Shown: positions 1-64,000 of the stretch, in pieces | Position numbering within the stretch: position 1 is the first letter of the stretch | Layout of the letters: each line of letters starts with the position of its first letter | IMG/VR virus record: IMGVR_UViG_3300001357_000001 | Span: 1-64,000 of that record | Length of the DNA stretch: 64,000 nt | Direction: 5' to 3' (one strand) | Origin: a virus | Taxonomy: Duplodnaviria > Heunggongvirae > Uroviricota > Caudoviricetes | Translations under genes and position numbers: made by a program | The notes under the pieces: generated by a model | What the model saw: only the letters and a program-made list of their open reading frames with translations | Told to the model about the DNA's origin: nothing | The model's database searches: none

Positions 1-13
1 TGACGTATATACA

Positions 14-655
14 ATGTTAGCAGCTGGCGGGTTTAAGGTTTTAGTGGCTTGTGAAGAATCGCAGACAGTATGTAAAGCATTCCGAGCGTTGGGAATAGAG
101 GCTTATAGTTGTGATATACAAGAACCAAGTGGAGGGCATCCTGAATGGCATATACAAGGTGATGCGGTTAATGAGGCTTATAGTGGCAAATACAATATGA
201 TGATAGCACACCCACCTTGTACTTATATGAGCAAAGCAGGTGCAAGATGGATGTACCCCACAGCAGGGAATTTAAGCCAAGAAAGGTTTGAGTTAGCAAT
301 GGAAGCGAAGGATATGTTTATGAAATTACTTAATGCTCCGATTAAATATATTGCAGTTGAAAACCCTGTGCCTTTGAAAGTGGTGGGTTTGCCTAAACAT
401 AGCCAAGCGGTGCAACCTTATGAGTTCGGACACGAATACAGCAAGAAAACCCTGCTTTGGCTTAAAAATTTACCACTATTAGAGCCGACTAAAATAGTAG
501 AAAACTATAAGCCTTATTTACCTTCAAATACTGGTGGCAAAAAACGAGGACAAAGTTATAGTAGAGGAAAGGCAAAAAATGCAAAGGAAAGTAGTAAAAC
601 TTTTGAAGGAATAGCGAAGGCGATGGCTGAACAGTGGTTATTAGCTTGCTGCTAA
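14..655 (+). CDS. C5 cytosine DNA methyltransferase-like protein, probably 5' truncated by the window edge
   Basis: PPC-x3-S-x-AG stretch (HPPCTYMSKAG) resembles C5-MTase motif IV; VENPVP resembles motif VI (ENV); AAGGF near the N-terminus may be motif I; the frame is open to position 2. Confidence 0.45.
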   Translation: MLAAGGFKVLVACEESQTVCKAFRALGIEAYSCDIQEPSGGHPEWHIQGDAVNEAYSGKYNMMIAHPPCTYMSKAGARWMYPTAGNLSQERFELAMEAKDMFMKLLNAPIKYIAVENPVPLKVVGLPKHSQAVQPYEFGHEYSKKTLLWLKNLPLLEPTKIVENYKPYLPSNTGGKKRGQSYSRGKAKNAKESSKTFEGIAKAMAEQWLLACC

Positions 656-778
656 CGGTTGGATGTATATGTAGTGTGAGATTTGAAACACTAACTTTGA
701 TTAACCACAGAAGTTGATTAGAAGTAGAAATGTTGAATATACCACCGAACCTCACATTACATATACACCTTGTTATGT
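651..778. repeat. attC-like imperfect palindromic element, copy 1; its 5' end overlaps the stop codon of the upstream MTase
   Basis: GCTAAC-GGTTGGATGTATATGTAGTGTGAG ... CTCACATTACATATACACC-TTGTTATG; about 90% identical to the inverted copy at 38583-38710. Confidence 0.55.
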
Positions 779-957
779 GTAGGTGTGATTATTAAGAGAT
801 AAACTTTATTCGGAGAACTGAACAAAAATTTTAAAAGAAAAAGAAGGGTGGAAACTTTTTAAGAATAAATGAATATAATAAAAAACAGGGAAACCGAAAA
901 CTGATTAGAGTAGGTAAAATAGTAAATAACTTTTACAAAAAAACAAGATTAATTATC

Positions 958-1665
958 ATGGAAGAAAAATTAAAAAATGTATTTGAAAAAGAATACTCAG
1001 AAAACAAATTAACTGATTTTCTAATTAAAACTCAAAAAGTATATGAGTTTTTTGATTATGATTTCAATTTAAAACCAATAGAAATTATTTCAAAAGATTT
1101 TTATGGTGGTAAAGTTTGGTTGAATGAAGATTACGTAAATTGTTCAATATCAAATTTGGAGATAATCACATTTAACTTAGTCTATCCAAAATTAATAACT
1201 AAAATAGTTGAAACCAATTTAGAAAGATTTGGTGAAGTATATTCAAAATTGATTGAACTATATTATTTGGATAAGAACATTCAACTAAAACAGTATATTA
1301 ACATGACTTATGGTTGTTTACAAAATCCAGATTGTATGATATATTCTAATAACATACAATTAGTACCGAATAGACTAAATAAAATGTTAAGTGATATTTT
1401 ATCGGAATTTAAAGGACACGTTATTTATATTGATACCGACCAATTATTTTTTAGAAATTTTGATGAAATAAGAGAAAGATTTGAAAAGTATTTTAACAAA
1501 ATAAACAAATATGACTTAACTTATTTTTCTGAAAAATCAAAATTTGGATTATTTATACGAAAAAAACAATACTTAATAGAAGAAAATGGTATGATTAAAA
1601 TAAAAGGTATGAAACATTTCAACGAAGATGGTATGTGTCGTGGTGGTTTTATTAATATAAAATAA
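958..1665 (+). CDS. Family B DNA polymerase palm-domain fragment (motifs A, B, C and KxY only; no exonuclease or thumb domain)
   Basis: TFNLVYP resembles DxxSLYPS (motif A with Asp replaced by Thr); KQYINMTYG matches Kx3NSxYG (motif B); YIDTDQ matches YGDTDS (motif C); KKQY matches KxY; only 235 aa. Confidence 0.55.
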   Translation: MEEKLKNVFEKEYSENKLTDFLIKTQKVYEFFDYDFNLKPIEIISKDFYGGKVWLNEDYVNCSISNLEIITFNLVYPKLITKIVETNLERFGEVYSKLIELYYLDKNIQLKQYINMTYGCLQNPDCMIYSNNIQLVPNRLNKMLSDILSEFKGHVIYIDTDQLFFRNFDEIRERFEKYFNKINKYDLTYFSEKSKFGLFIRKKQYLIEENGMIKIKGMKHFNEDGMCRGGFINIK

Positions 1666-2209
1666 TTAATTATGTGGGTGGGTTCTTTTTCTAAAATTTT
1701 CTAACACAATAGTTAATTCGGAGAGGGAACTACACTTACACATAAAGGACACAAATATAAAACGTTTTAACTGAGAAATTAAAATAGAATGAATAATTTG
1801 ATAATTAGTATAAACTTTATTTTGAAAAACGAATAAAATGTTTTATATTTGTTGTTATAAGTATGTATTATTTTTGTTTTACCATATAAAAAGAATATAT
1901 TATGAAGGAATTAAATTTAAAATTAAAAACTAAGATTGTTGATTGTGAGGTTTCTTCAATTAAAACCAATATAATAATTGAAGAACCTGATATTGATATT
2001 GTAATACCGAGGAAAATCAGAAAGTCAGTTGAAAAACTTTTGATTGAAGAATTAAAAAACTCAAAACAAAAATAATATTATTTATAACGTATGGTTGTAT
2101 GAAACGTAGCGATAATAACGCACAAAATTTGATTAAATGTACCGACCTAGCAATATTAGTTTTTGAGGGTTGGCAAAAATAAATTTGAAAAATTTAAAAA
2201 GATACAAAT

Positions 2210-3184
2210 ATGAATGTACTTAGTTTATTTGACGGCATGAGCTGTGGACAAATAGCACTTAATAGATGTGGAATAAAATACGATAACTACTTTGCAAGTG
2301 AGATTGATAAATATGCGATAAAAGTAACACAAGCTAACTACCCAAACACAAAACAGCTTGGCAGTATTACAGAGCTTGACGGAACAAAACTTCCTAAAAT
2401 TGATGTAATGTTTGGTGGTAGCCCCTGCCAAAGTTTTAGTGTTGCAGGAGATGGTACTGGGTTTGGTGGTAAAAGTGGTTTATTTTGGGAATACGTAAGA
2501 ATATTAAAGGAAGTAAAGCCAACTTATTTTTTGCTCGAAAATGTAGTAATGAAAAAAGAATGGGAGCAGATTATTACCGATGCGGTAGGTGTAGAACCAA
2601 TATTAATTAACAGCAACTTGGTTAGTGGGCAAAATAGAAAACGCCTATATTGGACAAATATACCAAACGTAAAACAACCCATTGATAAGGGTATTTTGCT
2701 AAAAGATGTGCTACAGGACAATGTAGATGAAAAATACTTTTATAGTGAAAAGGCTATTAGTTACCTTGACCGAAATAAAATAAATAAGAGGTTTGCAAAC
2801 TACAGCGATAGCGAAAAAGCAAATTGCTTGACTGCTGTTTTTAGCAAAAGCCTACCTTATAATGTTTATGTTGACCAAGAAAAGAGTTATTGCTTGACAA
2901 GCAACTATGGTAATATGGCTTGCATTAACTACAATAAGGGACAAGGACAAATAGTGTTTGATAATAAAACTATTAGAAGATTAACACCTATTGAGTGTGA
3001 GAGATTGCAAACAGTGCCCGACAATTACACTAACCACGTAAGTAACACCCAAAGGTATAAGATGATTGGTAATGGATGGACGGTTGATGTAATTGTACAT
3101 ATTTTTAACCAAATGGCTGCGATAGCAGACAAAGAGGGGGAGGAAAAACTAATATTGCGACACAACAGCACCAATGTTGATTAA
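2210..3184 (+). CDS. DNA cytosine-5 methyltransferase (Dcm family)
   Basis: Motif I LFDGMSCG; motif IV GGSPCQSFSVAG; motif VI LLENV; C-terminal TRD plus motif IX-like QxGNG(W). Confidence 0.9.
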   Translation: MNVLSLFDGMSCGQIALNRCGIKYDNYFASEIDKYAIKVTQANYPNTKQLGSITELDGTKLPKIDVMFGGSPCQSFSVAGDGTGFGGKSGLFWEYVRILKEVKPTYFLLENVVMKKEWEQIITDAVGVEPILINSNLVSGQNRKRLYWTNIPNVKQPIDKGILLKDVLQDNVDEKYFYSEKAISYLDRNKINKRFANYSDSEKANCLTAVFSKSLPYNVYVDQEKSYCLTSNYGNMACINYNKGQGQIVFDNKTIRRLTPIECERLQTVPDNYTNHVSNTQRYKMIGNGWTVDVIVHIFNQMAAIADKEGEEKLILRHNSTNVD

Positions 3185-3297
3185 ATGAACGAACCTAGCT
3201 ATGTTTTATACAACGTGTTAGCAACTGTGCCTTATTTGGTACAACGAACGACAATTACAAGCATAGCAAAGGTTTATAAATTGATTTAGGCATTGTT

Positions 3298-3390
3298 GCT
3301 AACGGTTGGGTGTATGAGAAGGTTTGCTTGTAGAAGTTTTCAAATTACCACAAATGTTGATAGCAAACTTTCTTATACACCTTGTTATGC
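3298..3390. repeat. attC-like imperfect palindromic element, copy 2, downstream of the Dcm gene
   Basis: GCTAACGGTTGGGTGTATGAGAAGGTTTGC ... GCAAACTTTCTTATACACCTTGTTATGC; arms complementary with two conserved mismatch positions. Confidence 0.55.
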
Positions 3391-3498
3391 TCTCGTGCCG
3401 ATTTATTAAGTACAAAACTTAATTTGGAACACTAAAGAAAAACAAAAAAAATTTAGGTGGAAAATTAAAATTTGAATATTTATATATAAAAGAAAACG

Positions 3499-3918
3499 AT
3501 GAAAGATTTGAAGAAATTTATAGCAACTACCATAAGAGAATATTTGAATGAATCAACAAAAGTATTTGGTTATAGAAATACTAATTCTAATAAAATCGGC
3601 AAATATGGTACATTTTATAATGTGAAAAATACAAATCATTACAATACTAATATCGTAGAATTAAATTTTAAAAATCCATTAATTATTGAAGATAGCGATG
3701 TATATAATTTTGAAGGTCTTACCTTAGAATATTTATTTTGGAAATGGTTTCCTGAATTAGAAGATACTTACGTAATTATGGCTAAAAAACAAGGGATTGA
3801 AACTGGTGAATTAATTGATAAATTAGTTACTAAAGAAGCAATCAAAAGAGGTTATGATGGTATCATTATGTGTGATTTAGAAATTGTTGATTTAACAACT
3901 CATCCAAACTTTAAATAA
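3499..3918 (+). CDS. hypothetical protein
   Basis: ORF of 139 aa on the same strand as its neighbours. Confidence 0.4.
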   Translation: MKDLKKFIATTIREYLNESTKVFGYRNTNSNKIGKYGTFYNVKNTNHYNTNIVELNFKNPLIIEDSDVYNFEGLTLEYLFWKWFPELEDTYVIMAKKQGIETGELIDKLVTKEAIKRGYDGIIMCDLEIVDLTTHPNFK

Positions 3919-3974
3919 GTATGTAGGGAAAATTCTTTTTGTTTTTCATCACAAATGTTAAATCGAAGAACTGA

Positions 3975-4045
3975 ACTAAGGCATGGAGCATAACGGCTAT
4001 GGGTATGGAGTCGGTTTTTTACGGGTTTGAAACACTAAAATTAAA
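3975..4045. repeat. truncated copy of the palindromic element (left half only)
   Basis: GCATAACGGCTATGGGTATGG ... GTTTGAAACACTAA resembles the 5' half of the element at 651-778. Confidence 0.35.
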
Positions 4046-4048
4046 TAT

Positions 4049-4315
4049 ATGAATAAGGTAGATATAATTAGAAAGCACATAGGTGACGATGACTTTTACG
4101 ATATGAACGGAACATCAATGTTAACCAACATTTTGAACGCAATGGAAGAGTATAAGGAACAGGAAGTAAAAAACTGCTCTATACCCGATGTTAGCCAACA
4201 ACGTGAACAGTTAATTGATTTTGCTATTCGATTTGACGGTGGAAATACAAGAACAAATAGAAAGGCTTACGAGCAAGAAGTTGACGACTACCTAAAATCA
4301 ATTAATTGTGGCTAA
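4049..4315 (+). CDS. hypothetical protein
   Basis: ORF of 88 aa. Confidence 0.35.
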   Translation: MNKVDIIRKHIGDDDFYDMNGTSMLTNILNAMEEYKEQEVKNCSIPDVSQQREQLIDFAIRFDGGNTRTNRKAYEQEVDDYLKSINCG

Positions 4316-4352
4316 CTATTATATATAAAACTTAATATTTAAAATATTAATC

Positions 4353-5159
4353 ATGAGTAATTTAGCTGATAATTTTTTAATGATTTATATTGAAAAGTTA
4401 AAATATTTTAATTATTCTAAACATACTATTAGAGATTATTCGCATTATTTTGAAAAATTTTTGATTTATGTTAATAAATATCCTCAACATCTAACATCTA
4501 ATGATTTCGAGAATTATTTATTAAACTATAAATTTTCATCAGTTTCTCAACAAAATCAAATAATTAACGCATTAAAGTTTGGATATGAAAAAGTTTTAAA
4601 TAAAAAATATAATAAAATTGATTTTCAAAGACCAAGAACCGAGAAAAAAATACCACAAATAATTGATAAAGAATTTCTATTAAATAGAATACCAAAAATC
4701 AAAAATATTAAACATAAGACAATAATATCTTTAGCATTTAGTGTAGGATTAAGAGTTTCAGAAGTAATTAATTTAAAAATAAAAGATATTGATTCTAAAA
4801 GAATGATAATTAATATTTATCAAGGTAAGGGTAAAAAGGATAGAATTGTTCCGTTGTCAGAAAACATTTTAAATTTATTGAGAGAATATCATAAACAATA
4901 TAAGCCAAATGAATATTTATTTAATGGTCAAAAATTACAACAATATTCACCAGAAAGTTGTAATAAAATAGTAAAAAAATATTTAGGTAATGAATATCAT
5001 TTTCATTTACTTAGACATAGTTGTTTTACTACATTATTAGAATCAGGAACAGATTTAAGAATAATTCAAAAATTAGCTGGTCATTCATCAAGTAAAACTA
5101 CGGAAATTTATACTCATGTAAGCACTAATTTATTATCCAAAATTAATTTACCAATATAA
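4353..5159 (+). CDS. Tyrosine site-specific recombinase (XerC/D-like phage integrase family)
   Basis: C-terminal catalytic signature HLLRHSCFTTLLESGTDLRIIQKLAGHSSSKTTEIYTHV (HxxR ... Y); conserved Arg in the SVGLRVSE box. Confidence 0.85.
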   Translation: MSNLADNFLMIYIEKLKYFNYSKHTIRDYSHYFEKFLIYVNKYPQHLTSNDFENYLLNYKFSSVSQQNQIINALKFGYEKVLNKKYNKIDFQRPRTEKKIPQIIDKEFLLNRIPKIKNIKHKTIISLAFSVGLRVSEVINLKIKDIDSKRMIINIYQGKGKKDRIVPLSENILNLLREYHKQYKPNEYLFNGQKLQQYSPESCNKIVKKYLGNEYHFHLLRHSCFTTLLESGTDLRIIQKLAGHSSSKTTEIYTHVSTNLLSKINLPI

Positions 5160-5160
5160 T

Positions 5161-5190
5161 TGTAACATTTCACAACATTTTTCGTATAAT
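5161..5190 (+). promoter_or_regulatory. phage promoter-like motif, -35 TTGTAACA / extended -10 TTTCGTATAAT
   Basis: TGTAACATTTCACAACATTTTTCGTATAAT lies about 18 nt upstream of the ATG at 5208. Confidence 0.55.
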
Positions 5191-5228
5191 TGTAAAAATA
5201 ATTTCTAATGAATAAAATTAATAAAATA

Positions 5229-5267
5229 GAATCCCTCTCAAAAGATTTGATTATCGTGAGAGGGATT
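5229..5267 (+). other. perfect 11 bp inverted repeat (hairpin) inside the short leader ORF, ending just before the in-frame TAA
   Basis: GAATCCCTCTC-N17-GAGAGGGATTC. Confidence 0.6.
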
Positions 5268-5273
5268 CCGTAA

Positions 5274-5630
5274 GTGACAGGTTCGGGAAAATCAACCTTT
5301 GCTGGAATGGTTGGCAGAGCAATCTGTTGTGCTGATGATTATTTCACATATGGGAATGATTATCGTTGGTCACCAGATAAAGTAAGTGCTGCTCATGATT
5401 GGTCTCAACGTAAATGTAGACGTTTCATGAAAGCAGGTATTGAACGTATTGTTGTTGCTAATACCAGCACAAGAGTAAGAGAAATGCAACCATATATGGA
5501 TTTAGCTGAACAGTTTGGATATAGAGTATTCACAGTTATTGTTGAAAGTCGTCATGGCAATAAAAGTGTTCATAATGTTCCAGAAGAAACTCTGGAAAAA
5601 ATGAGAGAACGTTTTAACATAAAATTATAA
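5274..5630 (+). CDS. P-loop kinase of the polynucleotide kinase (PNK/AAA_33)-like type. The reading frame continues upstream to the ATG at 5208 but is interrupted by TAA at 5271
   Basis: GSGKST Walker A sits at residues 3-8 of the GTG-initiated ORF; the upstream in-frame peptide MNKINKIESLSKDLIIVRGIP looks like the missing beta-1 strand; GC content is higher than the surroundings. Confidence 0.5.
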   Translation: MTGSGKSTFAGMVGRAICCADDYFTYGNDYRWSPDKVSAAHDWSQRKCRRFMKAGIERIVVANTSTRVREMQPYMDLAEQFGYRVFTVIVESRHGNKSVHNVPEETLEKMRERFNIKL

Positions 5631-5632
5631 TT

Positions 5633-5986
5633 ATGAGAATGTGGATGGTAGACCCAAAAATTTTATGTAATAAACACTTGCTTGGAGAACATGGTGAGAT
5701 TCATAAACACAGGCATAATTTCGTAAAACAACATAGTATTACGAAAAGAGTCTCACCTGTTGTTCAAATTCAACCATCGGCAATGCAAAGCAGACATGAT
5801 GAACTTGCAGTAGAAATGTTGAGAAGAAATATGAATCATAAGTCTCCTTTTAAGCAACCAGATATATCATATCTTCCAACAAATGAAAGGTCTGTTGTTG
5901 TTGATATACAGAACTCAATTAAGGATTTAAGTAATAGATGTTCTGAATGTGCTAAACGAATAAATAATATGAATTATGTGTTATAG
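5633..5986 (+). CDS. denV: Pyrimidine dimer DNA glycosylase (T4 endonuclease V / DenV-like)
   Basis: NKHLLGEHGEI and RHDELAVEMLRRNMN align with T4 EndoV DQHLMAEYREL and RQIELIAECLKRGFN. Confidence 0.5.
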   Translation: MRMWMVDPKILCNKHLLGEHGEIHKHRHNFVKQHSITKRVSPVVQIQPSAMQSRHDELAVEMLRRNMNHKSPFKQPDISYLPTNERSVVVDIQNSIKDLSNRCSECAKRINNMNYVL

Positions 5987-6200
5987 TGGTAGATGTAGAT
6001 GGGAAAATCATATGGGAGATTGTAGATTTCCTAGTAGTAAAAAAGTAACTGAAAAATATCCATTACCTGTTTGTGAAATACCTACATGTGAAGAAGAATG
6101 CACTGAAGAACATGAGAAGTTTCTTAACGAGGTCTATGATGATATTCAAAAAATATTAGAAGATGAAAAAAGAAGAGATAAAGAAAATAATAAAACCTGA
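5976..6200 (+). CDS. small Cys-rich (zinc-ribbon-like) acidic protein
   Basis: CRFPSS ... CEIPTCEEEC. Confidence 0.3.
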   Translation: MCYSGRCRWENHMGDCRFPSSKKVTEKYPLPVCEIPTCEEECTEEHEKFLNEVYDDIQKILEDEKRRDKENNKT

Positions 6201-6714
6201 AAACGGTATTGAAGAAGCAATAATTGGTAACGAATACTTTATCGAAGGCTGTCAATATGGTCGCCCCCGAAAAGGACATCCAGAAGGACAGGTTATATAT
6301 CATATAAAAGAAGTGCTTGAAAACATAGATGAGTTTTACGGTGATGATGAAGACCGTAGTGATTTACGATTATTAGCAATACTTCATGATAGTTTTAAAC
6401 ATAAGGTAGATAGAACCAAACCAAGAGTCGGTGAAAATCATCATGGAATGATTGCAAGAAGATTTGCAAGTAGTTATCCTATTGCTAATCACGTATTAGT
6501 TATTTTAGAAAAACATGATGATGCATTTAATGCATGGCAGAAAGGTGGAAGACATAATAATTGGTATAAAGCAGAAAATACTGCTAATCAACTTATTCAA
6601 GGATTACTTATTGAAAACTGTTTAGACCTTTACGTGAAATTTTTTAAATGTGATAATCGTACAGGTGATAAACAGCAAGATAATTACGAATGGTTTATTA
6701 ATTTAATAAAATAA
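6163..6714 (+). CDS. HD-domain phosphohydrolase
   Basis: H ... HD motif (LAILHDSFKH) with downstream His and Asp residues (HHGMIARR, EKHDDAF). Confidence 0.55.
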   Translation: MKKEEIKKIIKPENGIEEAIIGNEYFIEGCQYGRPRKGHPEGQVIYHIKEVLENIDEFYGDDEDRSDLRLLAILHDSFKHKVDRTKPRVGENHHGMIARRFASSYPIANHVLVILEKHDDAFNAWQKGGRHNNWYKAENTANQLIQGLLIENCLDLYVKFFKCDNRTGDKQQDNYEWFINLIK

Positions 6715-6720
6715 TTGTTT

Positions 6721-6751
6721 TTGTAACAAATTTATTATATTTTCGTATAAT
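6721..6751 (+). promoter_or_regulatory. phage promoter-like motif
   Basis: TTGTAACAAATTTATTATATTTTCGTATAAT, with an ATG 13 nt downstream. Confidence 0.6.
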
Positions 6752-6763
6752 TAAAATAAAAAA

Positions 6764-6982
6764 ATGATAGTCGTAGTAAAGATAATTGTATTTTTTTTAG
6801 CACTTTTTGCAAGTTTTGCTTTAATTGAAGATGTTATTGAAAGAATAATATTAGCATCAAAAAGAAAATATGAAGATTATCACGATTCTTATGTACGAGG
6901 ATATACAACATTATTTGAAGGCATACTACCTTTATATGTTATTATTTTATGGACAGCATTTTATGTATTAAACTTATTATAA
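6764..6982 (+). CDS. small membrane protein
   Basis: two hydrophobic helices. Confidence 0.4.
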   Translation: MIVVVKIIVFFLALFASFALIEDVIERIILASKRKYEDYHDSYVRGYTTLFEGILPLYVIILWTAFYVLNLL

Positions 6983-7414
6983 ATGTTTGAATTATTACTT
7001 GGACACCTAGCAGGTGATTATCTTTTACAAAATGAATATTTAGCTTTGAATAAATCCAAAAATTCATTAAATGGTTGGATGGCAGCATTTGTGCATTGCA
7101 TTCTTTATACTCTTGCAGTGTGTTTATTCATGTGGAATTTTGATTGGTATTGGATAGTAGCAGTATTTTTCTCACATTTTTTTATTGATAAATTTAATTT
7201 AACTGAATATTATTTAAAATTAATTAAAGGAAGAAGTTTAAAAGATTTTGTGAATAAAGATTATATTCCACCACATTATTTTGTAGCTATTCCAAATAAA
7301 AAAGTTAATCGTTATGATATCCTTCAGGGTGGTTTTAGCGCATTAGTTTATACAATAACAGATAACACTATGCATCTTATTTTAATGTGGGGTGCGTATA
7401 ATATAATTTATTAA
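6983..7414 (+). CDS. membrane protein
   Basis: hydrophobic segments; ATG overlaps the upstream stop. Confidence 0.4.
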   Translation: MFELLLGHLAGDYLLQNEYLALNKSKNSLNGWMAAFVHCILYTLAVCLFMWNFDWYWIVAVFFSHFFIDKFNLTEYYLKLIKGRSLKDFVNKDYIPPHYFVAIPNKKVNRYDILQGGFSALVYTITDNTMHLILMWGAYNIIY

Positions 7415-7416
7415 CT

Positions 7417-7767
7417 ATGAGCACATATATTAATCAATACTTTATGTATGGAATTTCAGTTCCGTATAACTGGTATAAAGAATGGGAAGATAAAACTGGT
7501 AAGGATTTCCATGAAACATTCGAAGAATTTATGGATGAAAGTAAAGATAATATCCATTGTTTATTTGATGGTCGTGATGGACGATACATTATAATTGGAA
7601 AAGTATTAGAAAAAACCGATGGAAATCAACGTTTACTTGGTGATGAACAACCAATTGTTGTTCCAAAAATAAATAAGTGGGATAGAAATATTATTGAAAG
7701 AAATGTGAAAAAACATTTTGGATTAACAGGAGATTTTAATTTTTACTTCGTAACTCATTATAAATAA
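7417..7767 (+). CDS. hypothetical protein
   Basis: tightly packed ORF. Confidence 0.4.
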   Translation: MSTYINQYFMYGISVPYNWYKEWEDKTGKDFHETFEEFMDESKDNIHCLFDGRDGRYIIIGKVLEKTDGNQRLLGDEQPIVVPKINKWDRNIIERNVKKHFGLTGDFNFYFVTHYK

Positions 7768-8065
7768 AATATGGCTGGATATTTAAAAGAATTTAAAATT
7801 TTTGATTACGACATATTATTTGTCTTTCGGCATAGATATGAAAAAGATGATGATGGTGAAAAATTAATTAATACTTTTACCATGTGGAGAGAATGGCGAT
7901 TAGGATTTTTCTTTAAAAAAAATAAAGCCGTTGGAAAAAAGAACTTTAAAAACCCAAAAAAATGGAAAAACAATTTAGTAAATCATATTATGATTGGTAT
8001 TGATTTACTCTGGTGTAAAACATGGGTTACTATTAGTAAAGGAACAATTAAATTAGAAATAAAAG

Positions 8066-8863
8066 ATGAAAAATAATATTAAATTAGGACATCAAGCACC
8101 TAAAGGCTGGAGAGTTGATAGATTCAATAGTATTGAAATCAGTGGTGATTTACATTACTGTTTATCACATAATTTCGTATATGATTGTGAAGAAGAAGAA
8201 CGTAAACTTTATAACGCCCAGCCTTGTTATTATACTGATGATAGATTTACTGATACTATTCATAATTATTTTAAAAAAACTTATTTGTATTGGACACGTT
8301 ATTATGATATTAGTTTGAAAGCATGTATCAGAAGAACACTCCAAGTAAAAAATATTCCTGTTGGAACTATTGTCGAGTTCAAAAAAAGTTGGTATTATCC
8401 GAAAAGAAGAATTGATAATAGTTATAAATTTAAAATCAAGAAATTTAATCCTTTGGATATTAAATATGAAATTAACTTGCCAAAATATAAAAGAAATTTT
8501 GAAAATGACGAATTCTCTCAAAAATTAACAGAAGCACTTCGTGCTAATGGTTTCATTGTTGGTGTAAGTGAAGGAAACCCAAACTTTCTGTCTTCAATGA
8601 TTAGTACTGCTGCAGCATATACTGGTCAAGTAGTTCAAGAACAAGATGAAAATGGTCAAATAGCAGTTGCATACGGACATGGAAGAATTATTGGATTTAG
8701 TACTGGTGAAAATAGTTTCAGAGGCTATGGTAATGGTTGTGAAAACATACTTTATGATTTTCATGAAGAATTTAATAAATGGAGTCAATGTATTGAAATT
8801 CATAAATCAACACCAATTGATGAAATAATTAAAGAATTAACTGACGATAAAATAGATAAATAA
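8066..8863 (+). CDS. hypothetical protein
   Basis: 265 aa ORF; its start overlaps the upstream stop. Confidence 0.45.
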   Translation: MKNNIKLGHQAPKGWRVDRFNSIEISGDLHYCLSHNFVYDCEEEERKLYNAQPCYYTDDRFTDTIHNYFKKTYLYWTRYYDISLKACIRRTLQVKNIPVGTIVEFKKSWYYPKRRIDNSYKFKIKKFNPLDIKYEINLPKYKRNFENDEFSQKLTEALRANGFIVGVSEGNPNFLSSMISTAAAYTGQVVQEQDENGQIAVAYGHGRIIGFSTGENSFRGYGNGCENILYDFHEEFNKWSQCIEIHKSTPIDEIIKELTDDKIDK

Positions 8864-9375
8864 TGGGAATTACTAAAATAAGATGTTTATTAGGTGTCGA
8901 AGTATTTGAAATTTCTGATAAATACATCATGGAATTAAGACAAGCACATCGTAATGCTGAAGAAGTATTTGATATACTTCCTGAATATACTATTAACACA
9001 AATAAAGGTGTTGGTAATAAACCCGTGCTTGCAAAATATTTTCATCAATTTATCGGTCATGGTGATAGTGATGAAAAATATTTATATTTCAATTTACAGG
9101 CTGCTGACAATCAATTAGATTTTGAAATCAGAGAAGGTAGTATTGAAGATATATTTGAAGGCTATGATTTTAAAGAATTATTATCTCATTTCAAACCACA
9201 AACCGATGATGATATAAAAAAATATGTATTTCCACAAACAAATTTTTTAGTTGTTGAATTAACATATATTACATCACAAGATTATTATAGTGGCGGTTGG
9301 GAAACTGATGTTGAAGTCGAAATTATCGGATATTTAAACCCTAATTTAGAAATACAATATTTTAAAACTGATTAA
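8863..9375 (+). CDS. hypothetical protein
   Basis: 170 aa ORF; start and stop overlap in ATGA. Confidence 0.45.
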   Translation: MGITKIRCLLGVEVFEISDKYIMELRQAHRNAEEVFDILPEYTINTNKGVGNKPVLAKYFHQFIGHGDSDEKYLYFNLQAADNQLDFEIREGSIEDIFEGYDFKELLSHFKPQTDDDIKKYVFPQTNFLVVELTYITSQDYYSGGWETDVEVEIIGYLNPNLEIQYFKTD

Positions 9376-9892
9376 TAATGGCAGCAATAACAATTGAATA
9401 CGAAGTAGGTGATGAAGTAAAACTACCTTTTGATGAAGAAGGTGAAATAGTTGAAATTCAAGAACTACCTTGGATGACAAAATATTGGGTTGGAATCACA
9501 AAATCTACTGATTTTAATTTAGTCGGCAGCATTGTTGATTTTTTTGAGAAACAATTGGAATTAAAGAAAAAATAATTATATTTACAAACTTAAAACAAAA
9601 AAGATATGATACCTTTTATTATTACTATGTTAGTATTCCTATTAGGAATATATTATTTAACAATTTTTTTACATTTATTAGATATACCTGTATTTGGTAA
9701 GGGTGTTGAAATACGAATATGGTTGTCGTTAATACCTTTCTATTATTGGTTTAAAAAAGAAAAAGTTAATACTGAACCACCAATTGTTGAAGAAACAGTA
9801 AAGAAAGAATATATTAGTAATAAAGAAAAGTAAAATTTATTCGTAGAGAGAACATAAATATTTAAACAATTATTAATTAAAATCAAGAAAAA

Positions 9893-11089
9893 ATGAAGAA
9901 CAAAAAAGTTTTAGCAGTAGCATTTGTAGTGTTAGCTGTAATTTTTTTAGCATTAGCTAAAAGTTTATTTGAAACAAACAACGCAGGTTATTTCCAAGTT
10001 AAACAAGCAGCAATTACTGGTGATATGTCAGTAAGATTTGATGCTGGTACATACGGACAGTGGTTTGGTAACATTAGTGAATATAAAAATGTTGCTACTG
10101 TAGGTATTGGAACACATAGAGGTGAGGGTAGTGCTGATATTTCAGCAGTTCCAGTTATCTTTAATGATGGTTCTAAAGCACAGATTTCTGCATTAATCAG
10201 GGTAAAATTACCTGATACATATGAAGGTGCTATTGAACTTAAACGTGAGTACGCACAGGGATATGAACACTTTATTCGTTCAGGTATTGTTCCGATTGTT
10301 CAAAATGCCATTAAATTAGGTGCTAACCTTCGTAGTGCACAGGATGCATATACTACATTAGCATTATTTCAACAAGCAGTTGAAGACCAATTAAAAAATG
10401 GTATATATGTAACGAAATCCGATAAAATTACGAAAACAACAAGTACTGGTGATGTTGAAGAACAACGAGTAACTGTATTAGTATATGGCGAAGATGGTAA
10501 ACCATTAAGAACAGCTAATCGTTTACAACAATTAGGTTGTGAAGTATTAGAATGTGTAATAGATGTACCTAAATTCGATGCTAAAGTTGATGAAATGATT
10601 GCTGCTCGTAAAGACGAAGCAATGAAAACAGAACTTGCAAAACAAGCAGCTATTCGTGCAAAACAGGATGCGATTACTGCTGAACAACAAGGTCTTGCTA
10701 ATGTAGCAGAAGCCAAATATAAGAAAGAGGTAGAACTTGTTGAAGCAACAACAAAGGCAAGAGAGAAATTTGAAGTAGCGCAATTCGAAGCAAAGAAAGC
10801 ATTGGAAGAAAAGAAAGCAATTATTGCCAAGGGTCAAGCTGAAGCCGAAGCAAACCGCTTAAAGGTTAGAGCAGGTCTTTCTCCACAGGAAGCTGCAGAA
10901 TGGAATTATAAAACAACTGTTGGTGTTGCTGCTGAAATGGCAAAAGCACAACCGGGAGCATTCGTACCTAATATCATGGTAGTAAATGGTGCTAATGCTA
11001 AATCAGGTGGTAATTCAAATGCTATGGATGCTATTGGATTGAATATGTTACTTGATGTTCAGAGTAAAATTGGTAAGCCTAAAAAATAA
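9893..11089 (+). CDS. SPFH/band-7 (flotillin/HflKC-like) membrane protein
   Basis: N-terminal transmembrane helix followed by a long Ala/Glu/Lys-rich coiled-coil (KGQAEAEANRLKVRAGLSPQEAAEW) typical of flotillin/YqiK C-termini. Confidence 0.45.
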   Translation: MKNKKVLAVAFVVLAVIFLALAKSLFETNNAGYFQVKQAAITGDMSVRFDAGTYGQWFGNISEYKNVATVGIGTHRGEGSADISAVPVIFNDGSKAQISALIRVKLPDTYEGAIELKREYAQGYEHFIRSGIVPIVQNAIKLGANLRSAQDAYTTLALFQQAVEDQLKNGIYVTKSDKITKTTSTGDVEEQRVTVLVYGEDGKPLRTANRLQQLGCEVLECVIDVPKFDAKVDEMIAARKDEAMKTELAKQAAIRAKQDAITAEQQGLANVAEAKYKKEVELVEATTKAREKFEVAQFEAKKALEEKKAIIAKGQAEAEANRLKVRAGLSPQEAAEWNYKTTVGVAAEMAKAQPGAFVPNIMVVNGANAKSGGNSNAMDAIGLNMLLDVQSKIGKPKK

Positions 11090-11276
11090 TGAAAGAACTC
11101 TGGAAAATTCTCATTGAGAAAGTTAAAGAAGTTGACCCTAGTATGGCTTCTTTAGGAATAGGAATCACAGGATTATTCGCACTAGGAATGGCAACCAGAA
11201 TAATTGTCGCTTTCTTCAAAATGATTGTTGACATAATACTTGCCTTAAGTGGACAACCAATGGGATAAAAAATTAA

Positions 11277-11304
11277 AAGGGAAATTAAATTTTCCCTTTT
11301 TTTT
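11277..11304 (+). terminator. rho-independent terminator
   Basis: AAGGGAAATTAAATTTTCCCTT followed by TTTTTTT. Confidence 0.6.
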
Positions 11305-11335
11305 GTAACATATTTTATTTATCTTCGTATCATAA
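11303..11335 (+). promoter_or_regulatory. phage promoter-like motif (variant -10 CTTCGTATCAT)
   Basis: TTGTAACATATTTTATTTATCTTCGTATCATAA. Confidence 0.45.
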
Positions 11336-11351
11336 CTAACAATAAAAAAAT

Positions 11352-11666
11352 ATGAAAAGAAATTTATTATACATAGGATTATTAATCACGATATTATTAC
11401 TTTTTTCAAGTTGTGCTGAGACTGTTGATGTGGGTAAATGTTTACCTGTTGATGGTAAAGTATATGGGTTCTGGAATGGATTATGGCATGGATTGATTTC
11501 ATGGTTTAGTTTTTTAGGAAGTTTATTTAGTGATAATATAAGTGTATATGCATTTAATAATAATGGTGAATGGTATAATTTTGGGTTTCTTTTAGGTGCT
11601 GGTAGTACTTTAAGTGGTGGTTGTACTGGTGGAAAAAAAGTTGTTAATAAATATTACTATAAATAA
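11352..11666 (+). CDS. small lipoprotein, Gly/Trp-rich
   Basis: Signal peptide with lipobox LFSSC. Confidence 0.45.
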   Translation: MKRNLLYIGLLITILLLFSSCAETVDVGKCLPVDGKVYGFWNGLWHGLISWFSFLGSLFSDNISVYAFNNNGEWYNFGFLLGAGSTLSGGCTGGKKVVNKYYYK

Positions 11667-11741
11667 ATTTGGAATTTAAATAAAATAATATATCTTTGTC
11701 GAACTGAAATAAAATTAATTGAAAAACAAAAACTGAAAATC

Positions 11742-12680
11742 ATGAGAAATAACAATCTTACTCCGAATAAAGGTCTTAGCCTTTCACAAGCACAATCAAT
11801 TTCAAATCTTTGTCATCAAAGAGCACTTGAAATCAAAGCTGAACTTATTGGAATTAATAATTTCAGTAAAAAAGTGACAATTGATGGTGTTGATAAAATC
11901 CTTTCTAAAGGACATAAACTTCCTGATAATGTTAGTGAGTTACTTGAGAAAAAAGCAAAATTACATGCTTGTCAGGCATTCCTCATGGAAAATATAAAGG
12001 CAAAAGACCACATGCTTAATGCAGCACGTAATGAAGCACCCGATGTTTCAAGTGTTGAGTTTCCTGAAAGACCTAAATTCATTAACCCTGTTGATGGTTC
12101 ATTAGCAATGGTTGATGAAAAATTTGGTTGGTCAAAACTTACTGCTGCCGAATACAATGAATATCTTGAAGCAGAAGCATTTGCTGCACATATTGGTCAA
12201 TTCATACATAAAGACGGTATACTTACTGGATTGAGAAATGAATTACCTCATATTCCAAGTATTGATTGGATAACAATCAAAGATGGTGAGAAAACACCTG
12301 TTAGTATCGAAGTTCATCATGAAGCAAAAGACCTTCTTAAGTTACATGAAGAACTAGCAGCGATGCATCGTGAGAAAGAACAACGAGTGAATTATTTTAA
12401 AGCAAAGGTGAAGAACATCACTACCGAAGAAAATGCTCGTATTGCTAAACACAATGCCGACCTTCAAAACGAAGCAGAAAAAAAGAATAATGATTTGGCT
12501 TCTGCTTATGAGAGAGATTTGAAAAAAGCAAACGAAAAAGTCAATACTATTCGTGCTGAGTTTGAAAAATCTCGTCAAAAGAATATTAGCGAAATCGCTA
12601 GTATGCGTATTCAAATTGATGCTCGTTTCCAAGAAACAATTGATGAATTTTTAACTAAACTTCCTGATAACAAGGAATAA
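11742..12680 (+). CDS. hypothetical coiled-coil protein
   Basis: 312 aa; C-terminal heptad-rich region. Confidence 0.45.
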   Translation: MRNNNLTPNKGLSLSQAQSISNLCHQRALEIKAELIGINNFSKKVTIDGVDKILSKGHKLPDNVSELLEKKAKLHACQAFLMENIKAKDHMLNAARNEAPDVSSVEFPERPKFINPVDGSLAMVDEKFGWSKLTAAEYNEYLEAEAFAAHIGQFIHKDGILTGLRNELPHIPSIDWITIKDGEKTPVSIEVHHEAKDLLKLHEELAAMHREKEQRVNYFKAKVKNITTEENARIAKHNADLQNEAEKKNNDLASAYERDLKKANEKVNTIRAEFEKSRQKNISEIASMRIQIDARFQETIDEFLTKLPDNKE

Positions 12681-12694
12681 AAATACTAAGGTAA

Positions 12695-12732
12695 GAACTG
12701 AATAAAGCACAAGCCGAGTTCAGTTCTTTTTA
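12695..12732 (+). terminator. rho-independent terminator
   Basis: GAACTGAA-N16-TTCAGTTC followed by TTTTTAT. Confidence 0.65.
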
Positions 12733-12733
12733 T

Positions 12734-13023
12734 GCTTAGTGATAGGTTCTTTTATATATGATATAAAAAGAAAAAACGTTAACAACGTTTTGCTTGACAA
12801 AAGCAATACTATTAAGTAAACCGCTTCTTCCATAAAATCTCAAGTCTTTTTGGCTTCCTTTAAAGAAGACCATGATGTAGATTAAGTTACTCAAAACCTA
12901 ACATGGATTGAGAGAATTACTCTACTAAAAAGGACTTAGTTTTTGCCCTTGTCTTTGTAATGGAAGAAGGTCTTTGACTTTAGCGTTGACCTTGACATAG
13001 ACTATATAAATCTATCACTAAGC
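12734..13023. repeat. 290 bp imperfect palindromic non-coding element with nested inverted repeats
   Basis: Outer inverted repeat GCTTAGTGATAG / CTATCACTAAGC; inner CTTCTTCCAT-AAAATCTCAAG matches the reverse complement of CTTGTCTTTGTAATGGAAGAAG; the region is ORF-free and more GC-rich than its surroundings. Confidence 0.5.
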
Positions 13024-13045
13024 AACTTATTTTAAAATATAAATT

Positions 13046-13417
13046 ATGAAAACAACTGACTCCGAATTAACTCCTCAAGAGATTCAAGAAGAATTTCAAA
13101 AACTCAAAATTCCTAAATTCATAGTATTTGCTGAAAAATTTTGGTTTAAACTTGGAAGATATATTATGTTTTTCGGATTAATTGCAATGTTTCCTTTTGG
13201 AATTATTATTAATCAATCAAGTAATCCCAATACTAAATTTATTTTATCACAAATAGCATTATATCTATTCTTTTTTTTACTTATTGGTCTTGGTGGTCTT
13301 ATGTTGGTTTCACATTTAATTGAAAAAAGATTTGTGAAAAAACACAGAAATAGATTAGGATTATCATTAGATGAATGGAATCACTTCGCAGAAAAATTTA
13401 ATCTGACTTCATATTAA
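13046..13417 (+). CDS. membrane protein
   Basis: two transmembrane helices. Confidence 0.4.
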   Translation: MKTTDSELTPQEIQEEFQKLKIPKFIVFAEKFWFKLGRYIMFFGLIAMFPFGIIINQSSNPNTKFILSQIALYLFFFLLIGLGGLMLVSHLIEKRFVKKHRNRLGLSLDEWNHFAEKFNLTSY

Positions 13418-13466
13418 ATGATAATATTTTCTTTTAAAATTCATATAATTATATTATCTTTGATTT

Positions 13467-13979
13467 ATGGATAGAGAAGAATTTAATAAGAAATTAAAAA
13501 ACGAATTAGCTATTTCAGTTATACAGGGTAAAAATACTAGTAATTTATTAAAATTATATGAAGAACTATCCATTGAAATATCGGAATCAAAAAGATATTT
13601 AAATTATAATAAAAAATTAAGTGAATTATCTGTTGAAGAAGCAATTAATGCATGCATGAAACATGGTATTAATTTTAATCCTAAAAAAAGTAATAATGCT
13701 GTTGCATACATGATTCAAATAATAAAAAGTAGTTTCGCCAATACTTATTTAAAAGAATATAAAAAGAAATATCGCATGACCGAAGAAGACTTTAATGAGT
13801 TTATTAATGAAATAATTCCTCAACAACTATTCCACGTAGAACCACAAGACATTGATGATGAAAGTGGTGCTAAACTAGATGAAGTAATATTAGTAAGTCT
13901 TATTGCTAATAGACCAAGTTGTTTGAAACATAAACCATTGCAATGGTTTATTGATTATTTTTTAATTTATAATAAATAA
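13467..13979 (+). CDS. hypothetical protein
   Basis: 170 aa ORF. Confidence 0.4.
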   Translation: MDREEFNKKLKNELAISVIQGKNTSNLLKLYEELSIEISESKRYLNYNKKLSELSVEEAINACMKHGINFNPKKSNNAVAYMIQIIKSSFANTYLKEYKKKYRMTEEDFNEFINEIIPQQLFHVEPQDIDDESGAKLDEVILVSLIANRPSCLKHKPLQWFIDYFLIYNK

Positions 13980-14006
13980 AGTAACAATTTATTTTTATTT
14001 TCGTAT
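13980..14006 (+). promoter_or_regulatory. phage promoter-like motif
   Basis: AGTAACAATTTATTTTTATTTTCGTATAAG. Confidence 0.5.
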
Positions 14007-14021
14007 AAGAAATAAAAAAAA

Positions 14022-14510
14022 ATGGATGATAAATTAGAAGTACTAAAAGACATTATAAGAAATAATCGAATGAGTACCAGACCAGAATACTATAGTGGTC
14101 GTGGTGCAACAAGGTCTGACTTAGATTCAGGTATTCTGGAAGGAATTTATCAGGGAATAGTAAAAAGATTTGGTAAAAGAGCAGGGAATAATTATGTGAA
14201 AATGGTTGCTGATATTAAAGTATTGTCTGCAACAACTTTTCTTCAAGAATTATATCAACTACAATATAATAACTGGAAGTACCGAAATAAAGAAAAACAT
14301 GGTGATGGTATTAGTGTTCCTAAAAATGATGATGGTGAATACGATGAAAATAGTGTGATGTCAGGTATGTTAGGAATATTTGCTGCAATGAGTAACAATA
14401 GTATTGACGATACTGGTTCTATTAGACGTGATTTTTTACGTAGTCATGGCGTAAAATTAGAACATCGAATAGAACGTGATGAATACGGAAATGTTTATTA
14501 TTATGAATAA
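14022..14510 (+). CDS. hypothetical protein
   Basis: 162 aa ORF. Confidence 0.4.
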   Translation: MDDKLEVLKDIIRNNRMSTRPEYYSGRGATRSDLDSGILEGIYQGIVKRFGKRAGNNYVKMVADIKVLSATTFLQELYQLQYNNWKYRNKEKHGDGISVPKNDDGEYDENSVMSGMLGIFAAMSNNSIDDTGSIRRDFLRSHGVKLEHRIERDEYGNVYYYE

Positions 14511-14866
14511 AATAATATTATGAAATTAATCGTTGTAAAAAAAATAAAATTAGAAGACCTCGATGCAGGTAAGTTATTTTTAAGTGAAGATAAAACTTGT
14601 CTTGCTTTAAAATCTGAATATAAAACCAATGCTGGTGCTGTTGAAGCATATATTGTTGGTAGTGGTGAAATGTTTTGGGGTGGTACTTCAGACCCTAGTG
14701 TTCAATCCAAACTCCCTGTTTGGGAAGTCAGAGTTATTCAAGAAGATGATGTTGATATTTATGAAGGTGATTTGAATAAAAAAAGAATTAATGCCTATAC
14801 TAATGTTGCATATGATTATAATGTTGGTTTAGGCACAGTCAGAGACATTTTCAATGCTGGTGCTGA

Positions 14867-15169
14867 ATGGATTTTAAATCATTTAAAAAAATAAATATGA
14901 TAGTATTAGAAGAACAAGATTATGATAAATTAGTTATTACTGTTGGTGGTAAAGCAGCAACTGGTAAATCAACAGTTATTTACGTAATTAAGGAAGCATT
15001 AAAAAATGCTGGTTTGGATGTTGAATTCGATGGAGGACTTGATTTTGAAGACGAAGAGGAATTTGACAGTAAATTAAAACCATATATTAAAACAAGAATA
15101 TTTATGATTGACCGTCCGATTAAAATTAATGAAGTGCAATTTGCATTGAAATTAAATAAAAATAAATAA
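14867..15169 (+). CDS. small P-loop NTPase-like protein
   Basis: Walker [11 protein letters not shown]. Confidence 0.35.
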
Positions 15170-15729
15170 TGGAATTTAAAGTCATACCTAACGAACAAAC
15201 ACCAAGAATTGATGATGTTGATGGTGATGTAAGGAAATACATATTAAAATATCGTCATGAACTTCAAGCGTTTTTAGAATATGCTGTAATACGTAAAGAT
15301 GCAGCAGGTCTTGCTGCTAATCAATGTAGTATTGATGAACAGAGATTTATGGTAAGAGCATTTGCATTACGAAGTCAAGTTGACCCTAATAAATGTGAAA
15401 TTATTATAAATCCTAAAATTTTAGAATATATAGGAATAAAGGAAACTAAAATTGAAGGTTGTCTTACTTGGAAAGGTAAATATATTGTTGCTGAACGTAG
15501 TCGTGCTGTAAAAGTAAGATATTATGATATAGATAGTCAACTACATATTGGTATTTTTAAAGGATTTCAAGGACAGGTATGGCAACATGAAATCAATCAT
15601 CTTAATGGTATTGACGAAGTAGTAGTTGAAAATCCACATGTAATACATGAAGCAAAATATGAAAGAAATTCTCCATGTCCATGTGGAAGTGGTAAGAAAT
15701 ATAAAAAATGTTGTTTTTTATTAATATAA
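15169..15729 (+). CDS. def: Peptide deformylase fused to a C-terminal SEC-C zinc-binding motif
   Basis: PDF motifs GLAANQ (motif 1), EGCLT (motif 2), QHEINHLNG (motif 3, HExxH); C-terminal [13 protein letters not shown] matches the SecA/YecA SEC-C motif. Confidence 0.8.
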
Positions 15730-15739
15730 ATGTAATGTT

Positions 15740-15964
15740 ATGAAGTATGATGAAATAAAAAAATTTATTAATGACGAAGAAAACGGTCTTGTCGTTAGAT
15801 TAGGAATGGTAGCACTTGGTATATTAATTGGTAGTTTATTAGTATTGTTATCATTAGTATTTGAAAGAGAAAGCGTTGGTGCAATCGTATTTTTAGTATT
15901 TGGTTGTGTTATATTTGCTAGTTTTTTAATCGGTGCTGCTATTTGGTATGCTGATAATAATTAA
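15740..15964 (+). CDS. small membrane protein
   Basis: two hydrophobic helices. Confidence 0.4.
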   Translation: MKYDEIKKFINDEENGLVVRLGMVALGILIGSLLVLLSLVFERESVGAIVFLVFGCVIFASFLIGAAIWYADNN

Positions 15965-17266
15965 GAATTATGAGTAATTGGGAAGACGACATAAAATTAC
16001 TGGAAGACAATGGTTGGGTTGTTGAATGCGAATCACCATTTGAAATCAGAACTAAAGATGGTAGTTTCGCTAGTGGTGAAGCAGCACAAATTGTTCTTCA
16101 TGACCTTAAACATGAAAGAGATAATGCTTTTAGTGAAGCCGATATGAAGGATTGTTTTGGTGCTGGTGTTAACAGAGGTGTAAGTATAGCAAGAAGTCTT
16201 ATCGAGAAAACTGAATTAGATAATGAATTTCCTGCATATAGTGAATATATAAAAAAATTTAAAGAAGAATAATTATGATACAAGAATTAGCATGGACTTA
16301 TTACACCAGTGAAAGTGAATTTGTTAAATATTTCGATAGATTATTAAACACAGAAATGAGTTTTGAAGAAATCGAAAGTAAATTACCTCAACTCGAAAAA
16401 TATTATTTCGAAATGGTTGTTGATGGAGTATTTTATTATGAACAACCAACTCTACAAAATTTATTTAATAAATGGAAATCAAATAGAGAATAATGAAAAA
16501 CAGCGATATACATGAGGGTTTGTCTCAAAAACACATAAGAGATTTTCTTGCAATGAGTTTACTTAAATCATATCAAGATGAGACCAATAATAAAAAAGAT
16601 TATAGTGCATTGGCAGGAATGGATAATAGTATTGAAAAAGCAATTGCAATTGCTAAAGCCGATATAAAATTTCTGGAAAATTATGTTGAAAATCTAGAAA
16701 ATAAAAAAGCAATCTGGAAATTAATTGAACTCAATGGATGGCAAGAACATGATGTTAGTGATGAAACAGAAAAAAATATTGTCGGTTATAATCTAGCTAT
16801 GAATTTTATCGGAACAGAAAAAGAATATATTGAATTATTGGAAAAAATTAATGAATAAATGGAATTATATCATATTTTTTTTTGGTGTTTTGTTGGTATA
16901 TTAATTATAGGTATGTTAATAGGTATATTAATTGGAATATATTCTGAATTTAAATATCGTTGTAAAATAAATAGTTCTTTTGAAGAAAATAAAAATGCTA
17001 AACATCACGTTGATTTTAAATTAGTTAGTAGTGAGGTAGGTTTTTTTAATGATAGTGGATTTACTATTGGATATGATTATTGTTGTGTTTATTATTGTTT
17101 ACACTGTGGGGTTGTATCACATTGGAATAAAGGTAAAATAAGTGCTAGTGAGTATTATAAATTAATAAAAAATGATTCGAATTCAGATTATATCAAATCC
17201 AAACTAAATAAATTAATTATTAAAGCAAATAAAAAATATGGTTTAAATAGAAAAACGATATAGTTA

Positions 17267-17695
17267 ATGAAAATTGATGGTAATCATAGAATAGCAACAA
17301 TTAATGACATTAAATATGCTTGGAGTATTAGCAAAGGTATTGATGAATATACCGATAAACCAATTAATAAATTCAAATATGTTCGTATTTGGGAAAAGAA
17401 TTCAAAGAAATTTATTTTTGAACAAAAAATTCCTTCATATAAATTAATTGGGTCGATAATATTATCAGAATTAATAAATGCTAGAGATAGGGTTGAACGA
17501 GATATTATAATTGCAGAACCCTGTCCTTTCTGTCGAGGTAAAGTAAAAGAACATCCGAATCCTGAATGGCGTGAAGACTTTTATGTTTGTTATCATGATG
17601 AAGACTGTTTTTTGTGTGAAGGCAGTAAACCAATGAATTTCACATTAATCAACCCCAAACATATTGTTGATTGGAATTATAGGAAATTAAAATAG
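17267..17695 (+). CDS. Cys-rich putative zinc-binding protein
   Basis: CPFCRG ... CYHDEDCFLCEG. Confidence 0.35.
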   Translation: MKIDGNHRIATINDIKYAWSISKGIDEYTDKPINKFKYVRIWEKNSKKFIFEQKIPSYKLIGSIILSELINARDRVERDIIIAEPCPFCRGKVKEHPNPEWREDFYVCYHDEDCFLCEGSKPMNFTLINPKHIVDWNYRKLK

Positions 17696-17965
17696 GAGAA
17701 ATTAAAATGGACGAAAATTTTGTAGCATTAGACAACGCAGTTAAAGATTTACTGGAAGAACTTAGAATTGATGAAAAAAGTCTTGAAATTATGGCAAATG
17801 GATATTCACCTGATTACCCCGGGGCGGTGCAATTAGCCGAAGGTGAGGAATGGAAGAATCCATATTGTAAAATACAACTATCAAGGGTAGTTGCACAAAA
17901 ATTACTTGCGACACTAAACATGAAAGACTTTAATAGAGAAGCACCAAGTGAGAATGTGGGATAAA

Positions 17966-17996
17966 TTGTAACATTTTTAGTTAGTTATCGTATAAT
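17966..17996 (+). promoter_or_regulatory. phage promoter-like motif
   Basis: TTGTAACATTTTTAGTTAGTTATCGTATAAT. Confidence 0.55.
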
Positions 17997-18519
17997 AAAT
18001 ATGTTTAACTAAAAATAAGAATGATGAAAAAATTAATTAAATTAGCAATTATCGTAGTAGCAGTGCTTGTGCTTGCATTTAGTTCTAATCCTACGATTGT
18101 GAAAGTAAGAACAACAGTAAAGAAAGTTTTTGTTAAATCATCTGAAGTTGGTGAAAAAGTTTACAACGAAGTGATTAAAGAACAAGAAGAAAAAGTTGTT
18201 GCTAAAATTAAAGAGTAATGAACTACGAAGAAAACATAGGTAAATGGGTTTGTAAAGGTTCTATTAGTAAACAAGAACCAAATAACAAACCCTTTAAATC
18301 TGGTCTGAAAATCAATACTGTTAAAGCAGTTATTAATCATCCTAACCTTAATATTCCTGCATATACTTTCGAAGAAGACGATAGTTATGTGGAATGCAGA
18401 AGATGTATTGTTATTGAGAATCCAAATAGTCATAATGTGATATTGGAAATTCTTAATAAAAACCCTAAAAAAAATAAACATCTAATATCTGAGATTCTAA
18501 GTAAACCACCTAAATAATT

Positions 18520-18678
18520 ATGGAAGAACAAGAACTACATCTTGATTATTGTGATGAATGCATGCAAATGACAAATCATCTTGGTGATGAATGTCAGAAA
18601 TGCAAAGCAAAAGAATTAAAAAAATACAGCCTCGACATCGAAGATGACGAAGAATATATAAATTTTAAAATTCGTTAA
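18520..18678 (+). CDS. small zinc-ribbon protein (52 aa); not in the supplied ORF track
   Basis: CDEC ... CQKC pair of CxxC motifs; fills a gap in coding density. Confidence 0.3.
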   Translation: MEEQELHLDYCDECMQMTNHLGDECQKCKAKELKKYSLDIEDDEEYINFKIR

Positions 18679-19466
18679 ATATGGAATATACTAAGAAAAT
18701 ACATATATATTATTTATATGAAGATTTTAATATACCTGTTTCATGTTCACCTGAACATCATATCGAAATGAAGGCTGGTGATATAATAATTACTATTGGG
18801 GAACAGGTATATATTGAAAATAAACCAAATCCAGATAACGACCCCGAAAATTTTATTGAAGCATTGTTTAGGAAAAATTTTCTTGATAATAATCCCTCAC
18901 TATTTAAATTAAAATTATGATAAATTTAGCTGGAGTAAAAGAATGCGATAAAGCAATTCGTGAAGAATTATATCTTGCAGGTATTGAAGTTTATGAAGAA
19001 AAAGGTAATGGTGAAGTACCATATACTATTATTGGTAAAATTGGTAATTGGGTACTTAAACGTGCATGGACTTATTGGGTGGCAAGAGTTGAGAATCGTG
19101 AAGACGGGTTACTATTAGAAGACGCAATGAAACTTCATTACAGACCAAATCCAATTGATGACGATGATATTTTAGGTAAAGTTATTCGTAGTGGTGGTCA
19201 TGCTGGAAGTCCTAGTCCTGATGAATATGGTGCACAGCCAGTATATTGTGATGAATTATATGAAAAATTAAGGTCTCTTGGTAAATATAATGAAATTGAA
19301 ATCGGTGGAAAAACGTATCCTCAAGTTAGTGTGGGTGAAGTTTCATTATTAAATAAAAAAGGTGTTTTAGACATACCATTTTATGTTGACACATATCATA
19401 TTGACGACCAAATTGGATTAAATGAATTTGTGAGAATCATAAAAAATAAAGAACTTAAGTATTTAT

Positions 19467-20186
19467 GTGAAAACCTTTCACATGTCAAATATTAAGAAAA
19501 TTATTAATGAAGAAATAATGAATACTGTTGCCAATTATCCTCAATTTGGTCAGCGTTTACGTAGTATTGATGAAATAGAAAATATGAAGAATTTATTATT
19601 AAAAGAAAACTATACTTCAATAAATCTTTTTGAAAAGATTAATATTCTTACCGAAGAACAAATGGTAAATATTTCAACTGGACTTGATTGGACTGTTGAA
19701 AATATTCCAAATGCTGTTCTTATTGGGGGGACTGCCGTTGTTCATTATATTAATGGTGCAAGAGATTTAACTCCTGATTTAGATTTTATGGTTGATGACA
19801 TTAATATTGTTAAAACAAAACTAAGTGAGGAAAATATAAGATATGATGACTTGAATCCGGGTGTTTCGACTCCACTTGGCATTACTGTCGATATTTTTAA
19901 TAGTGATTATCTTGATATTGAAATTGGAAATATTAATTTAAATAAATTAGTTATGCAAACACCAATAATTGCCAGTATTGGTGGACGACAGGTTCACGTG
20001 ATTAATCCTGAATTATTAGTAATAATGAAAATGGAAGTTGGAAGAGACAAAGATTTTCAGGATGGTATTGCACTACTTAGTTCAGGTAAAGTAGATAAAA
20101 ATAAATATCTTCAATATTTAAATGTTCTAAAAAATTCTCTTCATGATTATGAATCACTTTTTAATTATAAAGATTTTATTCAATAA
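19467..20186 (+). CDS. putative nucleotidyltransferase (Pol-beta superfamily, minimal NTase/AbiEii-like fold)
   Basis: hG[GS] ... DhD pattern: VLIGGTAVVHY ... TPDLDFMVDD. Confidence 0.35.
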   Translation: MKTFHMSNIKKIINEEIMNTVANYPQFGQRLRSIDEIENMKNLLLKENYTSINLFEKINILTEEQMVNISTGLDWTVENIPNAVLIGGTAVVHYINGARDLTPDLDFMVDDINIVKTKLSEENIRYDDLNPGVSTPLGITVDIFNSDYLDIEIGNINLNKLVMQTPIIASIGGRQVHVINPELLVIMKMEVGRDKDFQDGIALLSSGKVDKNKYLQYLNVLKNSLHDYESLFNYKDFIQ

Positions 20187-20196
20187 TAACCCAATT

Positions 20197-20227
20197 TTGT
20201 AACATATTAACTTGACTTTCGTATAAA
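20197..20227 (+). promoter_or_regulatory. phage promoter-like motif
   Basis: TTGTAACATATTAACTTGACTTTCGTATAAA. Confidence 0.55.
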
Positions 20228-20232
20228 TTGGT

Positions 20233-20850
20233 ATGGATATACCAAGAAAACATATTATGAGTCAAAGAAATCATATAATGAGACTTAATGCTTGTAAATT
20301 CGTTCATTATAGAGACCTACATAAAGAAATTGATAATACTAACTTCCAAATCTGTACTAAAGCAGATTTCAAAGCAATCAAACAACCCAAAAAACATAAA
20401 GACATAATGGAAACATGGGGTAGACTTAAAAATGATTGCGTTGTTACTTATGAACACAAAAGCAAAACTGGTTCAAGATATTTTATTGATGATAAAGAAA
20501 ATGTTTATCGTCTATCTAACCATTGGGGTGCTGTAGCAAGCTGTGAATGGACTCGTGAAGGCAAAGGTCAGCTAATGATGAGTGTTTTTGAAAGTGGTGA
20601 TTGGGAAATCGGTGTCGCAAACCTAAAAGACTTCAGGATTTTTAGAAGAAAAGTAGATAGACGTGTTGATATGATTCTTAATCCTAAATGGATTGTTAAA
20701 ATGAAAACCGTAGTTCCTACAAAGGAAAAATTAGCTGACTTAAAATCTAAACCCGAATTTAATGACTTACCAGTTGAAGCAAAAAAATTTATTGGTGTAA
20801 ATTTTGCTTTTTTTAATCGAGAATTACGTTGTTTAGATGAATTAAATTAA
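20233..20850 (+). CDS. hypothetical protein
   Basis: 205 aa ORF directly downstream of a promoter motif. Confidence 0.45.
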   Translation: MDIPRKHIMSQRNHIMRLNACKFVHYRDLHKEIDNTNFQICTKADFKAIKQPKKHKDIMETWGRLKNDCVVTYEHKSKTGSRYFIDDKENVYRLSNHWGAVASCEWTREGKGQLMMSVFESGDWEIGVANLKDFRIFRRKVDRRVDMILNPKWIVKMKTVVPTKEKLADLKSKPEFNDLPVEAKKFIGVNFAFFNRELRCLDELN

Positions 20851-21364
20851 TTATATTTGCTTATTATGCAAAATAACTTAGAAATATATAGACAAACAAA
20901 ACACCTGTCTTTTATTATTAAAGAACACAAACCCAAAACAAAGGTTATTGCTGTTGTAAATAAAAAAAATGATGAAGAAATTGGTGTTATTCGCTGGCAA
21001 AAAAATCAATATTTTTTCTTTCCATATAATAATACGAAATGGAATGCTAATTTTTTAACACCAATTACCATAATTCTTGAGGAATTAAAACCTAAAAAAA
21101 GAAAACAGACCATTGCAGTTGTAGCACATACTGTTAATGATTTTTTAGATTGGAAACGCAAAAGAAATCATTTTAAATATTCTGGTACGAAAAGAAGATA
21201 TACTAGAGGAAATACTGAATATGTTTGTATGACAGTACCACATCATGCACATGGATATAGTATTGATAAGGTTATCGAAACCCAACAAGCATATTTAAAC
21301 CCAAAAATTGGTGATATAATGCAAGTACTTAATGTGTGTATGAGGTCTAAGAAATCATAATTTT

Positions 21365-21396
21365 TTGTAACAAAAATTTTTATTCTTCGTATAAAA
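21365..21396 (+). promoter_or_regulatory. phage promoter-like motif
   Basis: TTGTAACAAAAATTTTTATTCTTCGTATAAAA. Confidence 0.5.
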
Positions 21397-21602
21397 AAAT
21401 AAAAAATGAATTATATTTTAGTTGAAGTCGAAATAAGTGGTAATGGTGTATCTGATATTTATCGTACTAAAGCGATTTCAGAGGACAAAATTAAACTCGA
21501 AGAATATTGCAAGAAAACTTATGGTAAAGAAATTGGTAAACCAGATAAATTTTCTTGGGATAATTATTTCTTAATTAATAAAACAGATATTATAGTACTA
21601 TA

Positions 21603-21950
21603 ATGAAAGTAATAATCGCAGGTGGTAGAGATTTTAATGACTATGATTTACTATGTGAGAAATGTGACAAGATATTATCACGTCAAACAGAAATAGAAAT
21701 CGTAAGTGGTAGAGCACGTGGTGCTGACCAATTAGGTGAGAAATACGCTACCATGCGTGGTTATCCAATTAAGATGTTTCCTGCAAAATGGTCGGAACAC
21801 GGAAAACAAGCTGGTTATATTAGAAACACTGAAATGGCAGAATATGCTGACGCATTAATAGCATTTTGGAATATGGAGAGCCGAGGAACAGAACACATGA
21901 TTGACATAGCAAGAGAAAATAAATTAAAAATAAGAATAATAACGTACTAA
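21603..21950 (+). CDS. SLOG-family (DUF2493/YpsA-like) Rossmann-fold protein
   Basis: VIIAGGRDF ... IVSGRARGADQLGE ... ALIAFWNMESRGTEHMI matches the DUF2493 signature. Confidence 0.5.
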   Translation: MKVIIAGGRDFNDYDLLCEKCDKILSRQTEIEIVSGRARGADQLGEKYATMRGYPIKMFPAKWSEHGKQAGYIRNTEMAEYADALIAFWNMESRGTEHMIDIARENKLKIRIITY

Positions 21951-22225
21951 AATTATGAGAAAATTTATTGAAAACTTATCGTACTGGACTGGATGTTTTC
22001 TAATATTTTTAGCGAAATTTATATCGGGTTTACGCACAACATTATTTATGATGATAGCAATATCTATTGTTATGGGTGTTGCTGCTATAACTATGATTGG
22101 TTTTGCTGATTTAGTTAGTCCTGAAACAAGAATGTTAAGTAATGTTTATTGGGATATAGTAGTTGTTGTAATCGGTAGTGCAACTATGTGGTTAGGATAT
22201 TCTAAAATGTTAAAACAAACATAAA

Positions 22226-22732
22226 ATGAAAACATTAGTAATACACCCTTTTGATGTAACAACAGGTTTTCTATCTGTAATTTATGATGGTAAGAAAGAC
22301 TGGACTGTTATTGATACAAATGTAAGTTCTAAATTTCTTAAAGAACAAATAAAAAATCATAATAGAATCATTATGTTAGGTCATGGTACTGAAGACGGTC
22401 TTATGGGATATAATAGATTTGTAATCGATTCTTCTTTTGTTTACTTATTAAGAGATAAGGAATGTGTTTGTATTTGGTGTAATGCAGATGAATTTGTAAA
22501 AAAATATAATTTAAATGGGTTTTATACTGGCATGATAGTCAGTGAATATGATGAAGCATTATTATATTGTATTCAAGCATCATCACAACAAATATATAAT
22601 TCAAATATTCTATTTGCTGATGCAGTAAAAAAAAGTATTGATGAAGCAGATATGTTAAAATCAATGAAATTATTATATGACGATGAAAACCCAATAATTG
22701 AATTTAATAAAAAAAATTTATATACATTATAA
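22226..22732 (+). CDS. hypothetical protein
   Basis: 168 aa ORF. Confidence 0.4.
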   Translation: MKTLVIHPFDVTTGFLSVIYDGKKDWTVIDTNVSSKFLKEQIKNHNRIIMLGHGTEDGLMGYNRFVIDSSFVYLLRDKECVCIWCNADEFVKKYNLNGFYTGMIVSEYDEALLYCIQASSQQIYNSNILFADAVKKSIDEADMLKSMKLLYDDENPIIEFNKKNLYTL

Positions 22733-24646
22733 TATATGGAAAACAATAGAGAATATACAAGACCAATTGATGTTGATGATGAACTATATCCAATTTCAGT
22801 ATGGTCGGAATTAGTTCAATTAGGTATGATTGGTAATTATGATGGTAGTGGTTATTGGGTGAAAGATGGTATGGCAAGCAGAGATGAAGTATTTCATACA
22901 CCACCATTAGATGCTACTCATGTAATATGGTATGCTAAATAAAAAAATATGTTTGATATTACAACAATAAGAGGTGATGCTATTTTATTTAAGGACATGA
23001 AAATAGGTCAGAAATTCTACGAATACGATTATCATGACCCTTTAGTATATGTGTTATTGGATATTAATATCGATGATAACAAACCAGATGATATCGAATA
23101 CGTTGTTCGTATCTATAAAACCGACCAGATTGAAACCAAGAAAATTCATGGAAATGGAATTAGAGATACTCATTATGGTTTTAAATTTGTGAGACGTGAT
23201 AGAAGTTCTTATGTCGCTGGATTTCAAGCATGTATGAGACTCTATCACGAACACATGCAGATATTTGATAGACAAAATGCGGGTCTTGATAATGATTTTA
23301 ATACTTATATGGAAATGAATAAAGAATATAATAAGTGGGTAAATAATAATTAATATGGATAAAAAATTAGAAATTGATAATAAAAAAATTGGTAAGTTCA
23401 TGAAAGGACTTACTGATGCAGAAATAAGATATGTTGCTTTATGTGTTGATTTTATTAGTGGTTTAAAATCATTAATTGATAAGTATGATTTGGATAAAGA
23501 AGCTGTTGTTGATTTATTTCAAATAAATACAAAAGATTATAATAATTACATAGGTGGAAATTATAATTACACTATAAAAGATATTGCATTTCTTAATGCA
23601 GCATTTAAAAAACTTGAACACGAAAAATCATAAATATGTTTAAAAAAGAAGAACTCGAAAAATTATTCAATAATGCAGTAAGTCAATATTCTGTTTATAT
23701 TGAAGGAATAATATTTACTCTTAACATGGAAATGTTAGGAATTGAAGATGAAAAGTATTGGAAACATTCGAGATTCGAATTAGGACATAATGGATTATTG
23801 GAATTAAGTATTCTTGCCGATGGCGGTATATTAGAATATGATAAAAAAATCAAGAACCTTGATGATTTAAAATACGCAATTGACCATTTAGATGAATGGG
23901 AAGATGATTGGAATCAATAAAAATAGATATTATGGATAGAGAAAAAGTAGAACAAGCAAATGAAATTATTGAAGAACTTGATGAATTAAAATCATATAAA
24001 GAAATGATACATGATGGTAATCATTTTAGATTTATTGAACACTATCTAGGCACTGCTGATTTTATTGATATACCTAAAGAATATACGAGTAGATTTATAT
24101 CGGTTCTCGATGAAATTATTGAAGAATTAGAACAAAAACTCGAAGATTTATAATGGCATATAAAATACCATTACAAGCACTTGTCTTTAGACCTGTTATT
24201 AGGTCAGATATGCCAGAAGAGTTTTTAAATAAAATGACTGATGAAGAACTACTGGAATGGTATGATGAACTCAGAGAAGAATTTCTAAAACAAGGTGTTG
24301 ATGAAAGTATGCCAAGATGGAAGCTGTTATTTGAAGAAAAAATTATTGAACGCAAAGACATATATGAATTATTTAAAGAAAATAAGTAATGAAAGAAAAT
24401 AAATTTCCAGAATTCTGGTATGAAAGTAATGCGTGTTGGGGTTGGGTCACCAATATGGAAGAACTTAGAGAAAAATTAGAATTTCAAACCGACCCCGATT
24501 TTGGTGGTGTAGAGAATAAAGACGAGTTCTTAGATAAGAGCAAACAAATAGATTCGGGAAACATGAACTTCGGAACTCGCATGGAGCATACGGGTAAAAA
24601 AACGTTAAGAGAATTTCTTATTGAAAACGGTGTCGATATCAGTCTA

Positions 24647-24677
24647 TTGTAACATATTTAATTAATTATCGTATAAT
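24647..24677 (+). promoter_or_regulatory. phage promoter-like motif
   Basis: TTGTAACATATTTAATTAATTATCGTATAAT. Confidence 0.55.
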
Positions 24678-25165
24678 AAATATGGGAAAACAAAAACTAT
24701 TAAAAATGTTAGGTCTCTGTGGTGAGGTTATCAGCACAAGATGGAATATTGTAAGAGAAATCGTTAGTGAAATAAATGATAATAACGTAATTATTCTTGA
24801 TAAATATTGGAATGACTCTTATAAAAATGAATCGGATTTTTATCATTTAAATCTTTCTAAAATTGATACATGGAGCACATATGATGAAAAATGTATTAAG
24901 TTATTTTTTAAAACAGATAACGACAATAGATTAATTTGTGAAGCAAAAATATATGATGGTGAAATATTACATGGTAATCGAACTGGTTTAAGATTTACAG
25001 CAAAACTAGTATTACCAAATAACTTCATAAATAAAATTTCTGAATATGTTGAACATGGGTTTGAGGGATTTCTTGAAGACCAATATCAAAATCATTTAGA
25101 ACTGCAAAAACTCGAATGGAAAAGTAATTTGAGAAAATCAATACTTAATCATAAAAACAAATAAG

Positions 25166-25732
25166 ATGAAAAAATTATTAATATTATTAATTCCTATTAT
25201 AATCAGTAGCTGTGTTCCAGAAATAACTCCCGAAGACTTCTTTATTAATGAAGATTTTGTATTACTTAATAAATATCAAAAAGAAAAAGTAATGAATGGA
25301 CAGACACGAACCATTAGAACTTGGGAAATCATTAGATTAAATCAGGAAGGAGATAGTATATATTTTGGAATTATTGATGATAGTGATAAATATACTAGTA
25401 GTTGTGCTTCTAAAGACAATACTATTATCACCGATGAACTCTGGAAAATCAAAAAGAAAGGTTCGATATTACATTTTGACTATATTAATAAAGACAGGTT
25501 TCATAAGCGACCAAAAATTGGATATACTGCTACTGCAATAGAAGATAATGTGCTTTATTCAAATAGACCTGAAGAAGAAATAAAATATGTTAATGAAGGT
25601 ACTATAGATTCTGAGTCAAGAGAAATTATTAATATGAATAAGTTGGAAATCGAGAGAAAAATAATGGATATCGAAAGACAAATTGAAAGTCTGAATAGAG
25701 AAAAAGATAAATTAAAAGAAAGTCTGAAATAA
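25166..25732 (+). CDS. lipoprotein with a C-terminal coiled coil
   Basis: Signal peptide with lipobox IISSC. Confidence 0.45.
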   Translation: MKKLLILLIPIIISSCVPEITPEDFFINEDFVLLNKYQKEKVMNGQTRTIRTWEIIRLNQEGDSIYFGIIDDSDKYTSSCASKDNTIITDELWKIKKKGSILHFDYINKDRFHKRPKIGYTATAIEDNVLYSNRPEEEIKYVNEGTIDSESREIINMNKLEIERKIMDIERQIESLNREKDKLKESLK

Positions 25733-26576
25733 TGAAAAAAAATCTGGAAATAATTATTGTATTAACATTATTAATTGCAGGATTTGCATTAATGATATGG
25801 GGTTCTTTCATAATGAGAAATTATGACGGTTACTTAGAAATAATAAGAGAAGCTAGACGAGCAGCAGCACCACAATATTATAGTGGTATTATAATATTGG
25901 TTGGGACATATATCTATTTTACTATAACAAGTAAGAAAAAGTAATATGATTGGGAATTCGATTTTAATGGAATTAATTTCTAATGGTACGCTTTGGTATT
26001 ATCAGAGTTACGACCATAAAGCAGCAATTGATGAAATGAGAATGAATGGTATGTTACCTGATTATGTGGTAAATGACCAATATAGAACCATGTCAGTCCC
26101 AATTGAATTTAAACGTAGTAACTTAGTCTGGCGTATTGGTAAATTAAGAACTATGACATTCGACCCCGATGGTTTTGTGAAAAAAATGTATGTCGGACGT
26201 AGTTTTAAATTCACTAAATGTTTTTTTTCCAAAAGATGTTGGTACTGTTTTAATAAAACCGATTATTAATTATCATGCCGATAAATACGGATTGATTAAA
26301 GCAAGACTAGCTGTTGATGAAAACCAAATAAAAAAATAATCATGGGTAAATTAAGAAATTTAATAATAGTTGAAATCAAAAAATTCATTGAGAATGGAAA
26401 TGGATTAACTGGTGATGAGTGGAAAGATAATTATTTTGCTCCTACCGATGGAAAAAGTATTCATGTTAGTGAAGTTGATTATTTAAAACTTAATGATAAG
26501 GACTTATTAAGATATTTAATGTACTTGTTATTAGAAAGAGACAGAGCAATCGAAAGTAAAATAAGAAATACTAAAT

Positions 26577-27149
26577 ATGATAATTAAATCTAAATGTGGT
26601 AAATACAACATTCAAATCGATAAAGAAGACCACAAAAAAGTAATCGACTTCGCACTTAATGGCTGGGAAATTAGATATTTTACTGCTTCTAATAATCCTT
26701 ATGCTATTACCAGAAAAACAATTGATGGTAAAAGAAAACAATTCTTCATACATAGATTAATAATGGATGTTTTAAACAGTACAACACCTCATGTTGACCA
26801 TAAAGATAATAATCAAAAATCTAATTTAAGATTGGTTAGTAGGTCACAAAACATGAAGAATCGAACTAGTGCAAAAAATAGTAGTTCTAAATATCTTGGG
26901 GTATCTTGTTGTAATTATAAGAAAAATAAAAAATACAGAACAGTAATTAAAGATAATGTCATTGGTCGTATTCATTTAGGTTATTATTACGATGAAGATA
27001 GTGCTGGATATGCATATAATCTTGCAGCAGAAATAATTCACGGTGAATTTGCTAATCTAAATAAAATTAATATAAATGATGTAGATAATTCTGATGAAAT
27101 CAAGGAATATGTTGAGAATGCTTTAAAACGATATAATTTTAAATTATGA
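26577..27149 (+). CDS. HNH homing endonuclease with an AP2 DNA-binding domain
   Basis: HVDHKDNNQKSNLRLVSRSQN (HNH); YLGVS ... YRTVI ... IHLGYYYDEDSAGYAYN (AP2). Confidence 0.7.
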   Translation: MIIKSKCGKYNIQIDKEDHKKVIDFALNGWEIRYFTASNNPYAITRKTIDGKRKQFFIHRLIMDVLNSTTPHVDHKDNNQKSNLRLVSRSQNMKNRTSAKNSSSKYLGVSCCNYKKNKKYRTVIKDNVIGRIHLGYYYDEDSAGYAYNLAAEIIHGEFANLNKININDVDNSDEIKEYVENALKRYNFKL

Positions 27150-27341
27150 AACTAAAAACAGTTAAATTTGATTTTAGTAAATGCAATAAAGAGCAGAAAA
27201 TGATGTTATATGAAGAATGTATTACATTATGTGCGTTAAGCACAACATGTTCTGCTGACCATAAAGAATGTGTTGCATTAATTTATTTAGAAGAAGACAC
27301 AAAGAATAATTAAAGTAATTCTGGACATTGTGTTATGTACA

Positions 27342-27758
27342 TTATTCCCTCCAGTTAGGAGGATTTTTACTATGTACATTGATATAGTGTTCATCAAGGT
27401 CTTCTAACATCTTAAAACATCTGTTCTTTAAAAGATTATATGGTCGATGTACATTACCATAATGGTCAAGCCATAACTTTTTACCTAATTCTGGTGCATG
27501 AGAATAATTCATTTTGTACATTTCAGCTAGTTCATCTTCAATAGCGAATGCTGGCATGGACAATCTACCGACATAATCAAGTACTTTTATAATTTCTTCA
27601 AAAATAGAAATGAAATCATTATCTGAAATCAATTTATTTGTTCTGACTATTTTACTAAGTCTTGCTTTTAATTTTTCAATAATATCTTCTGCTGTTGATA
27701 ATTGATTATCATGATTAGGAAGATTAAAATCTGTTTTAATTAATTCTACTTCTGGCAT
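27342..27758 (-). CDS. hypothetical protein
   Basis: 138 aa; first gene of the minus-strand block. Confidence 0.4.
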   Translation of the reverse strand: MPEVELIKTDFNLPNHDNQLSTAEDIIEKLKARLSKIVRTNKLISDNDFISIFEEIIKVLDYVGRLSMPAFAIEDELAEMYKMNYSHAPELGKKLWLDHYGNVHRPYNLLKNRCFKMLEDLDEHYINVHSKNPPNWRE

Positions 27759-27829
27759 GCATTATTATTTTGCTTTTACATTTTAATATTATTAAATATT
27801 TTCATGATTGTAAAAATAAATAATAATTT

Positions 27830-28615
27830 TTAAATAGAAAAATTATTTGATATTAATTTACATAATTCAATAAAATATTCTTGAGAATGTACGTTTTTCA
27901 TCATATTAATATGTTTATGCACCCACTGTACATTCCCTTCAACATAGCCTAAACTTGAATTAATTCTATCTAATGATGCTGTTTCATCATCTTTATTTCG
28001 TGTAAATGAAAATTTAATTGGTAATCCGCTTAATGCACATTTTTTATATTGTTCAATATATAGTTTCCAAGCAAATTCAATTGTAATATCAAATTTAAAT
28101 TTTCTATCTTCAGCAGATTTTTTTATTCTACCCCAATATCTTCCACTAATATCTTCATATCCTGTAAAACGTGAGTTATTTTTACCTGTAATTTTTAAAT
28201 AACCACTTTTATCACAACCACAAGATTTAGTTTTTCCTAATGCATGAATAGCAACATCAATATTTTTTTTACCACAATCACAATTACATATTGCTCTCCA
28301 TCTACGTTGTTTTCCAGATTTTTCTGTTTGTGCTATTTTCATTACTTCTAAATGTCCAAATTTTTTTCCAATAAGATTATAATTTTTACTGGTTTTTCTA
28401 AATAATGGAATTCTTTTTTGATTTAAAACATTATAAATTGTTTGTTTACTAACAGAAAAATTACATGATTTAATAATTTTAGGTACTTGATAACCTTTAG
28501 AATACATATCAACAATTATTTTTTTTTCTTTTTCAGTAAATTTTAATTTTGTTCCCATATTATTGTAAGTATGCACATAAATACTAACAAATAATATAAA
28601 AGTCTTAGTTAACAT
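27830..28615 (-). CDS. HNH homing endonuclease (N-terminal HTH and zinc finger, C-terminal HNH)
   Basis: ASLDRINSSLGYVEGNVQWVHKHINMMKN is typical of phage HNH homing endonucleases; Cys cluster CNCDCGKK ... CGCDK. Confidence 0.6.
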   Translation of the reverse strand: MLTKTFILFVSIYVHTYNNMGTKLKFTEKEKKIIVDMYSKGYQVPKIIKSCNFSVSKQTIYNVLNQKRIPLFRKTSKNYNLIGKKFGHLEVMKIAQTEKSGKQRRWRAICNCDCGKKNIDVAIHALGKTKSCGCDKSGYLKITGKNNSRFTGYEDISGRYWGRIKKSAEDRKFKFDITIEFAWKLYIEQYKKCALSGLPIKFSFTRNKDDETASLDRINSSLGYVEGNVQWVHKHINMMKNVHSQEYFIELCKLISNNFSI

Positions 28616-30775
28616 GTATAATAATTAAATTTATTCGTTTAATTTTTTGCTATTCCAATAAGTTTTAAAAAACCGTACATTGCAACAAATACACAACAAA
28701 ATGCAATGCCAATCCCTAAATACATTAATGAGTCCTCTGGAAGTTGTTTAATAAAAGATATTGCTTGTAACTTAGTTTTTGTTACTAAAAAACCTGTAAA
28801 TGATAATGGTATAATACCGATTAATATCATTGCAAAAAATGTTATAATCTTAAGAATTGTTTTCATGATACTTTTTATTTAAATTATGCACTTCCGTACT
28901 TATAACTTTTAAATTGTTTATTGTCTTCACCAAATTCATCAGAAATAATAAACCCTAAATCATTTAATTTATCAATATCTCCCTCACTTACATCATCAGG
29001 ATTTATACCACAAATCCATAATTCATCATGTTCACAATGTGTAGGATAATCAGGATTACCATATTTAAATAAGATTTGTAATGCTTTTATTAAGTCTTCC
29101 ATAGTATTTATATATTTAAATTAAATCATTTTTAATCCACCAGTAACACAAATTTCTAATGCAGATATAAATGACTTTTCATCATATTTTACATTGAAAA
29201 TTATTTTATCACCATTAGGTAAGAATCCTTGTACATTATAATTCCAACCATCGTAAAAGAACGGGTCAACCCAAACAACAATTCCGTGATTAATTTTCAA
29301 CCATCTTTGTAGTTCAGTTAGCCAGAACAACCATCTTTTATCCTCGTTATTAGAATATTTATAAGCATTGTTGTACAATACCTTTGAGATAAATTTATTC
29401 TCTTTAGCAAGTCTAATTATTTCCTCTTTTTTCATGTTAATATTGAGTTATTAATACTATTATCATAAAAATTGCTACTGCAAAATCTAAAATTGCTGTA
29501 TAAAGATTTCCTTTTCTTTTATTTCTTTTATAATAACGTACATTCATCACACCAAAGAACATACACATTATTATTCCTACTATCATTGCTATTAACATCA
29601 TAATTATTGACATTTAGGTATGCTAAGATTTAATTTATCAACAACAGAATTAAAGTCATCATAGATTTGTGAATAATTTTCATTTTTTATTAATTTTATG
29701 ATGTAACCACTAAAACTTTCTTTTTCTCTAATATATTCAAATCTATCATTAATAAAGTAATGATTAGGAAATTCCATGTCGATTTCAACTACTTTTTCAA
29801 CAAAACTCATGAACTGACGTTCAATTAAAATCTTCTTTATTTCAGCCTCACTTATCCAATCTTCTTTATGATGTTGTTCATCAGATATCGTAGACTTTAA
29901 ATTATATAAACCTTTTTCGTTTCTTTTAATCGATATTCCCATAATTATTTTATTTTACTTCATGACCACATTGAGGACACCACCTTTTATCGTCTTCTTC
30001 ATAAACTGGCATATCTCTACCATCACATTTACAATTGTCCTCAAATTTGATTTCACTTTGCTGATGTGGATGCTGTTTAGCAAGCCATTTTTCAATACAA
30101 TCAATAAAAACAATACAATCATTTGCTGTATATATTTCAATATCAACACTAATTTCTTCTGCCAATATCATTGAATTATCCTTGCATCCAACAACTGCCC
30201 TTTGACCTATTTCTGCATTTGGGTGGATTCGACAGAGTTCTTTCAGTCTTTCTTTAATTTGATTTTCAATTTTTTCAACTCTGGCTTTAGCATATTCATA
30301 TGAATCACGCCAATCCTTTGCTAATTTTCTTTTCTCTGCCATAATTATATATTTTCTGTTACTAAGAATATTCCCCAAATTAAATAAAAACTCATTAAGA
30401 GACAAATAATACCACCGATTAAATTAAACCAATCTTTTCTTTTAATCCCATCGGTTAATCCTATTGTTCCAATAATAATTAATATTAAGGTTAGAAATAT
30501 TATTGTTATTAAATCTCTTGGTGATATCATTATTTAATTTCTATTGATTCAGTTTCTCTGGTTTCCCATGATGGGTCAATGTCGTGACAACGAACTCCAT
30601 CAACAATATTATCATTTGGAATAGGAACATTTTTTTTAAGATGTTCTTCAAGTTTCTGTTGTGCTTCTTCTTTCGTTTCGGCTTCAATTATAAAGTGATA
30701 ACGATTTACTTCTACTACATTTGCTCTACCTTTGAATTCCATAGTTCTTATTTTTTTATAATTATTACTAATTAT

Positions 30776-30804
30776 TATACGAAATATTAACAGAATTGTT
30801 ACAA
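30776..30804 (-). promoter_or_regulatory. phage promoter-like motif (minus strand)
   Basis: reverse complement of TTATACGAAATATTAACAGAATTGTTACAA. Confidence 0.5.
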
Positions 30805-30807
30805 GTA

Positions 30808-31257
30808 TTAGTTTTTTACTAAATCAATATTTTCATAAATATTTCCAATAATCTCAAATAATTCCAAATCATGTTTACCTAAATAATTATTCACAATTGG
30901 AAATGTTTTTTTATTATCATAAGCAGGAACTCTAAAATAAAAACATGGTATATCAACATCATGTTTACCAATAGTTCTACGAGCAATTCCATATTCACAT
31001 ATTACAATAATAACCTGACCACCGTCATTTTTTAATGAAATAATGTCGCCTTCATAGATATCATTATTATTTTTATCCTGTAATCCAGAAAACTGCATTA
31101 ATTTACAATTTTCATCTTGACTTGTGAAAACAGGTACTTCATTATCACCATAAATATATGTTTCCCAATAACCATTAGCACCAAAAACAAAATATAATTC
31201 GCCTTGATACCACATTAATTCACCATCCCATACTCTAAATTTAAATCTGTCTTTCAT
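30808..31257 (-). CDS. YopX-family phage protein
   Basis: N-terminal RFKFRVWDGELMWY and C-terminal EIIGNIYEN match the YopX consensus. Confidence 0.55.
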   Translation of the reverse strand: MKDRFKFRVWDGELMWYQGELYFVFGANGYWETYIYGDNEVPVFTSQDENCKLMQFSGLQDKNNNDIYEGDIISLKNDGGQVIIVICEYGIARRTIGKHDVDIPCFYFRVPAYDNKKTFPIVNNYLGKHDLELFEIIGNIYENIDLVKN

Positions 31258-31258
31258 A

Positions 31259-32149
31259 TTATAAATGATTTTGTTGAAAATATTCTATTAATGAAATTTC
31301 TTCAAAAGAAGTTCTTTCAGGACTTCTGCTAGTTGGTGCAAATTGTTGTTGTACTGCATCAACATACATAGTATATGTAAAGTCATCACCCATATAAAAC
31401 TGATTCCAACCTTTTTCAGTAAAATATCTCTTTAAATTAAGTTGTTCAATTGCCAGATTATCAAAAGATAAATGATGTGTATTGAAGTACTTAGGCAAGT
31501 ACTTATACCACTTATCTATTTTTTCTTTAATATCATCTGAATGATTGTCATAGTACTCAACACCATTTCCGAATTCTTTATAACCTAATAACAATACTTT
31601 TTGATAAGGTAATTCAGATAGCTTATTCAGAATATCAATATCATGAACACCAATAATTAAATGTAATACAATATTATTACTATATCTCATTAAATCTTTA
31701 ATTACATTAAAATTATCATTAGTGATTGAAATTCCTAAACCCTTTATGAAATTATTATTCAATAAATTAATTAATAAAACCTTATGTCTTGATAAATGAG
31801 ATTGGTTAACGGTTAGATTAGCGATAATACCTCTATCTTTCAACCAATTTAAGAAAACCATTAATTCTGGATGTGAAAGTGGATTACCACCACCAATTGC
31901 CATTTCAATACCTGAAGGTAAATTAATTAATTGCTGTTTTAATGCATATAAATCGGCATGTTCACCATTAATACTTGATTTTTCATGGCAAAACTCACAA
32001 TTCATATCACAATAATTTGTGATTTTACAATCAATACTTTCTGGGAATTTGATAATAGGTTTACCATCAAATTCCCTTGTTTTAGTACCGTCATTTAAGA
32101 TTGTAACATCAACATTACCATTTTTATAATTATATAGGTATTCTGGCAT
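31259..32149 (-). CDS. Radical SAM enzyme, function unknown
   Basis: CxxxCxxC cluster (CDMNCEFC) near the N-terminus; GGGNPL SAM-binding glycine motif. Confidence 0.7.
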   Translation of the reverse strand: MPEYLYNYKNGNVDVTILNDGTKTREFDGKPIIKFPESIDCKITNYCDMNCEFCHEKSSINGEHADLYALKQQLINLPSGIEMAIGGGNPLSHPELMVFLNWLKDRGIIANLTVNQSHLSRHKVLLINLLNNNFIKGLGISITNDNFNVIKDLMRYSNNIVLHLIIGVHDIDILNKLSELPYQKVLLLGYKEFGNGVEYYDNHSDDIKEKIDKWYKYLPKYFNTHHLSFDNLAIEQLNLKRYFTEKGWNQFYMGDDFTYTMYVDAVQQQFAPTSRSPERTSFEEISLIEYFQQNHL

Positions 32150-32151
32150 TC

Positions 32152-32586
32152 TTAATGGTTATCGTTATCAGTATATAATATTGAATTCTTGCTGAAAATA
32201 AAATCCCTTAAATCTTCTTTTGAATGAAATGCTTCATCAGAAGTTCCACTACTAGCATGGTCGATGTACGAATAGTTAGCTTTTTTCCAATCATCTGAAA
32301 AATTAATAACTACATCATTACAACCAGTCTGTTCTTTAATTACTTCTTTAAGCATTTCAATTCTATCATCATTATCTAATTGGTCAACAGCACAATAATT
32401 TGCCTTAGTCAGGGCATCAATATGTTCTTCAATTTCCCAACCAAATTCACCACCTGTTAATACAACATTTCCTTCTTCATCAGGAATAATTGTGTCATAT
32501 AAACCATCACTGCTTGGTTCAATACTAATACTATGACTACTTGAACTATTGGTTTCAAATACGTTTTGTCTTACTTGTTTCTTCAT
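32152..32586 (-). CDS. acidic hypothetical protein
   Basis: 144 aa ORF, translationally coupled to the radical SAM gene. Confidence 0.4.
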   Translation of the reverse strand: MKKQVRQNVFETNSSSSHSISIEPSSDGLYDTIIPDEEGNVVLTGGEFGWEIEEHIDALTKANYCAVDQLDNDDRIEMLKEVIKEQTGCNDVVINFSDDWKKANYSYIDHASSGTSDEAFHSKEDLRDFIFSKNSILYTDNDNH

Positions 32587-32644
32587 ATTAATTAAAATTT
32601 TTATATAATTATTTATACGAAATTAAAAAATATTTGTTACATAT

Positions 32645-32679
32645 ACAAATAAAAATCCCTGTACATTTATACTGGGATT
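32645..32679 (-). terminator. rho-independent terminator (minus strand)
   Basis: AATCCC-N14-GGGATT followed by TTTTTATTT on the minus strand, downstream of the endonuclease VII gene. Confidence 0.5.
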
Positions 32680-32699
32680 GGACATTGATTAAAGAGACA

Positions 32700-33320
32700 C
32701 TAGCCAATATATGTTGATAAATAATCAAGTGCTTGACGAATAATTTCAATTTCATCATTAAATTGTCCTAATCCTCGATTACACTTATCACATAACAAAC
32801 CTCGAACTTTACCTGTATTATGATTATGGTCAACTACTAATTTTTTATTTAATTCATCCTGATGTGTTTTACATATCATACAACAACTATTTTGGTCATT
32901 AAATATTTTATTATAATCTTCAAGTGAAATTCCATATTTTTTTCTTAGTTTATAATCTTTGATTTTATCCTGATTATTCCTCCTATATTTTTTATAAACT
33001 TTTTTTCTTTCTTCGGGACTATTAGATGGACATTCTTTAATCCTTTCTTTATTATCGAAATAATATTGTTGTTGATATTCTTTTATTTTTTCTTTATTCT
33101 TATTTTTATATTCCTGTTGTTGTAATTTAATTTTTTCTTTATTTTTTAAATCATACTTAATTCTTGTCTCTCTAATTCTTTCTTTATTATCAATGCGATA
33201 TTGTTTAATTTTTTCTTTATTTTTTAATCGATATTGTCTATTGTATTCACGTTTTTCTTCTTTTGTTTGCATAATAAAATAATTTAAATTTTCGACATAT
33301 TTATTTTTATATAAATACAC
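32700..33320 (-). CDS. Recombination endonuclease VII (T4 gp49 family) with an N-terminal Lys-rich tandem-repeat region
   Basis: CCMICKTHQDELNKKLVVDHNHNTGKVRGLLCDKCNRGLGQF matches the Endonuclease_7 signature; the N-terminus carries NKEKIK.Y repeats. Confidence 0.8.
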   Translation of the reverse strand: MYLYKNKYVENLNYFIMQTKEEKREYNRQYRLKNKEKIKQYRIDNKERIRETRIKYDLKNKEKIKLQQQEYKNKNKEKIKEYQQQYYFDNKERIKECPSNSPEERKKVYKKYRRNNQDKIKDYKLRKKYGISLEDYNKIFNDQNSCCMICKTHQDELNKKLVVDHNHNTGKVRGLLCDKCNRGLGQFNDEIEIIRQALDYLSTYIG

Positions 33321-33351
33321 CGAAAATTTAAATATGTCGAAAATTAAATGT

Positions 33352-34551
33352 TTATAAATCTATTAATCTCGATTCAATTATTTTAAGTAATTCACTCATT
33401 GGACGTTCCTCATCGTTTTCACAATTAATTGCTTTTTCGATTGGAAGCTCGTTTTCTTGAATTTTTTTGATTTGTTTTTCAATTTCTTCAACTTCATAAT
33501 CAATATAATCGGATTCGAAATATGATTGTTCAATAATATCAATTTTCCTGTTTTCATATTTTGCAATTGCAAATGGAAAATATTCACACACTCTCATTTT
33601 GCTGTGGTCATAATCAGGAACTGCAACAACATTTGCAGGATTCACATAACATACAAGAACAGTACTATCATTATTTGCAAATGAATTAACGTAAACAGTT
33701 GCTCCGACATGTAAACCATTTGAACAATCTCTGCGGAAATCAGCATCACATTCTTTTCTGTTTTGTTTAACAGGAACACCTAATTCAATATGCATTTTTC
33801 GTGTATGCATGTCGGTAAAAACAGGAACATTCTTTTCTTCTTCTTCGGTACTGGAATTAAATATAGCATCGAATAATTCCTGAAGATTTCCAAGTATTTC
33901 AACACCTTTTTCTTTTTCATCCCATTTTTCAGCAGTACTCACTTTTGTGCTGTTGAAAGTATTGTCTTCAATATTTCTATACACAATGTGTTTCTTAGGA
34001 CTTTCTTTCCAAGTCTTTTTCACATGAAGATAACGATTACTAATGAATTCTGCAAATCTTGTTTCATCAGAGTCTTGGTCGTTTTTCTTATCATATACTG
34101 CTTTATAAACAACCATATAACCATTATCTGTCAATACGAAGTCATGTGTTTTAATGAAGTCAAAAAGTACTGTACGTATTCTCTTATCAGGATTTAACAT
34201 CAATAATTTCCAGAAGTTAATAATTGCATCTAAAGGATATTCATTTTCATGATATTCTTTAATTACTTCAACCAATGTTTCTGGAACAGGAGTATTGAAA
34301 CCCGCAAGATATACTTCACCTGTTTCAGGGTCGTTTTCAAGTCCTGCCATAATAGCAACACGTGTTTTTTCATTCAATAAACCAAGAACATTTTTTATGT
34401 TCTCGTCAGTTGGGTCTTCTTTTGCCTTTAAAGTCATTTTAAATAACTTATCAGCTTCTTCTGATGAACCACAGTTTTTCTGGCGAAGTTTGCCATTAAG
34501 ACTGATTTTCACCATGTTTCCGATTTTAATTACGTTAATGTCTTTTTTCAT
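33352..34551 (-). CDS. rIIB: rIIB-like protein
   Basis: LFDFIKTHDFVLTDNGYMVVYKAV, CSNGLHVGATVY and LVCYVNPANVVAVPDYDHSKMRVCEY resemble T4 rIIB C-terminal blocks, recalled from memory. Confidence 0.5.
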   Translation of the reverse strand: MKKDINVIKIGNMVKISLNGKLRQKNCGSSEEADKLFKMTLKAKEDPTDENIKNVLGLLNEKTRVAIMAGLENDPETGEVYLAGFNTPVPETLVEVIKEYHENEYPLDAIINFWKLLMLNPDKRIRTVLFDFIKTHDFVLTDNGYMVVYKAVYDKKNDQDSDETRFAEFISNRYLHVKKTWKESPKKHIVYRNIEDNTFNSTKVSTAEKWDEKEKGVEILGNLQELFDAIFNSSTEEEEKNVPVFTDMHTRKMHIELGVPVKQNRKECDADFRRDCSNGLHVGATVYVNSFANNDSTVLVCYVNPANVVAVPDYDHSKMRVCEYFPFAIAKYENRKIDIIEQSYFESDYIDYEVEEIEKQIKKIQENELPIEKAINCENDEERPMSELLKIIESRLIDL

Positions 34552-34574
34552 ATTGTTTAATGTTTCTTTGGTTA

Positions 34575-34604
34575 TTATACGATATTAAATTTAAAATGTT
34601 ACAA
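34575..34604 (-). promoter_or_regulatory. phage promoter-like motif upstream of rIIB
   Basis: reverse complement of TTATACGATATTAAATTTAAAATGTTACAA. Confidence 0.55.
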
Positions 34605-34746
34605 TTTATATTGGTAAATTAATCTTTGATAATAAATTTGTATTCACTTGTGTGTATATTTCAGTGGTTTTATATGAATATACTTATAATCAGTTAGTTT
34701 ACCCATTTTTGTAATACTTTTTATTAATATAACAATAAGTTAGGCT

Positions 34747-34887
34747 TCATTTGCCAACGCTCTTAAATATCTTTTTATACCATTTGTTTTCTTTTCTGCA
34801 TTCAGGGCAGCCACTTTTCCCACTTGGGGTTGTTGCGTATTTTCCGTGCTTTTTACAGTTATTCCATCTATAATTTCCTAATTTCAT
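34747..34887 (-). CDS. 46 aa zinc-ribbon protein (cassette ORF; not in the ORF track)
   Basis: MKLGNYRWNNCKKHGKY ... CPECRK; starts 31 nt after an attC-like GTTAGGC core. Confidence 0.35.
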   Translation of the reverse strand: MKLGNYRWNNCKKHGKYATTPSGKSGCPECRKENKWYKKIFKSVGK

Positions 34888-34918
34888 AATCTTGTTTTTA
34901 TCCCACCGCACAAAAACG

Positions 34919-35050
34919 AAAGCCTAACAATGTACATAGGTAATTTGCCGTTTTGTTTTGGTAGTTTAGTTTATAATTTAATCTTTATCTCGTTCTAGTT
35001 GCTTCGGTTCGTCAAGCAGGGGCAAACATACCCATGTACTCAACGTTAGG
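34919..35050. repeat. attC-like element A
   Basis: GCCTAAC-aatGTACATaGGTAaTTTGCC ... GGCAAAcaTACCcATGTACtcaac-GTTAGGC; sits between the stop at 35070 and the start at 34887. Confidence 0.6.
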
Positions 35051-35069
35051 CATAAAAATTCCCGCTTTG

Positions 35070-35339
35070 TTAGCGGTCATTGCCGAAAACATCATCTTTC
35101 CATTTTTCCCATTCATCGGAAACATCAGAATCATCGTGCACACCAGATAATATACAACCATATCCGTTATTGTAAAGAAAGTCTGGCAAAGGCAACGAAC
35201 CGCTAACAACAAATAAACGTAATAAAAGTTTACGTGCTTGTAATTCAGTGATTTCGCCCCTTTCGAGCCATTGTGCTACTTCTAAAATTTTGTCTTTCAT
35301 ATCTTTTACTACGTTTATTTGTGAACCGTTATGGTGCAT
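35070..35339 (-). CDS. hypothetical protein (cassette ORF)
   Basis: 89 aa, coupled to the ORF at 35339-35596. Confidence 0.4.
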   Translation of the reverse strand: MHHNGSQINVVKDMKDKILEVAQWLERGEITELQARKLLLRLFVVSGSLPLPDFLYNNGYGCILSGVHDDSDVSDEWEKWKDDVFGNDR

Positions 35340-35596
35340 TAAGGAATATCCAACTTAAATTTTACCTCCTTAATATCAATCCATCCATCATATTCGTCTG
35401 GTCTATGCCAGTTTTGAGAATTATCCTCTTGGAACATACCATCTTTATAAAACCCAAATCCTATCGTGAGTCCTTCGTTGCTTATAAGCATTACCCTTGT
35501 CATATTAACTGGGCGTTGTGTCATATCGTTCATAAAAAATAACGCACCATAACATTTTGTATAAATCAGTGGCGTTATGTGCTTAATTTTAACCAC
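35339..35596 (-). CDS. hypothetical protein (cassette ORF)
   Basis: 85 aa. Confidence 0.4.
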   Translation of the reverse strand: MVKIKHITPLIYTKCYGALFFMNDMTQRPVNMTRVMLISNEGLTIGFGFYKDGMFQEDNSQNWHRPDEYDGWIDIKEVKFKLDIP

Positions 35597-35880
35597 TTAG
35601 CTACTAAATTGCTTTTGTGCGGTTCGACAGTTAGTAGCTCCTAATCGCCACCGCTTCATACAATTTACCGTTATGCACAATTAAATTATTACTTATAGTG
35701 TTTATTATAGTATTCTTCACCTACTTGCTCTTTTAAGTATTCATCAGCGTCCATTCCATATAAATCATAGTCGGTCAATTTATCTGTGTTATTGTTCCAC
35801 ATACCAACAAAAGCAAGTATCAAGGCAAGTAATATTATTAAAGCTATTGTTATTCCTATCCATTCCATAATTTTAAAAGT

Positions 35881-36002
35881 ACCTAACAATGTGTATAAGC
35901 AATAGCCGTCAGGCGTTTTTACTATTGCAGTTGTTTAATTATTAATTTTGTTTCTATCTAGTTGGTTCGTGTAGGCTACTGCTCATACACTCGTCCGTTA
36001 GC
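35881..36002. repeat. attC-like element B
   Basis: ACCTAAC-aatGTGTATaAGCAaTAGCC ... GGCTActgCTcATACACtcgtcc-GTTAGCA; compensatory changes relative to element A preserve the hairpin; the 3' core overlaps the stop of the gene at 36005. Confidence 0.55.
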
Positions 36003-36004
36003 AT

Positions 36005-36361
36005 TCATTTGCCAACGCACAGCTTAAAGCAACTAAATTTTTTCCTGTGTTCATTTCCTTTTTCATCAATAAGCACATATCTTTTACGACCTCTCTTGCC
36101 TACGTAATCTACAATTTCGCACTCTCCTATGTTTTCAATTGTAGCCTTTTTTCCTACCAAATGCAATCCTCCTAAACTTTCACCTTTCATCGCATGTTTA
36201 ATATTACGTTTTGGTTGTCGCTTTTCAATTGAATTATAACATCCTTTCTGCATTGTTCTAGGATAGCCTACTGCTTCTCCAATATATTCACCTGTTTGTT
36301 CATCTAAGATACCATCAAGTATCATGTCTGCTATGTCTCCCATAATATTTAATTTTTGCAC
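36005..36361 (-). CDS. hypothetical protein (cassette ORF; true start probably the ATG at 36343)
   Basis: C-terminus KLCVGK is encoded by the same nucleotides (GCGTTGGCAAATGA) as the C-terminus of the 46 aa ORF. Confidence 0.4.
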   Translation of the reverse strand: MQKLNIMGDIADMILDGILDEQTGEYIGEAVGYPRTMQKGCYNSIEKRQPKRNIKHAMKGESLGGLHLVGKKATIENIGECEIVDYVGKRGRKRYVLIDEKGNEHRKKFSCFKLCVGK

Positions 36362-36380
36362 CGCCCACGCTCAAAACGAA

Positions 36381-36480
36381 ACGCTAACAAGCGGTCATAG
36401 TTAATAAAGCCAATTAAGTTTAGTTCGTTGTAGGTTGCGGTAGTGGGTGGCTTTACTAACCATACCGCAAGCCGTTAGGC
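36381..36480. repeat. attC-like element C
   Basis: CGCTAAC-aaGCGGTcATaGTTAaTAAAGCCA ... TGGCTTTAcTAACcATACCGCaagcc-GTTAGGC. Confidence 0.6.
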
Positions 36481-36490
36481 ACAATAAAAA

Positions 36491-36637
36491 TTACTGCTCC
36501 AACTCTTTTAGTTTAGCTTCATTTTCCTTAATCAACTTATCAAGTAAACCTTTCATTACTGGTGGTAGTTGTACCTGCGGTGCATTTAATAACTTTGCGA
36601 CTTCAATATTCATTTCTAATAATTCTTGTAGTTTCAT
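36491..36637 (-). CDS. 48 aa helical protein (cassette ORF; not in the ORF track)
   Basis: MKLQELLEMNIEVAKLLNAPQVQLPPVMKGLLDKLIKENEAKLKELEQ. Confidence 0.3.
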   Translation of the reverse strand: MKLQELLEMNIEVAKLLNAPQVQLPPVMKGLLDKLIKENEAKLKELEQ

Positions 36638-36810
36638 ATTCGTAATTTTTACAGATGCCTAACAGCAAGTATAAAACATGCCTGTCGTGCATCTAAGTTA
36701 ATATTTATGTTAATTTCAAATTAATTGTTTCAATTAAAGTTTGTGTTAGCACGTTTCATACTTGCGTACCGTTGTAGCTTAATTGACAGCTCGCCATCAC
36801 ACATGCTCCA

Positions 36811-37083
36811 TTAGCAACAAATAATTTTACTATATCCTTTTCCTCCATTAAGTGCATAAGGTATATTTTTACAACTGTGCTTATCATCGCAAACCAATTT
36901 TCCACTATAATCTCCATCTTCATCTTTTACAACAATCACTTCATAACCCCATTCACTTTTTAGTTTATCACCAACTAAAATTGGTTGCTTATTATCGTCA
37001 TAAATTCCCGTAAAATTATCATTTCCTAACAATGTATAAAGTTCATTTCTTTGGTCTTTTTGCTTATTATTTTCTGTACTCAT
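36811..37083 (-). CDS. hypothetical protein (cassette ORF)
   Basis: 90 aa. Confidence 0.4.
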   Translation of the reverse strand: MSTENNKQKDQRNELYTLLGNDNFTGIYDDNKQPILVGDKLKSEWGYEVIVVKDEDGDYSGKLVCDDKHSCKNIPYALNGGKGYSKIICC

Positions 37084-37730
37084 ATTTTCCTGTATTTTAA
37101 TTAAATTAGTTGCTATTTCAAAGTCGAAACGAAACCTTATATTAGTACGTTAGTGCGTGTTCCGTTACTACATTCAATATATTTTGAAGTAGTTCTAATT
37201 CGGTTTCTTTTCTTTCAAGGATGTTGTTTATATCAGTTCGTTTCCGTTCACATTCAGTTTTTGCTACTTCTCTATTGTAGTAAGAAACCTCTATTTCTAA
37301 TTCCTCAATTTTCTTTGATAAGTAATTTAGTTCGTGTTCCATATCCATAATTTTACAATTTCATATTACCATCCGTTATAAACAAATAAAATTATTCAGT
37401 TTTAGTTTTACCAATTTACACATATCAATAATTAGTGTCCAAGCATTTGTATATATTAATATACCGTCATCTTTTTGTTTGAATCTCATTCCTAATTTAC
37501 CTTTCGTTAATTTTTCTGGTTCTTTTAAGTCCATAATTTTATCAGATTTATAATATGGCATTAGGTAATTCACAAAAATCAGGTATATTAGGTGTTTTAT
37601 TATCTACACAAATTGAACTATTTGATTTTTCACAGATAAAACTGTAAAGCCATTTGTCTTTTTTACAATAAGGACAATCTGTACAATTTTTTATTGTTAA
37701 AGTAAGTTTTTTCATAATTATTAACGCCAC

Positions 37731-37841
37731 ATAACAATGTATATAAGGCATTGCCTCTGTGGTCTTTTTATATTTATAATTCTGTCCATTCTATCAAAGT
37801 CAGTGAAGGCAACGCCTCATATTATCAACATTTTCGTTAGA
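37731..37841. repeat. attC-like element E
   Basis: ACATAAC-aaTGTaTATAAGGCaTTGCCT ... AGGCAACGCCTCATATTATCAACAttttc-GTTAGAA. Confidence 0.5.
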
Positions 37842-37846
37842 AGTTT

Positions 37847-37999
37847 TTATTTTTGCCCACGCTCTTCAAAATACTCAACCAAAATAGTTTCTACCATATT
37901 ATTGAATGACGGTCTATTTTGTCTTTCCTTTTCTTTCTTAAGTTTATCAACTAACCAATCATTTTTGTCGGTTAGTTTTAATGATATTCGTTTAGACAT
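37847..37999 (-). CDS. ribbon-helix-helix (CopG/Arc-like) DNA-binding protein, 50 aa; not in the ORF track
   Basis: MSKRISLKLTDKNDWLVDKLKKEKERQNRPSFNNMVETILVEYFEERGQK; start overlaps the stop of the upstream gene by 8 nt. Confidence 0.45.
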   Translation of the reverse strand: MSKRISLKLTDKNDWLVDKLKKEKERQNRPSFNNMVETILVEYFEERGQK

Positions 38000-38435
38000 A
38001 TTGTTCTGATTTAATTCTTACTTCAATATCTGCAATTACAAAATCCCAACGTCTTTGGAACAAATCACCATTAGCACGTAATTCACCATAATAGTCTTTC
38101 ATATCATGTGCCATGTGTTCATCTCCAAATTGATAGTGGTCTAATTGAACACCAGCCAAAACATCATCAGTATTCCATTGTTCCCAATTTTTTCTAACAA
38201 TCTTTTCAAATTCATCGTTGTTTTCAGGGAGTGAAGTTCCTATTTCTTGAATGAACATATCCAACCAATATGGGACCATATGTGAACCTTCGTCATCCAA
38301 ATCCATTAATCTATATTCAGATAACTTCATTTCAAGTATGTTACAAATAAAGTCAAATCCGTTTACTCTTGTAATAACACCATCGTCATTTACATCAATT
38401 TCAGTTTCGCTAAATGGAAGTTTAAATGTTTTCAT
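37992..38435 (-). CDS. hypothetical protein, co-transcribed with the RHH gene; possible toxin-antitoxin-like pair
   Basis: 147 aa; a promoter variant TTGAAACA ... GACGTATAAAT lies upstream at 38450-38490. Confidence 0.4.
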   Translation of the reverse strand: MKTFKLPFSETEIDVNDDGVITRVNGFDFICNILEMKLSEYRLMDLDDEGSHMVPYWLDMFIQEIGTSLPENNDEFEKIVRKNWEQWNTDDVLAGVQLDHYQFGDEHMAHDMKDYYGELRANGDLFQRRWDFVIADIEVRIKSEQYV

Positions 38436-38582
38436 AATCTTATCGTTTTATTAATTTATACGTCAAAGGTAATACTTTTGTTTCAAATAAACAAATATTT
38501 TTTGAATTATTTTCCCTACCTAAAAAATAAAAACTTCTTTATTGCTTCGTATTGAAATTCAGGTAGATAAACCGCATCAGCC

Positions 38583-38710
38583 GATAACAAGGTGTATATG
38601 TAATGTGAGGTTCGGTGGTGTATTCAACATTTATACTTCTAATCAAGTTCTGTGGTTAAATCAGATGTAGTGTTTCAAATCTCACACTACATATACACCC
38701 AACCGTTGTG
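38583..38710. repeat. attC-like palindromic element, inverted copy of the 651-778 element
   Basis: reverse complement is about 90% identical to 657-785. Confidence 0.6.
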
Positions 38711-39223
38711 TGTAAGTGCTACATTTGTGCATTTAATGAAAGTTTCTGCAAGTTTGACCATAATTAAATATTTTCCGACCCTCTACCTCTACGCATATCA
38801 TGTATCTCCCATGCAATTGAAGCTGCAAGATTTTTTGAATAGGTGCATCCTGAAGTGTAGCATTTGTCTTTTCTTACATCTTTTTCAGCCTCTTCTTCCC
38901 ATTTTTTTTTTGTTGGATAAATCGGGCATTGTAAACATGGGCAAATAGTATATTCCCATTTTAATTCTTTCCTTTCAAAATTTATTGTATTTTCCATCTC
39001 AAACTTTCTTTATGTATGAATGATTTTTCAAAACAATATGGGCATTGCATCACATCGTCTTGCTCCCTCATTGTGTTTAAATCAAAAAATGCCATCGCAC
39101 AAAATATTTAATTATTACTCTATTCATTTTATCAACATTCTGCTAATTTGACCGCACCAGACACACAACACAAAATATAGTGCATAGCCGATTAAACATT
39201 TGTTTTTCATTGTCAACGCTCAC

Positions 39224-39514
39224 TTAACACCATCTTATTTTATTTTCAGTCAAAAAATAATGAGTTCTACATTTAAAAGTGTTGCCAATACTTGGTTTTA
39301 CTGTTATTTTTTCATCTTTGATATTAATTACCCATCCTCTATTCCTATTCAAATCGTGATGCAAATAAACTTCATTTCCACATCCACAAGGGCATTGATG
39401 TACTGTGTTAATTTCATCTCTCCACACTTTTACATATATAATTCCATATTCTTGTTCAGCTTTTACTGGCAAATCCCTTACTGCTTTATATTTTAATCCT
39501 GCTAATTTCTCCAT
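39224..39514 (-). CDS. small zinc-binding protein
   Basis: HQCPCGCGNEV ... CRTH. Confidence 0.35.
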   Translation of the reverse strand: MEKLAGLKYKAVRDLPVKAEQEYGIIYVKVWRDEINTVHQCPCGCGNEVYLHHDLNRNRGWVINIKDEKITVKPSIGNTFKCRTHYFLTENKIRWC

Positions 39515-40114
39515 CGCTTTAATTTTAAATACTAATCATATACCTAACCATTAGGCGTAATTGATACTATCTTCATCACAAAAACTTAATCCACCATCGT
39601 CAAATAAAACTATTGTATTACTTTTTGTTGCCCCATATCTGTGAAATTCACCTAATCTATCACCAACGATTACTCTATCACCTTGCTTAAAACAACTACG
39701 CCTAACAATATCTATATTGCATGGCTTTTCGGCTTTTGAATCTTTTGCACTCATATCAATATTTTTTTTAATTTGAAACTATGTGGCTTTGCTGTTGAAG
39801 CCACGACAACATAGATTAACCGTTAGCAAACATTTGGCTTACGTATTCTATTTAATATTTCCTCATTTGTTTGTAAATCGGAAGATGTAACATCATCACC
39901 TATAATAGCATCATCTCTACCTAAATTATATGCCCTCAATAAAAGTGGGTTAGGATTCCACATCTTTGCCCTACCATCAAGTTCATTATTAAACCCCCAC
40001 ATATAAGTTTCCAATAAAAGTTTGTTTTGTTCGTTCATATCTTTTATCTTTCAATTAAGTTTAGTTTTAAAATACTCACGGACGGTTATACTCGTCCGTT
40101 ATAAACAAATAAAA

Positions 40115-40354
40115 TTATTCGCTCAACCTCTTATAAGCTTTCATACATATCTTACAAGCATCTGCAACCAATAGCAGTTCGCCATCCATTTTATCAAATA
40201 GTTCAGCTTTGCCATCTTCATTTATTTGTCTAAACTTACCACATAGGGTAGTATTCCTTTTATTCCCTCCTGCACTCATTTTTGGAACGTAAGCATGTTG
40301 TTTGCTCATTCGGTGCGTATTTTCACTTTCTAAGGTTTTCCAAAGTACTTCCAT
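40115..40354 (-). CDS. hypothetical protein (cassette ORF flanked by exact repeats)
   Basis: 5' leader TTATAAATCTGATAAAATTATGG and 3' region CCGTTATAAACAAATAAAATTATTC are identical to those of the ORF at 37376-37573. Confidence 0.4.
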   Translation of the reverse strand: MEVLWKTLESENTHRMSKQHAYVPKMSAGGNKRNTTLCGKFRQINEDGKAELFDKMDGELLLVADACKICMKAYKRLSE

Positions 40355-40485
40355 AATTTTATCAGATTTATAACAAGCAACATAAGTAATTGCCTGTCAT
40401 GTTTATACCAAATTTTAAAGTTAATACTTGTATGGTCGCACTAACCATACCTACGAGCGTTAGGCAGAATAAAAAATTACAGTTG

Positions 40486-42774
40486 CTATGATAAATCCAT
40501 AGCAAGCTGTAAAATTGTTATTTGTTCTTCTTCTAAGTTTTCTGCATTCCAAGGAAGATTAAAATAACTTAATGTTTTAGTATTTTTCTTTTGCAATTCT
40601 TCAACTTCATCTACCCATTCACAAAATTCTTTTTGTTCTTTAGTAGGTTTTACTTTTTGAAAATCAAAATATTGACCTAATTCACTTCTATAATGTTGTA
40701 TTCTACTATCTCTAATATTATTAGGAATTGTATTGATAAAGGCATTAATTTTCTCAATCTTCTTTCCCCAATTATCATCAATTTTATTAATAAAACCTTT
40801 ACGATAAAAATCGGCAAGACCTTGATATTTTTCAACAACACTATATATTTGAAAATATTTCAATATCATGTCTTCTTTTCTCGGCAACATATAGGTAAAG
40901 AAATCTTTTATGTGTCTGGCATTCTTACAATACTTCAAATATTTAGTATTGTTTTTCGATACCTGTATAAACATAATGCTCTTTTTATCACTATCACTTT
41001 TCAAATTTTTTCTATAATCAATACGTCTGACAACAGCATCAGCATCAAATAAGAGTTTAAACAACCTAACTGCTTCATCAAGTTTATAATCATCATCAGT
41101 AGTACCATAGAAAATCGGCATATTATAATCAAATAAATTACCTAACTCAACTCTGTCTCTGGAATAACCGCCAATAAATTTAACAGGAATAGTCTTTTTT
41201 CTAAGTTCAGAACTAAGTTCGTTTTTACGTTTACGACTTTCAATAAATTCTTGTGGTACTTCTAATTCATCATAATCAATTCCATTCTCACGAATGATAT
41301 CGAAATATTCTTCTTGCATATCAATTAATTCCTGAACAAAAGGTAGTGTATTACCTTTGTCATCAACAATATCATCAAGATGTACATTGAATACGTCAGC
41401 AATATCAGAACGTGACCACTTACTAATTATTCTTTTCTTAATAATATAGTATGTCTCGAACTCACTCTTAAGATATGATTGCTTAATCATTTTACGATTA
41501 AACTCACCATCAACATATACTATGTTATTCTTATTTACAATCGTCTCATATCCACCTTCAAATCCGTCTCTACTTGCATAATAACCATATCTTCTTCTAG
41601 GCTTTTTACCATAGGTTTTTGCATCAAAGAAAAATCTAAACAATTGTTTGTCATTAGGCATTTTAGTAAATTGATACTTGAAGTTTGAGAAGTCAATATC
41701 TTTTTGAGTAATTAGATTTCCTACGTACATTGACTTGTTATTAGGAAAAACTAATTTACCGAAGTCATGCTTAACCTGAAAATATTCCTTTAATGTAACA
41801 ATGTCTTCATATTGCTTACTAATTAAAGTAATAATTTCATTCTTAGCTGCTTCTAACTTCTTCTTCAACATTTTGATTGTAGTCTCACTATAATCAAGAC
41901 TCTCACGACTAACTGTAACACCTATGTCACCTACTTCAAGTTTTAGTGCAATTGGTAGACTGTAATCGCTTGAATGTAAATCTAATGCATCATAATCAAT
42001 CGGATAAGCGACTTTACCTAAACACACGTGCATGTTGTTACTATAGTCATCACCACGAAATAAGAAGTTCTTACCTCTGATTATCAGATAATCATTAGTT
42101 AATGTATCATGTTGATATGTGTCTTCAAAACCTTCAAAAATGATGTTTTCGAAGTAATAAAGTTGTCTCACCATTTCTTTAGCAAAAGTGCTAATATCTT
42201 TTTCAAGTACTGGAACTTGGATTTCAGTACCATTTCTTTCTTCTGTTGGTTCTTCATGAAGTTTTGAAATTCGAGGTGTATGTTTACCTTCATATATATG
42301 ATATATGTATTTAATACCATTAAAAACAGTTATAATTTGATATGAATTATCATATTCTGCTTCACCTAAACCTATTTTACGTTTATATGCTAACGGGGTC
42401 TTCGAACCCAACCCAAACGCACCAATCTGGTCATTACTATCACGTTTAGTACTACTAAACATCACAGAAAATATTGTATCTATTCTTTGTGGTGATATTC
42501 CAACACCATAATCAATAAAACTAATATAATGAGTACCCGTTGTATTATCTTGATGTTTTTTTATTAAAACAGGGGCATTAGCTCCTGCTTCAACATGACT
42601 ATCAAAACAATTCGATGTTATCTCACGAACAACACTACCAATAGGATTACTATAAATGTTTTTTGAAAACATTTGAAAAATAATGCTTTGTGAATCATTA
42701 GATAATGTAATATCTTTTTCTTCGGTTGTAGTCAAAACATCAACATCGGAATAACTATTAATATCGTATTTCAT
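40486..42774 (-). CDS. rIIA: rIIA-like protein with an N-terminal GHKL (Hsp90/MORC-type) ATPase domain
   Basis: N box EITSNCFDS, G1 box FIDYGVGIS, G2 box IGAFGLGSKT; 762 aa, comparable in size to T4 rIIA. Confidence 0.55.
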   Translation of the reverse strand: MKYDINSYSDVDVLTTTEEKDITLSNDSQSIIFQMFSKNIYSNPIGSVVREITSNCFDSHVEAGANAPVLIKKHQDNTTGTHYISFIDYGVGISPQRIDTIFSVMFSSTKRDSNDQIGAFGLGSKTPLAYKRKIGLGEAEYDNSYQIITVFNGIKYIYHIYEGKHTPRISKLHEEPTEERNGTEIQVPVLEKDISTFAKEMVRQLYYFENIIFEGFEDTYQHDTLTNDYLIIRGKNFLFRGDDYSNNMHVCLGKVAYPIDYDALDLHSSDYSLPIALKLEVGDIGVTVSRESLDYSETTIKMLKKKLEAAKNEIITLISKQYEDIVTLKEYFQVKHDFGKLVFPNNKSMYVGNLITQKDIDFSNFKYQFTKMPNDKQLFRFFFDAKTYGKKPRRRYGYYASRDGFEGGYETIVNKNNIVYVDGEFNRKMIKQSYLKSEFETYYIIKKRIISKWSRSDIADVFNVHLDDIVDDKGNTLPFVQELIDMQEEYFDIIRENGIDYDELEVPQEFIESRKRKNELSSELRKKTIPVKFIGGYSRDRVELGNLFDYNMPIFYGTTDDDYKLDEAVRLFKLLFDADAVVRRIDYRKNLKSDSDKKSIMFIQVSKNNTKYLKYCKNARHIKDFFTYMLPRKEDMILKYFQIYSVVEKYQGLADFYRKGFINKIDDNWGKKIEKINAFINTIPNNIRDSRIQHYRSELGQYFDFQKVKPTKEQKEFCEWVDEVEELQKKNTKTLSYFNLPWNAENLEEEQITILQLAMDLS

Positions 42775-42827
42775 AATATAATTTGTTTTTGGTTATACAT
42801 TTTATACGATTAAAATTAAGATTTGTT

Positions 42828-43649
42828 TCATTTAATCGTCTTTTTTATTGAAAATCCTTTACCACAGTCTTTACATTTAAATCTAATAGAATTATTTCTT
42901 TCACCATTTTTTAATATATTAGGACTATTACAAGTAGAACAACACATATTTCTATCTAAAACTTTATTAACTGGTTTATAATTTAAACATTTTTCTGCTT
43001 TTCTTTTTAATGATATAGTTGAATCATTATACATAAATTTAATTAATTTAAGTATTTCAGATGTTTTAATAAATGATAAATTATAATATGTTTGTTTACC
43101 TTTTCCTTTAGGTGGTTTTACAATAATTTTCCACGATTTCATATCATGTGTTTTCAAATAGGAATTAATTTCATATATAAATTCTTTAGCAACACAACTA
43201 AATTCGATGACTATTAAATTTCTTCTTTTGGCTCTTCTATAAACACTACCATCAGCATCAAAAAATCCTCTAATAAAATGTCGTATTAATTCTGATTTAA
43301 TATTCGGAAGTCTTAATTCATTTGCATTCTCATATGATTTTCTTGGGTATATACCATTTGATAATAAATCCTCATATAATTCTTTAGATGATTTTGAAAG
43401 ATATATTTGTTTTTTCGAATTTTCATTATATTTTGAATAATCGAAGTTACCTACATTAAAAAAAGGGAAATATTCTCTTAATTGATAAATTAAATCTTTA
43501 TCGATAATATTAACACTAATTTTGGTTAAATATCTTATTCTACCCGTCTTCTCCTTATATGTTGTTATTGTACCATCACCATAAAGAAAACCTAATAAAT
43601 ATGCTTTTTCCTGACTATCTATTCTTTTTAATTCATTATTGTACTTCAT
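42828..43649 (-). CDS. LAGLIDADG homing endonuclease (double motif) with a C-terminal zinc ribbon
   Basis: YLLGFLYGDGTI and IRGFFDADGSV; C-terminal CCSTCNSP ... CKDCGKGF. Confidence 0.75.
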   Translation of the reverse strand: MKYNNELKRIDSQEKAYLLGFLYGDGTITTYKEKTGRIRYLTKISVNIIDKDLIYQLREYFPFFNVGNFDYSKYNENSKKQIYLSKSSKELYEDLLSNGIYPRKSYENANELRLPNIKSELIRHFIRGFFDADGSVYRRAKRRNLIVIEFSCVAKEFIYEINSYLKTHDMKSWKIIVKPPKGKGKQTYYNLSFIKTSEILKLIKFMYNDSTISLKRKAEKCLNYKPVNKVLDRNMCCSTCNSPNILKNGERNNSIRFKCKDCGKGFSIKKTIK

Positions 43650-43781
43650 AATATAAATTTACTATAAATACTGTACACCAATACAAAAAACACCAATATG
43701 TTCACTTTCTTATACGTGGAAATAAAAAAAAGGTTACGTATGAAGTAACCTTTTCTAATTATTTTATATTTTTCTTTATTT

Positions 43782-44252
43782 TTAAAACATAATTCCATAT
43801 GCTACACCAACTGCTCCTGCATATAAGAACAGCATTATTATTTGAACTGCGATATATCCTTCCCAATTTTCGTCTTTCTCAATTATTTCATATTTCTTTG
43901 GATTTTTAAAATCAAAAAGACTTGGTTTTTCAACTAATTTCCTCTCGGTCTTATAAAGGTTTTTATATATCATAAGGAATAAGGAAGTAATTATTACCAG
44001 AAATAATAATCCTAATACTATTCTAACTACATCTTTACCCATGACTTTCCATGCGACCATAACTAATGTAAATTTACCGACATCAGTACTACCAAATTTA
44101 TCTGAAACATCAACAACAGCCATCAGACCTTCTTTAACAGCAATTCCGACTTCTTCACCAACACCAACCCAATTACCATAGGTTTGTAATTTCTTTTCCA
44201 TTTCAGCAACCTTAATATCTGATTGATATTTTGCCAGTTGTTCAGGAGTCAT
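43782..44252 (-). CDS. membrane protein
   Basis: two or three transmembrane segments. Confidence 0.4.
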   Translation of the reverse strand: MTPEQLAKYQSDIKVAEMEKKLQTYGNWVGVGEEVGIAVKEGLMAVVDVSDKFGSTDVGKFTLVMVAWKVMGKDVVRIVLGLLFLVIITSLFLMIYKNLYKTERKLVEKPSLFDFKNPKKYEIIEKDENWEGYIAVQIIMLFLYAGAVGVAYGIMF

Positions 44253-44379
44253 ATAGGCTTCAGGATTTCCAACCTTCGAAGGAGTTTATGCTTGTATGCT
44301 GACAGCAACAAACATAATCATTGATAATAATATTAAAAATCTTTTCATTTGTTCTTCTTTTTAGTTAATATTTTAATCC

Positions 44380-44409
44380 TTATACGATTTTAATTAATAA
44401 ATGTTACAA
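44380..44409 (-). promoter_or_regulatory. phage promoter-like motif (minus strand)
   Basis: reverse complement of TTATACGATTTTAATTAATAAATGTTACAA. Confidence 0.5.
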
Positions 44410-45183
44410 ATTATTATTGACTTCCATTCTCTTTTTCATATGCAACATCACCTCGCCAATAATACTTTTTCTTTTTTCATAAGCAGGATTCTCATTACTT
44501 AATTCATCTAATTGATGATATAATTCTTTAAGTAAGTGATATTGTGTTACAGTTATATCATGAAGATTTGTCTGGTTGTTTTTAACGATTTTAACCATAG
44601 TAGATATTGAAGTACCAAGAGAATTAATAGATTCTCTATTACCCTCAATGTTATTAAGTACGGCTTCCATTATATCAACAACAAGTCTGTTCTTTTCTTC
44701 GGACACAGTAATTTTTGATAAAATATTGTTTAGTTCATCTAACAACTCATTATTGTTAAAAGTAGTTGATTCCTGTTTTACTTCTAACAAGTTAACTGCT
44801 TCTGGATTATCATCAGATTCATTAGATTTTTTTTCATCTTTATTTAAATCATCCTGCATTCCTTTAATTGCTATTGCTTCAACCAATTGTCTGGTTGAAT
44901 ACTTATCAGGATTTCTGATTATTGCCAATAATGAACCATAGGTTTTCTTTTTGTTTCTAACGGCATTATAATATTGGAATGCTCTGCGATAATCTGGTTT
45001 AGTACTATTCCATTTATAAATACCATTATCTTCGGTCAAAATATCGTGTTTGAGTAATGATTTTACATCATGACCCTTATGGGATTCAGATTTAATATCG
45101 GTCTTAATATTACCGTTTTTACTTAAATCATAAACTGATTGAAGATAGTTATATGTCTGTCTTATGTTTTCAATTGTTTTCAT
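44404..45183 (-). CDS. hypothetical protein
   Basis: 259 aa. Confidence 0.45.
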   Translation of the reverse strand: MKTIENIRQTYNYLQSVYDLSKNGNIKTDIKSESHKGHDVKSLLKHDILTEDNGIYKWNSTKPDYRRAFQYYNAVRNKKKTYGSLLAIIRNPDKYSTRQLVEAIAIKGMQDDLNKDEKKSNESDDNPEAVNLLEVKQESTTFNNNELLDELNNILSKITVSEEKNRLVVDIMEAVLNNIEGNRESINSLGTSISTMVKIVKNNQTNLHDITVTQYHLLKELYHQLDELSNENPAYEKRKSIIGEVMLHMKKRMEVNNNL

Positions 45184-46118
45184 TATTTCATTTTGAATTT
45201 TATTTGTTTATTTACTTCATTATAAAAAGCAAGGCATTCTTCTGGTGGTTTTTTTAGTCTTATTAAATAAGAATAAACTCTTTTTGCCTTCATTGTTTGT
45301 GCTCTTTCATGTTGAGAAGTTACCATTTGAACGAATTCTTGAATTGAAAAATTCCTATATTTTTCAATATTTCTAGTGCTTTTAGCATCTAATAAATCAT
45401 CCATTCCTTTAGGCATGGGTAAATCTTTATAATCTAAATCAGATGCTTTTTCTTCTTTTGATAATAAGATATTATCTTCACCATATAATTCGGTCTTAAT
45501 ATCTTTTATTATTTCATTGATATCGTCATAAAGATATGTTTTGATGTCGTCATAGAATTTATCGAAATTAAGAGGATATATTATCAAGGCAATTTTTAAA
45601 TATCTTAATGCCTGTTTTTTATTATTTTTCTTATAACTATTGACATATAAATCACATAGATGATAAATCCCTTTTTCAATATACTTAGAACTTTTATTGA
45701 GGTTACGAATTAGTTCCAATGATTTCTGAATAATTTCATATTCTTTAACAATACCATGTTTTTTTACAATTTCTTCGATATTTGATGGTAATGGATTATC
45801 GAGATTATTTAGATTTAAAACATCATTTAGAACTTCAACAGGGTCTTTATCGTAATCATCAAATAAATGTTGAACAGTTTCATTATCTTTTTTTACAAAA
45901 TAATGTGAAAGTAGTGAATCGTATTCAGGTTTTGTGTTATCAAAAGGAATATCAGTTCCAACAAGATGTTTAAAATCTTGATAGAACTGACTTAACACTT
46001 CAATTTTACCTTCAGAAACATAGAGTTTTCTTTTTAACTCCAATATTTCTTCTTCGGCTTTTTTTAATTTATCCGAGTACGATAATAATTGTCTGCGTAA
46101 TCCTTCGATATTATCCAT
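45183..46118 (-). CDS. hypothetical protein
   Basis: 311 aa. Confidence 0.45.
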   Translation of the reverse strand: MDNIEGLRRQLLSYSDKLKKAEEEILELKRKLYVSEGKIEVLSQFYQDFKHLVGTDIPFDNTKPEYDSLLSHYFVKKDNETVQHLFDDYDKDPVEVLNDVLNLNNLDNPLPSNIEEIVKKHGIVKEYEIIQKSLELIRNLNKSSKYIEKGIYHLCDLYVNSYKKNNKKQALRYLKIALIIYPLNFDKFYDDIKTYLYDDINEIIKDIKTELYGEDNILLSKEEKASDLDYKDLPMPKGMDDLLDAKSTRNIEKYRNFSIQEFVQMVTSQHERAQTMKAKRVYSYLIRLKKPPEECLAFYNEVNKQIKFKMK

Positions 46119-47013
46119 AAATTTCTTTTAAATCTTTTTTCGAAAAATGTTTACGATTTAAACCTTGAGGTTCTTGACTGTACTTGAATAAGCACTCAAT
46201 TAAACCATATACCTGATTTGTTCGCAAATAACCTCTTTCATCACTTTTCTTTCCTTTGTTTTCAATCATCATGTCACGAAATTCTCTGACAATTGCAGGA
46301 GTTTTATCAGTACTTGATGTAATTGTTGTTAGAAAATTATCAACAACATCACCATGCTTTTGTTTTTTAGCATAATAAAAACCACTAACAATACTTTCAC
46401 GAATAGCAAGATTAATGTTTTTTCTCCATTTACTAATCTTACCTGATTCGAATGGTTCGTTGTAGTAATCAAAATTATTCTTCACTAGTTCAAATAATTC
46501 GGGATTGGTGAAAAAACCTCTGTTATTAGCGATATCCTTATGATTTTTACTCACGCTTTTGAGTAAATTAATCCCCGCACTTACTCCCGCAGGTTTAGTA
46601 AGTTGTTTACCATTGTAAACCAATGTAGTTAACACGTCTTTATGTGTTCTTCTTTTTCCACAATCAAGCACGTCAAATATGCTGTCATCAACACCTCTTA
46701 CCACAATCGACATGATTGGTTTTTGTGCCTTAACAACTGCTGTGCATCTGGTTTGACCATCAAGTAAACCATTGTTTTTACCAAAGATAATTGGCGCACC
46801 GATTTTCCATCTACCACTTAAAATATCTTTTACATATCCATTAACGGTAGTGGCATTAATTTTCCTGTTTTTTATATTATTGTTACGTAAATTATTTTGC
46901 AAATAATTCATCGCAGCTTCAGGAGTAATAATTTCGATTGTTACCGAAACTTCTTTGTTAATACGTTTTTGTTCAGCAAGTAAATTTGCTAAATAAGAAT
47001 CATTTTTTTTCAT
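46111..47013 (-). CDS. ParB-like nuclease / DGQHR-like domain protein
   Basis: LLDGQTRCTAV resembles the ParB N-terminal / DndB DGQHR motif. Confidence 0.45.
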   Translation of the reverse strand: MKKNDSYLANLLAEQKRINKEVSVTIEIITPEAAMNYLQNNLRNNNIKNRKINATTVNGYVKDILSGRWKIGAPIIFGKNNGLLDGQTRCTAVVKAQKPIMSIVVRGVDDSIFDVLDCGKRRTHKDVLTTLVYNGKQLTKPAGVSAGINLLKSVSKNHKDIANNRGFFTNPELFELVKNNFDYYNEPFESGKISKWRKNINLAIRESIVSGFYYAKKQKHGDVVDNFLTTITSSTDKTPAIVREFRDMMIENKGKKSDERGYLRTNQVYGLIECLFKYSQEPQGLNRKHFSKKDLKEIYG

Positions 47014-47325
47014 AAAATTATTTTTTAATTAAAAATTGTTTTAAATATATGTTTTTTATTATAATTTGTACGATTTTAAATAAAATTTGTTGCAATTATT
47101 AATTAAAACCGATTATCCATTCTCTCATTTGCCTTGCAGTCTGTAAATTATTTGACATCAATAACATCGTGCCTAAATTCAAAGCAATATGGTCGTAAGT
47201 ATCTTTATGCTTACGCATATCATTTTGAAAACTACCGAATGCTTGACCTAAATCACCTTCATCAACATATTTTAATGCTCGTTCTTTGCACCATTTTAAA
47301 TGTTCTTCTCTGCTTGTGTTATTCA

Positions 47326-47775
47326 TTATTTAACATATTTTAATGTTTCATATAGTGCTACTTCAAGTGCTTGTTCATAACTATCCCATTGCCCTCCATC
47401 ATTATCGCCTTCCATATTGTAATCTCGTATAAATGTACCACCACTAATATCACCTTCATTTACATTCCCTGCTTTATTCAATACCCAAAAATAACCACTT
47501 GCATTATTTGGTACTTCAATATGAAGACCATGTTTTTCTCTTAACCATTTTCTCAATTCTTCCTGATATGGAGCAATGGCAATAATTTTTTCTGGATTAA
47601 ACAACGGATGATTTAATACAATTTCACCACTACCATCTTCATATGTAGGATAATAGGCTTCACAATTATTATGTGCTGCTCTATATGGTTGTTGGTCATA
47701 ACCTTTTTCTTTTGCAAAAACTGCTGTTTTATGTGATATTCTTTGTAGTGCCATTATAAATTTTCCTTTATCCAT
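47326..47775 (-). CDS. hypothetical protein, paralog of the ORF at 62025-62435
   Basis: shared blocks LRKWLREKHGLHIEV / LQKWLREKHNIHITI and SYEQALEVALYETLKYV / SYEEALEAGLQEALKLI. Confidence 0.45.
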   Translation of the reverse strand: MDKGKFIMALQRISHKTAVFAKEKGYDQQPYRAAHNNCEAYYPTYEDGSGEIVLNHPLFNPEKIIAIAPYQEELRKWLREKHGLHIEVPNNASGYFWVLNKAGNVNEGDISGGTFIRDYNMEGDNDGGQWDSYEQALEVALYETLKYVK

Positions 47776-48422
47776 TTATCGGTTTCAATATTCCAGACCT
47801 TCATTTCTTCTGAAGTAGACGCATGACCTAATTTTGCTGCTATTTCAGCAACACAATATCTTAAATTTTTTTCATGTTCTTCTCTAGTCCAAGATTTTTT
47901 GAGAAATTTAATATTGATATTATTATCAATATCAACTCTTAGTTTTTCAGTAAAAACATAAGACATAGGTTCGGTTTCTTCTTTAAAATATTCAACGAAT
48001 ACCTGTTTTACTACTTCACCATTATTATATGTTACAATTAATTTATTTAAGAAATTTCTAGGGATTTGAGGTAATATTTCAGTCATACTGCCTTTATCAC
48101 TTTCTACAAGAATTGTAGTTAATGAAGTATTTGTTGTTGCAACTATTTTTTTTGACGATTTGAAAAAGGCTGAACCTACTGTTACATCAGATAATGATTG
48201 TCTTATTTTTCTATCAAAACTATCGTAATACCATTCACCTTTATTTATTTTTTCATCAGAAGTGATGTAGATATGATAATGTTTTACTGGTTCATTATTC
48301 ATGTATTTTTGTGAACTTACTTCTGATTCACTAAACATTTTATTACGTCTACCAATCTTGATATCATAATAGTTTTTATCATCTGTTGGTATAATATGTA
48401 AATCTCTTTTTTTATAACTCAT
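47754..48422 (-). CDS. hypothetical protein
   Basis: 222 aa. Confidence 0.4.
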   Translation of the reverse strand: MSYKKRDLHIIPTDDKNYYDIKIGRRNKMFSESEVSSQKYMNNEPVKHYHIYITSDEKINKGEWYYDSFDRKIRQSLSDVTVGSAFFKSSKKIVATTNTSLTTILVESDKGSMTEILPQIPRNFLNKLIVTYNNGEVVKQVFVEYFKEETEPMSYVFTEKLRVDIDNNINIKFLKKSWTREEHEKNLRYCVAEIAAKLGHASTSEEMKVWNIETDKWIKENL

Positions 48423-49696
48423 TTTATTTAAAAATATTAAATAAGTATTTTTATTAACCTAAATCTCATGAAAAGCAACCAAGTTATGAGAAAATATATT
48501 CCCCAACAAATTAAATATGTCACAAACCATTTTTCTTCGTATTGACTTTCATTAACAAAATTAAGAAATAATCCGAAGAAAATATTTAATCCAAATAAAA
48601 TATCTAATATATGTAATTTCATATTATTTAGCAATTAATTCAAAATTTTCTTTAACAAACTCCGTACATAATTTTTCATCTTTACTATTGAATTTAATTA
48701 TCTCACCACTCCATTTGTAAGGTATGGCATATATCCCTGCAAACTCATTATTATTTAAACGATAAATATCTTTAATAAGATGTTCAATTATATAAGATTT
48801 CTTATTTTCTTTATGTCTGTAAATATTCATTCCTCTACTTCAAAATAATATGGTTTCCAACTATGAAATCCTTGTTGACTACCATCATTACCTGTACTGT
48901 AATATGGATTATTAATGTTAACTGGACGAGCATTAATATATGGTTTACCATCTTTTGTAAATGCACTGCCAATAACGCACCTAACATCCCACTGTTTGCC
49001 TTCTTGGTCTTCATAATGACCTAAACCATGCATCAGAGGATTTGCTTTTAATTTGAGAGTTTTTACTTCTCCTTCATATTTTGTTCTATAACTAAAATTC
49101 ATTCTACTAAATATTCGTTTTTATAATCATTAACACTAAAATCTTCCACCCAATTTTCAAATAGTTCTTGAGCATATTCTTTTGCTTTATTAATATTTTT
49201 AAATTTTCTAAACGATAGTATTTCAAAGTGTTCTGAATTTACAACAAATTCTTTATCAGTGGTTGGACGAATATTTCCTATTTCAAATTTTCTTTTGCCA
49301 TTAGGAGCAAAAATTTTAATTTCAAATAATTTTTTTTCAAATATTAGTTTATTTATTCCCATAGCATGATAATATTTTTATAAATTATCCCAATCAGCAA
49401 TTTTATCCAACAACCATTTAGGTACGGTTATTAAATTTCCTTTAATTACACATACTGATTTAGGAAACCATGTTTCTGCATCACCAGTCATAATTAATAA
49501 CCATGCCTTTGATGTTTCTTTCTTAATGGTTTTAAACTCTAAAATAGTTTCAGGTTCTTCTATGCCTTCAATATAAGAGCAATTATCATCACAAATATCA
49601 TCATTGATGGAACCAATTTGATAGATTCCATCAAGATATTCGTTCATCCCCCTATCAATTTCTATGTCGGCATATTCACCCATATTTTTTTATTTA

Positions 49697-49726
49697 TTAT
49701 ACGAAGATAATAAAAAAATGTTACAA
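49697..49726 (-). promoter_or_regulatory. phage promoter-like motif (minus strand); 35 bp identical to 52287-52321
   Basis: ATTATACGAAGATAATAAAAAAATGTTACAATTTA. Confidence 0.55.
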
Positions 49727-49727
49727 T

Positions 49728-50906
49728 TTAATCAAAATTAAAATATTGTTTGTTCATTGCTATTCTATCTTTTGATATGCTCATGAACATTCCCGCACTG
49801 ATTTTAATTAATCTCCAACCCAATTTCATCGTACTCTGATGACAATTCTGGATATAATCAAATATTATCTGAATTTGTTTGTCGGTCATCTGTACATTAG
49901 CTTTATCTATTTTTTCATTTAAACATCCTGCAAAATGGACATTATTGCCATGTATTTTAACCCAACCCTGTTGTTCTAACCAAACATCTGGATTAACCTT
50001 ATTTCCGTACTTATCTTCTTCATTAGGAACAATACCTTTTTCTTGCAGGGCATCGGCAATTTGATTATGTAACATATTAGCAATTTCACCATTTAAAGCA
50101 TAATACTGTCCTTCTGGACTCAGCCATCCCGCACTATAATTATCTAATATGTCAACGGGTTCAATACCTTCTTCAATCGTTTTATTAATTTCTCTCGTGG
50201 CATTAAGATAATTGGTTAGTTCTGATGCTTCTTCAAAATTAAAATCAACCATATCACCAACGATTCTCTTAACACTATCAATCATTAATAATGCTTCCCC
50301 AAGTTCGTATTCAATATCATTTTTTTCAACATCAGTTAATTGATTATGAAATATTTTCGATAAATCTTTAATTGTAGTAAATATCTTAAATGATGTTTCG
50401 ATATATTTTTTTGCAAGTATTGCACCATCATATGCTGTAGATATTACCTCGTCTTCAAGTAATATTTCTAATGCATCATCACCTTTTAGATTACCACCAA
50501 ATAATAATTTTAACCTCGATATAGGAATGTCAATATTAAATTTAGTTCTGTATCTAAATTTTCGACTAACTAAATCCAATATGGTTTTCATTTCTTCACC
50601 ATTATCGAAGATTTCTTTACATTTTTTTACCGACCATTCGGCAATATCAAAAACAGGATAATCTACATGATTTTCATTACGTTCAGTATTTACATTAACT
50701 TCTTCACCACCTTCACATACTTCGATAACATAATCACCTTTAATCACTTTTAATGCCATTTCAACTGGAATACCTTGTAAGCCTTCTGTAATGGTTTCAA
50801 CACCTTTTTTTACATCATAATTATACATGATATGTTCTTGTGCTACCTGCGCAAGTAATATTCCAAATGTCTCGCCTAATCTCATGTGTAATACTTGTGT
50901 GCTCAT
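49728..50906 (-). CDS. hypothetical protein (start adjusted to MSTQVL; the upstream part of the supplied ORF contains the promoter)
   Basis: about 392 aa. Confidence 0.45.
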   Translation of the reverse strand: MSTQVLHMRLGETFGILLAQVAQEHIMYNYDVKKGVETITEGLQGIPVEMALKVIKGDYVIEVCEGGEEVNVNTERNENHVDYPVFDIAEWSVKKCKEIFDNGEEMKTILDLVSRKFRYRTKFNIDIPISRLKLLFGGNLKGDDALEILLEDEVISTAYDGAILAKKYIETSFKIFTTIKDLSKIFHNQLTDVEKNDIEYELGEALLMIDSVKRIVGDMVDFNFEEASELTNYLNATREINKTIEEGIEPVDILDNYSAGWLSPEGQYYALNGEIANMLHNQIADALQEKGIVPNEEDKYGNKVNPDVWLEQQGWVKIHGNNVHFAGCLNEKIDKANVQMTDKQIQIIFDYIQNCHQSTMKLGWRLIKISAGMFMSISKDRIAMNKQYFNFD

Positions 50907-50932
50907 AATTTTGTGTTTTTGATTATAATTAT

Positions 50933-50962
50933 TATACGAAGAACAACAATTTTTGTTACAAA
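50933..50962 (-). promoter_or_regulatory. phage promoter-like motif (minus strand)
   Basis: reverse complement of TTATACGAAGAACAACAATTTTTGTTACAA. Confidence 0.55.
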
Positions 50963-51438
50963 AAAACCCTTTCAAGTCATGACTTTCTTAACATAAACTT
51001 GAAAGGGTTTTAGTACAGTCGCAATAGGGTGCGAACCCTTCTGTACCAACCATTGCCGTAGTCACTTTCTTGGCAGTTGCTTTACGTCATGTAAACCGCA
51101 ATCCCACAGCAATCAAGTGGGGATATTTTGGAGAGCGTGGCACAACTTTTCACCCGACTCCGCTATTTCGGACACCAAGCGAATTTTCGGTTGGATTTCT
51201 CGTGACGATGGAGGGATTCGAACCCACAATAACCTTAATCATAATTAATATTCAATACTGTCTATCATGTTAATGTTTACGTAATTATCAACATGATTTC
51301 CTTCTCGTCCATTAATTAGACAACCATAACTCATGCGCCATCATTATGGTAATGGTACTCTCCCATCTCAAAGCTGACAAGGAAGCGACTTTGAACCAAT
51401 TTGTCCACACCGTCATAAATATATAAGAACGTTTTTTG

Positions 51439-51530
51439 TGGTATTGAAAGGAATCGAACCTCTCTCCAGAGTAAAAATCTGGCACATTGCCACGTAGTAT
51501 CACGTTAATACTACTCCATGCTTCAATACC
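51439..51530 (-). tRNA. tRNA-like gene, anticodon UUU (Lys) predicted, with an atypical 21-nt hairpin insertion in the D-loop region
   Basis: minus strand reads GGTATTG ... CCAGA-TTTTTAC-TCTGG ... AGAGGTTCGATTCCTTT-CAATACC-A; 7 bp acceptor stem; canonical GGTTCGATTCC T-arm. Confidence 0.45.
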
Positions 51531-52286
51531 ATTATTATGTCATGATGAGTCTTTTAATTCCTCTGAATCTACAGTCCTTAACATCACTGATGTTTTACTG
51601 GAATCCAATTATAATTAAACTCGCATCTTATTGTTGCATTTCATCAAGACGTTCTCTTTTAGCATATCTAATTAAAATCTTGAGTTTAAAACCCTAACGG
51701 ATGTCTGCGCTTGACTCCATTTGAGGCACATGAGAAGATTCTAACCCCTTACCTATCGCATATTACGAAATCCCTTACTTGGTAAGGTAAATAGAGATTA
51801 CGGCAACAATATTTTAAAATGAATAATCTGCCTTGCCAAGGGTAAGAATGCCTACGCTAAGATTTCTTAGGTCTTAGAAGGAGTGTCTACCTCTTATATG
51901 ATTATTAGTCATACTGTACTAACAATTCTTAATCCATCTGAACACCATTTCGGCTTATGGTCTAATAAAACATCCATCACTCAATTAGCAAAGCATTTAA
52001 CAACGATGTTACTCGGAGTTACTATCTTGGGTCTTTTATTGTAATAGACATCGGATTTATTTGTTCAGCTTCATCAGATTATTCATTATATTTTAAAAAT
52101 TACACTATACCAGACAGCCATCCCGATATCTGCCCCTTCTGAGGTTAAGGAACGATACTAGTTTATTATCTCTTGACGTACACTAGCGTAAATTCACACA
52201 GGTTGATTTTTATGGGAAATTACCCCCCAATGGTGATTTTATCTAATAATGTAATTCCGATTTCAATATTTTCAAAGAACTAATTA

Positions 52287-52316
52287 TTATACGAAGATAA
52301 TAAAAAAATGTTACAA
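52287..52316 (-). promoter_or_regulatory. phage promoter-like motif oriented to transcribe the ORF-free tRNA-like region
   Basis: identical to the promoter at 49697. Confidence 0.5.
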
Positions 52317-53296
52317 TTTACCACCAGAAAATTCCTCCCCAAATAAGAGTGAAAACAATTATTAATATAAATGCAATAAAACCTTCTCCACCACTTTCAT
52401 ATTTCACTCCACTACTAAATAAAGTACCACCAGAATTTTCACTAAGATAATCTATTAACCACCAGATTCCAAGTACTATTATTACTATTGCAAAAACTAC
52501 TATGCTCCAATGTATCATAATTATTTAATTTTATTTGGATAATCAATTATTACTATATCTCGGTATTGTTTCTTTAACCTTCCTTTTTCATCAAAATTTT
52601 CATTTACAATTTTTTTGATTTTATCTAAAGTAACTGAATCTTCTATTTGAATTTTATTTGTAGTTAATTTATCCATTTTTAATTTAAATCAATTATTTCA
52701 CTTCCAATATCATATTTGAATTTGAATTGTTTTGCAATTGAATGAGTTAGATATGGATTAGTAAAAACCTTGTCTTCCAGAACTGCTTTCTTCACGTCTT
52801 CCAGACTTGCCATTCCAAAATCAAAAGACTCACCATAAAAAGTAAAGATTTTATTTTCCAAATCTACTTTATAACTACCACCACCTCTAACCAAATCTAT
52901 GTTTGTTGCTAGTTCTTTATGAAAACTGCATTTACCTAAGATTAAACAATTACCTAGTTCATCATTGGTTTCAATAATATATTTTGGGAATAAATCCATA
53001 GTTTTTAATTAAAAATTACATAAAATCGTTATATTCAACATACTTTTCGTATTTTTCTTCATATTCATTAATGAAGTTTCTTCTAATACTAATCATATCA
53101 TCAACAAGACTTCCACATAAACCTTCGTTTCTGCGTAATAAATATATTGATACTTCACAAGTAAGTATTTTTTGAAGTGCTTGTGCTTGTTCATAAGGAA
53201 CTAAACCATCAATACCTTCTTCATCATAATCAACTTCTTTTCCTTGACGGTCAAAATACTGATTATATGTGTCTAATAAATCTACGTACATAATAT

Positions 53297-53710
53297 TTAA
53301 TTTTTTAATGCGTTATCAAAAATTTGTTTTAATTCATTTATTGTCTCATAGTCTTCACGTTCTAATGCAGAACTAATTACAGATTTTAATTGAAGTTTTA
53401 ATTCAACTAATTCATCTTTTGCTTCTGGAACAACACCATCATCCCAAACATATAATGCATTACCAAAACTCTGGCGATTTAAACCACATTTCCCACACTT
53501 ATATGCATTTCCATGTTCTTGGATATCATCAGCGATTTTACCACATCTAGGGCAATAAAATTGTTGTATTTCATCATCTACTTCACGACCTAAAACCTGA
53601 CTTTCTTTAGTCACAGGTATATATTTTGTATAATCCGATGCATGAAGTTTTTCTGCATGGCTAGGATGATTAAATTCTTGAAATACGCCTATTAATTTAT
53701 CTCTACTCAT
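53297..53710 (-). CDS. zinc-ribbon protein
   Basis: CPRCG ... CGKCG. Confidence 0.35.
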   Translation of the reverse strand: MSRDKLIGVFQEFNHPSHAEKLHASDYTKYIPVTKESQVLGREVDDEIQQFYCPRCGKIADDIQEHGNAYKCGKCGLNRQSFGNALYVWDDGVVPEAKDELVELKLQLKSVISSALEREDYETINELKQIFDNALKN

Positions 53711-53903
53711 AATGTTTTTAATTAAAAGTTCTAGTACTAATAAATCCGAAAAAAAACAAGAAACCTATTATTGGTATTAACAACCATAATAAATCATACC
53801 ATTTCGCTAATTTATATTCAGGTTCTTGTTCTGGATAATTTCTTGCCAATAATCCATCTAAATAAATTATCCCTGCTATCTTATTTAATTTTTTTAACAT
53901 TAT

Positions 53904-54230
53904 TTAAAAGTTCTTATAATCATCGTCATTTAATCCTTCGAATGGATGCATATCGTCATAGACACTACGATAGTCTCTTTCATCATGTCTACTTCCCATA
54001 AAAGCAGCACTTGCAGGACTTATTCTGGTTGTGTTATTCCTTTTCTCTGGTGTAACAGTATTCCAATACTTGTCTTTGCACTTAGTACCTGACTTAGATT
54101 TACAAAATGCTTGTTGATAATGTTTCTTCTCAAATGGTTGACCACAAGAAGGACAGTAACAAGTTTCACCTACTTTTGCAGATTTATTTTGTAAATATGT
54201 TGCTCTTATATTTATTACTGATTTTTTCAT
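53904..54230 (-). CDS. zinc-ribbon protein
   Basis: CYCPSCG ... CKSKSGTKC. Confidence 0.35.
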   Translation of the reverse strand: MKKSVINIRATYLQNKSAKVGETCYCPSCGQPFEKKHYQQAFCKSKSGTKCKDKYWNTVTPEKRNNTTRISPASAAFMGSRHDERDYRSVYDDMHPFEGLNDDDYKNF

Positions 54231-54537
54231 AATCTCTTAATAACTTAAACGTTCATCAAATTCCTTGGCAGTACAGATGTTATGTTTAACATATAATTCT
54301 TTGTAATGCCACCATCCCTCAACTCTACTATTCCAGATTATTTCCATTGCTTTTGGAATATCTTCTTCTTTAAGACAGGGATAAACGTTATTCTGTTTTG
54401 TTATAATCCCGTTTCTATTTAATACAGTTTTTTGACTTGACATTTGAGATAAATCACCATCAAGAAAAAATGTATATTTATCATTCTTTTCATTATTTAT
54501 TGCTGACCGTAATAAGTTTTCCATATTGTTTTTTATT

Positions 54538-54568
54538 ATTATACGAAATAAAAACAAAAGTGTTACAA
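54538..54568 (-). promoter_or_regulatory. phage promoter-like motif (minus strand)
   Basis: reverse complement of TTATACGAAATAAAAACAAAAGTGTTACAA; the N-terminus MFLFRII of the supplied ORF 54237-54557 is this promoter translated. Confidence 0.5.
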
Positions 54569-55680
54569 AATAATTAGTTCATCATCAATCATTATCTGAA
54601 TATTAATTTTAAAATTAACTATGCTTCTATTTGAAATAATAATGAAATGTTTGAAAGAATTTAATAATTCATGAATATGGTAGTTATCTGAATTAGCCTT
54701 GTAAAAATCAATTGTTGTTTTAATTCTATTATTCAATTCAATTACTCGTATTCGTTGTGAACTAATATCTGGTACGGTTGAAAGTAATTCATTTAAAATA
54801 ACCTCAATATCTTTAATTAAATTAGATTTATTTGGTTCTGCTAAAAATGAAGGTTGTGTAGTGTATCTATATTCTAATTTTACTGGAAATATCATAATAA
54901 TCTTTTAATCAGTTAAAAAATTAAATACGTCTTCCAGTACTTCTGCATCGGCATCAGGATTCTGTTCAGTAAGCGAATACATGTACTTAAATCCTTTAAA
55001 CCTACGAGACTTGAATATTTCATCAATAACCACACTATTATAACTAACATCATTATCTTTAGCATATTCTCTGGCAAGTTTTTCTGCTTCTGCGATTGGT
55101 ATTGCTCCACCACCAAAATAACCTAATATCCAATAATTTCTTTTCAACTTATTATCGTAGTAAATATTAAAATCAGGATGATTTTTATAATCACTTTTTC
55201 CTTCATATAATATTGAGATTAATACCCACACAAATAACAGTACGGAAATCAATATTGTGGCTAAACCTAAATAAAATAATATTCTATTATCATTTTCAAT
55301 ACCACTCGATGATAAGAACGAACTTATTAATAATAATATAAATGCCGTTGACATTAAATTAATTCTTTTCATAATATCTTATTTAAAATATTTCATGTCA
55401 GTCCATGCAACACGATTCATTTTATAACCAACACCATCATTACCAATAGCAAAATTCATTGAATCTAGTGCTTCTGGATTAAAATAAATTGGATATTCAG
55501 CACCTATTTCAAATTTATCGTTAACCGACCATTTGTCAGGTAATACATCACCTCTAAACATAGCTGTTCCAATTGCTTCAAGTTTATCTGGTAAATGACT
55601 CATTGGCGTGTGTTTAGGCACACATAATGCTGTCCTGATTTCTCTTGGTTCACCAATACTATAATTATTGTTCATATTTA

Positions 55681-56025
55681 TTAAAGAAATTGTTTAATTA
55701 TATTATTAAAGATTTTCTTATTAATTGGTTTAGATAATTTAATGTCAAAACAATTTAATTTATCTGATTCTAAATCTAAATGTGCTGATATAGCAATTAC
55801 TGGTAACTCAGGATTAATCTTTTTAATTTCAATTGTAGCATCAATGCCGTCCATAACTGGCATCATAATATCCATGAAAATTAAATCAATTTGTTCTTCA
55901 TTAAATATTTTTAATGCTTCCTTACCATTTCCTGCCTCAAAAATATTAATATTTTTATTTAAAACATAATGTTTTAATAAATATCTATTAATTTGTTCAT
56001 CATCAACAATTAAAATATTTTTCAT
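55681..56025 (-). CDS. Stand-alone CheY-like response-regulator receiver (REC) domain protein
   Basis: ILIVDDE acid pocket; DLIFMDIMMP phospho-acceptor Asp; AISAH; LSKP conserved Lys. The canonical REC residues are all present. Confidence 0.8.
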   Translation of the reverse strand: MKNILIVDDEQINRYLLKHYVLNKNINIFEAGNGKEALKIFNEEQIDLIFMDIMMPVMDGIDATIEIKKINPELPVIAISAHLDLESDKLNCFDIKLSKPINKKIFNNIIKQFL

Positions 56026-56522
56026 GTTTATATTAAGTTTAATATAAATACAATTTATTATATGGAAATTTCAATACCCAATAACTTATTTACCCAAATT
56101 AAATAATTAATGGCATCGAAAAAAGGAAGGCTATCTGTAAGTTCTAACATTTCCTGTTGAGAATAACGTCTGGTCTTTGCTACTAACTTTATGATTTCTT
56201 TTACTGTCATAACATCAAGTTTTAGTAAAGGTAAATACTTTTAAATTTGAAATTATTTCTCTTTTTTTAATTCAAATCCACATTCTTCTAAAAACCCCTG
56301 ACCTACAGGACTACCAAGCCATTGAATAGTACTTATAACTATTTTTTCCTCTCGTTCTGTCAGAAATTCACTTGGTTGTATACCATTCTCTTTTGGTGGG
56401 AAAACAATCATACTCATATCTTTATCACCATGTTTTTCAATGAATTTATCATGCAATTCCTTTTCTACAGGATTACTCTTATGTCTGTATTTCTTATATC
56501 CTTCCATAATATATTTTTATTA

Positions 56523-56552
56523 TTATACGATTTTAATTAAATTATGTTACAA
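56523..56552 (-). promoter_or_regulatory. phage promoter-like motif (minus strand)
   Basis: reverse complement of TTATACGATTTTAATTAAATTATGTTACAA. Confidence 0.5.
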
Positions 56553-57015
56553 GTTCTAATGATAATTTTCTCTGCTTCTCTGCAATACTTTTTGCTTTCT
56601 TATTTTTAAATATATGATATGGAGTATCGCCTTTCTCACTATTACATTTAAAACAACACTCAACAAAATTTGAATTATCTAATATATTATCAACTTTACT
56701 TGCAGGTATCATGTGGTCGATTGTAATACAATCTTTAATATTTTGTCTGTTCTTATTTCTTTTAGGAAGATTATAGACTGGCTTATGACAATAATGACAA
56801 GTCCAATGACCATTTCTTCTCACTTTTCTCAAAAAATGTCTTTTAACAATGAATAAATATCGCCAATCATTTTCCTGACTATAACTCACATCTAAATCCT
56901 GATAATAATTTCTTAATAATAGTGATGCAGAATATGATTTTGGACTTGAAGGTATTGTTAATATGACATGATTTAACCTTCTGTTTTTCGATATGTTATT
57001 AAAAACAATTTTCAT
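56542..57015 (-). CDS. HNH endonuclease
   Basis: CHYCHKPV ... TIDHMIPASK ... CCFKCNSEKG. Confidence 0.65.
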   Translation of the reverse strand: MKIVFNNISKNRRLNHVILTIPSSPKSYSASLLLRNYYQDLDVSYSQENDWRYLFIVKRHFLRKVRRNGHWTCHYCHKPVYNLPKRNKNRQNIKDCITIDHMIPASKVDNILDNSNFVECCFKCNSEKGDTPYHIFKNKKAKSIAEKQRKLSLELVT

Positions 57016-57354
57016 TTATTTTTTTAGTTCTTTTAATATGCTTTTGCAAATCATAGTTCTTTCCATGTTTTCTGTCGGAGGAAACCAGAATAAACCATCA
57101 TCGTCAATAACAGTACCAACATAATCATAAAAAATATCTGGTTTATGTTTTAATAATTCTGGAATTAATTCAAAATTATTGCTATTAACATCAAAATAAT
57201 ATTGAAAAAGATTACAAAACCCAAAATCAAATAAATCCGTAGCATCATCAATGACTTGAATTTCCTGTGTGTATATTTTCAAACAAAACTCAAAAAATCT
57301 TATCTTCTGAGCAACGCTCATTTTACCTTTATAATATCTAATTTCTTCAATCAT
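57016..57354 (-). CDS. hypothetical protein, paralog of the ORF at 63656-63982
   Basis: shared AQKIRF, IPELLKHKPDIF / IPEFLQYKPDTF and FWFP / FWFK. Confidence 0.45.
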   Translation of the reverse strand: MIEEIRYYKGKMSVAQKIRFFEFCLKIYTQEIQVIDDATDLFDFGFCNLFQYYFDVNSNNFELIPELLKHKPDIFYDYVGTVIDDDGLFWFPPTENMERTMICKSILKELKK

Positions 57355-57357
57355 AGC

Positions 57358-57669
57358 TTATTTTTTAAAAAATGTTTTATAATTCGTCTTATGTATTGGA
57401 TTACTACAATTTCCTTTGTGCGTGAGAAAATCACTACGATTACCATTTACAACCCCAATATAATCACAACCATCAATCTTATATTGATAGATTACCGTAT
57501 ATTGATTTGGAAACCTACTTTGAATAGTATCAATTGGCTGTCCTTCTATCCAGTTCTCACCAATAACTTCATTAGGTCTATCATTATCACTTATTCCACA
57601 AGCAATTAATGTAATAAGACTTAAAATTAATAATGTCGTTAATATTTTAATGACTATGTTTTTATTCAT
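57358..57669 (-). CDS. lipoprotein
   Basis: Signal peptide with lipobox LIAC. Confidence 0.45.
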   Translation of the reverse strand: MNKNIVIKILTTLLILSLITLIACGISDNDRPNEVIGENWIEGQPIDTIQSRFPNQYTVIYQYKIDGCDYIGVVNGNRSDFLTHKGNCSNPIHKTNYKTFFKK

Positions 57670-57715
57670 ATCTTTTATTTTAAAAGTTTGACATTATATT
57701 TCTAATTTATTGTTA

Positions 57716-57745
57716 TTATACGAAGATAATAAAAAAATGTTACAA
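57716..57745 (-). promoter_or_regulatory. phage promoter-like motif (minus strand)
   Basis: TTATACGAAGATAATAAAAAAATGTTACAA. Confidence 0.55.
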
Positions 57746-57788
57746 AAAATGAGAGAGCAGTAGTCTGGTTAACTAGCGATACTCTCTC
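57744..57788 (-). terminator. rho-independent terminator abutting the promoter -35; loop AGTTAACCAGACT
   Basis: minus strand GAGAGAG-N24-CTCTCTC followed by TTTTTT. Confidence 0.55.
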
Positions 57789-58590
57789 AAATTAATATAA
57801 ACCCTTAATGACTCAAATATACGAAAAAGACTTATGTTTGTTACAATTCTCGTCCTTATTTTTTCTTATTTAAGAAGACTATTTTCATTGTTCTTAATAA
57901 AAAAAGTCAATAATTGCACTGCCAAGCATTTTAAATAAAATACCGACAAAGAATAAAAGCATAAGTAATACTGTTGTAATAATGCCTGTTAATATTATTT
58001 TACCTGCATCAATACGATAATCTCTTTTCTCTGGTAACGACATATCTCTTACATAATGATTGTAAGGAATAATACCTATTAAATATAAGATAATAAGTAC
58101 TGACATAATACTGATTAAACCAACTAAAAAATCTATCATAACTTCTTATTTAAAAATTATTAATCATATTTTTTTAATTTTTCTTCAACACTTTCTAAAA
58201 TAGCAAGTATTTCAGGAGTCTGTTTTGCTTTGCCTTCAATTAAAACTGGATTAGCAAGTACTTCTTTTAAAAAAGTAGTACTGAAATTATCAATATTATT
58301 TCTATCGGCAACAGGATGCATATAATGACCATCATTTTCATCACCAAAAATATTGATAAGCATTGCAATTAAGTCTTTCTGTTCGTCATTAAGACCTAAT
58401 TCTTTTAACCATACAACAGGTTTTGATTTATCGTCTTCCATTATAATTTTTATTTCACAATAAGGTATATGAATAATACGAAGCGGAGAACGTAATTGCT
58501 ATTAACTTAAAACTCCCACAAGGCAACGTTTTTAATTTAGTGACACTATGGTGAATCCGCAGTATTCATATACTTTATCGTTATTACATA

Positions 58591-58620
58591 TTATACGATT
58601 ATTAATTAAAATTGTTACAC
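58591..58620 (-). promoter_or_regulatory. phage promoter-like motif (minus strand), followed by a 150 nt GC-richer leader
   Basis: reverse complement of TTATACGATTATTAATTAAAATTGTTACAC. Confidence 0.45.
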
Positions 58621-60309
58621 CACCGTTTCAACTTATGATACCATTTATTATAAATCAAATCTCTTCTTTTTCTTAACACAATACAATTATCACAATTACA
58701 ATATTCCTTTGGGTTCGAACCCCCTACACCTTCAGGCAATATTGCTAAATTATGTTTATGCACTTTTGGTAGCTTTCGTTTCATATTTTTATTTAAATTT
58801 ACCAATTTCTTTTCAAAACAGGAAGTTCGAAAATAACTAAATCTTCTTCTCGATAATCTCCATCACCAACCCATATGTCGGCAGGAACAAAATATGATTT
58901 ATAATCATCTTTGATTTCATAAGTATTAATACTTGCAAATGCCTTATGTGTTGGTTTCCAGAACTCAAACCACTTACGATTAGTTTTTGCTAAAACAATT
59001 AAGTTATCTGAGGTCTTATATGTGCTCCAAGGAAATGGATGTACAGTACTATGTGGATAAAAACCATTTTCTTCTTTTAAATCATTCAGGCATTGATTCC
59101 AATCATCTAAATTCCTGATATTTTTAAAATAACATGGACTATCTGAACCAGTACAAGAACCAATATGTTTTAACTCACCTTGTTCCTCTACGAATATTTC
59201 GTTATAAAATGCCATAATAATTAGTCGTTTTTATATAATTTTTTTATCTGTTCCGTAATTACAATTATAATATCGGAAATTCTTTTGTTTTGCTCAGAAT
59301 ACCTTATCATTGTCTCATTATTTGATTCATCAACAACAATCTTAGTACCTTTATGTTCGACACTTATTTTCATAACTTTTATTTAAAATTACCAATTGAT
59401 TTCAATTTCATATTCCCCTGCTTCAAGTAGACCTTTTTTATGTAGGTCATTGGCAAGTACTTCTAAATTAGGATAGAAATTTCGTTGCCAAAACAATTTA
59501 ATTTCCCAATCCTCTGTTCTATCATCAACAGGTTCTTTAGGGTCACGTTTTAACCATGATTCGAATTTAACACCCATTTCACTACCATTAACTACTTCTG
59601 GAATGCTTTCAGCCATATTAGCATCGTTTTCATCAGCTTCATCATAAGGAACACTTAGATGAACCATACCTCTACCTTGACAACCATCTTGTTGTTGAAA
59701 ACTATATGGTTTACCATAGGTTTCCTTAACTAAATCATCCCAATCAAATACATCAATTATTTTTTTTGTTTTTACCTTAATCATAATCACAATTTTTTTA
59801 GAACAGTACTTACTTTATTTTTCATTGCATTTACCTTCGAAACAAATGTTTCAGTATCTAAGTCCGAAGTAGCTTTTGCTTTCAAATGTACAGGAATGTC
59901 TTCACTTAATGCCTGTAATTGATTTTCAAGTAGACTTAAGGTCTTGTAAATACCATCAGTATTTTTTTCATTTAACTTATTAAGTACATCAGAACTATAT
60001 ACGCTTTTTGAACCCACACCTGTTTCAAGAACGTTTGTGATTTCTAACCATAAGTGATGTACGTCTTCAAAATCATCAGCTTTCATTGGTAGTGATTTCT
60101 GAAGTTGTAAATTATTTATTGAAAAAGAACTACCACTATCTTGCCAACCACCATAATATGAGTATTGAAGTACGTTATCTTCACCTAAAACAACACTTAA
60201 GGTCATCTTATTCCCAAATTGTTCATTAAATGAGTCTGAATACGATTCATCATATAGTCTGAAAATAATTAGTCTCTTTTTCATAATATTTTTGTATTAC
60301 TTATAGTAG

Positions 60310-60349
60310 TTATACGAAAAATCCTTAATAATGTTACATATTAAGGATT
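60310..60349 (-). promoter_or_regulatory. phage promoter-like motif whose -35 is embedded in a perfect 11 bp inverted repeat (possible operator)
   Basis: AATCCTTAATA-ATGTTACAT-ATTAAGGATT. Confidence 0.45.
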
Positions 60350-60371
60350 TGATTCAATTATTTTATTGTAA

Positions 60372-60797
60372 TTAATTATCAATAAATTTTTTATACTCTT
60401 TAGGTATTTCACCTTCAAACTTCTGCCAATTAAATTTAGACGATTGAGCATTATATTCTGCTACTAATGAATTATAAGACGCTTTTATTCCTGCTAATTC
60501 AATTCTCCATTGATTCAATTGTTCTTTATCAGTCCTATCCCAATCTTTTCTTTTCACATCTTCATAATCTTCCACCATCTGATTAATGTTTGCCTGATAA
60601 ACTTCGATATCTTTTTCCTTTTTATCTAGTTCGGCAGATGCATTTTTGAACCACTCGTATTTTTCTAACATTGCAGAAGGTGAAAATTCTTCTTTAGCGA
60701 CATCAACGGCATCCCTTGTGAAAAAATTACAAGTTTTGATTACAAATAATCCAATAAATACCGCTACTACAATTAGTACTATCTTATATGTTTTCAT
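60372..60797 (-). CDS. membrane-anchored protein
   Basis: N-terminal transmembrane helix. Confidence 0.4.
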   Translation of the reverse strand: MKTYKIVLIVVAVFIGLFVIKTCNFFTRDAVDVAKEEFSPSAMLEKYEWFKNASAELDKKEKDIEVYQANINQMVEDYEDVKRKDWDRTDKEQLNQWRIELAGIKASYNSLVAEYNAQSSKFNWQKFEGEIPKEYKKFIDN

Positions 60798-60798
60798 A

Positions 60799-61323
60799 TT
60801 AATTGGCTTCGAAATTTATAATAATATTTTTCACAGCTAGTGGTTGGTCTGAAATATGTAGTATCTGACCACCGCTTACATAATGTTGATGATAACGACC
60901 TTGAACATCCCACCAAAATAAATAAGGTATTGACGAACCATATGTTCCATCATCTTGAATCACTTCCTTAGTATAATAATTACTTCCACCAATATTAACT
61001 TTCATTGCTTCATCCGAACCAACAATATCACCAGTACCACCATTAAGTGTTGTTGGAGTTAATCTCTTACCTGAACTAGTTACCTTACCATCTACAGTCG
61101 AATAAATAAGTACCTGACCAGACATCGATGAAATCACATATAGATGTTTAATCGAACCCGGTTTGTTTTCCTGTTCTAATCTTTTAGCAACATTACTTTG
61201 TTCAAAAGTTAGACCATCTGATTGTACTTCAACTTTTGCTTCTGCCTTTTTTACACCCGATGATGATTCAGGTACGGCATCTGTTGCATCACATCCAGAA
61301 TTACTCATTAATGCGAACATCAA
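60799..61323 (-). CDS. lipoprotein
   Basis: lipobox MSNSGC. Confidence 0.4.
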   Translation of the reverse strand: MMFALMSNSGCDATDAVPESSSGVKKAEAKVEVQSDGLTFEQSNVAKRLEQENKPGSIKHLYVISSMSGQVLIYSTVDGKVTSSGKRLTPTTLNGGTGDIVGSDEAMKVNIGGSNYYTKEVIQDDGTYGSSIPYLFWWDVQGRYHQHYVSGGQILHISDQPLAVKNIIINFEAN

Positions 61324-62024
61324 TAAAATTGTAAAAATACTAAAATTTTTTTTTTCATAATTACTTTTTTTTTTGTTAATAATTTATATTTAAAAACCAT
61401 TTATTTTTATATAAAAAAGCATCCAATATCACAAGGATGCATTTATATTTGTGTTAAAGAATGTCGTCTGTCGGGTCTCTATCAAGTAATAGAAACATTC
61501 CAACACCAAGACATAAAATAACTCCAAATACTACTCCCCATCCAACAAACCAGTCTGCCCAATAAGTTGTTAGGTCTTTACTTACTGCTCCCAATAAGGT
61601 AAACAGTATAAGTAATAGTACTAATCCAATAAGTTGTTTGATTTTCATAAATTTAATTTTAATTAATACTTAATATAAATATCTTCTTGACTTTATTATA
61701 CGATAATTATGTCAAAAGGTTACAAAGAATTAAGATAATAATCACTTGACATTAATTCCTGTGTATTTTCAAATCTTAAATTAAATAGGTCAGAAGGAAT
61801 GCAAATTAATTCTAAATCCCACTTAAGTAATTCTTCTCGCATAGCAAGAAACAAATACTCTTTATCAATCAATCTCTTATCGATTTTAGAACTACTCGAC
61901 ATGATATAAACTCTATTATCATCAGGAAACGCACAGAGCTTGAAGATAAAATAATCTGTACGTAAGACATAATGAACGTTACTATGATTGCCATGTCCTA
62001 CTGGATAACTTTTTAATTTAGTCA

Positions 62025-62435
62025 TTATATTAGTTTTAATGCTTCCTGTAAACCTGCTTCTAGTGCTTCTTCATAAGAAGAATAAATACACTCTAAATCA
62101 ATTAAAATTCTTTTATCTACTTGATTAATATCTCCCATGTATTTATTACTTAACTCTCCGTAAGCTATAGTAATATGAATATTATGTTTTTCTCTCAACC
62201 ATTTTTGTAATAATGATTGACGAGGTGCTAAATATGCTTCTGATTTATTATTTGCTTTTTCTTTTGCAGATTGAAAATATCTACCTTCACAAACATATTC
62301 ACCATTCTCATTTAAATCAGTACGTCCATTTAATTTACCAAAATAATTATACCATGAAGTATTAAAAATATCTTGTGGAAATTTCTTTTCTTTAGCTATT
62401 TTCGCTGTTTCAAAACTAATTACTTCTTCTTTCAT
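62025..62435 (-). CDS. hypothetical protein, paralog of the ORF at 47326-47775
   Basis: see the 47326 entry. Confidence 0.45.
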   Translation of the reverse strand: MKEEVISFETAKIAKEKKFPQDIFNTSWYNYFGKLNGRTDLNENGEYVCEGRYFQSAKEKANNKSEAYLAPRQSLLQKWLREKHNIHITIAYGELSNKYMGDINQVDKRILIDLECIYSSYEEALEAGLQEALKLI

Positions 62436-62583
62436 AATTTTTAATTAAAATTACCATTCAAAATGTTCGGTTATAATTTTTAATGCCTTATCAACTTGGT
62501 TAGTCATAACATACCAAAACATTCTGATATCAGCAATGATATGATATAACCAATATATGTTTTTAAATAACCACTTATTCATA

Positions 62584-63045
62584 TTACCTAATGCTAAGTA
62601 AAAAATTAATTAATAAATCATGATTAAATGCAAAATCATAGTCTTTCAACATAGAAGTACTCACCCATGCATAATCTGTACATTCCTTCAAGTCTAACTT
62701 TACATCAGGTCTATTAAGTAACTCAAACACAAACTGTAATGCAGTACCATTTAATGTATATGGTCTGGTATAATCACTATTAATCACATCAAATGCTCTT
62801 ATATCAATACCAGTTTCTTCAAATAATTCCCTATAAGCAGCATCTAAAAAGTTTTCATTAAATTCCACATAACCACATGGTAAACACCATTTACCTGCAT
62901 GATTCATATTCTCTGAACGTTTTACAATCAATACAAAACCATTTACAAGTACTAATGCATCAGTACTAACGCTTGGACTTATCCAATGCTTATTGCCCTG
63001 AGTATCGGTTATTTCTTTATTTGGAGTACTGTTAAATCTACCCAT
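62584..63045 (-). CDS. NUDIX hydrolase
   Basis: Nudix box GKWCLPCGYVEFNENFLDAAYRELFEETGI (G-x5-E-x7-REUxEExGU). Confidence 0.8.
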   Translation of the reverse strand: MGRFNSTPNKEITDTQGNKHWISPSVSTDALVLVNGFVLIVKRSENMNHAGKWCLPCGYVEFNENFLDAAYRELFEETGIDIRAFDVINSDYTRPYTLNGTALQFVFELLNRPDVKLDLKECTDYAWVSTSMLKDYDFAFNHDLLINFLLSIR

Positions 63046-63069
63046 TATTTATATTTTTGGTTATAGTAC

Positions 63070-63099
63070 TTATACGAAAATCAATAATAAAAGTTACAA
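63070..63099 (-). promoter_or_regulatory. phage promoter-like motif (minus strand)
   Basis: reverse complement of TTATACGAAAATCAATAATAAAAGTTACAA. Confidence 0.5.
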
Positions 63100-63480
63100 T
63101 ATGTTATCATAAACTTCTTTATCGATTTTAATCAGGAATTTAAAACTAGATTTCCTTACTGCATCTGTACTCATGCTTTCAATTTTCTCGATAATTTTTT
63201 CGTAAAAACTAATAACTCGTTTTAATTCACTCCATGACTTATCAAGACTAGTATAATCAACTGGATGACATTTTCTGGTCTGACAAGGATAATCAATTTG
63301 AGTAGGAAGAAAAACTACCATAGGACAAGCACTGCATTCATGTCTGTAATCTGAATCTACTATATATTCAATACATAATGCACAAGTATTTACTCTTGTT
63401 CTATGTATATTTTCTCTGTACTCATAAAGAATTTTTCTCAATGCAGTTAATAATTTTGTTTTTTTACTTTTTATAGGCAT
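63094..63480 (-). CDS. Cys-rich hypothetical protein
   Basis: multiple Cys and His residues (CALC ... HECSACP ... CQTRKCH). Confidence 0.35.
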   Translation of the reverse strand: MPIKSKKTKLLTALRKILYEYRENIHRTRVNTCALCIEYIVDSDYRHECSACPMVVFLPTQIDYPCQTRKCHPVDYTSLDKSWSELKRVISFYEKIIEKIESMSTDAVRKSSFKFLIKIDKEVYDNIL

Positions 63481-63504
63481 AATATTGTATTTTGTTTATA
63501 GTAA

Positions 63505-63535
63505 TTATACGAAGAAAAGGTAAAAAGGTTACAAT
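63505..63535 (-). promoter_or_regulatory. phage promoter-like motif (minus strand)
   Basis: reverse complement of TTATACGAAGAAAAGGTAAAAAGGTTACAA. Confidence 0.5.
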
Positions 63536-63575
63536 TTAAAATCCCTGTCAGTCTGGTTAACTGAATACAGGGATT
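63533..63575 (-). terminator. rho-independent terminator abutting a promoter; loop shares AGTTAACCAGACT with the 57751 hairpin
   Basis: AATCCCTGT-N17-ACAGGGATT followed by TTTTAAA on the minus strand. Confidence 0.5.
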
Positions 63576-63655
63576 AATAATATTATAAACTATCATCAGA
63601 AGTTTATCAGGCTTCTGACAAATACTTATACGATATAAAATAAAAATTGTTACAA

Positions 63656-63982
63656 TTATTGTAATTGCTTCAGTATTGCTTTGGCAATTCTCAACCTTTT
63701 AGCAAACCCTTCAGGATTTAGTTTAAACCAAAACTGACTATCATCATTAAATGCATAGCTATTATTGCAATCAAAAAATGTATCGGGCTTGTATTGTAAA
63801 AATTCAGGAATCGTAGTAAATATTTGAAGTTTTTTTGGATGTCGATAAATATCAACACCAAAATAATTACGGTAGATATTGCAAAATGACAACGTGTTAA
63901 GACGATAATAAGGATAAGCACGAGGATTAGTTAATACATCAATAACGTATTTAAGAAATCTTATCTTCTGTGCCTTTGGCAT
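63656..63982 (-). CDS. hypothetical protein, paralog of the ORF at 57016-57354
   Basis: see the 57016 entry. Confidence 0.45.
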   Translation of the reverse strand: MPKAQKIRFLKYVIDVLTNPRAYPYYRLNTLSFCNIYRNYFGVDIYRHPKKLQIFTTIPEFLQYKPDTFFDCNNSYAFNDDSQFWFKLNPEGFAKRLRIAKAILKQLQ

Positions 63983-64000
63983 CTTACTTCTAATAAATTT

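Follow-up and report, generated by a model that had tools for sequence, protein, structure and literature searches.

Integron-like hairpin sites, small-gene cassettes and a Xer/IntI-like recombinase gene in a phage genome

The attC sites of integrons (Vibrio VCR-type and class 1) are imperfect hairpins of conserved structure and varying sequence, which carry the inverse cores RYYYAAC and GTTRRRY, an unpaired asymmetric spacer beside the core helix and a variable loop; their two strands fold unequally, and the crossover lies in a GTT/AAC triplet. Integron cassettes are small, tightly packed ORFs, mostly unknown, in arrays that abut a tyrosine recombinase gene via a simple site, and VCRs are homogeneous in sequence within a lineage. 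The PeSLs of T4-type phages also concern small ORFs, which lie in hyperplastic regions, are bounded by conserved stem-loops and are shuffled between phages as modules. They were reportedly described by Arbiol et al. in 2010 as promoter plus stem-loop modules that are exchanged by homologous recombination. An insertion specific to the integron integrase IntI has been reported to be essential for integron function (PMC8138268). Clusters of attC sites in virulent phages were reported by Qi et al. 2023 (Front Microbiol; PMC9892861), who regarded these clusters “lacking an integron-integrase” as captured parts of integrons that bacterial IntI1 can use.

We analysed a stretch of 64,000 nucleotides from a phage genome (the window), for which a sequence-only reading had claimed integron-attC-like sites bounding small-gene cassettes. 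This claim survived all the tests that were run, two of which had been named in that reading as able to refute it, and every copy listed in that reading exists at or near its coordinates. The phage sites match the integron cores and share the hairpin, array and homogeneity features described above, and their crossover would lie in the same triplet. The observation is of a real integron-like system, and comparative genomics suggests that its sites recombine. We consider it likely, with a probability of roughly 0.7, that the phage itself carries an integron-like cassette system, of which the elements are the structure-specific recombination sites. This large marine phage possesses two small-gene arrays and a small recombinase of its own, which would serve gene shuffling. 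An array in a virulent phage had been called unusual, which is overstated because attC clusters in such phages were already published, a site of this family in Polaribacter phage P12002L among them (PMC9892861).

A hairpin family conserved in structure

The window contains about 10 full and 3–4 degenerate copies of one imperfect hairpin of 90–130 nt with the inverse cores YTAAC ... GTTAGGC. With 0.02 occurrences expected for the 3' motif TATRYAYMTTGTTAKG and 0.04 for the 5' motif CTAACGGNNNRNNKTAT, the observed counts of 5 and 4, respectively, greatly exceed chance. A structure-aware finder, based on AAC, an asymmetric spacer, a stem of at least 10 bp and GTT, returned 10 matches scoring at least 13 in the window versus 0.2 in Markov-shuffled windows. 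In an alignment of the arms of 39 sequences, 91% of the cells were paired and 13 of 17 upper-stem pairs were altered on both sides, which bears out the compensatory changes proposed from the sequence; none of 500 shuffles reached the observed value for any measure. The hairpin family is real, and it is the structure rather than the sequence that is conserved.

On the gene-sense strand, a site consists of an outer helix of 7 bp (inverse cores 5' YTAACGG / TTGTTAG 3'), an asymmetric internal loop with 4–6 nt on the 5' side and 0–3 nt on the 3' side, and an inner helix of 17–25 bp closed by a variable loop of 4–90 nt. The two constant mismatches noticed earlier are genuine: they read A.C on the plus strand and are fixed G.T/G.U wobbles of the inner helix on the sense strand, with GU at both positions in 34 of the 39 sequences. 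Integron attC sites differ in this respect, since the phage sites have these wobbles and not obvious extrahelical bases, of which most sites show none.

The sense strand of the sites, folded as RNA, is better by 3–9 kcal/mol owing to the conserved G.U pairs, all phage copies are oriented with transcription, and a site fills the space from a stop codon to about 12 nt ahead of the next start codon. This strict co-orientation and the G.U-dependent stability of the mRNA strand would also fit a function at the RNA level. The hairpins could then primarily be elements of polycistronic phage transcripts (processing sites, mRNA stabilisers, terminator- or attenuator-like structures, or translation-coupling devices), and the plasticity of the nearby genome would be incidental. 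A start of a same-strand ORF after 101 of 134 IMG/VR copies is in line with such a role, as are copies of the abundant type I site, in which an alternative pairing GCAATAG/CTATTGC and an inner GCCTAAC, both read directly off the sequences, resemble switch-like designs. However, the hairpin is not followed by a U-tract, the sites have no match in Rfam, and an RNA function leaves unexplained both the constant adjacency of a tyrosine recombinase and the six cassette boundaries at AAC described below. We regard a primarily RNA-level explanation as unlikely, while an RNA role could coexist as a secondary function.

Two arrays and a recombinase gene

Array 1 lies among plus-strand genes. Its first full site (652–778, +; finder score 18.5) reads GCTAAC followed by GG...TTGTTATG on the plus strand; the 5' core contains the stop codon of ORF 14–655, and the site is nearly identical to that at 38582–38709 on the opposite strand. 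The second full site (3299–3390, +; 41 bits, E 1.8e-9; finder 19.5; z -4.0) is of a short-loop type and lies 3' of a C5 DNA methyltransferase gene (2210–3184). The 5' arm of a copy thought to be truncated at 3975–4045 is present, but it belongs to a possible longer element at 3990–4196 (+), weak or atypical with a finder score of 10.5. The 5' core and arm of this element are clear; a putative 3' arm falls within ORF 4049–4315, which has its start codon in the loop, and a similar unit occurs at 5928–6130 of relative L118. The array ends in a terminal core GGCTAAC and a conserved AT-rich leader (TATTATATATAAAACTTAAT...), which together occupy 4309–4352 (+) up to the start codon of the recombinase. 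We propose that this segment is an attI-like site.

The recombinase itself (4353–5159, +; 268 aa) is a tyrosine recombinase that scored 182 bits with the NCBIfam XerA/integron-integrase model and 147 bits with integrase_gron, under the NCBIfam cut-off for integron-integrases and under those for XerA, XerC and XerD. It aligns end to end with the archaeal XerA structures 4a8e and 5hxy and shares the domain pair PF13495 and PF00589 with Xer/XerA proteins. Putative R, K, HxxR, H and Y catalytic-like motifs are discernible, as read from the sequence without a residue-by-residue alignment. Unlike in integrons, a region of about 48 aa that holds the IntI-specific insertion is missing, and the protein is nearer to archaeal XerA. 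The protein is thus Xer/IntI-like and not an IntI in the strict sense. The search for an IntI-type integrase that had been suggested therefore ended in the window itself, with a relative of such enzymes that lacks their insertion and their score. In contrast to Xer/XerA, the gene is phage-encoded beside arrays of hairpin sites and has no dif-like site, a context more suggestive of cassette exchange than of dimer resolution. Homologues are numerous (7,797 of 8,000 scored candidate proteins match at E <= 1e-20), and some of the contigs that carry them measure hundreds of kb, among them the 327-kb relative L118.

Array 2 occupies the interval between an rIIB-like gene (33352–34551, −) and an rIIA-like gene (40486–42774, −), its conserved flanks. 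It lies 30 kb from the recombinase, on the opposite strand, and would be served in trans. The array ends at 34690–34745 (−) with a last core GCCTAAC (34739–34745) and an AT-rich stretch, TTATTGTTATATTAATAAAAAG, similar to the attI-like leader; no recombinase gene comes after it. The adjacent full site E1 (34922–35049, −) has a bulged stem and a 3' leader with 100% identity to phage LS06-2018-MD05 over 49 nt. The next full site (35201–35332, −; finder 19.5) has near-perfect arms of 20 bp (I3, 95% complementary) and an ORF start in its loop. Full site E2 (35881–36001, −; finder 16.0) belongs to type I; an intergenic site of Cellulophaga phage phi18:3 matches it at 91% identity, and dozens of IMG/VR contigs carry near-identical copies. 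Full sites E3 (36382–36478, −; finder 15.0), E5 (37731–37841, −; 16.5 bits; z -3.8) and E6 (I2; 38582–38709, −; finder 21.0) are further members, E6 having the longest stem with 25 pairs. Two candidates that had been considered weak are genuine full sites, although their limits of 35591–35677 and 36657–36744 were wrong: they span 35547–35674 (I6, −; finder 14.5; z -4.6 sense and -1.9 antisense) and 36657–36775 (I9, −; finder 16.5; z -3.1).

The earlier list, all of whose members are real, lacked the site at 35201–35332 and two poorer ones. That at 39700–39826 (−) is weak, with a finder score of 10, close to the noise level; its 5' core and the stop codon of ORF 39823–40038 overlap, and its 3' arm and core lie within ORF 39551–39754, which starts in the loop. 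The other, at 40370–40465 (−) just after rIIA, is degenerate and keeps the cores GCCTAAC ... TTGTTAT between which the decayed arms are no longer complementary. The genes of 34600–40480 are on the minus strand, and since the array 1 copies are inverted in window coordinates, polarity relative to transcription is identical for all copies. Pfam recognised only DUF6527 and a C5 methyltransferase among the cassette ORFs and gave no support to an RHH regulator claimed among them.

Relatives and cassette turnover

A YTAAC core closes the site array 35–60 nt 5' of the recombinase start in the window, in L118 and in Polaribacter phage Freya. The leader is conserved, and L117, L119 and Ingeline also have the terminal core and leader; the contigs of L117 and L119 end there, and in Ingeline no array was found upstream. 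In L118 the gene order is rIIA, six sites with cassettes, and recombinase, and in L116 the recombinase (84% identical to that of the window) is directly followed by a gene annotated as rIIB (82% identical). In both relatives, the recombinase thus lies in the same rIIA–rIIB interval that array 2 occupies in the window. This interval measures 0.1 kb in L003, 2.8 kb in L004 and 5.9 kb in the window, with unrelated ORFs, and no individual cassette is common to the window and these two direct relatives.

The cassette-wise presence and absence predicted for related genomes was seen in this interval and, at the core triplet, among the Polaribacter phages Freya_1, 6, 9, 10 and Danklef, which differ by entire cassettes. 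Freya_10 corresponds to Freya_1 with an added block of 4.9 kb (12 ORFs) immediately 5' of the integrase, Freya_9 misses exactly one cassette, Freya_6 has different cassettes between the same sites, and Danklef has a common block of 1169 bp at 99.6% identity. All six polymorphism boundaries fall on the AAC (= GTT) core, with shared sequence down to 3 nt; in the Freya_9/Freya_1 crossovers the partners share AAC only and the bases differ on both sides. Homologous ORFs are followed, from AAC onward, by differing types of site, and the type II site is always 5' of the same zinc-ribbon ORF while its upstream flanks vary. Because the differences between related isolates are complete cassettes with ends precisely at the sites, these phages seem to possess a gene-shuffling system of their own. 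In GenBank, the Freya records are linearised precisely at AAC sites, so some of the length variants could stem from assembly-graph breaks and not from clonal genomes, which would still mean alternative junctions at these sites.

Modular shuffling by ordinary homologous recombination between conserved repeats, as in PeSLs, would need no dedicated site-specific recombinase. The T4-like rIIA/rIIB setting, the many small ORFans and the hyperplastic interval are in keeping with it, and type I copies, nearly identical over 120 nt in many phages, could support such exchange. Yet homology-driven crossovers would scatter over the 120 nt instead of falling at AAC only, and partners of differing sequence type recombine. 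The covariation of the stems indicates that structure is under selection, the recombinase is a constant neighbour, and the elements show no evident promoter consensus, short of a formal test for Bacteroidota promoters. Fixed-triplet breakpoints, covarying stems and a dedicated recombinase set the window family apart from PeSLs, and we find this explanation very unlikely.

In the phage-carried cassette system that we favour, the mobile unit would begin directly after an AAC and end with the following one, and would comprise a hairpin, a leader of about 10–20 nt, an ORF and a short tail with YTAAC at its end. Crossover would take place inside the AAC triplet, GTT on the complement, where integron integrases cut between G and TT. 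The exchange is likely catalysed by the 268-aa recombinase, acting presumably on folded single strands, and the terminal core with its leader probably plays the role of attI. Several findings weigh against this reading: the missing IntI-specific region of the recombinase, the lack of extrahelical bases in most sites, the distance and opposite strand of array 2, the failure of IntI1 to recombine P12002L_attC1, the sites of P12002L and phi18:3 with no homologous recombinase, and the absence of cassettes common to the window and L003 or L004.

Bacterial arrays and the polarity of cassettes

Bacteroidota chromosomes hold gene-site-gene-site arrays of the same hairpin family. At three loci the arrays adjoin homologues of the recombinase, which measure 279–293 aa where complete (L098, L103), a range that excludes the L095 homologue, cut by the contig end. 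The recombinase of the window is 40% identical to a Sphingobacterium recombinase adjoining a site of the family. In 25 of 32 cases, the Bacteroidota sites are on the strand opposite the genes, which suggests that a sense-RNA function is not the conserved feature. In the phages the hairpin precedes the ORF, the reverse of bacterial cassettes and of the ORF-then-attC order proposed initially, and the mRNA-sense strand corresponds to the bottom strand of attC sites. In consequence, the mRNA has the sense of the bottom-type strand, which folds better, and the hairpins may have a secondary RNA role. This polarity differs from that of integrons, in that transcription yields the more stable form of the hairpin; moreover, the recombinase gene and the cassette ORFs run in the same direction.

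The same-phylum arrays raise the idea that phage arrays are passive pieces of host chromosomal integron-like arrays (CALINs), gained by illegitimate recombination and acted on, if at all, by host integrases alone. This route was proposed for phage CALINs by Qi et al. 2023 (PMC9892861), and P12002L and phi18:3 do have sites and no homologous recombinase. Against it, the opposite polarity of phage cassettes implies that they are not simple copies of host arrays, nearly all cassette ORFs are unknown to Pfam, the phage has its own recombinase with an attI-like site and homologues on contigs of hundreds of kb, and turnover occurs among isolates of a single phage species. We consider a passive origin highly improbable.

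The phage CALINs nevertheless belong to the same site family as the window, P12002L_attC1 being a short member; the window family differs in being tied to a phage recombinase, an attI-like site, inverted cassette polarity and natural turnover. In experiments, IntI1 did not recombine P12002L_attC1, the only clear member of the family that was tested (PMC9892861). Published phage attC bottom strands that IntI1 did recombine (TAACGC...TTGTTAT; PMC9892861) have the same format as the sense strand of the window sites. In P12002L the finder returned 8 matches scoring at least 13 and 10 scoring at least 11, with 8 on the gene strand of the 29–48 kb region, and DNA methyltransferase cassettes are common to this phage and the window. 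Among the bacteria, a two-gene cassette (Crp-like, deformylase and site) recurs at five Bacteroidota loci in differing contexts.

Structure of the hairpin sites

The window is AT-rich (G+C 28.8%) and comes from a large virulent-type phage. Genes of the window lie on the + strand as far as about 27 kb; past about 27.8 kb they lie on the minus strand. No tRNA or tmRNA was found in the window by ARAGORN. Besides a LAGLIDADG endonuclease and a C5 DNA methyltransferase, the window encodes an rIIB-like protein (33352-34551, minus) and an rIIA-like protein (40486-42774, minus), and the interval between these two genes, 34600-40480, holds about 18 small ORFs on the minus strand. The LAGLIDADG homing-endonuclease gene (42828-43649, minus) is located directly upstream of rIIA and is absent in L003 and L004, two related phage loci.

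The sequence-only reading had described a family of integron attC-like hairpins bounding small-gene cassettes. Each copy that it listed was found in the window. The two copies that it had called weak are genuine; their limits were off and are now placed at 35547-35674 and 36657-36775. We added sites at 35201-35332, 39700-39826 (weak) and 40370-40465 (decayed), and the minus-strand array between rIIA and rIIB (array 2, 34.7-40.5 kb) contains at least eight full sites. Array 1, on the + strand, comprises 652-778, 3299-3390 and possibly 3990-4196 and runs to a terminal core, GGCTAAC, upstream of a recombinase gene. The two arrays have opposite orientations and lie on opposite sides of the switch from + to minus polarity at about 27200-27800. 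The 3' motif of the sites, TATRYAYMTTGTTAKG, occurs five times in the window with 0.02 occurrences expected, and the 5' motif four times with 0.04 expected. A covariance model built from the arms convincingly recovered only the short-loop copy, as loops of 60-90 nt were beyond its tolerance, and it was replaced by a custom structural finder (AAC, asymmetric spacer, stem, GTT) calibrated on shuffled sequence. This finder returned 10 window matches at a score of at least 13, compared with 0.2 in shuffled sequence.

Read in the sense of the genes, a site consists of 5' (G)YTAACGG, 4-6 nt, an arm of 17-25 bp, a loop, the complementary arm, 0-3 nt and TTGTTAGGC 3'. The inverse cores R'' (RYYYAAC) and R' (GTTRRRY) that had been proposed were confirmed, in that GCCTAAC and GTTAGGC, or variants of them, bound every full copy. 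An alignment was made of 39 non-redundant arm pairs, taken from bacterial genomes, phage contigs and the window itself, with GAAA in place of the loops of long elements. AAC and GTT were invariant in all 39 aligned sites, 91% of the cells were paired, and 13 of the 17 upper-helix pairs had changed on both sides; none of 500 shuffles matched these pairing measures, and slid registers did not come close either. The terminal loop varies from 4 to about 90 nt. The two conserved mismatch positions noticed earlier are G.T(U) wobbles when read on the sense strand, fixed at both positions, and appear as A.C mismatches on the opposite strand; the outer helix has two further G.T pairs. An asymmetric internal loop is kept, the inner spacers after the two G.T pairs being mostly 5/0, 6/1 or 5/1 nt, and bulged bases are absent from most stems. 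Because the wobbles are A.C mismatches on the other strand, the sense strand folds better as RNA, by 3-9 kcal/mol in every copy. As DNA, the sense strand folds equally well or better in 7 of 10 copies.

Several other readings of the elements were examined. The format of an intrinsic terminator, a short GC-rich hairpin followed by a U-tract, was not seen: the stems are AT-rich and at least 24 bp long, the loops are large, and the 3' tails read GGCACAGT, GGCAACGT and similar, with a start codon roughly 10-20 nt further on. Rfam 15 at its gathering threshold gave no match in the window and only tRNAs in 12 bacterial loci. Elements of type I, one of the classes distinguished by interior sequence, can be read by eye as an ORF of 34 codons that starts at the ATG of GTGTATG and stops at the TAG of TTGTTAG; this small-peptide reading was rejected because the other types have early stops or different frames and because type I copies differ by indels. 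A promoter was sought, also by eye, as the Bacteroidota -33 TTTG / -7 TAnnTTTG elements and as a sigma-70-like pair in the loop (TTGATT-17-TATTAA in type I), and was rejected since neither is kept across types. The + strand has a lambda boxA-like CGCTCTT, but this is antisense to the genes and was dismissed. An origin as IS200/IS605 or PATE/MITE elements was rejected on three grounds: there is no HUH transposase, the elements occur at gene boundaries only, and the boundaries are common to a tyrosine recombinase system. TnpB/Cas12f-like genes or their C-terminal fragments are present in or beside variable regions of relatives (L004 14658-15017; L116 4407-6191, paired with an IS607-like serine resolvase; L019 around 5700-5900; sense coordinates) and are separate insertions.

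Some sites carry additional features. At 35201-35332, 39700-39826 and 3990-4196 the start codon of the downstream ORF is within the hairpin loop, and translation runs on through the 3' arm and core; site and coding sequence thus overlap. Type I interiors (L005-L083 and window 35881-36001) have an inner GCCTAACGG immediately 5' of the 3' arm and a segment, ACTGCAATAG, that is able to pair with the 3' arm in place of the 5' arm; an RNA switch, or sites that are nested or hybrid, could account for these alternative structures. The window also has eight matches to a further short motif, GAGCGTKGRC(AAA), with 1.4 expected, and five of these are in array 2 (34753-34762, 36011-36020, 36363-36372, 37855-37864 and 39212-39221, all minus). 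Three or four of the copies precede a YTAAC core by 5-20 nt and encode the C-termini of unrelated ORFs (...SVGK*, ...CVGK*, ...ERGQK*), and one copy directly follows a hairpin. Possible roles are a conserved 3' end of cassettes or an accessory binding site.

Cassette boundaries and polarity

Cassettes that are present or absent as whole units in related phages had been put forward as the key expectation of the attC-like interpretation, and whole units were found to differ at AAC in the Polaribacter phage Freya and in its sister species Danklef. The genomes of the ten Freya isolates range from 43,978 to 48,920 bp, and as the records are linearised at AAC sites these length variants could be clonal variants or mixed populations. 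The compared flanks of Freya_1 and Freya_10 are 100% and 99.8% identical; what sets the two genomes apart over the compared stretch is a 4.9-kb block holding 12 small ORFs, directly upstream of the integrase gene. In Freya_10 the left junction of this block joins ...TTGTTTACAAC to GGATATGG... and the right junction, about 45 nt before the integrase ATG, joins ...TTGTTGCTAAC to ACCCCTATAAC...; in Freya_1, ...TTGTTTACAAC is followed directly by ACCCCTATAAC. Freya_9 lacks exactly one unit, a hairpin with one ORF, from the end of ACCAAC to the end of GCTAAC, and the partners at this position have AAC alone in common. Freya_6 has other ORFs between the same two AAC positions. Danklef shares a 1,169-bp two-ORF block at 99.6% identity, and the identity begins at AAC and stops 2 nt past the AAC of the next site.

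All six boundaries in Freya_1, Freya_6, Freya_9, Freya_10 and Danklef are thus at the AAC (= GTT) triplet, resolved to about 3 nt. Integron integrases cut between the G and the first T of GTT. Such boundaries bear the mark of site-specific rather than homologous exchange at AAC/GTT. The rIIA-rIIB interval also differs in size, being 0.1 kb in L003, 2.8 kb in L004, where it contains members of the site family with unrelated ORFs, and 5.9 kb in the window. When all cassette ORFs of the window were compared by tblastn with all fetched loci, matches were few and there was no clean case of the same window cassette in another array.

The ends of the Freya GenBank records, which are labelled circular (L110, L111, L113-L115), start or end at AAC cores or within 3 nt of them: the Freya_10 record ends in ...ACAAC, that of Freya_8 starts right after ...ACCAAC, and that of Freya_1 starts 3 nt before the junction. 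This suggests that the assembly graphs branch at the sites, i.e. that lysates contain mixed cassette arrangements. In Danklef_1 (L120 5849-5980) only 132 nt of the "integrase" remain: the match to the Freya integrase does not resume until within the gene, and the 5' part is taken up by an ORF on the opposite strand. Danklef_1 has probably lost the enzyme and retained its cassettes.

The order of ORF and then attC, as described by the sequence-only reading, is reversed in the phages. Phage ORFs are on the bottom-type strand and the hairpin precedes its ORF. The mobile phage unit would run from the hairpin through a leader and an ORF to a tail ending in YTAAC, beginning with the hairpin because, on the sense strand, the hairpin would be cut at its 5' end. 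A type II site is always followed by the same zinc-ribbon ORF, and its upstream flanks diverge from TAAC on; homologues of window ORF 14-655 are followed by different site types from AAC onward. For comparison we used the canonical attC of aadA7, in what we take to be its sequence. The bottom-strand oligonucleotides of Qi et al. read TAACGC...TTGTTAT (PMC9892861). The phage sense strand is accordingly the counterpart of the attC bottom strand.

The recombinase and its leader

The sequence-only reading had suggested a search for an IntI-type integrase, and an Xer/IntI-like tyrosine recombinase is encoded in the window itself (ORF 4353-5159, +). The protein has 268 residues with domains PF13495 and PF00589, and the stretches GLRVSE, GKGKKDR, HLLRHS, GHSS and IYTH resemble, by eye and without residue alignment, the catalytic signature of tyrosine recombinases. 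A match at E <= 1e-20 was obtained for 7,797 of the 8,000 candidate proteins scored, and a 348-kb metagenomic contig carries the exact sequence of the protein. The closest NCBIfam family is XerA/integron integrase, with 182 bits and a cut-off of 220; integrase_gron, the integron integrase model, gave 147 bits in two stretches with a cut-off of 265, and the XerC and XerD scores are under their cut-offs too. The recombinase aligns end-to-end with archaeal XerA structures. With VchIntIA (2a3v), only residues 7-179 and 217-259 align, leaving 37 residues opposite 85 in IntIA, and this unaligned region is where the integron-specific insertion sits. Because this region is so much shorter and the scores are below the NCBIfam cut-offs, the recombinase is IntI-like and not an IntI in the strict sense. 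Homologues in cultured phages, namely Polaribacter phages Freya and Leef and Cellulophaga phage Ingeline, are labelled "integrase", which the authors took as potential lysogeny (PMC8776804).

In the window, the terminal GGCTAAC of array 1 is followed by a 35-nt AT-rich leader and then by the recombinase start codon. A terminal YTAAC core with a conserved leader is also found upstream of the recombinase in the related loci L117-L119, in Freya, where the variation is anchored at this point, and in Ingeline. This combination of core and leader is a putative attI-like site. Three of the four metagenomic contigs with close homologues (L116, L117 and L119) start 30-70 nt ahead of the recombinase gene, in one case exactly at TAAC, and these starts look like assembly breaks at a polymorphic junction. 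In Ingeline_1 (L108 8880-8975) the recombinase is accompanied by an attI-like core, TTGTTGCTAAC joined to ACCCACATAAC, as in Freya, and no hairpin sites were detected near the gene; by analogy, this locus may be the equivalent of an empty integron (In0).

The position of the recombinase differs in relatives. The relative L118 (327 kb) has rIIA followed by six sites and small ORFs, then ACCTAAC, a leader like that of the window and the recombinase; in L116 and L117 the gene next after the recombinase (84% identical) is rIIB, with 82% identity to the window copy. Taken together, these orders indicate that relatives keep the recombinase within the rIIA-rIIB interval that holds array 2 here. Array 2 ends in GCCTAAC and an AT-rich leader-like stretch without a recombinase gene after it, and the nearest such gene is 30 kb away. 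It fits the definition of a CALIN, namely at least two clustered attC sites without an integron integrase nearby. The separation of array and recombinase in the window might be the outcome of a rearrangement, as relatives have the recombinase inside the rIIA-rIIB array.

Distribution of the family and relation to integrons

Cellulophaga phage phi18:3 carries a 91% identical counterpart of the element at 35881-36001 between two genes, with no match in the flanking genes. A tyrosine recombinase of phi18:3 that adjoins a site, gp037, has no similarity to the window recombinase. Scanning IMG/VR with a 16-base 3' motif yielded 79 loci, of which about 63 have the element complete. A near-identical 120-nt type I sequence is carried by many of them, and in others the basal stem is retained with a different interior; one such form is a minimal hairpin of 58 nt. 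Phage elements almost always extend from the stop codon of one ORF to roughly 10-20 nt before the next start, and a same-strand ORF starts after the element in 101 of 134 cases.

A scan of bacterial genomes returned 24 loci, about 17 exact matches being expected by chance by our own estimate, and 15 Bacteroidota loci were analysed as arrays. The bacteria with sites include Tenacibaculum, Aquimarina, Maribacter, Sphingobacterium, Saprospiraceae and Lewinellaceae. Their loci have the same basal stem with other interiors, in arrays in which genes and sites alternate, and the genes are on the strand opposite to the site in 25 of 32 cases, which is the canonical ORF-then-attC polarity. Homologues of the window recombinase, 279-293 residues long where complete, flank the arrays in Tenacibaculum (44% identity) and Sphingobacterium (40% by tblastn, adjoining a site). 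A two-gene cassette, a Crp-like regulator and a peptide deformylase with a site, occurs in five loci in different contexts, with flanks that split right after CCGTT. That the genes run in opposite directions relative to the site in phages and bacteria speaks for a conserved function of the DNA; in phages the hairpins may act in the RNA as well. In the IntegronFinder 2.0 survey, complete integrons in Bacteroidetes proper were restricted to Salinibacter ruber, "complete" there requiring IntI.

Integrons and 17 "CALINs" have been reported in phages, including the virulent Polaribacter phage P12002L, in which P12002L_attC1 was called by HattCI (Qi et al. 2023, PMC9892861). This site is a short member of the window family, located between two methyltransferase genes in the same sense orientation, and in an IntI1 assay it was the one site without verified recombinants (PMC9892861). 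In P12002L our structural finder gave 8 matches at a score of at least 13 and 10 at a score of at least 11, 8 being on the gene strand of the 29-48 kb region, and no recombinase homologue was found in this phage. Among open-access papers and bioRxiv we found no published account of the short phage recombinase as partner of these sites, of an attI-like site, inverted cassette polarity or cassette turnover in Freya and Danklef, or of Bacteroidota chromosomal arrays using the short recombinase.

Overall, the attC-like interpretation is supported, with its polarity corrected and a non-canonical integrase. The system shares with integrons the inverse cores, a structure-conserved hairpin with a variable loop, and boundaries at the GTT triplet, whereas the phage recombinase lacks the IntI-specific additional domain and the phage ORF is not on the attC top strand. 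From these features, the system appears to work like an integron and, because the IntI insertion is absent and the ORF polarity reversed, to be outside the integron family in the strict sense. We give about an even chance to the following reading: that marine Bacteroidota phages, from 40-kb siphoviruses to the phage with its recombinase on the 348-kb contig, run an autonomous integron-like system in which a minimal XerA-like integrase lacking the IntI insertion acts with an attI-like site at its own start codon and with hairpins of the attC-like kind; that they use "backwards" cassettes, in which the hairpin comes first and the ORF after it and the transcribed strand is the bottom one, for the gain, loss and swap of accessory genes; and that, together with the Bacteroidota arrays, which use a short recombinase of the same kind, the system is a sister or ancestral lineage of classical integrons. 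The genes swapped would include methyltransferases and perhaps counter-defence genes.

Integrons are seen as a bacterial device, and their origin, the birth of cassettes and the need for the IntI insertion are open questions. The ORFan-rich hyperplastic regions of phages are usually ascribed to unexplained mosaicism. The locus joins these two questions: it suggests that in abundant marine phages the regions of accessory genes are shaped by a defined, enzyme-driven cassette mechanism, and that attC-like hairpins may be substrates for an integrase that lacks the IntI insertion. If this is true, the insertion is not needed for cassette recombination at hairpin sites. The system is open to bench work: cultures exist of Freya, Danklef and Ingeline as well as of their hosts in Polaribacter and Cellulophaga, and natural isolates that differ by single cassettes are already at hand. 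In annotation, the likely outcome with pipelines of the IntegronFinder type is that the arrays are labelled CALINs or missed, and the recombinase is at present read as evidence of lysogeny (PMC8776804).

In Sphingobacterium cellulitidis (L103 5523-5867), a 340-nt spacer separates the recombinase from the first cassette gene. It holds inverted cores (GTTAGCAA/TTGCTAAC) and a long GC-rich palindrome (GGCTCGGCGACTT...AAGTCGCCGAGCC), and it is possibly a bacterial attI region.

Follow-up and report, generated by a model that had tools for sequence, protein, structure and literature searches.

In the integration of the CTX phage at dif, a hairpin formed by one DNA strand is the substrate of an Xer-type tyrosine recombinase. 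Complementary cassette ends, known from the work of Hall and Stokes in 1991-1997, are a classical property of 59-base elements. The integron site features used for comparison below are those described in PMC8946536. Virulent phages, one of them a Polaribacter phage, were found to contain clusters of attC-type sites with cassettes in a survey that detected CALINs or integrons in 21 of 10,705 genomes, with 2-3 canonical attC predictions per phage and DNA methyltransferase genes among the cargo (Qi et al., 2023; PMC9892861). In the rAID-1 loci of Bacteroidales, short genes in a common orientation form arrays beside an XerD-like tyrosine recombinase, and the motifs repeated between the genes have been called "reminiscent of integrons" (Ross et al., 2019, bioRxiv 10.1101/471110; PMC12247911). 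The PeSL motifs of T4-type phages consist of a terminator and an early sigma-70 promoter, and act through homologous recombination without a dedicated recombinase (Arbiol, 2010, PMC2839356; Comeau, 2014, PMC4122927).

The window analyzed here is a 64,000-nucleotide stretch of a 348-kb phage genome in which rIIA and rIIB lie 5.9 kb apart. An earlier sequence-only reading had described a GC-richer array of about 15 small ORFs between these genes. The array and its composition were confirmed: positions 34600-40485 had a GC content of 32.1% vs. 28.4% for the remaining window and formed the top 5.9-kb GC window in the 64 kb (+2.7 sd), while both border genes were identified by PHROG. The number of ORFs was underestimated, since 18 plausible small ORFs were found in the gap, all on the minus strand. 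The 46-aa Cys-rich ORF read as a zinc ribbon exists and has a weak zinc-ribbon-type match in PHROG; the RHH label given to a 50-aa ORF found no support in Pfam or PHROG. Comparison of the sequences suggested that the rIIA-rIIB block is probably one of two mobile gene cassette arrays in a phage-borne, integron-like system (Table 1).

Table 1. Features of the two arrays and their surroundings in the window (CM, covariance model).
Feature	Position	Strand	Evidence
Array 1, window part; elements 650-778, 1740-1860, 3297-3390, 3988-4126	650-4126	+	CM
attI-like junction GGCTAAC|TATTATATATAAAAC, 21 nt before recombinase ATG region	4310-4331	+	Conserved in recombinase-anchored loci
268-aa Xer-like tyrosine recombinase, proposed cassette recombinase	4353-5159	+	Pfam Phage_integrase 1.8e-38; array association
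rIIB, downstream border of array 2	33352-34551	-	399-aa ORF; PHROG "RIIB" 5e-35; Pfam Phage_T4_rIIB
Relic of recombinase gene 3' end, 45 nt	34594-34638	-	42/45 identical to 5127-5170; blastn E 2e-12
Degenerate attI-like TTATTGTTATATTAATAAAAAG directly after last TAAC	34717-34738	-	By eye vs. consensus, unscored
Cassette R (last): 5' GTTAGGC, 46-aa Cys-rich ORF 34747-34887, 3' GCCTAAC	34739-34928	-	Sequence comparison
Element eQ: GCCTAAC ... GTTAGGC	34922-35051	-	CM 62.5 bits
Element eP: CCATAAC ... GTTAGCG	35201-35334	-	CM 68.5 bits; inverted repeat I4
Element eO: GCATAAC ... GTTATGG	35547-35676	-	CM 82 bits
Element eN: TGCTAAC ... GTTAGGT	35881-36003	-	CM 89.2 bits
Element eM: GCCTAAC ... GTTAGCG	36382-36480	-	CM 49.8 bits
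Element eL: ... GTTAGGC	36657-36777	-	CM 69.7 bits
Element eK: CACTAAC ... GTTAGGA	37024-37155	-	CM 45.6 bits
Cassette J: ORF 37376-37534; 5' hairpin lost	37375-37553	-	Exact repeats
Element eH: TTCTAAC ... GTTATGT	37729-37842	-	CM 65 bits; fold
Element eFG	38582-38711	-	CM 101.3 bits; inverted repeat I3
Minimal junction GCCTAAT-G-GTTAGGT, closing cassette C	39542-39556	-	Sequence comparison
Element eB: TGCTAAC ... GTTAGGC	39700-39828	-	CM 62.1 bits; fold
Cassette A: 5' GTTATAA, ORF 40115-40354, 3' TTATAAC	40098-40374	-	Sequence comparison
Element e1: R'' GCCTAAC ... R' GTTATAA; arms weak	40368-40465	-	CM R1 23.7 bits, E 0.002
rIIA, upstream border of array 2	40486-42774	-	762-aa ORF; PHROG "RIIA lysis inhibitor" 1e-66; HATPase_c

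A CM scan of the window detected 16 elements at E<0.01, 11 of which were located at 34.9-40.5 kb. The 11 intergenic elements, 100-130 nt long, were composed of nnnTAAC, an internal loop, a covarying 16-bp stem, and GTTAnnn, as in integron attC sites. An alignment of 66 elements revealed TAACG/TGTTA, the internal loop, and the 16-bp stem, with compensatory changes in 13 of 21 pairs. Wobble pairs in the stem were distributed asymmetrically between the strands (180 G.T vs. 8 A.C, or 22:1), and no conserved extrahelical bases were seen in the elements. Side-by-side alignment showed that element eFG was similar in sequence to element 650-778(+), and the stretch 35866-36002, at element eN, was 91% identical to Cellulophaga phage phi18:3.

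The ORFs were bracketed by inverted ends of ~15 nt with the form GTTAnnnn...nnnnTAAC. The triplet following GTTA and the triplet preceding the next TAAC were perfect complements in 130 of 179 cassettes (mean 2.48/3), against means of 1.06/3 within one element and 1.00/3 for random pairs. The complementarity extended over ~15 nt, and 123 of 168 cassettes had a conserved G.T within it. In the window, cassettes A, C, J, L, M, N, P, Q', R, and 3391-3987(+) had ends complementary to each other, and such ends were absent in the units G-H, I, B, D, E/F, and K. The ends of cassette A formed imperfect inverted repeats of ~21 nt with a 1-nt indel, those of cassette C included the usual G.T, and the ends matched 7/7 in cassettes M (ORF 36491-36637) and P, closed by elements eM and eP, respectively. 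Three window ORFs ran through elements: ORFs C (39551-39754) and L (36811-37083) started inside the loops of elements eB and eK, and element eP was situated within ORF Q (35070-35339).

Cassettes J and A shared the same two ends and contained unrelated ORFs. These flanks had been reported as a 23-bp leader and a 25-bp 3' region and interpreted as boundaries of cassette exchange. Both repeats were exact; however, their extents proved to be 24 nt (37530-37553 and 40350-40373, the second copy having been placed at 40349-40371) and 26 nt (37372-37397 and 40095-40120). A coding end common to two other ORFs, GCGTTGGCAAATGA, was found as well, inside a 22-nt repeat with 91% identity (34739-34760/35997-36018). 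The motif TTGTTAG..TTTCGTTTT...GGTGGG exists too; it lies ahead of two ORFs (starts 34887 and 36343) rather than several cassette starts, and a third, partial copy is located near 37140. The interpretation of the shared flanks was supported, and the DNA separating rIIA from rIIB proved to be a variable insertion. Beyond what had been recognized earlier, the cassette boundaries were parts of attC-like folded sites, and the two flanks of each cassette were mutual inverted repeats; in the two ORFs, the "leader" paired with the "3' region", as the TTGTTAGG..TTTCGTTTT motif did with the GCGTTGGCAAATGA end.

The same window also contains, 30 kb from the rIIA-rIIB array, a tyrosine recombinase gene with a larger array of its own, which the sequence-only reading had not included. 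Array 1, with a C5 DNA methylase (2210-3184) among its cargo, extends beyond the upstream edge of the window by at least 5.6 kb and is directly followed by the recombinase gene; 16 elements were found in the 10 kb upstream of the latter. The closest structures were XerA/XerC-like (PDB matches: XerA 4.8e-35, IntI4 1.7e-29). The IntI-specific insertion was absent from the 268-aa protein, and its score was below the NCBIfam integron-integrase cut-off (147 vs. 265 bits). In 80 loci anchored on relatives of the recombinase, 261 same-strand elements were located upstream (305 kb) and 12 downstream (422 kb), a 30-fold upstream excess; these counts were obtained with a simpler custom scanner, because cmsearch missed some loci. 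At least two elements were present upstream in 42 of the 48 anchored loci with at least 3 kb of upstream sequence. The sequence following the last TAAC was conserved in the anchored loci, giving the attI-like consensus TAAC|TATTATATATAAA, whereas the triplet before TAAC was variable. At the end of array 2, a relic corresponded to the final 45 nt of the recombinase gene region.

Comparison with related phages demonstrated that rIIA and rIIB were about 100 bp apart in L120 and 2.8 kb apart in L121, and none of the small ORFs of the window were found near rIIA/rIIB in either. L120 had none of these genes and L121 had different ones; thus, the cassette-exchange reading stands. Arrays of the same element occupied the same rIIA-rIIB junction in L047 and L048, and in L047 the order was rIIA, six elements, and an intact recombinase. 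Three independent assemblies of the window phage showed no cassette differences in the part common to all. Cassette-sized polymorphisms were observed in cultured relatives, namely Polaribacter phages Freya_1 to Freya_10, ten near-identical isolates whose homologous integrase shares 40% identity with the window recombinase. Seven Freya isolates compared were 99.4-100% identical over aligned stretches and differed by blocks of 0.3-4.9 kb, with all junctions at ...AAC|, adjoining a single constant flank located 49 nt ahead of the integrase ATG. The hairpins that form the Freya sites differ somewhat in structure from the window elements. Chromosomal Bacteroidota arrays of the same family had canonical integron geometry, with recombinases of 375-388 aa (36-48% identical to the phage enzyme) at the gene-5' end and co-directional with the genes.

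The elements might instead be regulatory motifs, with gene turnover through homologous recombination between them, as proposed for PeSLs, and with an unrelated recombinase such as a lysogeny integrase. The setting agrees with this, the region being hyperplastic and the phage a carrier of rIIA and rIIB; recurring similar elements could pair by homology, hairpin subfamilies were common to unrelated phages, and PeSLs were described as mediating such shuffling (PMC4122927, PMC2839356). Nevertheless, we consider this explanation unlikely. Sigma-70-like promoters numbered 33 vs. 33.3 expected, in a scan that does not cover Bacteroidota promoters, and terminator-like sites 3 vs. 2.1 expected. Moreover, homologous recombination does not predict 15-nt complementary cassette ends with a fixed G.T, the strand asymmetry of wobble pairs, the element excess upstream of one recombinase family, or Freya junctions exactly at AAC|.

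Less probable still is a function of the hairpins in mRNA, as RNase III-type processing sites, stabilizers, or translation signals in a polycistronic transcript, with each ORF enclosed by a long-range stem of its complementary ends. In phage arrays, the folding strand corresponds to the sense strand (96 of 98 viral arrays had their ORFs on it), conservation of G.U pairs is a typical trait of RNA helices, and the 3' box lies ~12 nt before many start codons. However, the 18 chromosomal Bacteroidota arrays all had their ORFs opposite the folding strand, and their mRNAs would carry A.C mismatches. Since orientation differs between viral and chromosomal arrays, it is not tied to transcription, suggesting that the elements act at the DNA level and not in mRNA. 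The recombinase linkage and the cassette indels at AAC| are also left unexplained, and a secondary RNA role in phages is possible. It appears very improbable that the elements are non-autonomous transposable hairpin repeats (MITE- or REP-like) spread into intergenic regions among ordinary resident genes. Quasi-palindromic 100-130-nt repeats did occur at several loci of the phage genome, and many other, unrelated phages and bacteria carried them as well. However, the elements lacked target-site duplications and a linked HUH or DDE transposase, they formed same-strand arrays and not scattered copies, the complementarity spanned the ORF and not the element, and the ORFs between elements differed among close relatives.

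In the favored integron-like system, a cassette read along the folding strand comprises C/G, an asymmetric internal loop, the 16-bp covarying hairpin, TGTTA with ~11 nt, the ORF, a segment complementary to these ~11 nt, and TAA|C. Hairpin bodies went with the downstream flank (modal R' triplet in 67% of cluster members, modal R'' triplet in 22%); therefore, the crossover was placed on the TAAC side. The 268-aa recombinase would bind the folded site, with single-stranded DNA as its putative substrate, and probably catalyzes the cassette reaction. Strand exchange within TAAC, at the predicted cleavage position, would result in excision, insertion, and reshuffling of cassettes, and new cassettes would enter at the attI-like site just upstream of the recombinase gene. 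The rIIA-rIIB array may represent a second platform that lost its own recombinase gene except for 45 nt and would now be served in trans by the recombinase at 4353, as in an attC cluster without an integrase. The phage-encoded recombinase suggests that Bacteroidota phages swap accessory genes as bacteria swap resistance genes.

Compared with known systems, the window shares an Xer-type tyrosine recombinase with CTX phage integration, in which, however, a whole phage genome is integrated at one chromosomal site and no cassette arrays are assembled. Like PeSL regions, it has small ORFan genes in a hyperplastic region of a large phage, with conserved flanking stem-loops marking indel boundaries; unlike them, it lacks a promoter or terminator signal in the scan for sigma-70-like promoters and terminator-like sites, its cassette ends are mutual inverted repeats, and a tyrosine recombinase is linked. 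With rAID-1 it has in common the Bacteroidota background and an XerD-like tyrosine recombinase with a co-oriented array, and the chromosomal arrays found here resemble rAID-1, by description, in layout and recombinase. The window recombinase is shorter, missing an N-terminal part of ~100 aa, and occupies the gene-3' end of its array; phage ORFans, not immunity genes, make up the cargo, and the array is GC-richer, not poorer, than its surroundings. Methylase cargo is shared with phage CALINs, whose description did not include a recombinase family specific to phages (Qi et al., 2023; PMC9892861) and which have 2-3 sites per phage vs. more than 10 per array here; a CM search of Polaribacter phage P12002L returned no elements. 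The differences from integrons are the Xer-like recombinase of 268 aa without the IntI insertion, cargo genes on the folding strand (the reverse of the canonical arrangement), an outer stem of ~15 bp vs. 7, three conserved G.T pairs in place of extrahelical bases, a TAAC/GTTA box, and, as the carrier, a large phage that encodes rIIA and rIIB. As in integrons, same-strand arrays of small promoter-poor ORFs are separated by imperfect palindromes in which only the AAC/GTT boxes are conserved, the boxes being followed by a spacer without pairing, another stem, and a variable loop. Because the conserved box contains the cassette boundary, every cassette has mutually complementary ends; stop codons often fall within the box. 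In both systems, one strand folds preferentially, the array, the primary site, and the recombinase gene follow one another on the folding strand, as with intI, and a phage cassette on this strand has the same reading order as an integron cassette along its recombinogenic bottom strand.

All genes across 30–64 kb of the window are encoded on the minus strand, and within this stretch rIIA and rIIB were separated by 5.9 kb with 18 plausible small ORFs. The sequence-only reading had described this block as GC-richer than its flanks and as a hypervariable set of cassettes inserted at the junction. Its GC content was 32.1%, compared with 28.4% in the remaining window, and it was the top 5.9-kb stretch of the 64 kb by GC (+2.7 sd). 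Comparison with relatives, which the same reading had set as a check, showed that the window's ORFs at the junction occur in neither L120 nor L121, two loci found via rIIA (55% identity). In L120, rIIB lay ~100 bp beyond rIIA, and in L121 the two genes were separated by 2.8 kb of different small ORFs. The relatives thus differ at this position, and the junction is therefore a hypervariable insertion site. The finding is real, and the block represents one array of an integron-like cassette system that the phage itself encodes; we infer the mechanistic steps that go beyond the sequence comparison. Downstream of rIIB, the N-terminal half of the Endonuclease VII-domain protein consists of K/E/N-rich near-repeats (..NKEKIK..), and this stretch shows the region's lowest GC and its strongest AT skew.

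The repeats noted at the flanks of ORFs 40115–40354 and 37376–37534 were recovered as exact matches of 24 nt in the leader (37530–37553 and 40350–40373) and 26 nt in the 3′ region (37372–37397 and 40095–40120), and the common coding end GCGTTGGCAAATGA was found inside a 22-nt repeat with 91% identity. On the gene strand, nnnTAAC follows most stop codons, and GTTAnnn lies ~90–125 nt further on, ahead of the next ATG; arms of ~30 nt at the two motifs pair with each other to form a folded element. The consensus of 66 aligned elements (RNAalifold) comprised a 5-bp outer stem TAACG/TGTTA, an asymmetric internal loop, and a 16-bp stem, with compensatory changes in 13 pairs. The elements thus carry the attC-type set of features: they are imperfect palindromes with conserved inner AAC/GTT boxes, a spacer that is unpaired at the centre, a further stem, and a terminal structure that varies.

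With a covariance model of this alignment, 16 elements with E<0.01 were detected in the window, including 11 in 34.9–40.5 kb and 4 on the plus strand (650–4126), amid plus-strand genes. An Rfam scan of 33–43 kb at E≤10 gave chance matches alone and no comparable model. A pattern derived from the ends matched 117 IMG/VR stretches, compared with ~1 estimated by chance, and 118 stretches in species-representative genomes, nearly all from Bacteroidota or Ignavibacteria. Because cmsearch with default filters gave no match in some loci that demonstrably hold elements (e.g., L302, L245, L262, and L278), a Python scanner was substituted for it, with the opposite strand as control (273 versus 14 matches); in one missed case, positions 1306–1434 of L302 are identical to 1518–1646 of L010, and such elements score >100 bits elsewhere. 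A megablast search against cultured phages revealed no close relative and merely two short matches, one covering a whole element and the other a cassette 5′ end. The element at 35866–36002, with its flanks, had 91% identity over 137 nt to Cellulophaga phage phi18:3, where the match sits between gp035 and gp034 and more elements lie upstream of the 428-aa integrase gp037. The 5′ end of cassette R (34882–34930) was 100% identical over 49 nt to “Rhodobacteraceae phage LS06-2018-MD05.” Thus, cassette ends are common to unrelated phages. The minus-strand ORFs C (39551–39754), L (36811–37083), and Q (35070–35339) begin in or before an element and cross its right arm; as proteins they are putative. 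The same read-through was seen in several IMG/VR loci in differing reading frames, and the ORF Q homologue in L083 also has an element.

The boundaries of the cassettes were defined using 179 units lying between successive same-strand elements. The triplet after the upstream GTTA and the triplet before the downstream TAAC were perfectly complementary in 130 of them (null 8%), and mean complementarity was 2.48 of 3 between a unit's own ends, 1.06 within one element, and 1.00 in random pairs. Both ends of a cassette are thus complementary, with the boundary inside the box. This complementarity extends ~15 nt, so that inverted ends bracket every ORF, and a conserved G.T was present at offset 10 in 123 of 168 cassettes. 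In the window, the own-end rule was obeyed by cassettes A, C, J, L, M, N, P, Q′, and R and by the plus-strand unit 3391–3987; it was broken by G-H, I, B, D, E/F, and K, all units of decayed appearance. The leader and the 3′ region of ORFs 40115–40354 and 37376–37534 proved to be the two ends of one cassette type, which pair with each other (TTATAAATCTGATAAAATTAT with ATAATTTTATTTGTTTATAA). A second cassette type, holding ORFs 36005–36343 and 34747–34887, ends in the TTGTTAGG..TTTCGTTTT motif and in GCGTTGGCAAATGA. The inverted ends of these two types are the conserved flanks from which the sequence-only reading had correctly recognized cassettes, and they explain every item that it listed.

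In clusters of similar hairpin bodies, the downstream box was common to 67% of members and the upstream triplet to 22%. The hairpin body is linked to the downstream box and therefore travels with the downstream ORF, which places the exchange point at TAAC. A crossover at G^TTA (^, exchange point), with the hairpin owned by the upstream ORF, was also considered and dropped, since the bodies follow the downstream flank and the junctions in natural variants of Polaribacter phage Freya fall at AAC^. With exchange at TAAC, the integron scheme fits the data only along the folding strand, on which the unit reads C/G, loop, hairpin, TGTTA-b, ORF, b′-TAA^C, and the recombinase gene stands at the 3′ end on the same strand. 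In the canonical integron, this cleavage position and these complementary cassette ends are found along the bottom strand.

The stems contained 180 G.T pairs and 8 A.C, so one strand folds far better than the other. The ORFs lie on this folding strand in 96 of 98 viral arrays, including those of the window. The genome collection contained two classes of arrays. The first consisted of short MAG contigs that resemble phage arrays and carry their ORFs on the folding strand; the second comprised 18 arrays on Bacteroidota contigs, with cassettes of 0.5–2 kb and genes opposite the folding strand in 18/18. Most arrays of the second class were on complete chromosomes or on contigs >100 kb (e.g., Bacteroidales bacterium CF, Prolixibacteraceae, Winogradskyella, and Hanstruepera), and a few were on contigs of just 3.5–15 kb (L151, L161, L173, L213, L218, and L228). 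They also obey the own-end rule, element-strand G.T included. Because orientation relative to transcription differs between the arrays, the structure most likely functions as DNA. A main role as an RNA structure, suggested by the sense-strand G.U pairs, was rejected on account of the opposite gene orientation in the chromosomal arrays. Genes antisense to the folding strand of the same element family were observed in L131, L156, L169, L173, L183, L186, L190, L213, L218, and L229; in L169, L183, and L229, recombinases of 375–388 aa are located at the gene-5′ end of the arrays. By eye, the cargo of the Bacteroidota-genome arrays included TIR-like, caspase-like, DUF262-like, SMI1/KNR4-like, and ADP-ribosylglycohydrolase-like proteins.

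Orthologues of the tyrosine recombinase encoded in the window lie directly after, and co-oriented with, arrays in 13 other loci, and a relative was encoded in 210 of 233 candidate IMG/VR stretches. The protein has Phage_integrase and SAM-like domains, and its nearest structures were archaeal XerA/XerC-like, followed by VchIntI4. The latter match was split because 37 aa of the phage enzyme correspond to 85 in VchIntI4 at the same place; the IntI-specific insertion is thus absent. The best NCBIfam match was NF040815, “tyrosine recombinase/integron integrase” (182 bits, below the cut-off of 220), and the integron-integrase model TIGR02249 gave 147 bits (cut-off 265); chromosomal relatives in L169 and L183 exceeded the NF040815 cut-off with 242 and 226 bits, respectively. 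The family numbers >7,800 proteins at E≤1e-10, of which the best 120 have 68–100% identity and 263–304 aa and span >100 protein clusters (90% identity) from environmental contigs. The recombinase gene has 20.6% GC, far lower than the window mean of 28.8%, even though the protein retains 68–84% identity across these clusters.

In the source contig of 348,137 bp, 16 elements, all co-oriented, were found in the 10 kb upstream of the recombinase. An independent test was provided by 80 IMG/VR loci anchored on recombinase relatives and analyzed with a simple scanner. On the same strand, 261 elements were located upstream (305 kb) and 12 downstream (422 kb), versus 8 and 6, respectively, on the other strand; 42 of the 48 anchored loci having at least 3 kb upstream contained at least two upstream elements. 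An attI-like site, TAAC^TATTATATATAAA, with TAT(T/A)ATATATAAA after the last nnnTAAC, was conserved in almost all anchored loci 36–52 nt before the recombinase ATG, and the triplet preceding TAAC was variable. A primary site thus lies between the array and the recombinase gene, which is on the folding strand at the array 3′ end.

Coordinates of the main features of the cassette system and of the rIIA–rIIB neighborhood in the window
Feature	Position	Strand	Remarks
Array 1	1–4352, onward upstream in fetched sequence L241 (1–5648)	+	At least 16 elements in 10 kb; larger than array 2 (the rIIA–rIIB block); ends at the recombinase gene
C5 cytosine DNA methylase	2210–3184	+	Array 1 cargo
attI-like site	4310–4331	+	GGCTAAC^TATTATATATAAAAC
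Tyrosine recombinase, 268 aa	4353–5159	+	Iterative HMM search of all ORFs in fetched loci; directly after plus-strand elements
YopX-family protein	30808–31257	−	Downstream of rIIB
Radical SAM protein	31259–32149	−	Weak Pfam match, CxxxCxxC motif; downstream of rIIB
Endonuclease VII-domain protein	32700–33320	−	Domain match 2e-25; just downstream of rIIB
rIIB	33352–34551	−	399-aa ORF; PHROG 5e-35
rIIA	40486–42774	−	762-aa ORF; PHROG 1e-66
LAGLIDADG homing endonuclease gene	42828–43649	−	Directly upstream of rIIA; Pfam LAGLIDADG_3 6.8e-17

Array 2 contains 11 family-specific sites and has no recombinase within 29 kb. It terminates at GCCTAAC (34745–34739), followed by a degenerate attI-like copy. 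A relic located ~100 nt past the terminus had 42/45 identity (E 2e-12) to the end of the recombinase gene, its counterpart being the last 34 nt of that gene, the stop codon, and the next 8 nt. In locus L047, rIIA is followed by six elements and an intact recombinase, and in L048 six elements stand ahead of rIIB. From the terminus, the relic, and the order in these two loci, array 2 is best read as a second platform with a deleted recombinase gene, which the recombinase copy at 4353 would now serve in trans. Most of the cargo consists of ORFans: when the 18 small ORFs were searched against Pfam and PHROG, DUF6527 (ORF D) and two weak zinc-ribbon matches were the only results, and ORFs B, D, H, and Q have homologues in arrays of other phages. 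Two independent assemblies of the same phage break within the arrays, L242 (Logan SRR4030107) in array 1 and L243 (JGI Elkhorn Slough mat 3300000353) in array 2; the breaks could result from repeats or from array heterogeneity in the population.

Among cultured phages, a tblastn search identified homologues with 34–40% identity, annotated as “integrase,” in Polaribacter phages Freya_1 to Freya_10 and Leef_1 and in Cellulophaga phages Ingeline_1 to Ingeline_8. The Freya phages (L324–L332, MT732463-72) come from one enrichment campaign, and seven of the ten isolates (genomes of 43,978 to 48,920 bp) were compared, with Freya_10 as the reference. These seven had 99.4–100% identity over aligned stretches, save for a block just before the integrase, where they differed in the number and identity of cassettes beside the gene. 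Relative to Freya_10, one 304-nt cassette was missing from Freya_9, 3.2 kb from Freya_5, and 4.9 kb from Freya_1, and Freya_6 carried an extra 441-nt cassette. All junctions were of the form ...nnn(C/T)AAC^, with AAC microhomology and a constant right flank, ACCCCTATAAC..., located 49 nt ahead of the ATG of the integrase. Of the data gathered, it is these natural variants that bear on integrase-dependent cassette excision and insertion. The authors who described these phages interpreted the integrases as pointing to a temperate lifestyle (PMC8776804). The isolates represent a ready experimental system.

Taken together, we consider it slightly better than an even chance that Bacteroidota phages carry a self-encoded counterpart of the integron, in which a short Xer-like recombinase is combined with an attI-like site and with cassette arrays bounded by single-strand hairpin sites, with a cargo orientation reverse to that of bacterial integrons and a relationship to the rAID-1-type chromosomal arrays of Bacteroidota. 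By the same estimate, the system would let phages, both virulent and temperate, acquire, store up, and trade accessory genes (methylases, perhaps anti-defence genes) among themselves and with their hosts, and would form an independent or ancestral branch of integron-type recombination. If so, the system would be encoded by the phage itself and abundant (>7,800 recombinase homologues; 117 viral and 118 genome stretches), and would provide a phage–host gene-flow route. For the hyperplastic regions of large phages, rich in ORFans, it would supply a concrete mechanism. The system would be mechanistically informative as well, having no IntI insertion, a G.T-marked strand choice, and inverted cargo orientation. 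The cassette cargo is a ready list of candidate anti-defence genes. The system would also be present in cultured phage–host pairs (Polaribacter phage Freya and Cellulophaga phage Ingeline), which already allows experiments.

Integrons are viewed as belonging to bacteria. The phage system shares five traits with them, namely site anatomy, the boundary rule, strand bias, a primary site, and the recombinase position, but differs in three defining traits: the recombinase lacks the IntI insertion, the elements lack extrahelical bases, and the cargo lies on the folding strand. Therefore, we do not class it as an integron sensu stricto. The consensus stem of the 66 elements is continuous, and the source of strand asymmetry is the G.T pairs and the asymmetric internal loop. 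In canonical integrons, the bottom strand folds (PMC8946536); a folding strand opposite the cargo ORFs was not the arrangement of 96 of 98 viral arrays but was found in the 18 chromosomal relatives, which share the integron geometry. According to IntegronFinder surveys, integrons are nearly absent from Bacteroidota (PMC9024848), and the CALINs (runs of two or more attC sites with no nearby integrase) on record for phages are few, small, and canonical (PMC9892861). Polaribacter phage P12002L, the one flavobacterial case of the latter study, with published attC sites, contained no member of the element family. A full-text literature search returned no paper describing the phage system, which does not prove that there is none.

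Among large lytic phages, the concept that comes closest is the PeSL, in which promoter–terminator units recombine by homology (PMC2839356, PMC4122927); in a PeSL, a stem-loop terminator precedes an early sigma-70 promoter, and the units flank ORFs as direct repeats. In the window, promoter-like sites numbered 33 versus 33.3 expected, in a scan for sigma-70 rather than Bacteroidota promoters, and terminator-like sites 3 versus 2.1, so that neither signal was enriched. Assignment to the Xer/XerA family is not supported either, as the window's recombinase falls short of the NF040815 cut-off. The rAID-1 arrays of Bacteroidales (10.1101/471110) have an XerD-like recombinase at the 5′ end and at least two co-directional low-GC immunity genes downstream, whereas here a phage is the carrier, its recombinase lies at the gene-3′ end, and GC is higher in the array than in the flanks; searches of the window cargo revealed no immunity domains. 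A homologue search aimed at the Bacteroides rAID-1 recombinase returned environmental relatives alone. The recombinases of the chromosomal relatives have 36–48% identity to the phage enzyme and an N-terminal extension. Compared by description (10.1101/471110), rAID-1 shares with these chromosomal relatives the phylum, the recombinase type, the co-directional layout, and “integron-like” repeats. A link between the phage system and the immunity arrays (rAID-1) of gut Bacteroidales is probable.

Follow-up and report, generated by a model that had tools for sequence, protein, structure and literature searches.

The gene-free stretch described here, in an uncultivated jumbo phage of ~348 kb, is best read from its sequence signals as one, possibly two, promoter-to-terminator non-coding units on the minus strand. 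From 5′ to 3′ it holds a ~480-nt leader, three tRNA-shaped elements, a ~190-nt conserved pseudoknotted RNA, and an intrinsic terminator. The three elements have tRNA ancestry and probably cannot decode, and the conserved RNA belongs to a previously undescribed phage RNA family that is absent from Rfam 15. By analogy with phage T4, we lean modestly toward a reading in which tRNA-derived processing or stabilizing modules are combined with the conserved RNA, so that the unit would be a functional analogue of T4 tRNA-Arg-rnaD-rnaC. Phage tRNAs and the structured RNAs that adjoin them (T4 RNAC/RNAD, GOLLD, ROOL) have defied functional explanation for decades; here they come as a compact, comparable system, with a covariation-supported pseudoknotted RNA (8–9 sequences) 7–8 nt from tRNA-shaped elements. 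The window referred to below is the whole 64-kb (64,000-nt) stretch of DNA that was analyzed.

Boundaries and transcription signals of the unit

The gene-free stretch extends from the end of a 66-aa ORF at 52318 to the start of a 392-aa gene at 50906. All ORFs within it, on both strands, are 67 aa or shorter, which bears out the 1.3-kb ORF-free region reported by a sequence-only reading of this DNA, and its GC content is 0.38 compared with a background of ~0.28. The non-coding unit itself occupies 52314–50956 on the minus strand, with a phage promoter at one end and a strong terminator at the other, and the earlier proposal of a minus-strand stable-RNA locus downstream of a phage promoter copy is supported. 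The promoter (52286–52314, minus strand; GTAACA-17 nt-TATAAT) is one instance of the promoter that recurs in this phage, TTGTAAC...TTCGTATAATAATTA, and the same motif is found upstream of the 392-aa gene (50959–50931) and of many other coding-strand genes. At the other end, the intrinsic terminator (50956–51011, minus strand) has a 15-bp perfect stem (51011–50997 with 50977–50963), a 19-nt loop, and a T7 run. Its folding z-score is −3.8; folding energies and z-scores elsewhere in the region, the leader included, are unremarkable, leaving the terminator as the one informative value.

The 5′ leader (51797–52280, minus strand; ~480 nt) is free of ORFs, and it gave no homologue in our searches and no Rfam match. 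It can form a 16-bp long-range helix between 52090–52075 and 51830–51815, and a possible internal promoter, TTGGCA-17-TAAAAT, is present at 51839–51811. Coding remnants were considered as the content of the region and rejected: tblastn with its six-frame fragments showed no similarity to the relatives or to the rest of the window, and the small ORFs appear spurious.

The unit lies in a variable early-gene region near rIIA. Comparing the region by blastn with 50,697 phage records gave no match, and viral contigs searched with a single protein yielded no relatives. In the nearest relatives by the neighboring 392-aa gene (81% and 62% amino acid identity) the whole unit is absent and the promoter copies alone match; because it is missing at this locus in those relatives, the unit appears to be dispensable or mobile.

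tRNA-shaped elements in the window and in relatives

With R1, a tRNA covariance model that we trained on 10 ordinary phage tRNAs, we found that the top three matches in the 64-kb window all fall within the region on the minus strand, at 26.5, 20.0, and 16.6 bits, with the next match at 9.7 bits; the best tRNA-like elements of relatives reach ~45 bits. The thresholds for canonical tRNAs are not reached, in that default ARAGORN calls no gene in the window and the Rfam tRNA model has no match at E ≤ 10. A search of the region with all of Rfam, one of the checks proposed with the sequence-only reading, likewise gave nothing at gathering score and noise only at E ≤ 10, and default ARAGORN reported no tRNA or tmRNA gene there. 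The tRNA and ncRNA signal emerges only with relaxed or purpose-built models and comparison to relatives, and these genes escape standard tRNA and RNA-family annotation entirely. That reading is therefore partly supported and was too narrow, having overlooked both the first tRNA-shaped element (element 0, 51796–51713) and the conserved RNA (51202–51012).

The central element, element 1, is Lys-UUU-like and occupies 51439–51530 on the minus strand, where a tRNA fold had been described before; its fully paired acceptor stem, TTTTTAC anticodon loop, and T-arm are all present. The acceptor strands GGTATTG/CAATACC form 7 of 7 pairs (51530–51524 with 51446–51440), followed by a D-stem GCAT/ATGT (51521–51518 with 51487–51484), an anticodon arm CCAGA-TTTTTAC-TCTGG with a 5-bp stem and a 7-nt loop (51482–51466), a T-arm AGAGG-TTCGATT-CCTTT (51463–51447), and a discriminator A at 51439. 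Also as described, a 21-nt insert in the D-loop (GTAGTAT-TAACGTG-ATACTAC, 51514–51494) forms a perfect 7-bp hairpin, located between positions 16 and 17. The derivation of element 1 from a tRNA-Lys is supported. It departs from the canonical core (U8, A14, G18-G19, a D-loop of 7–11 nt, and a variable loop of at least 4 nt) in having A8 and G14, in a D-loop of 30 nt, and in a variable region of just 2–3 nt.

Could such an element still translate? One alternative, which we consider unlikely, is that these are working tRNAs: element 1 would be a tRNA-Lys(UUU) that tolerates D-loop expansion, and element 2 an intron-containing tRNA that is spliced to a normal form. In a variant of this idea, element 1 might stand in for host tRNA-Lys that an anticodon nuclease has destroyed. 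Element 1 does carry A73 and a UUU anticodon, which are identity elements for LysRS, and its hairpin sits at D-loop position 16/17, a stretch of the tRNA that tolerates length variation. Its intact 5-bp anticodon stem and UUUUUAC loop are those of a bona fide phage tRNA-Lys (L009), and phage tRNAs are reported to evade anticodon nucleases (PMC10264068). However, A8 and G14 stand where U8 and A14 are near-invariant, the variable region is only 2–3 nt, and the Rfam tRNA model fails to match at E ≤ 10. Deleting the hairpin in silico brings element 1 to merely 98–101% of the ARAGORN default threshold, and we know of no bacterial mechanism that would excise a D-loop hairpin.

Element 2 (51203–51414, minus strand) consists of a tRNA frame into which a large segment is inserted. 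The second T-loop that the sequence-only reading had noted is indeed present (GGGTTCGAATCCC, 51224–51212), but it is not an orphan, since a 7-bp acceptor stem and a D-arm are found 190 nt upstream. The 5′ acceptor strand and D-arm span 51414–51387 and the T-arm 51227–51211; the 3′ acceptor strand CATCGTC (51210–51204) pairs with GACGGTG (51414–51408), and the discriminator is A 51203. Right after the 5′ acceptor strand, the D-arm reads TG GAC-A AATTGGTTCAA A-GTC, with canonical D-arm features, and ~155 nt of hairpins stand where the anticodon arm would be. R1 scores the T-arm part at 20 bits, and the acceptor and T-arm also occur in an ordinary phage tRNA-Cys (L010). When introns are allowed, element 2 is the sole ARAGORN call in the 64-kb window, a tRNA with a 116-nt intron, with no calls in 40 dinucleotide shuffles of the window or in 1000 shuffles of the region.

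The intron call speaks for element 2 as a working tRNA, as do the 79–114-nt "enigmatic introns" carried by tRNAs of Lak phages (PMC6784885, Table S6). Against this, the Lak introns lie at 37/38 in canonical tRNAs, whereas here the insert is in the D-loop (element 1) or takes the place of a whole arm (element 2), and no deletion in element 2 restores an anticodon arm. Among 2,520 deletion variants examined for a simple intron, none was clearly above threshold with a consistent anticodon; ~190 different deletions came near threshold, and their anticodons were inconsistent. The earlier idea of a tRNA with a large intervening sequence is accordingly weak, as no single deletion in element 2 yields a clean anticodon arm. 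No group I intron was matched by Rfam in the region. A tmRNA was also rejected: ARAGORN produced only a sub-threshold "permuted" call with an implausible tag, and with tmRNA models T-arm fragments alone match in the region, at 10–14 bits compared with gathering scores of 47–84.

Element 0 (51713–51796, minus strand) was found with R1, as the third-best match (16.6 bits, E 0.011 over the whole window). Its acceptor, CTCTATT/AATGGAG, has 7 bp including one G-U, and T8 is present; the D-stem is CCTT/AAGG, the D-loop lacks GG, and the anticodon-like arm is poor. The T-arm, AGGGG-TTAGAAT-CTTCT, is followed by ~12 extra nt before the 3′ acceptor strand. Taken together, in elements 1 and 2 a 7-bp acceptor stacks immediately on a 5-bp T-stem whose loop fits TTCRANN, while element 0 has the TTAGAAT loop and the additional 12 nt; a 5-bp anticodon stem with a 7-nt loop (U33, purine 37) is found in element 1 (CCAGA-UUUUUAC-UCUGG) and in neither of the others. 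None of the three elements has a significant sequence homologue against all loci. Exact and gapped DNA patterns for the frames of elements 1 and 2 retrieved from viral contigs just two unrelated ordinary tRNAs, L009 (Lys) and L010 (Cys), and the same kind of frame pattern had no matches in metagenome contigs or genome contigs; a loose acceptor plus T-arm descriptor was swamped by AT-rich noise.

Comparison with relatives clarifies which parts of these elements are retained. Across 685 kb of relatives, R1 gives 12 matches, all on the gene strand and none of them called by default ARAGORN, and further tRNA-like elements are found in L093–L097. The acceptor stem and T-arm are kept throughout the clade, and the D-arm usually; depending on the element, the anticodon arm is lost, reduced, replaced by something else, or greatly enlarged. 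In L077 (58 nt, a stand-alone tRNA-like mini-gene) and L067 (60 nt) it is missing altogether, and in L019b, which has a G3-U70 pair and A73, it is a 3-bp mini arm. L021 and L019a have two hairpins in place of the arm, with one compensatory C-G to T-A change between them, and L057a and L062 carry a long hairpin. L095/L096 have a tRNA frame with an insert of ~150–215 nt, called by ARAGORN with introns as a 148-nt "intron" and thus of the same type as element 2. Within the clade the elements are located either right behind a promoter or 7–8 nt before the conserved RNA, and the spacing of discriminator, 7–8 nt, and CCAACC is seen in the window, L019, L067/L094, L097, L057a, and L062.

The operon order is shared by L097: a leader element, a counterpart of element 1, two more tRNA-likes, A-CGAGAAAT-CCAACCG, and the conserved RNA. 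The likely counterpart of element 1 has an identical T-arm and 3′ end, lacks the D-loop hairpin and the Lys anticodon loop (a further point against a working tRNA), and differs at two acceptor pairs that are changed on both sides (GGTATTG/CAATACC in element 1, GGCACTG/CAGTGCC in L097), a link that rests on pairwise, collinear similarity. From this comparison, only the acceptor/T branch is held constant. The spacer between elements 0 and 1 (51531–51712, minus strand) adds a second resemblance, in that its 3′ ~95 nt (51625–51531; GGATTCCAGT, a variable hairpin, and AAGGACT...) resembles the leader before the first tRNA-like element of L097; this similarity is collinear and pairwise only and is not significant against the whole locus set.

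These observations bear on a rather improbable alternative, in which the elements are the remnant of a phage tRNA cluster drifting into junk through random indels, with only the downstream RNA functional. Non-canonical core positions, low model scores, and ordinary folding z-scores are what decay would leave behind; elements 0, 1, and 2 and the leader have no sequence homologues, and the closest relatives have no unit at the locus. Yet the acceptor stems are 7/7 paired throughout, nearly every D, T, and anticodon stem is preserved, and the insert hairpin is a perfect 7 bp. Compensatory changes separate element 1 from L097(i) and L021 from L019a, anticodon-arm-less elements recur at fixed positions across many relatives, and the consensus promoter and perfect terminator are retained. 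The pseudogene suggested earlier for the second T-arm is for these reasons (intact stems, compensatory acceptor changes relative to L097, and recurrence of similar elements at fixed positions) a poor fit. If the elements were mere decaying tRNA genes, the tRNA part would be ordinary, but the conserved RNA would remain a new family for RNA databases.

A conserved pseudoknotted RNA family

The conserved RNA (51012–51202, minus strand; ~190 nt) fills the GC-rich 3′ end and is the sole part of the unit with significant sequence homologues in other phages; it is supported by nhmmer, model R2, a descriptor scan, and covariation. It opens with the linker CGAGAAAT (51202–51195) and CCAACC (51194–51189), so that CCAACC begins 8 nt past the discriminator of element 2. 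Conserved segments within it are GGGTGAA, GCTCTCC, and GGTTTACATGACG, and the 3′ partner region of CCAACC is CGGCAATGGTT at 51058–51048. Helix Pa pairs GGTACAG (51047–41) with CTGTACT (51018–12) and encloses hairpin Pb, AGGG (51039–36) with CCCT (51029–26); TCGCA of the Pb loop TTCGCA (51035–30) pairs with TGCGA (51023–19) to form the pseudoknot.

We defined the family by two structural features, together with significant sequence or model similarity to other members. In the first, a 5′ (G/T)CCAACC pairs with the TGG(T)T of a 3′ CGGCnnnGGTT, closing a multi-helix core; the window RNA fits at 51194–51189/51058–51048, and helices P1 and P2 are predicted in both subgroups. In the second, a 6–7-bp Pa encloses Pb, the Pb loop TTCnnn pairs just 5′ of the 3′ strand of Pa, and a terminator hairpin comes after; the window RNA fits at 51047–51012.

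The family comprises 9 RNAs in 8 related jumbo-phage contigs. An nhmmer search with the window RNA found L039 with an E value of 5e-8 against all loci; the whole 1.3 kb as query missed L039, and a 194-nt piece recovered it. A model built from four group-B RNAs only (R2) finds L019 (44 bits), L039 (27.5 bits), and L097 (47 bits, E 7e-10), and scores the 3′ part of the window RNA at 17.1 bits (E 0.002). Model R3 scores L039 at 30.9 bits and the pseudoknot module of the window at only 11.7 bits, because the register of that module differs. By descriptor scan, the module is present in the window, L019, L039, L057 (twice), L059, L062, and L067. The group-A motif of the conserved RNA had no matches in viral contigs or genome contigs.

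The nested helix, the hairpin, and the pseudoknot are supported by covariation within the family. Since both MAFFT and R3 put the window module out of register, the count over 8 RNAs was made on a hand-made excerpt alignment, fitted to the structure by hand: 99.2% of cells are paired, compared with 68.6% when shuffled and 28–47% when slid, and both sides are changed in 15 of 16 pairs. An unfitted alignment of 4 RNAs (MAFFT and RNAalifold) gives 95.2% versus 85.7%, with 16 double-change pairs versus 7.2. In L039, L059, and L057b the conserved RNA is found alone behind a promoter, so it can do without a tRNA-like element.

We weighed whether all 1.3 kb might be one large RNA of the GOLLD/ROOL type, possibly multimerizing, with tRNAs in a linker and a conserved 3′ domain, and hold this to be very improbable. 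GOLLD and ROOL (RF01998, RF03087) are, like the RNA here, phage- or prophage-encoded pseudoknotted RNAs that adjoin tRNAs or tRNA islands, and GOLLD may hold tRNAs in a linker between variable 5′ and conserved 3′ parts (PMC12286853), a layout similar to that of the unit. They are, however, much larger (~580 and ~800 nt), and the conserved part here is only ~170–190 nt, which in L039, L059, and L057b stands by itself behind its own promoter; the 5′ 480 nt have neither a homologue nor notable predicted stability. The GOLLD/ROOL models had no match even at E ≤ 10 in window positions 50900–52400 or L039 200–520, and none at gathering score in six relatives.

Known systems and proposed roles

The closest precedent is in T4, a large myovirus-type phage that also carries rIIA, where the small RNAs rnaD (species 2, 119 nt) and rnaC (species 1, 139 nt) come right after a tRNA in one unit. 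There, rnaD starts 1 nt after tRNA-Arg, compared with the 8 nt between the element 2 discriminator and the CCAACC RNA in the window, and rnaC ends in a canonical T-arm, CCGGG-TTCGAAT-CCCGG, and an acceptor-like strand, so that, as in element 2, a tRNA frame surrounds a large body. The roles of rnaC and rnaD are unknown (PMC3014915, PMC9697503). R3 finds nothing in T4 69500–74500, however, and no sequence or structure similarity was detected; rnaC/rnaD show neither the pseudoknot module nor the CCAACC...GGTT closing helix, and T4 has eight normal tRNAs where the window has none.

Other systems share single features. Lak megaphages are likewise huge, uncultivated, low-GC phages, and their oversize tRNA genes escape bacterial tRNA finders or are flagged by them; their inserts, ~80–115 nt with no Rfam match, lie at the canonical 37/38 site and contain a tRNA-like minihelix (Devoto et al. 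2019, PMC6784885). In the phage studied here, by contrast, inserts are found in the D-loop (element 1), after or within the T-arm (element 0), or in place of the anticodon arm (element 2), and there are relatives with no arm at all. As in tmRNA, a tRNA-like domain without an anticodon arm is joined to a pseudoknotted RNA, but elements 1 and 2 lack G3-U70, there is no credible tag ORF, and the pseudoknotted RNA is not embedded in a tRNA-like element but follows a complete one on its 3′ side. In the mascRNA of MALAT1, mitochondrial tRNA punctuation, and synthetic tRNA scaffolds, tRNA shapes guide RNase P/RNase Z cutting or stabilize an embedded RNA. Those systems are eukaryotic, organellar, or artificial, unlike the phage unit, and to the best of our knowledge no phage example of such tRNA-like processing signals has been described.

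Going by what is established for minihelix substrates, the kept parts would be those needed by host RNase P, RNase Z, and the CCA-adding enzyme. We therefore read the elements as something other than decoders: a retained acceptor/T-arm with a variable anticodon arm points to recognition by tRNA-processing enzymes. On our preferred reading, the elements would be RNase P/RNase Z processing or stabilizing modules, or stable tRNA-like RNAs themselves, and we infer that the two enzymes process them. The modules would cut the primary transcript and define where the co-transcribed RNAs begin and stop, most importantly the 5′ terminus of the conserved RNA, and element 2 and its L095 analogue may act as a natural "tRNA scaffold" holding a ~150-nt RNA.

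A further, distinctly improbable proposal is that the released tRNA shapes are anti-defense decoys that titrate acceptor/T-branch nucleases or nucleotidyltransferase toxins, with element 1 directed against a tRNA-Lys anticodon nuclease. It draws on the conservation of the acceptor and T-arm, on the location in an early-gene region beside rIIA/rIIB with strong early-type promoters, on the stand-alone 58-nt mini-gene L077, and on the perfect Lys anticodon stem-loop kept by element 1. No defense-related partner was identified, however, and the proposal overlaps the processing and stabilizing reading, in which the elements may also be products; sequence alone cannot separate the two.

More speculatively, and with less confidence than for processing and stabilizing modules in the window, an environmental jumbo-phage clade may have turned tRNA genes into anticodon-less "tRNA frames" that punctuate, scaffold, or stabilize ncRNAs and 5′ UTRs, coupled to a new class of ~170–190-nt pseudoknotted RNA. 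That RNA could be a functional counterpart of T4 RNAC/RNAD or a miniature relative of GOLLD/ROOL, and the frames may also serve as decoys against host enzymes directed at the acceptor/T branch of tRNA. The ORF-free, slightly GC-rich gaps of huge-phage genomes may hide many such RNAs.

Counting against the processing reading, the stand-alone mini-gene L077 is easier to understand as a product in its own right than as a processing signal.

Predicted Transcription Unit and Its Surroundings

The window lies in a jumbo-phage contig of ∼348 kb (ENA ERZ27249344 k141_72552), and an independent run, SRR4030107, holds an identical 1.4-kb copy of the region; a blastn search of the region against 50,697 deposited phage genomes gave no match. 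The GC content of the window is ∼28%, and gene orientation switches from the plus to the minus strand at ∼27 kb. Nearby are genes for a LAGLIDADG endonuclease, a rIIA-like protein of 762 aa, and a C5 methylase, together with numerous small ORFs, each preceded by a copy of one same promoter. The LAGLIDADG homing-endonuclease ORF is free-standing and adjoins the rIIA-like gene (42828−43649 and 40486−42774, respectively, minus strand), and in relatives, the gene for a 392-aa protein that served as our anchor lies beside rIIA and rIIB.

The sequence-only reading placed an ORF-free RNA locus directly downstream of a phage promoter copy, and both points hold: the motif GTAACA-17-TATAAT is at 52314−52286 (minus), and the longest ORF across 52317−50976 is ≤67 aa. 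The ∼1.3 kb of noncoding minus-strand sequence, in which GC reaches 0.38−0.49, ends in a terminator (15-bp perfect hairpin plus T7, 51011−50960), followed by the next promoter copy (50959−50931) and the 392-aa gene, all on the minus strand. A candidate internal promoter, sigma-70-like TTGGCA-17-TAAAAT at 51839−51811 (minus), is located just upstream of a tRNA-like element, #0, and overlaps one arm of a predicted 16-bp long-range helix; this promoter-like match suggests that the 1.3 kb may be two transcription units. No homologues were found for the 480-nt leader or for #0.

tRNA-Shaped Elements in the Window

Within this region, a tRNA-Lys-like gene carrying an insertion had been described, together with an orphan T-arm. 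The observation is real and nonrandom, and this reading of it is partly right. The description of the gene, element #1 (51530−51439, minus), is accurate: its parts are a perfect 7-bp acceptor stem with discriminator A, a D-stem GCAT/ATGT, a 21-nt perfect hairpin within the D-loop (51514−51494), a Lys-type anticodon arm CCAGA-UUUUUAC-UCUGG, and a canonical T-arm AGAGG-TTCGATT-CCTTT. The second T-loop (51224−51212) is not an orphan, since its arm has a 5′ partner, CATCGTC being paired with GACGGTG at 51414−51408 to give element #2 (51414−51203, minus). There, a canonical D-arm (T8, A14, G18G19, A21) comes after the 5′ acceptor strand, and the center folds as several hairpins closed by the helix CCTTGTCA/TGA-T-TAAGG or TTCCTT/AAGGAA. 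When introns are allowed, the single ARAGORN call in the 64-kb window is #2, as a “tRNA with a 116-nt intron”; dinucleotide-shuffled copies of the window (2.6 Mb in total) and 1000 shuffled copies of the region give none.

By standard tests, the window elements are not tRNAs. Default ARAGORN and Rfam make no tRNA call in the region, whereas R1, a purpose-built covariance model from ten ordinary phage tRNAs with which the whole window was scanned with filters off, places its top three matches there, all of them minus-strand (26.5, 20.0, and 16.6 bits versus 9.7 bits for the next match). The third is the additional element #0 (51796−51713, minus), which has a 7-bp acceptor stem, a perfect D-stem, a D-loop without GG, a T-loop TTAGAAT, and 12 extra nt. 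The core of #1 is noncanonical (A8 for U8, G14 for A14, and a variable region just 2−3 nt long), and with its hairpin deleted the element barely reaches the ARAGORN threshold. We rejected #2 as an intron-bearing tRNA after a credible anticodon arm arose in 0 of 2,520 deletion variants, and a tmRNA reading for lack of a G3-U70 pair, a model match, or a plausible tag.

Relatives and a Conserved Pseudoknotted RNA

The 392-aa protein encoded downstream has homologues that delineate a widespread clade of jumbo phages, with genomes of ∼320−365 kb. The closest relatives by this protein (81%, 62%, and 44% identity) lack such a gap at the position and share the promoter copies alone, and DNA-pattern scans for tRNA frames returned nothing or just ordinary unrelated phage tRNAs. 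In 80 loci that surround the gene’s distant homologues, no tRNA is called by default ARAGORN; R1 finds 12 tRNA-like elements there, all on the gene strand, and further ones in five loci added later. Inspected singly, these elements have a canonical acceptor stem, T-arm, and usually D-arm, with a variable anticodon arm. This arm is absent in L077 (58 nt) and L067/L094 (60 nt), cut to a 3-bp stub in L019b, and replaced by a long hairpin in L057a and L062. Two hairpins stand in its place in the 98-nt elements of L021 (3344−3441) and L019a (L019 6675−6772), which differ by one compensatory C-G to T-A change and lie right behind a promoter and 22 nt ahead of an ATG, a placement in which an mRNA would carry a tRNA-shaped structure at its 5′ end. 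Several elements share the immediate post-promoter position, including an identical pair (L095 17671−17452, minus; L096 12085−11866) just ahead of an ATG with acceptor stem TCAAGCG/CGCTTGA, D-arm, and T-arm. An insert of ∼150−215 nt between D-arm and T-arm, for which no homologue is detectable, replaces the anticodon arm in this pair; for this element, which is of the #2 type, ARAGORN -i reports a tRNA with an “intron” of 148 nt. An unrelated phage contig (L009, IMG/VR UViG_3300035698_012482) carries a 16-tRNA-gene array at 1651−5767, which includes one tRNA with a predicted 4-nt anticodon as well as several oversize or duplicated ones (Lys, Trp, His).

The best comparator is L097, a locus on a 126-kb contig (NCBI assembly GCA_043955495.1), with an ORF-free gap of ∼770 nt and the part order of the window: promoter; a leader element resembling window 51625−51531; tRNA-like elements (i), (ii), with 5 nt for the anticodon arm, and (iii), with acceptor stem and T-arm only; A-CGAGAAAT-CCAACCG with the conserved RNA; and terminator. 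Element (i) has its T-arm and 3′ end in common with #1 (A-T-AGGTTCGATTCCTTTCA-G-T-G-CCAC versus AGAGGTTCGATTCCTTTCAATACCAC), and two acceptor pairs are altered on both sides (GGCACTG/CAGTGCC versus GGTATTG/CAATACC). Its D-loop is normal, without the hairpin, and a long arm stands where #1 has the Lys anticodon loop. Between the two, the acceptor/T branch is constant, and the decoding end is not. The similarity is pairwise and collinear, without significance against the whole locus set, and orthology of the two is likely but not proven.

The GC-rich 3′ end of the window region, just 3′ of #2 (51202−51012, minus), matches sequence just 3′ of several relatives’ tRNA-like elements. The shared layout is discriminator, 7−8-nt linker (CGAGAAAT in the window and L097, CGAGAAAA in L019), (G/T)CCAACC, variable core, CGGCnnnGGTT, compact module, and terminator hairpin. 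In the module, a 6−7-bp helix Pa encloses a hairpin Pb, whose TTCnnn loop is paired with the strand immediately 5′ of Pa-3′. A descriptor scan of 807 kb places it in the window (51051−51012), L019/L020, L039, L057 (two tandem copies), L059, L062, and L067; the remaining matches are AT-rich and low-scoring. Sequence similarity is significant (window−L039, nhmmer E 5e-8; L059−L062, 3e-23; L059−L057b, 1.5e-7), and Rfam has no match for these RNAs. A model (R2) built solely from four “group B” RNAs retrieves L019 (44 bits), L039 (27.5 bits), and L097 (47 bits, E 7e-10), and its best match in 14 kb of the window is 51079−51008 (17.1 bits, E 0.002).

Covariation corroborates the structure. An unfitted MAFFT and RNAalifold alignment of four RNAs has 95.2% of cells paired versus 85.7% when shuffled, and double changes at 16 pairs versus 7.2 ± 1.8 (slid controls, 31−47% paired). 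An excerpt alignment of all eight distinct modules including the pseudoknot, biased toward the proposed structure because it was fitted to it by hand, is 99.2% paired versus 68.6% shuffled, with double changes in 15 of 16 pairs; 0 of 500 shuffles reach any measure, and slid controls give 28−47%. The RNA stands alone behind a promoter in L039, L059, and L057b. The tandem copies in L057 (1025−1203 and 1320−1483) have a tRNA-like element before the first and a promoter alone before the second, whose predicted start, ∼5−7 nt before CCAAC, agrees with the 7−8 nt after the discriminator in other loci. The family comprises at least nine RNAs in eight contigs, plus a partial one in L076, a lower bound from ∼0.9 Mb of related sequence. 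The L076 candidate (12687−12740), which may be a divergent member, has CGGCAATGGTT and then Pa and Pb (23.8 bits with R3, another family model), no evident pseudoknot partner, and a position 750 nt upstream of a tRNA-like element (13488−13579). A 660-nt ORF-free gap in L093 (7806−8465), with a T-arm-like match (7834−7892, 22 bits) and a terminator-like hairpin near 7970−8000, bears no similarity to the family.

Possible Role and Known Systems

Minihelices of acceptor stem plus T-arm serve as substrates for RNase P, RNase Z, and the CCA-adding enzyme, of which RNase P also reads the T/D elbow; to our knowledge, none of the three needs the anticodon arm. Because a minihelix suffices for these enzymes, the conservation pattern in the clade fits selection for being recognized by the tRNA-processing machinery rather than by the ribosome. 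The fixed 7−8-nt distance to the conserved RNA and the post-promoter and 5′ UTR placements suggest that the tRNA-shaped elements would be modules for setting RNA ends and for protecting 5′ ends. Element #2 and that of L095 look like natural tRNA scaffolds around a ∼150-nt RNA. The elements may also accumulate as products, as L077 is a stand-alone mini-gene. From sequence, the best description of the locus is a phage stable-RNA operon, with tRNA-derived frames and a member of an uncatalogued pseudoknotted RNA family.

The kind of locus is already known, though unexplained; the RNA family was previously uncatalogued. The closest known system is T4, where rnaD and rnaC, whose role is still unknown, directly follow tRNA-Arg, and a canonical T-arm is present at the end of rnaC (PMC3014915, PMC9697503). 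GOLLD and ROOL are likewise structured RNAs of phages that occur beside or around tRNAs (PMC12286853), but neither matches the window RNA. The nearest published oddity, the “tRNA introns” of Lak megaphages, lies at position 37/38 of tRNAs that are otherwise normal (PMC6784885).

Elsewhere in the window, a ∼2.2-kb stretch (34600−36800, minus) has ORFs of ≤118 aa, a GC of ∼0.35 versus 0.28, and no match to Pfam, Rfam, or the tRNA model; it may represent a gene that is fragmented or split by an intron, or else a further noncoding stretch. At 58711−58723, within a stretch without any ORF of ≥120 aa (57015−58799), a perfect GC-rich palindrome, GGGGGTTCGAACCCCC, is T-loop-like and scores 9.6 bits with the tRNA model.

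Follow-up and report, generated by a model that had tools for sequence, protein, structure and literature searches.

A stand-alone receiver protein of a T4-like jumbo phage that may tap host phosphorelay signalling

The stretch of DNA analysed here (the window) comprises 64,000 nucleotides of the IMG/VR virus record IMGVR_UViG_3300001357_000001 and carries a gene that, judged from its sequence and modelled structure, encodes a genuine single-domain response regulator of a T4-like jumbo phage with a genome of about 348 kb. The protein, hereafter REC, is predicted to be phosphorylatable and probably taps host phosphorelay signalling. It is well supported as an annotation but does not amount to a novel type of system. 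Bacteria rely on two-component phosphorelays as their principal sensing circuits, and the same architecture is found in at least one antiphage system, Detocs; a bare viral receiver of 114 residues could silence or eavesdrop on the two-component circuits of the host. The gene is small, intact and conserved in several uncultured large phages.

The REC gene lies on the minus strand, and the coordinates 55681-56025 given for it earlier match exactly one ORF, with an ATG start and a product of 114 aa, the stop codon being included in the interval. The proposed membership in the Response_reg family held in a profile search against Pfam PF00072, with an E-value of 2.3e-24 and a score of 86.1 bits (curated cut-off 30.2). 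The match spans residues 4-107 of the protein and positions 1-103 of the 111 in the profile, and the Pfam scan returned no second domain in REC. A phmmer search of the PDB yielded 171 receiver chains at E<=1e-3; among the top matches, at about 1e-13, are the receiver of RcsC, one of the CovR/VicR type and several CheY proteins.

The residues of the phosphorylation site were located by alignment with Escherichia coli CheY and Bacillus subtilis Spo0F. The CheY reference sequence scored 269.5 bits against PDB 1djm_A over residues 1-129. D8 and D9 align with CheY D12 and D13, D52 (in FMDIMMP) with the phospho-acceptor position D57, S80 with T87, and K99-P100 with K109-P110. The codons concerned are located as follows:

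55999..56004, minus strand: codons of D8 and D9
55870..55872, minus strand: codon of the phospho-acceptor D52
55786..55788, minus strand: codon of S80
55729..55731, minus strand: codon of K99

Across 64 homologues and the phage relatives (41-63% identity), the active-site positions are invariant or occupied by S/T. The earlier note had described a complete REC domain with every phosphorylation-site residue in place and no output domain. The first part is borne out by the Pfam match and by the alignment with CheY and Spo0F, on which D8, D9, D52, S80 and K99 are correctly assigned, and the second by the gene layout, as the ORF ends at 55681 and the next one begins 5 nt downstream.

An alignment-based AlphaFold2 model of REC has a pLDDT of 94.8, a pTM of 0.90 and five beta-alpha units, with strands (E) and helices (H) in the order E2-7, H11-20, E26-31, H34-43, E48-51, H60-70, E76-80, H87-92, E95-98 and H103-113, and thereby displays the doubly wound (beta-alpha)5 fold of the receiver superfamily. 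Foldseek comparison with the PDB gave TM-scores of 0.91 to Spo0F (6ifh) and of 0.85-0.91 to RR468, CheY, DivK and hybrid-kinase receivers. The aromatic switch position, Y106 in CheY, is a lysine in REC (K96) and in both close orthologues, and helix alpha4 (residues 87-92) is short and has the lowest confidence in the model. Furthermore, no che or flagellar families occur among the Pfam matches of the 140 window ORFs. Since both the switch aromatic and a che context are lacking, and the translation signals described below suggest a host of the Bacteroidota type, the designation 'CheY-like' given earlier stands for the fold, but does not extend to CheY proper.

The gene had also been called phage-encoded, and this is confirmed by rIIA and rIIB in the window, by the roughly 140 mostly small ORFs surrounding it and by the circular assembly of a genome of about 348 kb. 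These two genes and the NUDIX gene of the window are:

40486..42774, minus strand: rIIA, 762 aa, PHROG 612 (E 1e-66), a phage hallmark
33352..34551, minus strand: rIIB, 399 aa, PHROG 609 (E 5e-35) and PF26926 Phage_T4_rIIB, a phage hallmark
62584..63045, minus strand: NUDIX hydrolase, 153 aa, with a 71%-identical orthologue two genes from REC in a related phage (L007-L009)

The ORFs fall into two arms of opposite orientation, which converge near 27.3 kb. PHROG matches in the window also include a cytosine methylase, an HNH-type endonuclease and a radical-SAM protein, while endonuclease VII, denV-type glycosylase, YopX, LAGLIDADG and NUDIX are among the other Pfam families. In T4, rIIA and rIIB are adjacent; here they lie about 6 kb apart (34552..40485), with some 16 small minus-strand ORFs of 46-147 aa between them. 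A tyrosine recombinase of 268 aa (window 4353..5159, plus strand), with Phage_integrase and SAM-like N-terminal domains, is also present in this rII-bearing T4-like jumbo phage. Another ORF, of 186 aa (window 15169..15729, plus strand), contains EGC and HEINH motifs and a C-terminal tail; we take it to be the source of the Pep_deformylase and SEC-C matches in the window, which would be an unusual fusion, the Pfam scan having listed these families without mapping them to ORFs.

The exact REC protein is also encoded on an ENA contig of 348,137 bp (ERZ27249344:k141_72552), whose position 1 corresponds to window position 36051. Looking up REC on this contig and applying coordinate arithmetic places its other end at window position 35911; on this reckoning, the contig ends have 141 bases in common, a length equal to the k-mer of the assembler. 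An independent Logan contig bridges the end with 0 mismatches. Together, overlap and bridging contig indicate a complete genome, which closes in assembly into a circle of about 347,996 bp, the form to be expected when a T4-like phage is circularly permuted. The window and a contig of JGI sample 3300000353 (ElkS_mat_MD6A) are 100% identical over 10.9 kb that include REC; the sample name presumably denotes an Elkhorn Slough microbial mat, which would make this a phage of a marine mat. Megablast of window 50000..62000 against GenBank phages gave no match, and there is thus no close isolate among them.

The REC gene is part of a long series of small ORFs that all point the same way and have no family assignment. 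In the direction of transcription, its surroundings are:

56542..57015, minus strand: free-standing HNH endonuclease, 157 aa, with matches to HNH families of PHROG (best E 8.7e-12), immediately preceding the REC unit
56522..56550, minus strand: promoter-like motif GTAACA-N14-TCGTATAAT, the nearest upstream of REC, 15 nt upstream of ORF 56507..56253
56253..56507, minus strand: ORF of 84 aa, first in the putative REC unit, without family assignment
56058..56210, minus strand: ORF of 50 aa, second in the putative unit
55681..56025, minus strand: REC, 114 aa, third ORF after the promoter-like motif
55379..55675, minus strand: ORF of 98 aa, starting 5 nt after the REC stop, without Pfam or PHROG match
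54905..55372, minus strand: ORF of 155 aa in the putative unit, with a hydrophobic N-terminal half, without family assignment
54563..54895, minus strand: ORF of 110 aa, the last before the next copy of the motif (54566..54538)

The promoter-like motif occurs 25 times in the window, against 2.08 expected, in short intergenic gaps, and all copies except one (24/25) have the orientation of the genes in whichever of the two convergent arms they lie; the motif scan also placed copies at, for example, 5162..5190(+), 24649..24677(+), 49696..49724(-) and 58590..58618(-). Its -35-like element is unlike TTGACA. A sigma-70 consensus scan of the window showed no excess (97 sites vs 95.9 in shuffles), and the Bacteroidota -7 box TAnnTTTG is not enriched in window intergenic DNA. 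The motif is probably the main promoter class of the accessory region of the window. As copies at 56550..56522 and 54566..54538 flank the unit, we infer that REC is probably co-transcribed with the five anonymous small ORFs from this promoter class.

Another transcription unit, of about 1.3 kb (window ~50962..52314, minus strand, GC 0.34), is devoid of ORFs. It has a copy of the promoter motif at its start, a strong hairpin with a T-run at its end and three tRNA T-arm-like motifs, one of which lies in a 93-nt tRNA-like element (51440..51530) with an acceptor-like stem of 9-11 bp and an RNAfold z of -3.84. ARAGORN and Rfam called nothing in this unit beyond sub-threshold tmRNA scraps, and a tRNA scan and Rfam at gathering thresholds gave nothing for the whole window. 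The unit could represent degenerate tRNAs, a tmRNA-like RNA or another structured RNA.

The close clade of REC comprises three protein clusters, namely the window protein, P0002 (63% identity) and P0003 (61%). The P0003 contigs have four other genes in common with the window, at 51-71% identity but in a different order, the arrangement being genes for 123 aa, 99 aa, REC, 109 aa and NUDIX. On the P0002 contig, a homologue of window ORF 61454..61648 directly precedes REC. These genes stand apart from REC in the window, where other ORFs fill the roughly 5.4 kb in between, and the neighbours of REC differ between the window, L007 and L010. Given orthologues with rearranged neighbours, REC is stably maintained in an accessory region of shuffled gene order, without a conserved adjacent partner. 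The 98-aa ORF immediately downstream was considered for this role and rejected, as it has no family and the related phages lack a homologue of it at their REC loci. A third lineage (IMG/VR L001-L003) encodes a stand-alone REC of 116 aa with about 42% identity, on contigs that carry GP88, T4-type RNA ligase and NUMOD3 genes. Searching phage records by tblastn with REC returned 78 records, all below 60% identity; these are mostly unannotated metagenomic or multi-contig records and therefore poor evidence for isolate phages.

Cellular relatives do not exceed 50% identity to REC. The best bacterial ones (40-50%) form the C-terminal receiver domain of hybrid histidine kinases from Bacteroidota, and single-domain regulators of Archaeoglobaceae reach 42-49%. 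Of the 28 best GTDB genome matches examined, 22 align with REC towards the C-terminus of ORFs that are 400-1565 aa long, and by our own count about 34 of the best 80 GTDB species-genome matches are from Bacteroidota. Five of six relatives tested are HisKA-HATPase_c-REC proteins (fused in L012, L015, L022, L026 and L052). The naming of a donor lineage was abandoned, the archaeal stand-alone receivers and the bacterial hybrid-kinase receivers being equally distant.

The translation signals of the phage bear on its host. A Shine-Dalgarno-like tetramer is found in the 25 nt upstream of only 2 of the 140 genes, compared to a background of 7%, and the gene leaders are A-rich, with A at -3 in 70% of the 140 genes. 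The lack of Shine-Dalgarno sequences together with A-rich leaders is typical of Bacteroidota translation initiation. Leader sequences and the taxonomy of distant homologues thus suggest a host of the Bacteroidota type. The relatives of rIIA were discarded as a guide to the host, since the tblastn matches to Xanthomonas, Ralstonia and Stenotrophomonas jumbo phages, at about 30% identity, are too distant.

A source of phosphoryl groups was sought in the phage itself. No HisKA or Hpt domain is present among the 140 window ORFs in the Pfam scan of 64 kb, nor in the precomputed Pfam matches for about 10 kb beyond each window end; window and flanks (~20 kb, the latter covered by precomputed Pfam matches only) make up 84 kb of the genome of about 348 kb. 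The single HATPase_c match in the window (E 1e-5), for which the Pfam scan gave no ORF assignment, is probably the GHKL domain of rIIA.

The reading to which we tentatively lean is that REC acts as a decoy or sink: phosphoryl groups would pass to it from hybrid kinases or Hpt proteins of the host, and a host relay would be damped or diverted as a result. Which donor supplies the phosphoryl group, in which direction the effect goes and what pathway is hit are matters of inference. REC would be made from a phage promoter together with the neighbouring small accessory genes. Because the phage apparently has no histidine kinase or Hpt of its own, the receiver would then dock onto host phosphodonors, of which hybrid histidine kinases or their Hpt partners are the likeliest, since it is their receivers that REC resembles most. 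The phosphoryl group would be taken onto D52 and, with no output domain to act on, REC would compete with host receivers and drain or divert the phosphoryl flux, so that a host phosphorelay could be silenced or rewired in the infected cell. Possible targets are a stress or envelope response and a defence of the two-component type. The absence of HisKA and Hpt from the window and flank records, the hybrid-kinase-like receiver and the setting among small accessory ORFs are consistent with interception of host signalling. Precedents for such logic are the stand-alone receiver DtcB of Detocs, proposed to take up stray phosphate (bioRxiv 10.1101/2023.01.24.525353), the phage early protein PIT4, reported to perturb host two-component systems (PMC10714779), and non-cognate regulators, which can sequester kinases (PMC10368727). 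The step in which REC mimics hybrid-kinase receivers is weak, because the archaeal stand-alone regulators (42-49%) are as similar to it. In its most far-reaching form, in which a decoy of hybrid-kinase or Hpt relays would serve as counter-defence against a Detocs-type antiphage system by siphoning off phosphate, the proposal is unlikely; if true, it would constitute a new class of anti-defence mechanism, which the stand-alone receivers of other viral contigs could share.

REC could also be a phospho-dependent adaptor, or 'listening post', which we regard as a less probable but serious alternative. A host kinase would phosphorylate the receiver according to host physiology, and the phosphorylated form would use its alpha4-beta5-alpha5 face to bind a protein of the phage or the host, in the manner of single-domain regulators such as CheY and DivK, thereby tuning phage development, such as lysis timing or takeover, to the state of the host. 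The intact site and the lack of an output domain suit this alternative as well as they suit a sink. The alpha4-beta5 region is the usual output face of receivers. In REC it contains the clade-specific segment CFDxKLxKP, including K96, which is common to the three close orthologues, and this conserved face fits an adaptor at least as well as a pure sink, although surface conservation is uninformative with three close orthologues only. There are documented cases of single-domain regulators that exert their effect by binding to enzymes (PMC12802240). On the other hand, the differing neighbours in the window, L007 and L010 leave no conserved gene as a possible target. A sink or decoy is a plausible, putative role, and no observation made here separates it from a phospho-dependent adaptor.

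That REC is one half of a phage-borne two-component or phosphorelay system, with its kinase or Hpt elsewhere in the 348-kb genome, appears improbable. The scan covered the 64-kb window, with the 20 kb of flank represented by precomputed Pfam matches only, and viral histidine kinases do exist in BFVD, mostly from eukaryotic giant viruses; yet the 84 kb inspected showed no kinase or Hpt, and no kinase is listed at the phage orthologue loci (L007, 12 kb).

Equally little probability is given to REC being a neutral or near-neutral passenger, a receiver captured from a cellular gene into a hyperplastic region, perhaps spread by homing endonucleases, without a role in infection. Its location in a shuffled accessory region would fit such an origin, as would the endonuclease genes just upstream of it. 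A stand-alone REC directly downstream of a homing-type endonuclease is seen in two distant lineages, with an HNH enzyme here and a GIY-YIG/SegE-like one in L003 (L003 9212..9931; weak Pfam matches below the curated cut-off), and these adjoining endonucleases may explain the movement of REC between phages. Against a passenger, REC is intact with all catalytic residues across lineages down to 42% identity, and dN/dS among the close orthologues is 0.40-0.46. Its GC content of 20.9% and GC3 of 13% are below the window gene means (28.9% and 19.6%), which gives no sign of recent import and argues for a long-term resident.

The last alternative, a cRec-type enzyme, would make REC a phosphoesterase of receiver fold with cyclic ADP-ribose or 2',3'-cyclic phosphate ends as its substrates, taking part in the NAD/ADPr or RNA-repair conflicts proposed for jumbo phages (PMC7824862). 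It is highly improbable and was rejected, because REC is a strong canonical PF00072 match and its model matches cRec-annotated BFVD proteins weakly (E 5e-3 to 3e-2, TM 0.54-0.62) but canonical viral receivers strongly (E 1e-9, TM 0.86-0.90). What the cRec domains of jumbo phages have in common with REC is the receiver fold, the jumbo-phage setting and the presence of NUDIX and NADAR genes in the genome. In L007-L009 the NUDIX gene is two genes away from REC; its distance from REC in the window is about 6.5 kb, and in L003 an RNA ligase lies 8 kb from REC. The genome carries NADAR (L134 1439..1966, about 8.5 kb beyond the left end of the window), NUDIX and YAcAr/SLOG genes, none of which adjoins REC in this phage. 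Such genes are components of NAD/ADP-ribose conflict toolkits. The cRec domain is described as a divergent receiver without any occurrence in kinase systems (Iyer et al. 2021, PMC7824862), whereas REC is canonical in both sequence and structure.

Among the closest known systems are single-domain regulators such as Spo0F, Thermotoga maritima RR468/CheY and DivK, with which REC shares length, the (beta-alpha)5 fold and the full active-site set (Foldseek TM 0.87-0.91, 30-35% identity). It differs from them in being phage-encoded, with no cognate kinase, Hpt or che/spo context seen, in the lysine at the aromatic switch and in an alpha4 that is 2-3 residues shorter. With the receivers of hybrid histidine kinases (from Bacteroidota, but also RcsC, Sln1 and GacS D1) it has the S/T-A-H/Y motif after beta4 in common; unlike these, REC has its own start and stop and no fusion to HisKA-HATPase_c. 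As no such relative exceeds 50% identity, the phosphodonor cannot be named.

Detocs DtcB is likewise a stand-alone receiver without an effector domain, and has been proposed to act as a phosphate buffer in a defensive two-component system (bioRxiv 10.1101/2023.01.24.525353). However, DtcB belongs to the host, and the genes for the DtcA kinase and the DtcC receiver-effector accompany its own, whereas REC lacks such an operon, and no HisKA or PNP-type neighbour, as in the Detocs context, was found by Pfam among the 140 ORFs of the window. The sole PADLOC match of REC is a weak one to PDC-M60B (E 1.5e-5, 22.9 bits, residues 2-59); from the profile lengths, our guess is that PDC-M60 corresponds to Detocs.

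No paper in the literature searched assigns a function to a phage-encoded stand-alone receiver. Other virus-encoded receivers, from IMG/VR and BFVD, are at most 42% identical to REC. In PHROGs, receiver-containing families have no assigned function and every matching profile has at least 227 positions, so there is no family of stand-alone size. The viral receiver protein of 270 aa at L126 5773..6582, on a 367-kb IMG/VR contig, has N- and C-terminal extensions, and that of 188 aa at L096 3748..4311 has a charged C-terminal tail; with their non-enzymatic tails, these show that viral receivers come in several architectures. BFVD matches to REC have 143-153 aa and are from uncultured Caudovirales, but also include a 149-aa protein of Alteromonas phage vB_AmeM_PT11-V22. 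About 14 of the 42 IMG/VR receiver loci retrieved contain stand-alone REC ORFs of 103-134 aa. Since such ORFs recur in other viral contigs, REC belongs to a known kind: phages occasionally carry stand-alone receivers, and the one described here is not unique among viruses.
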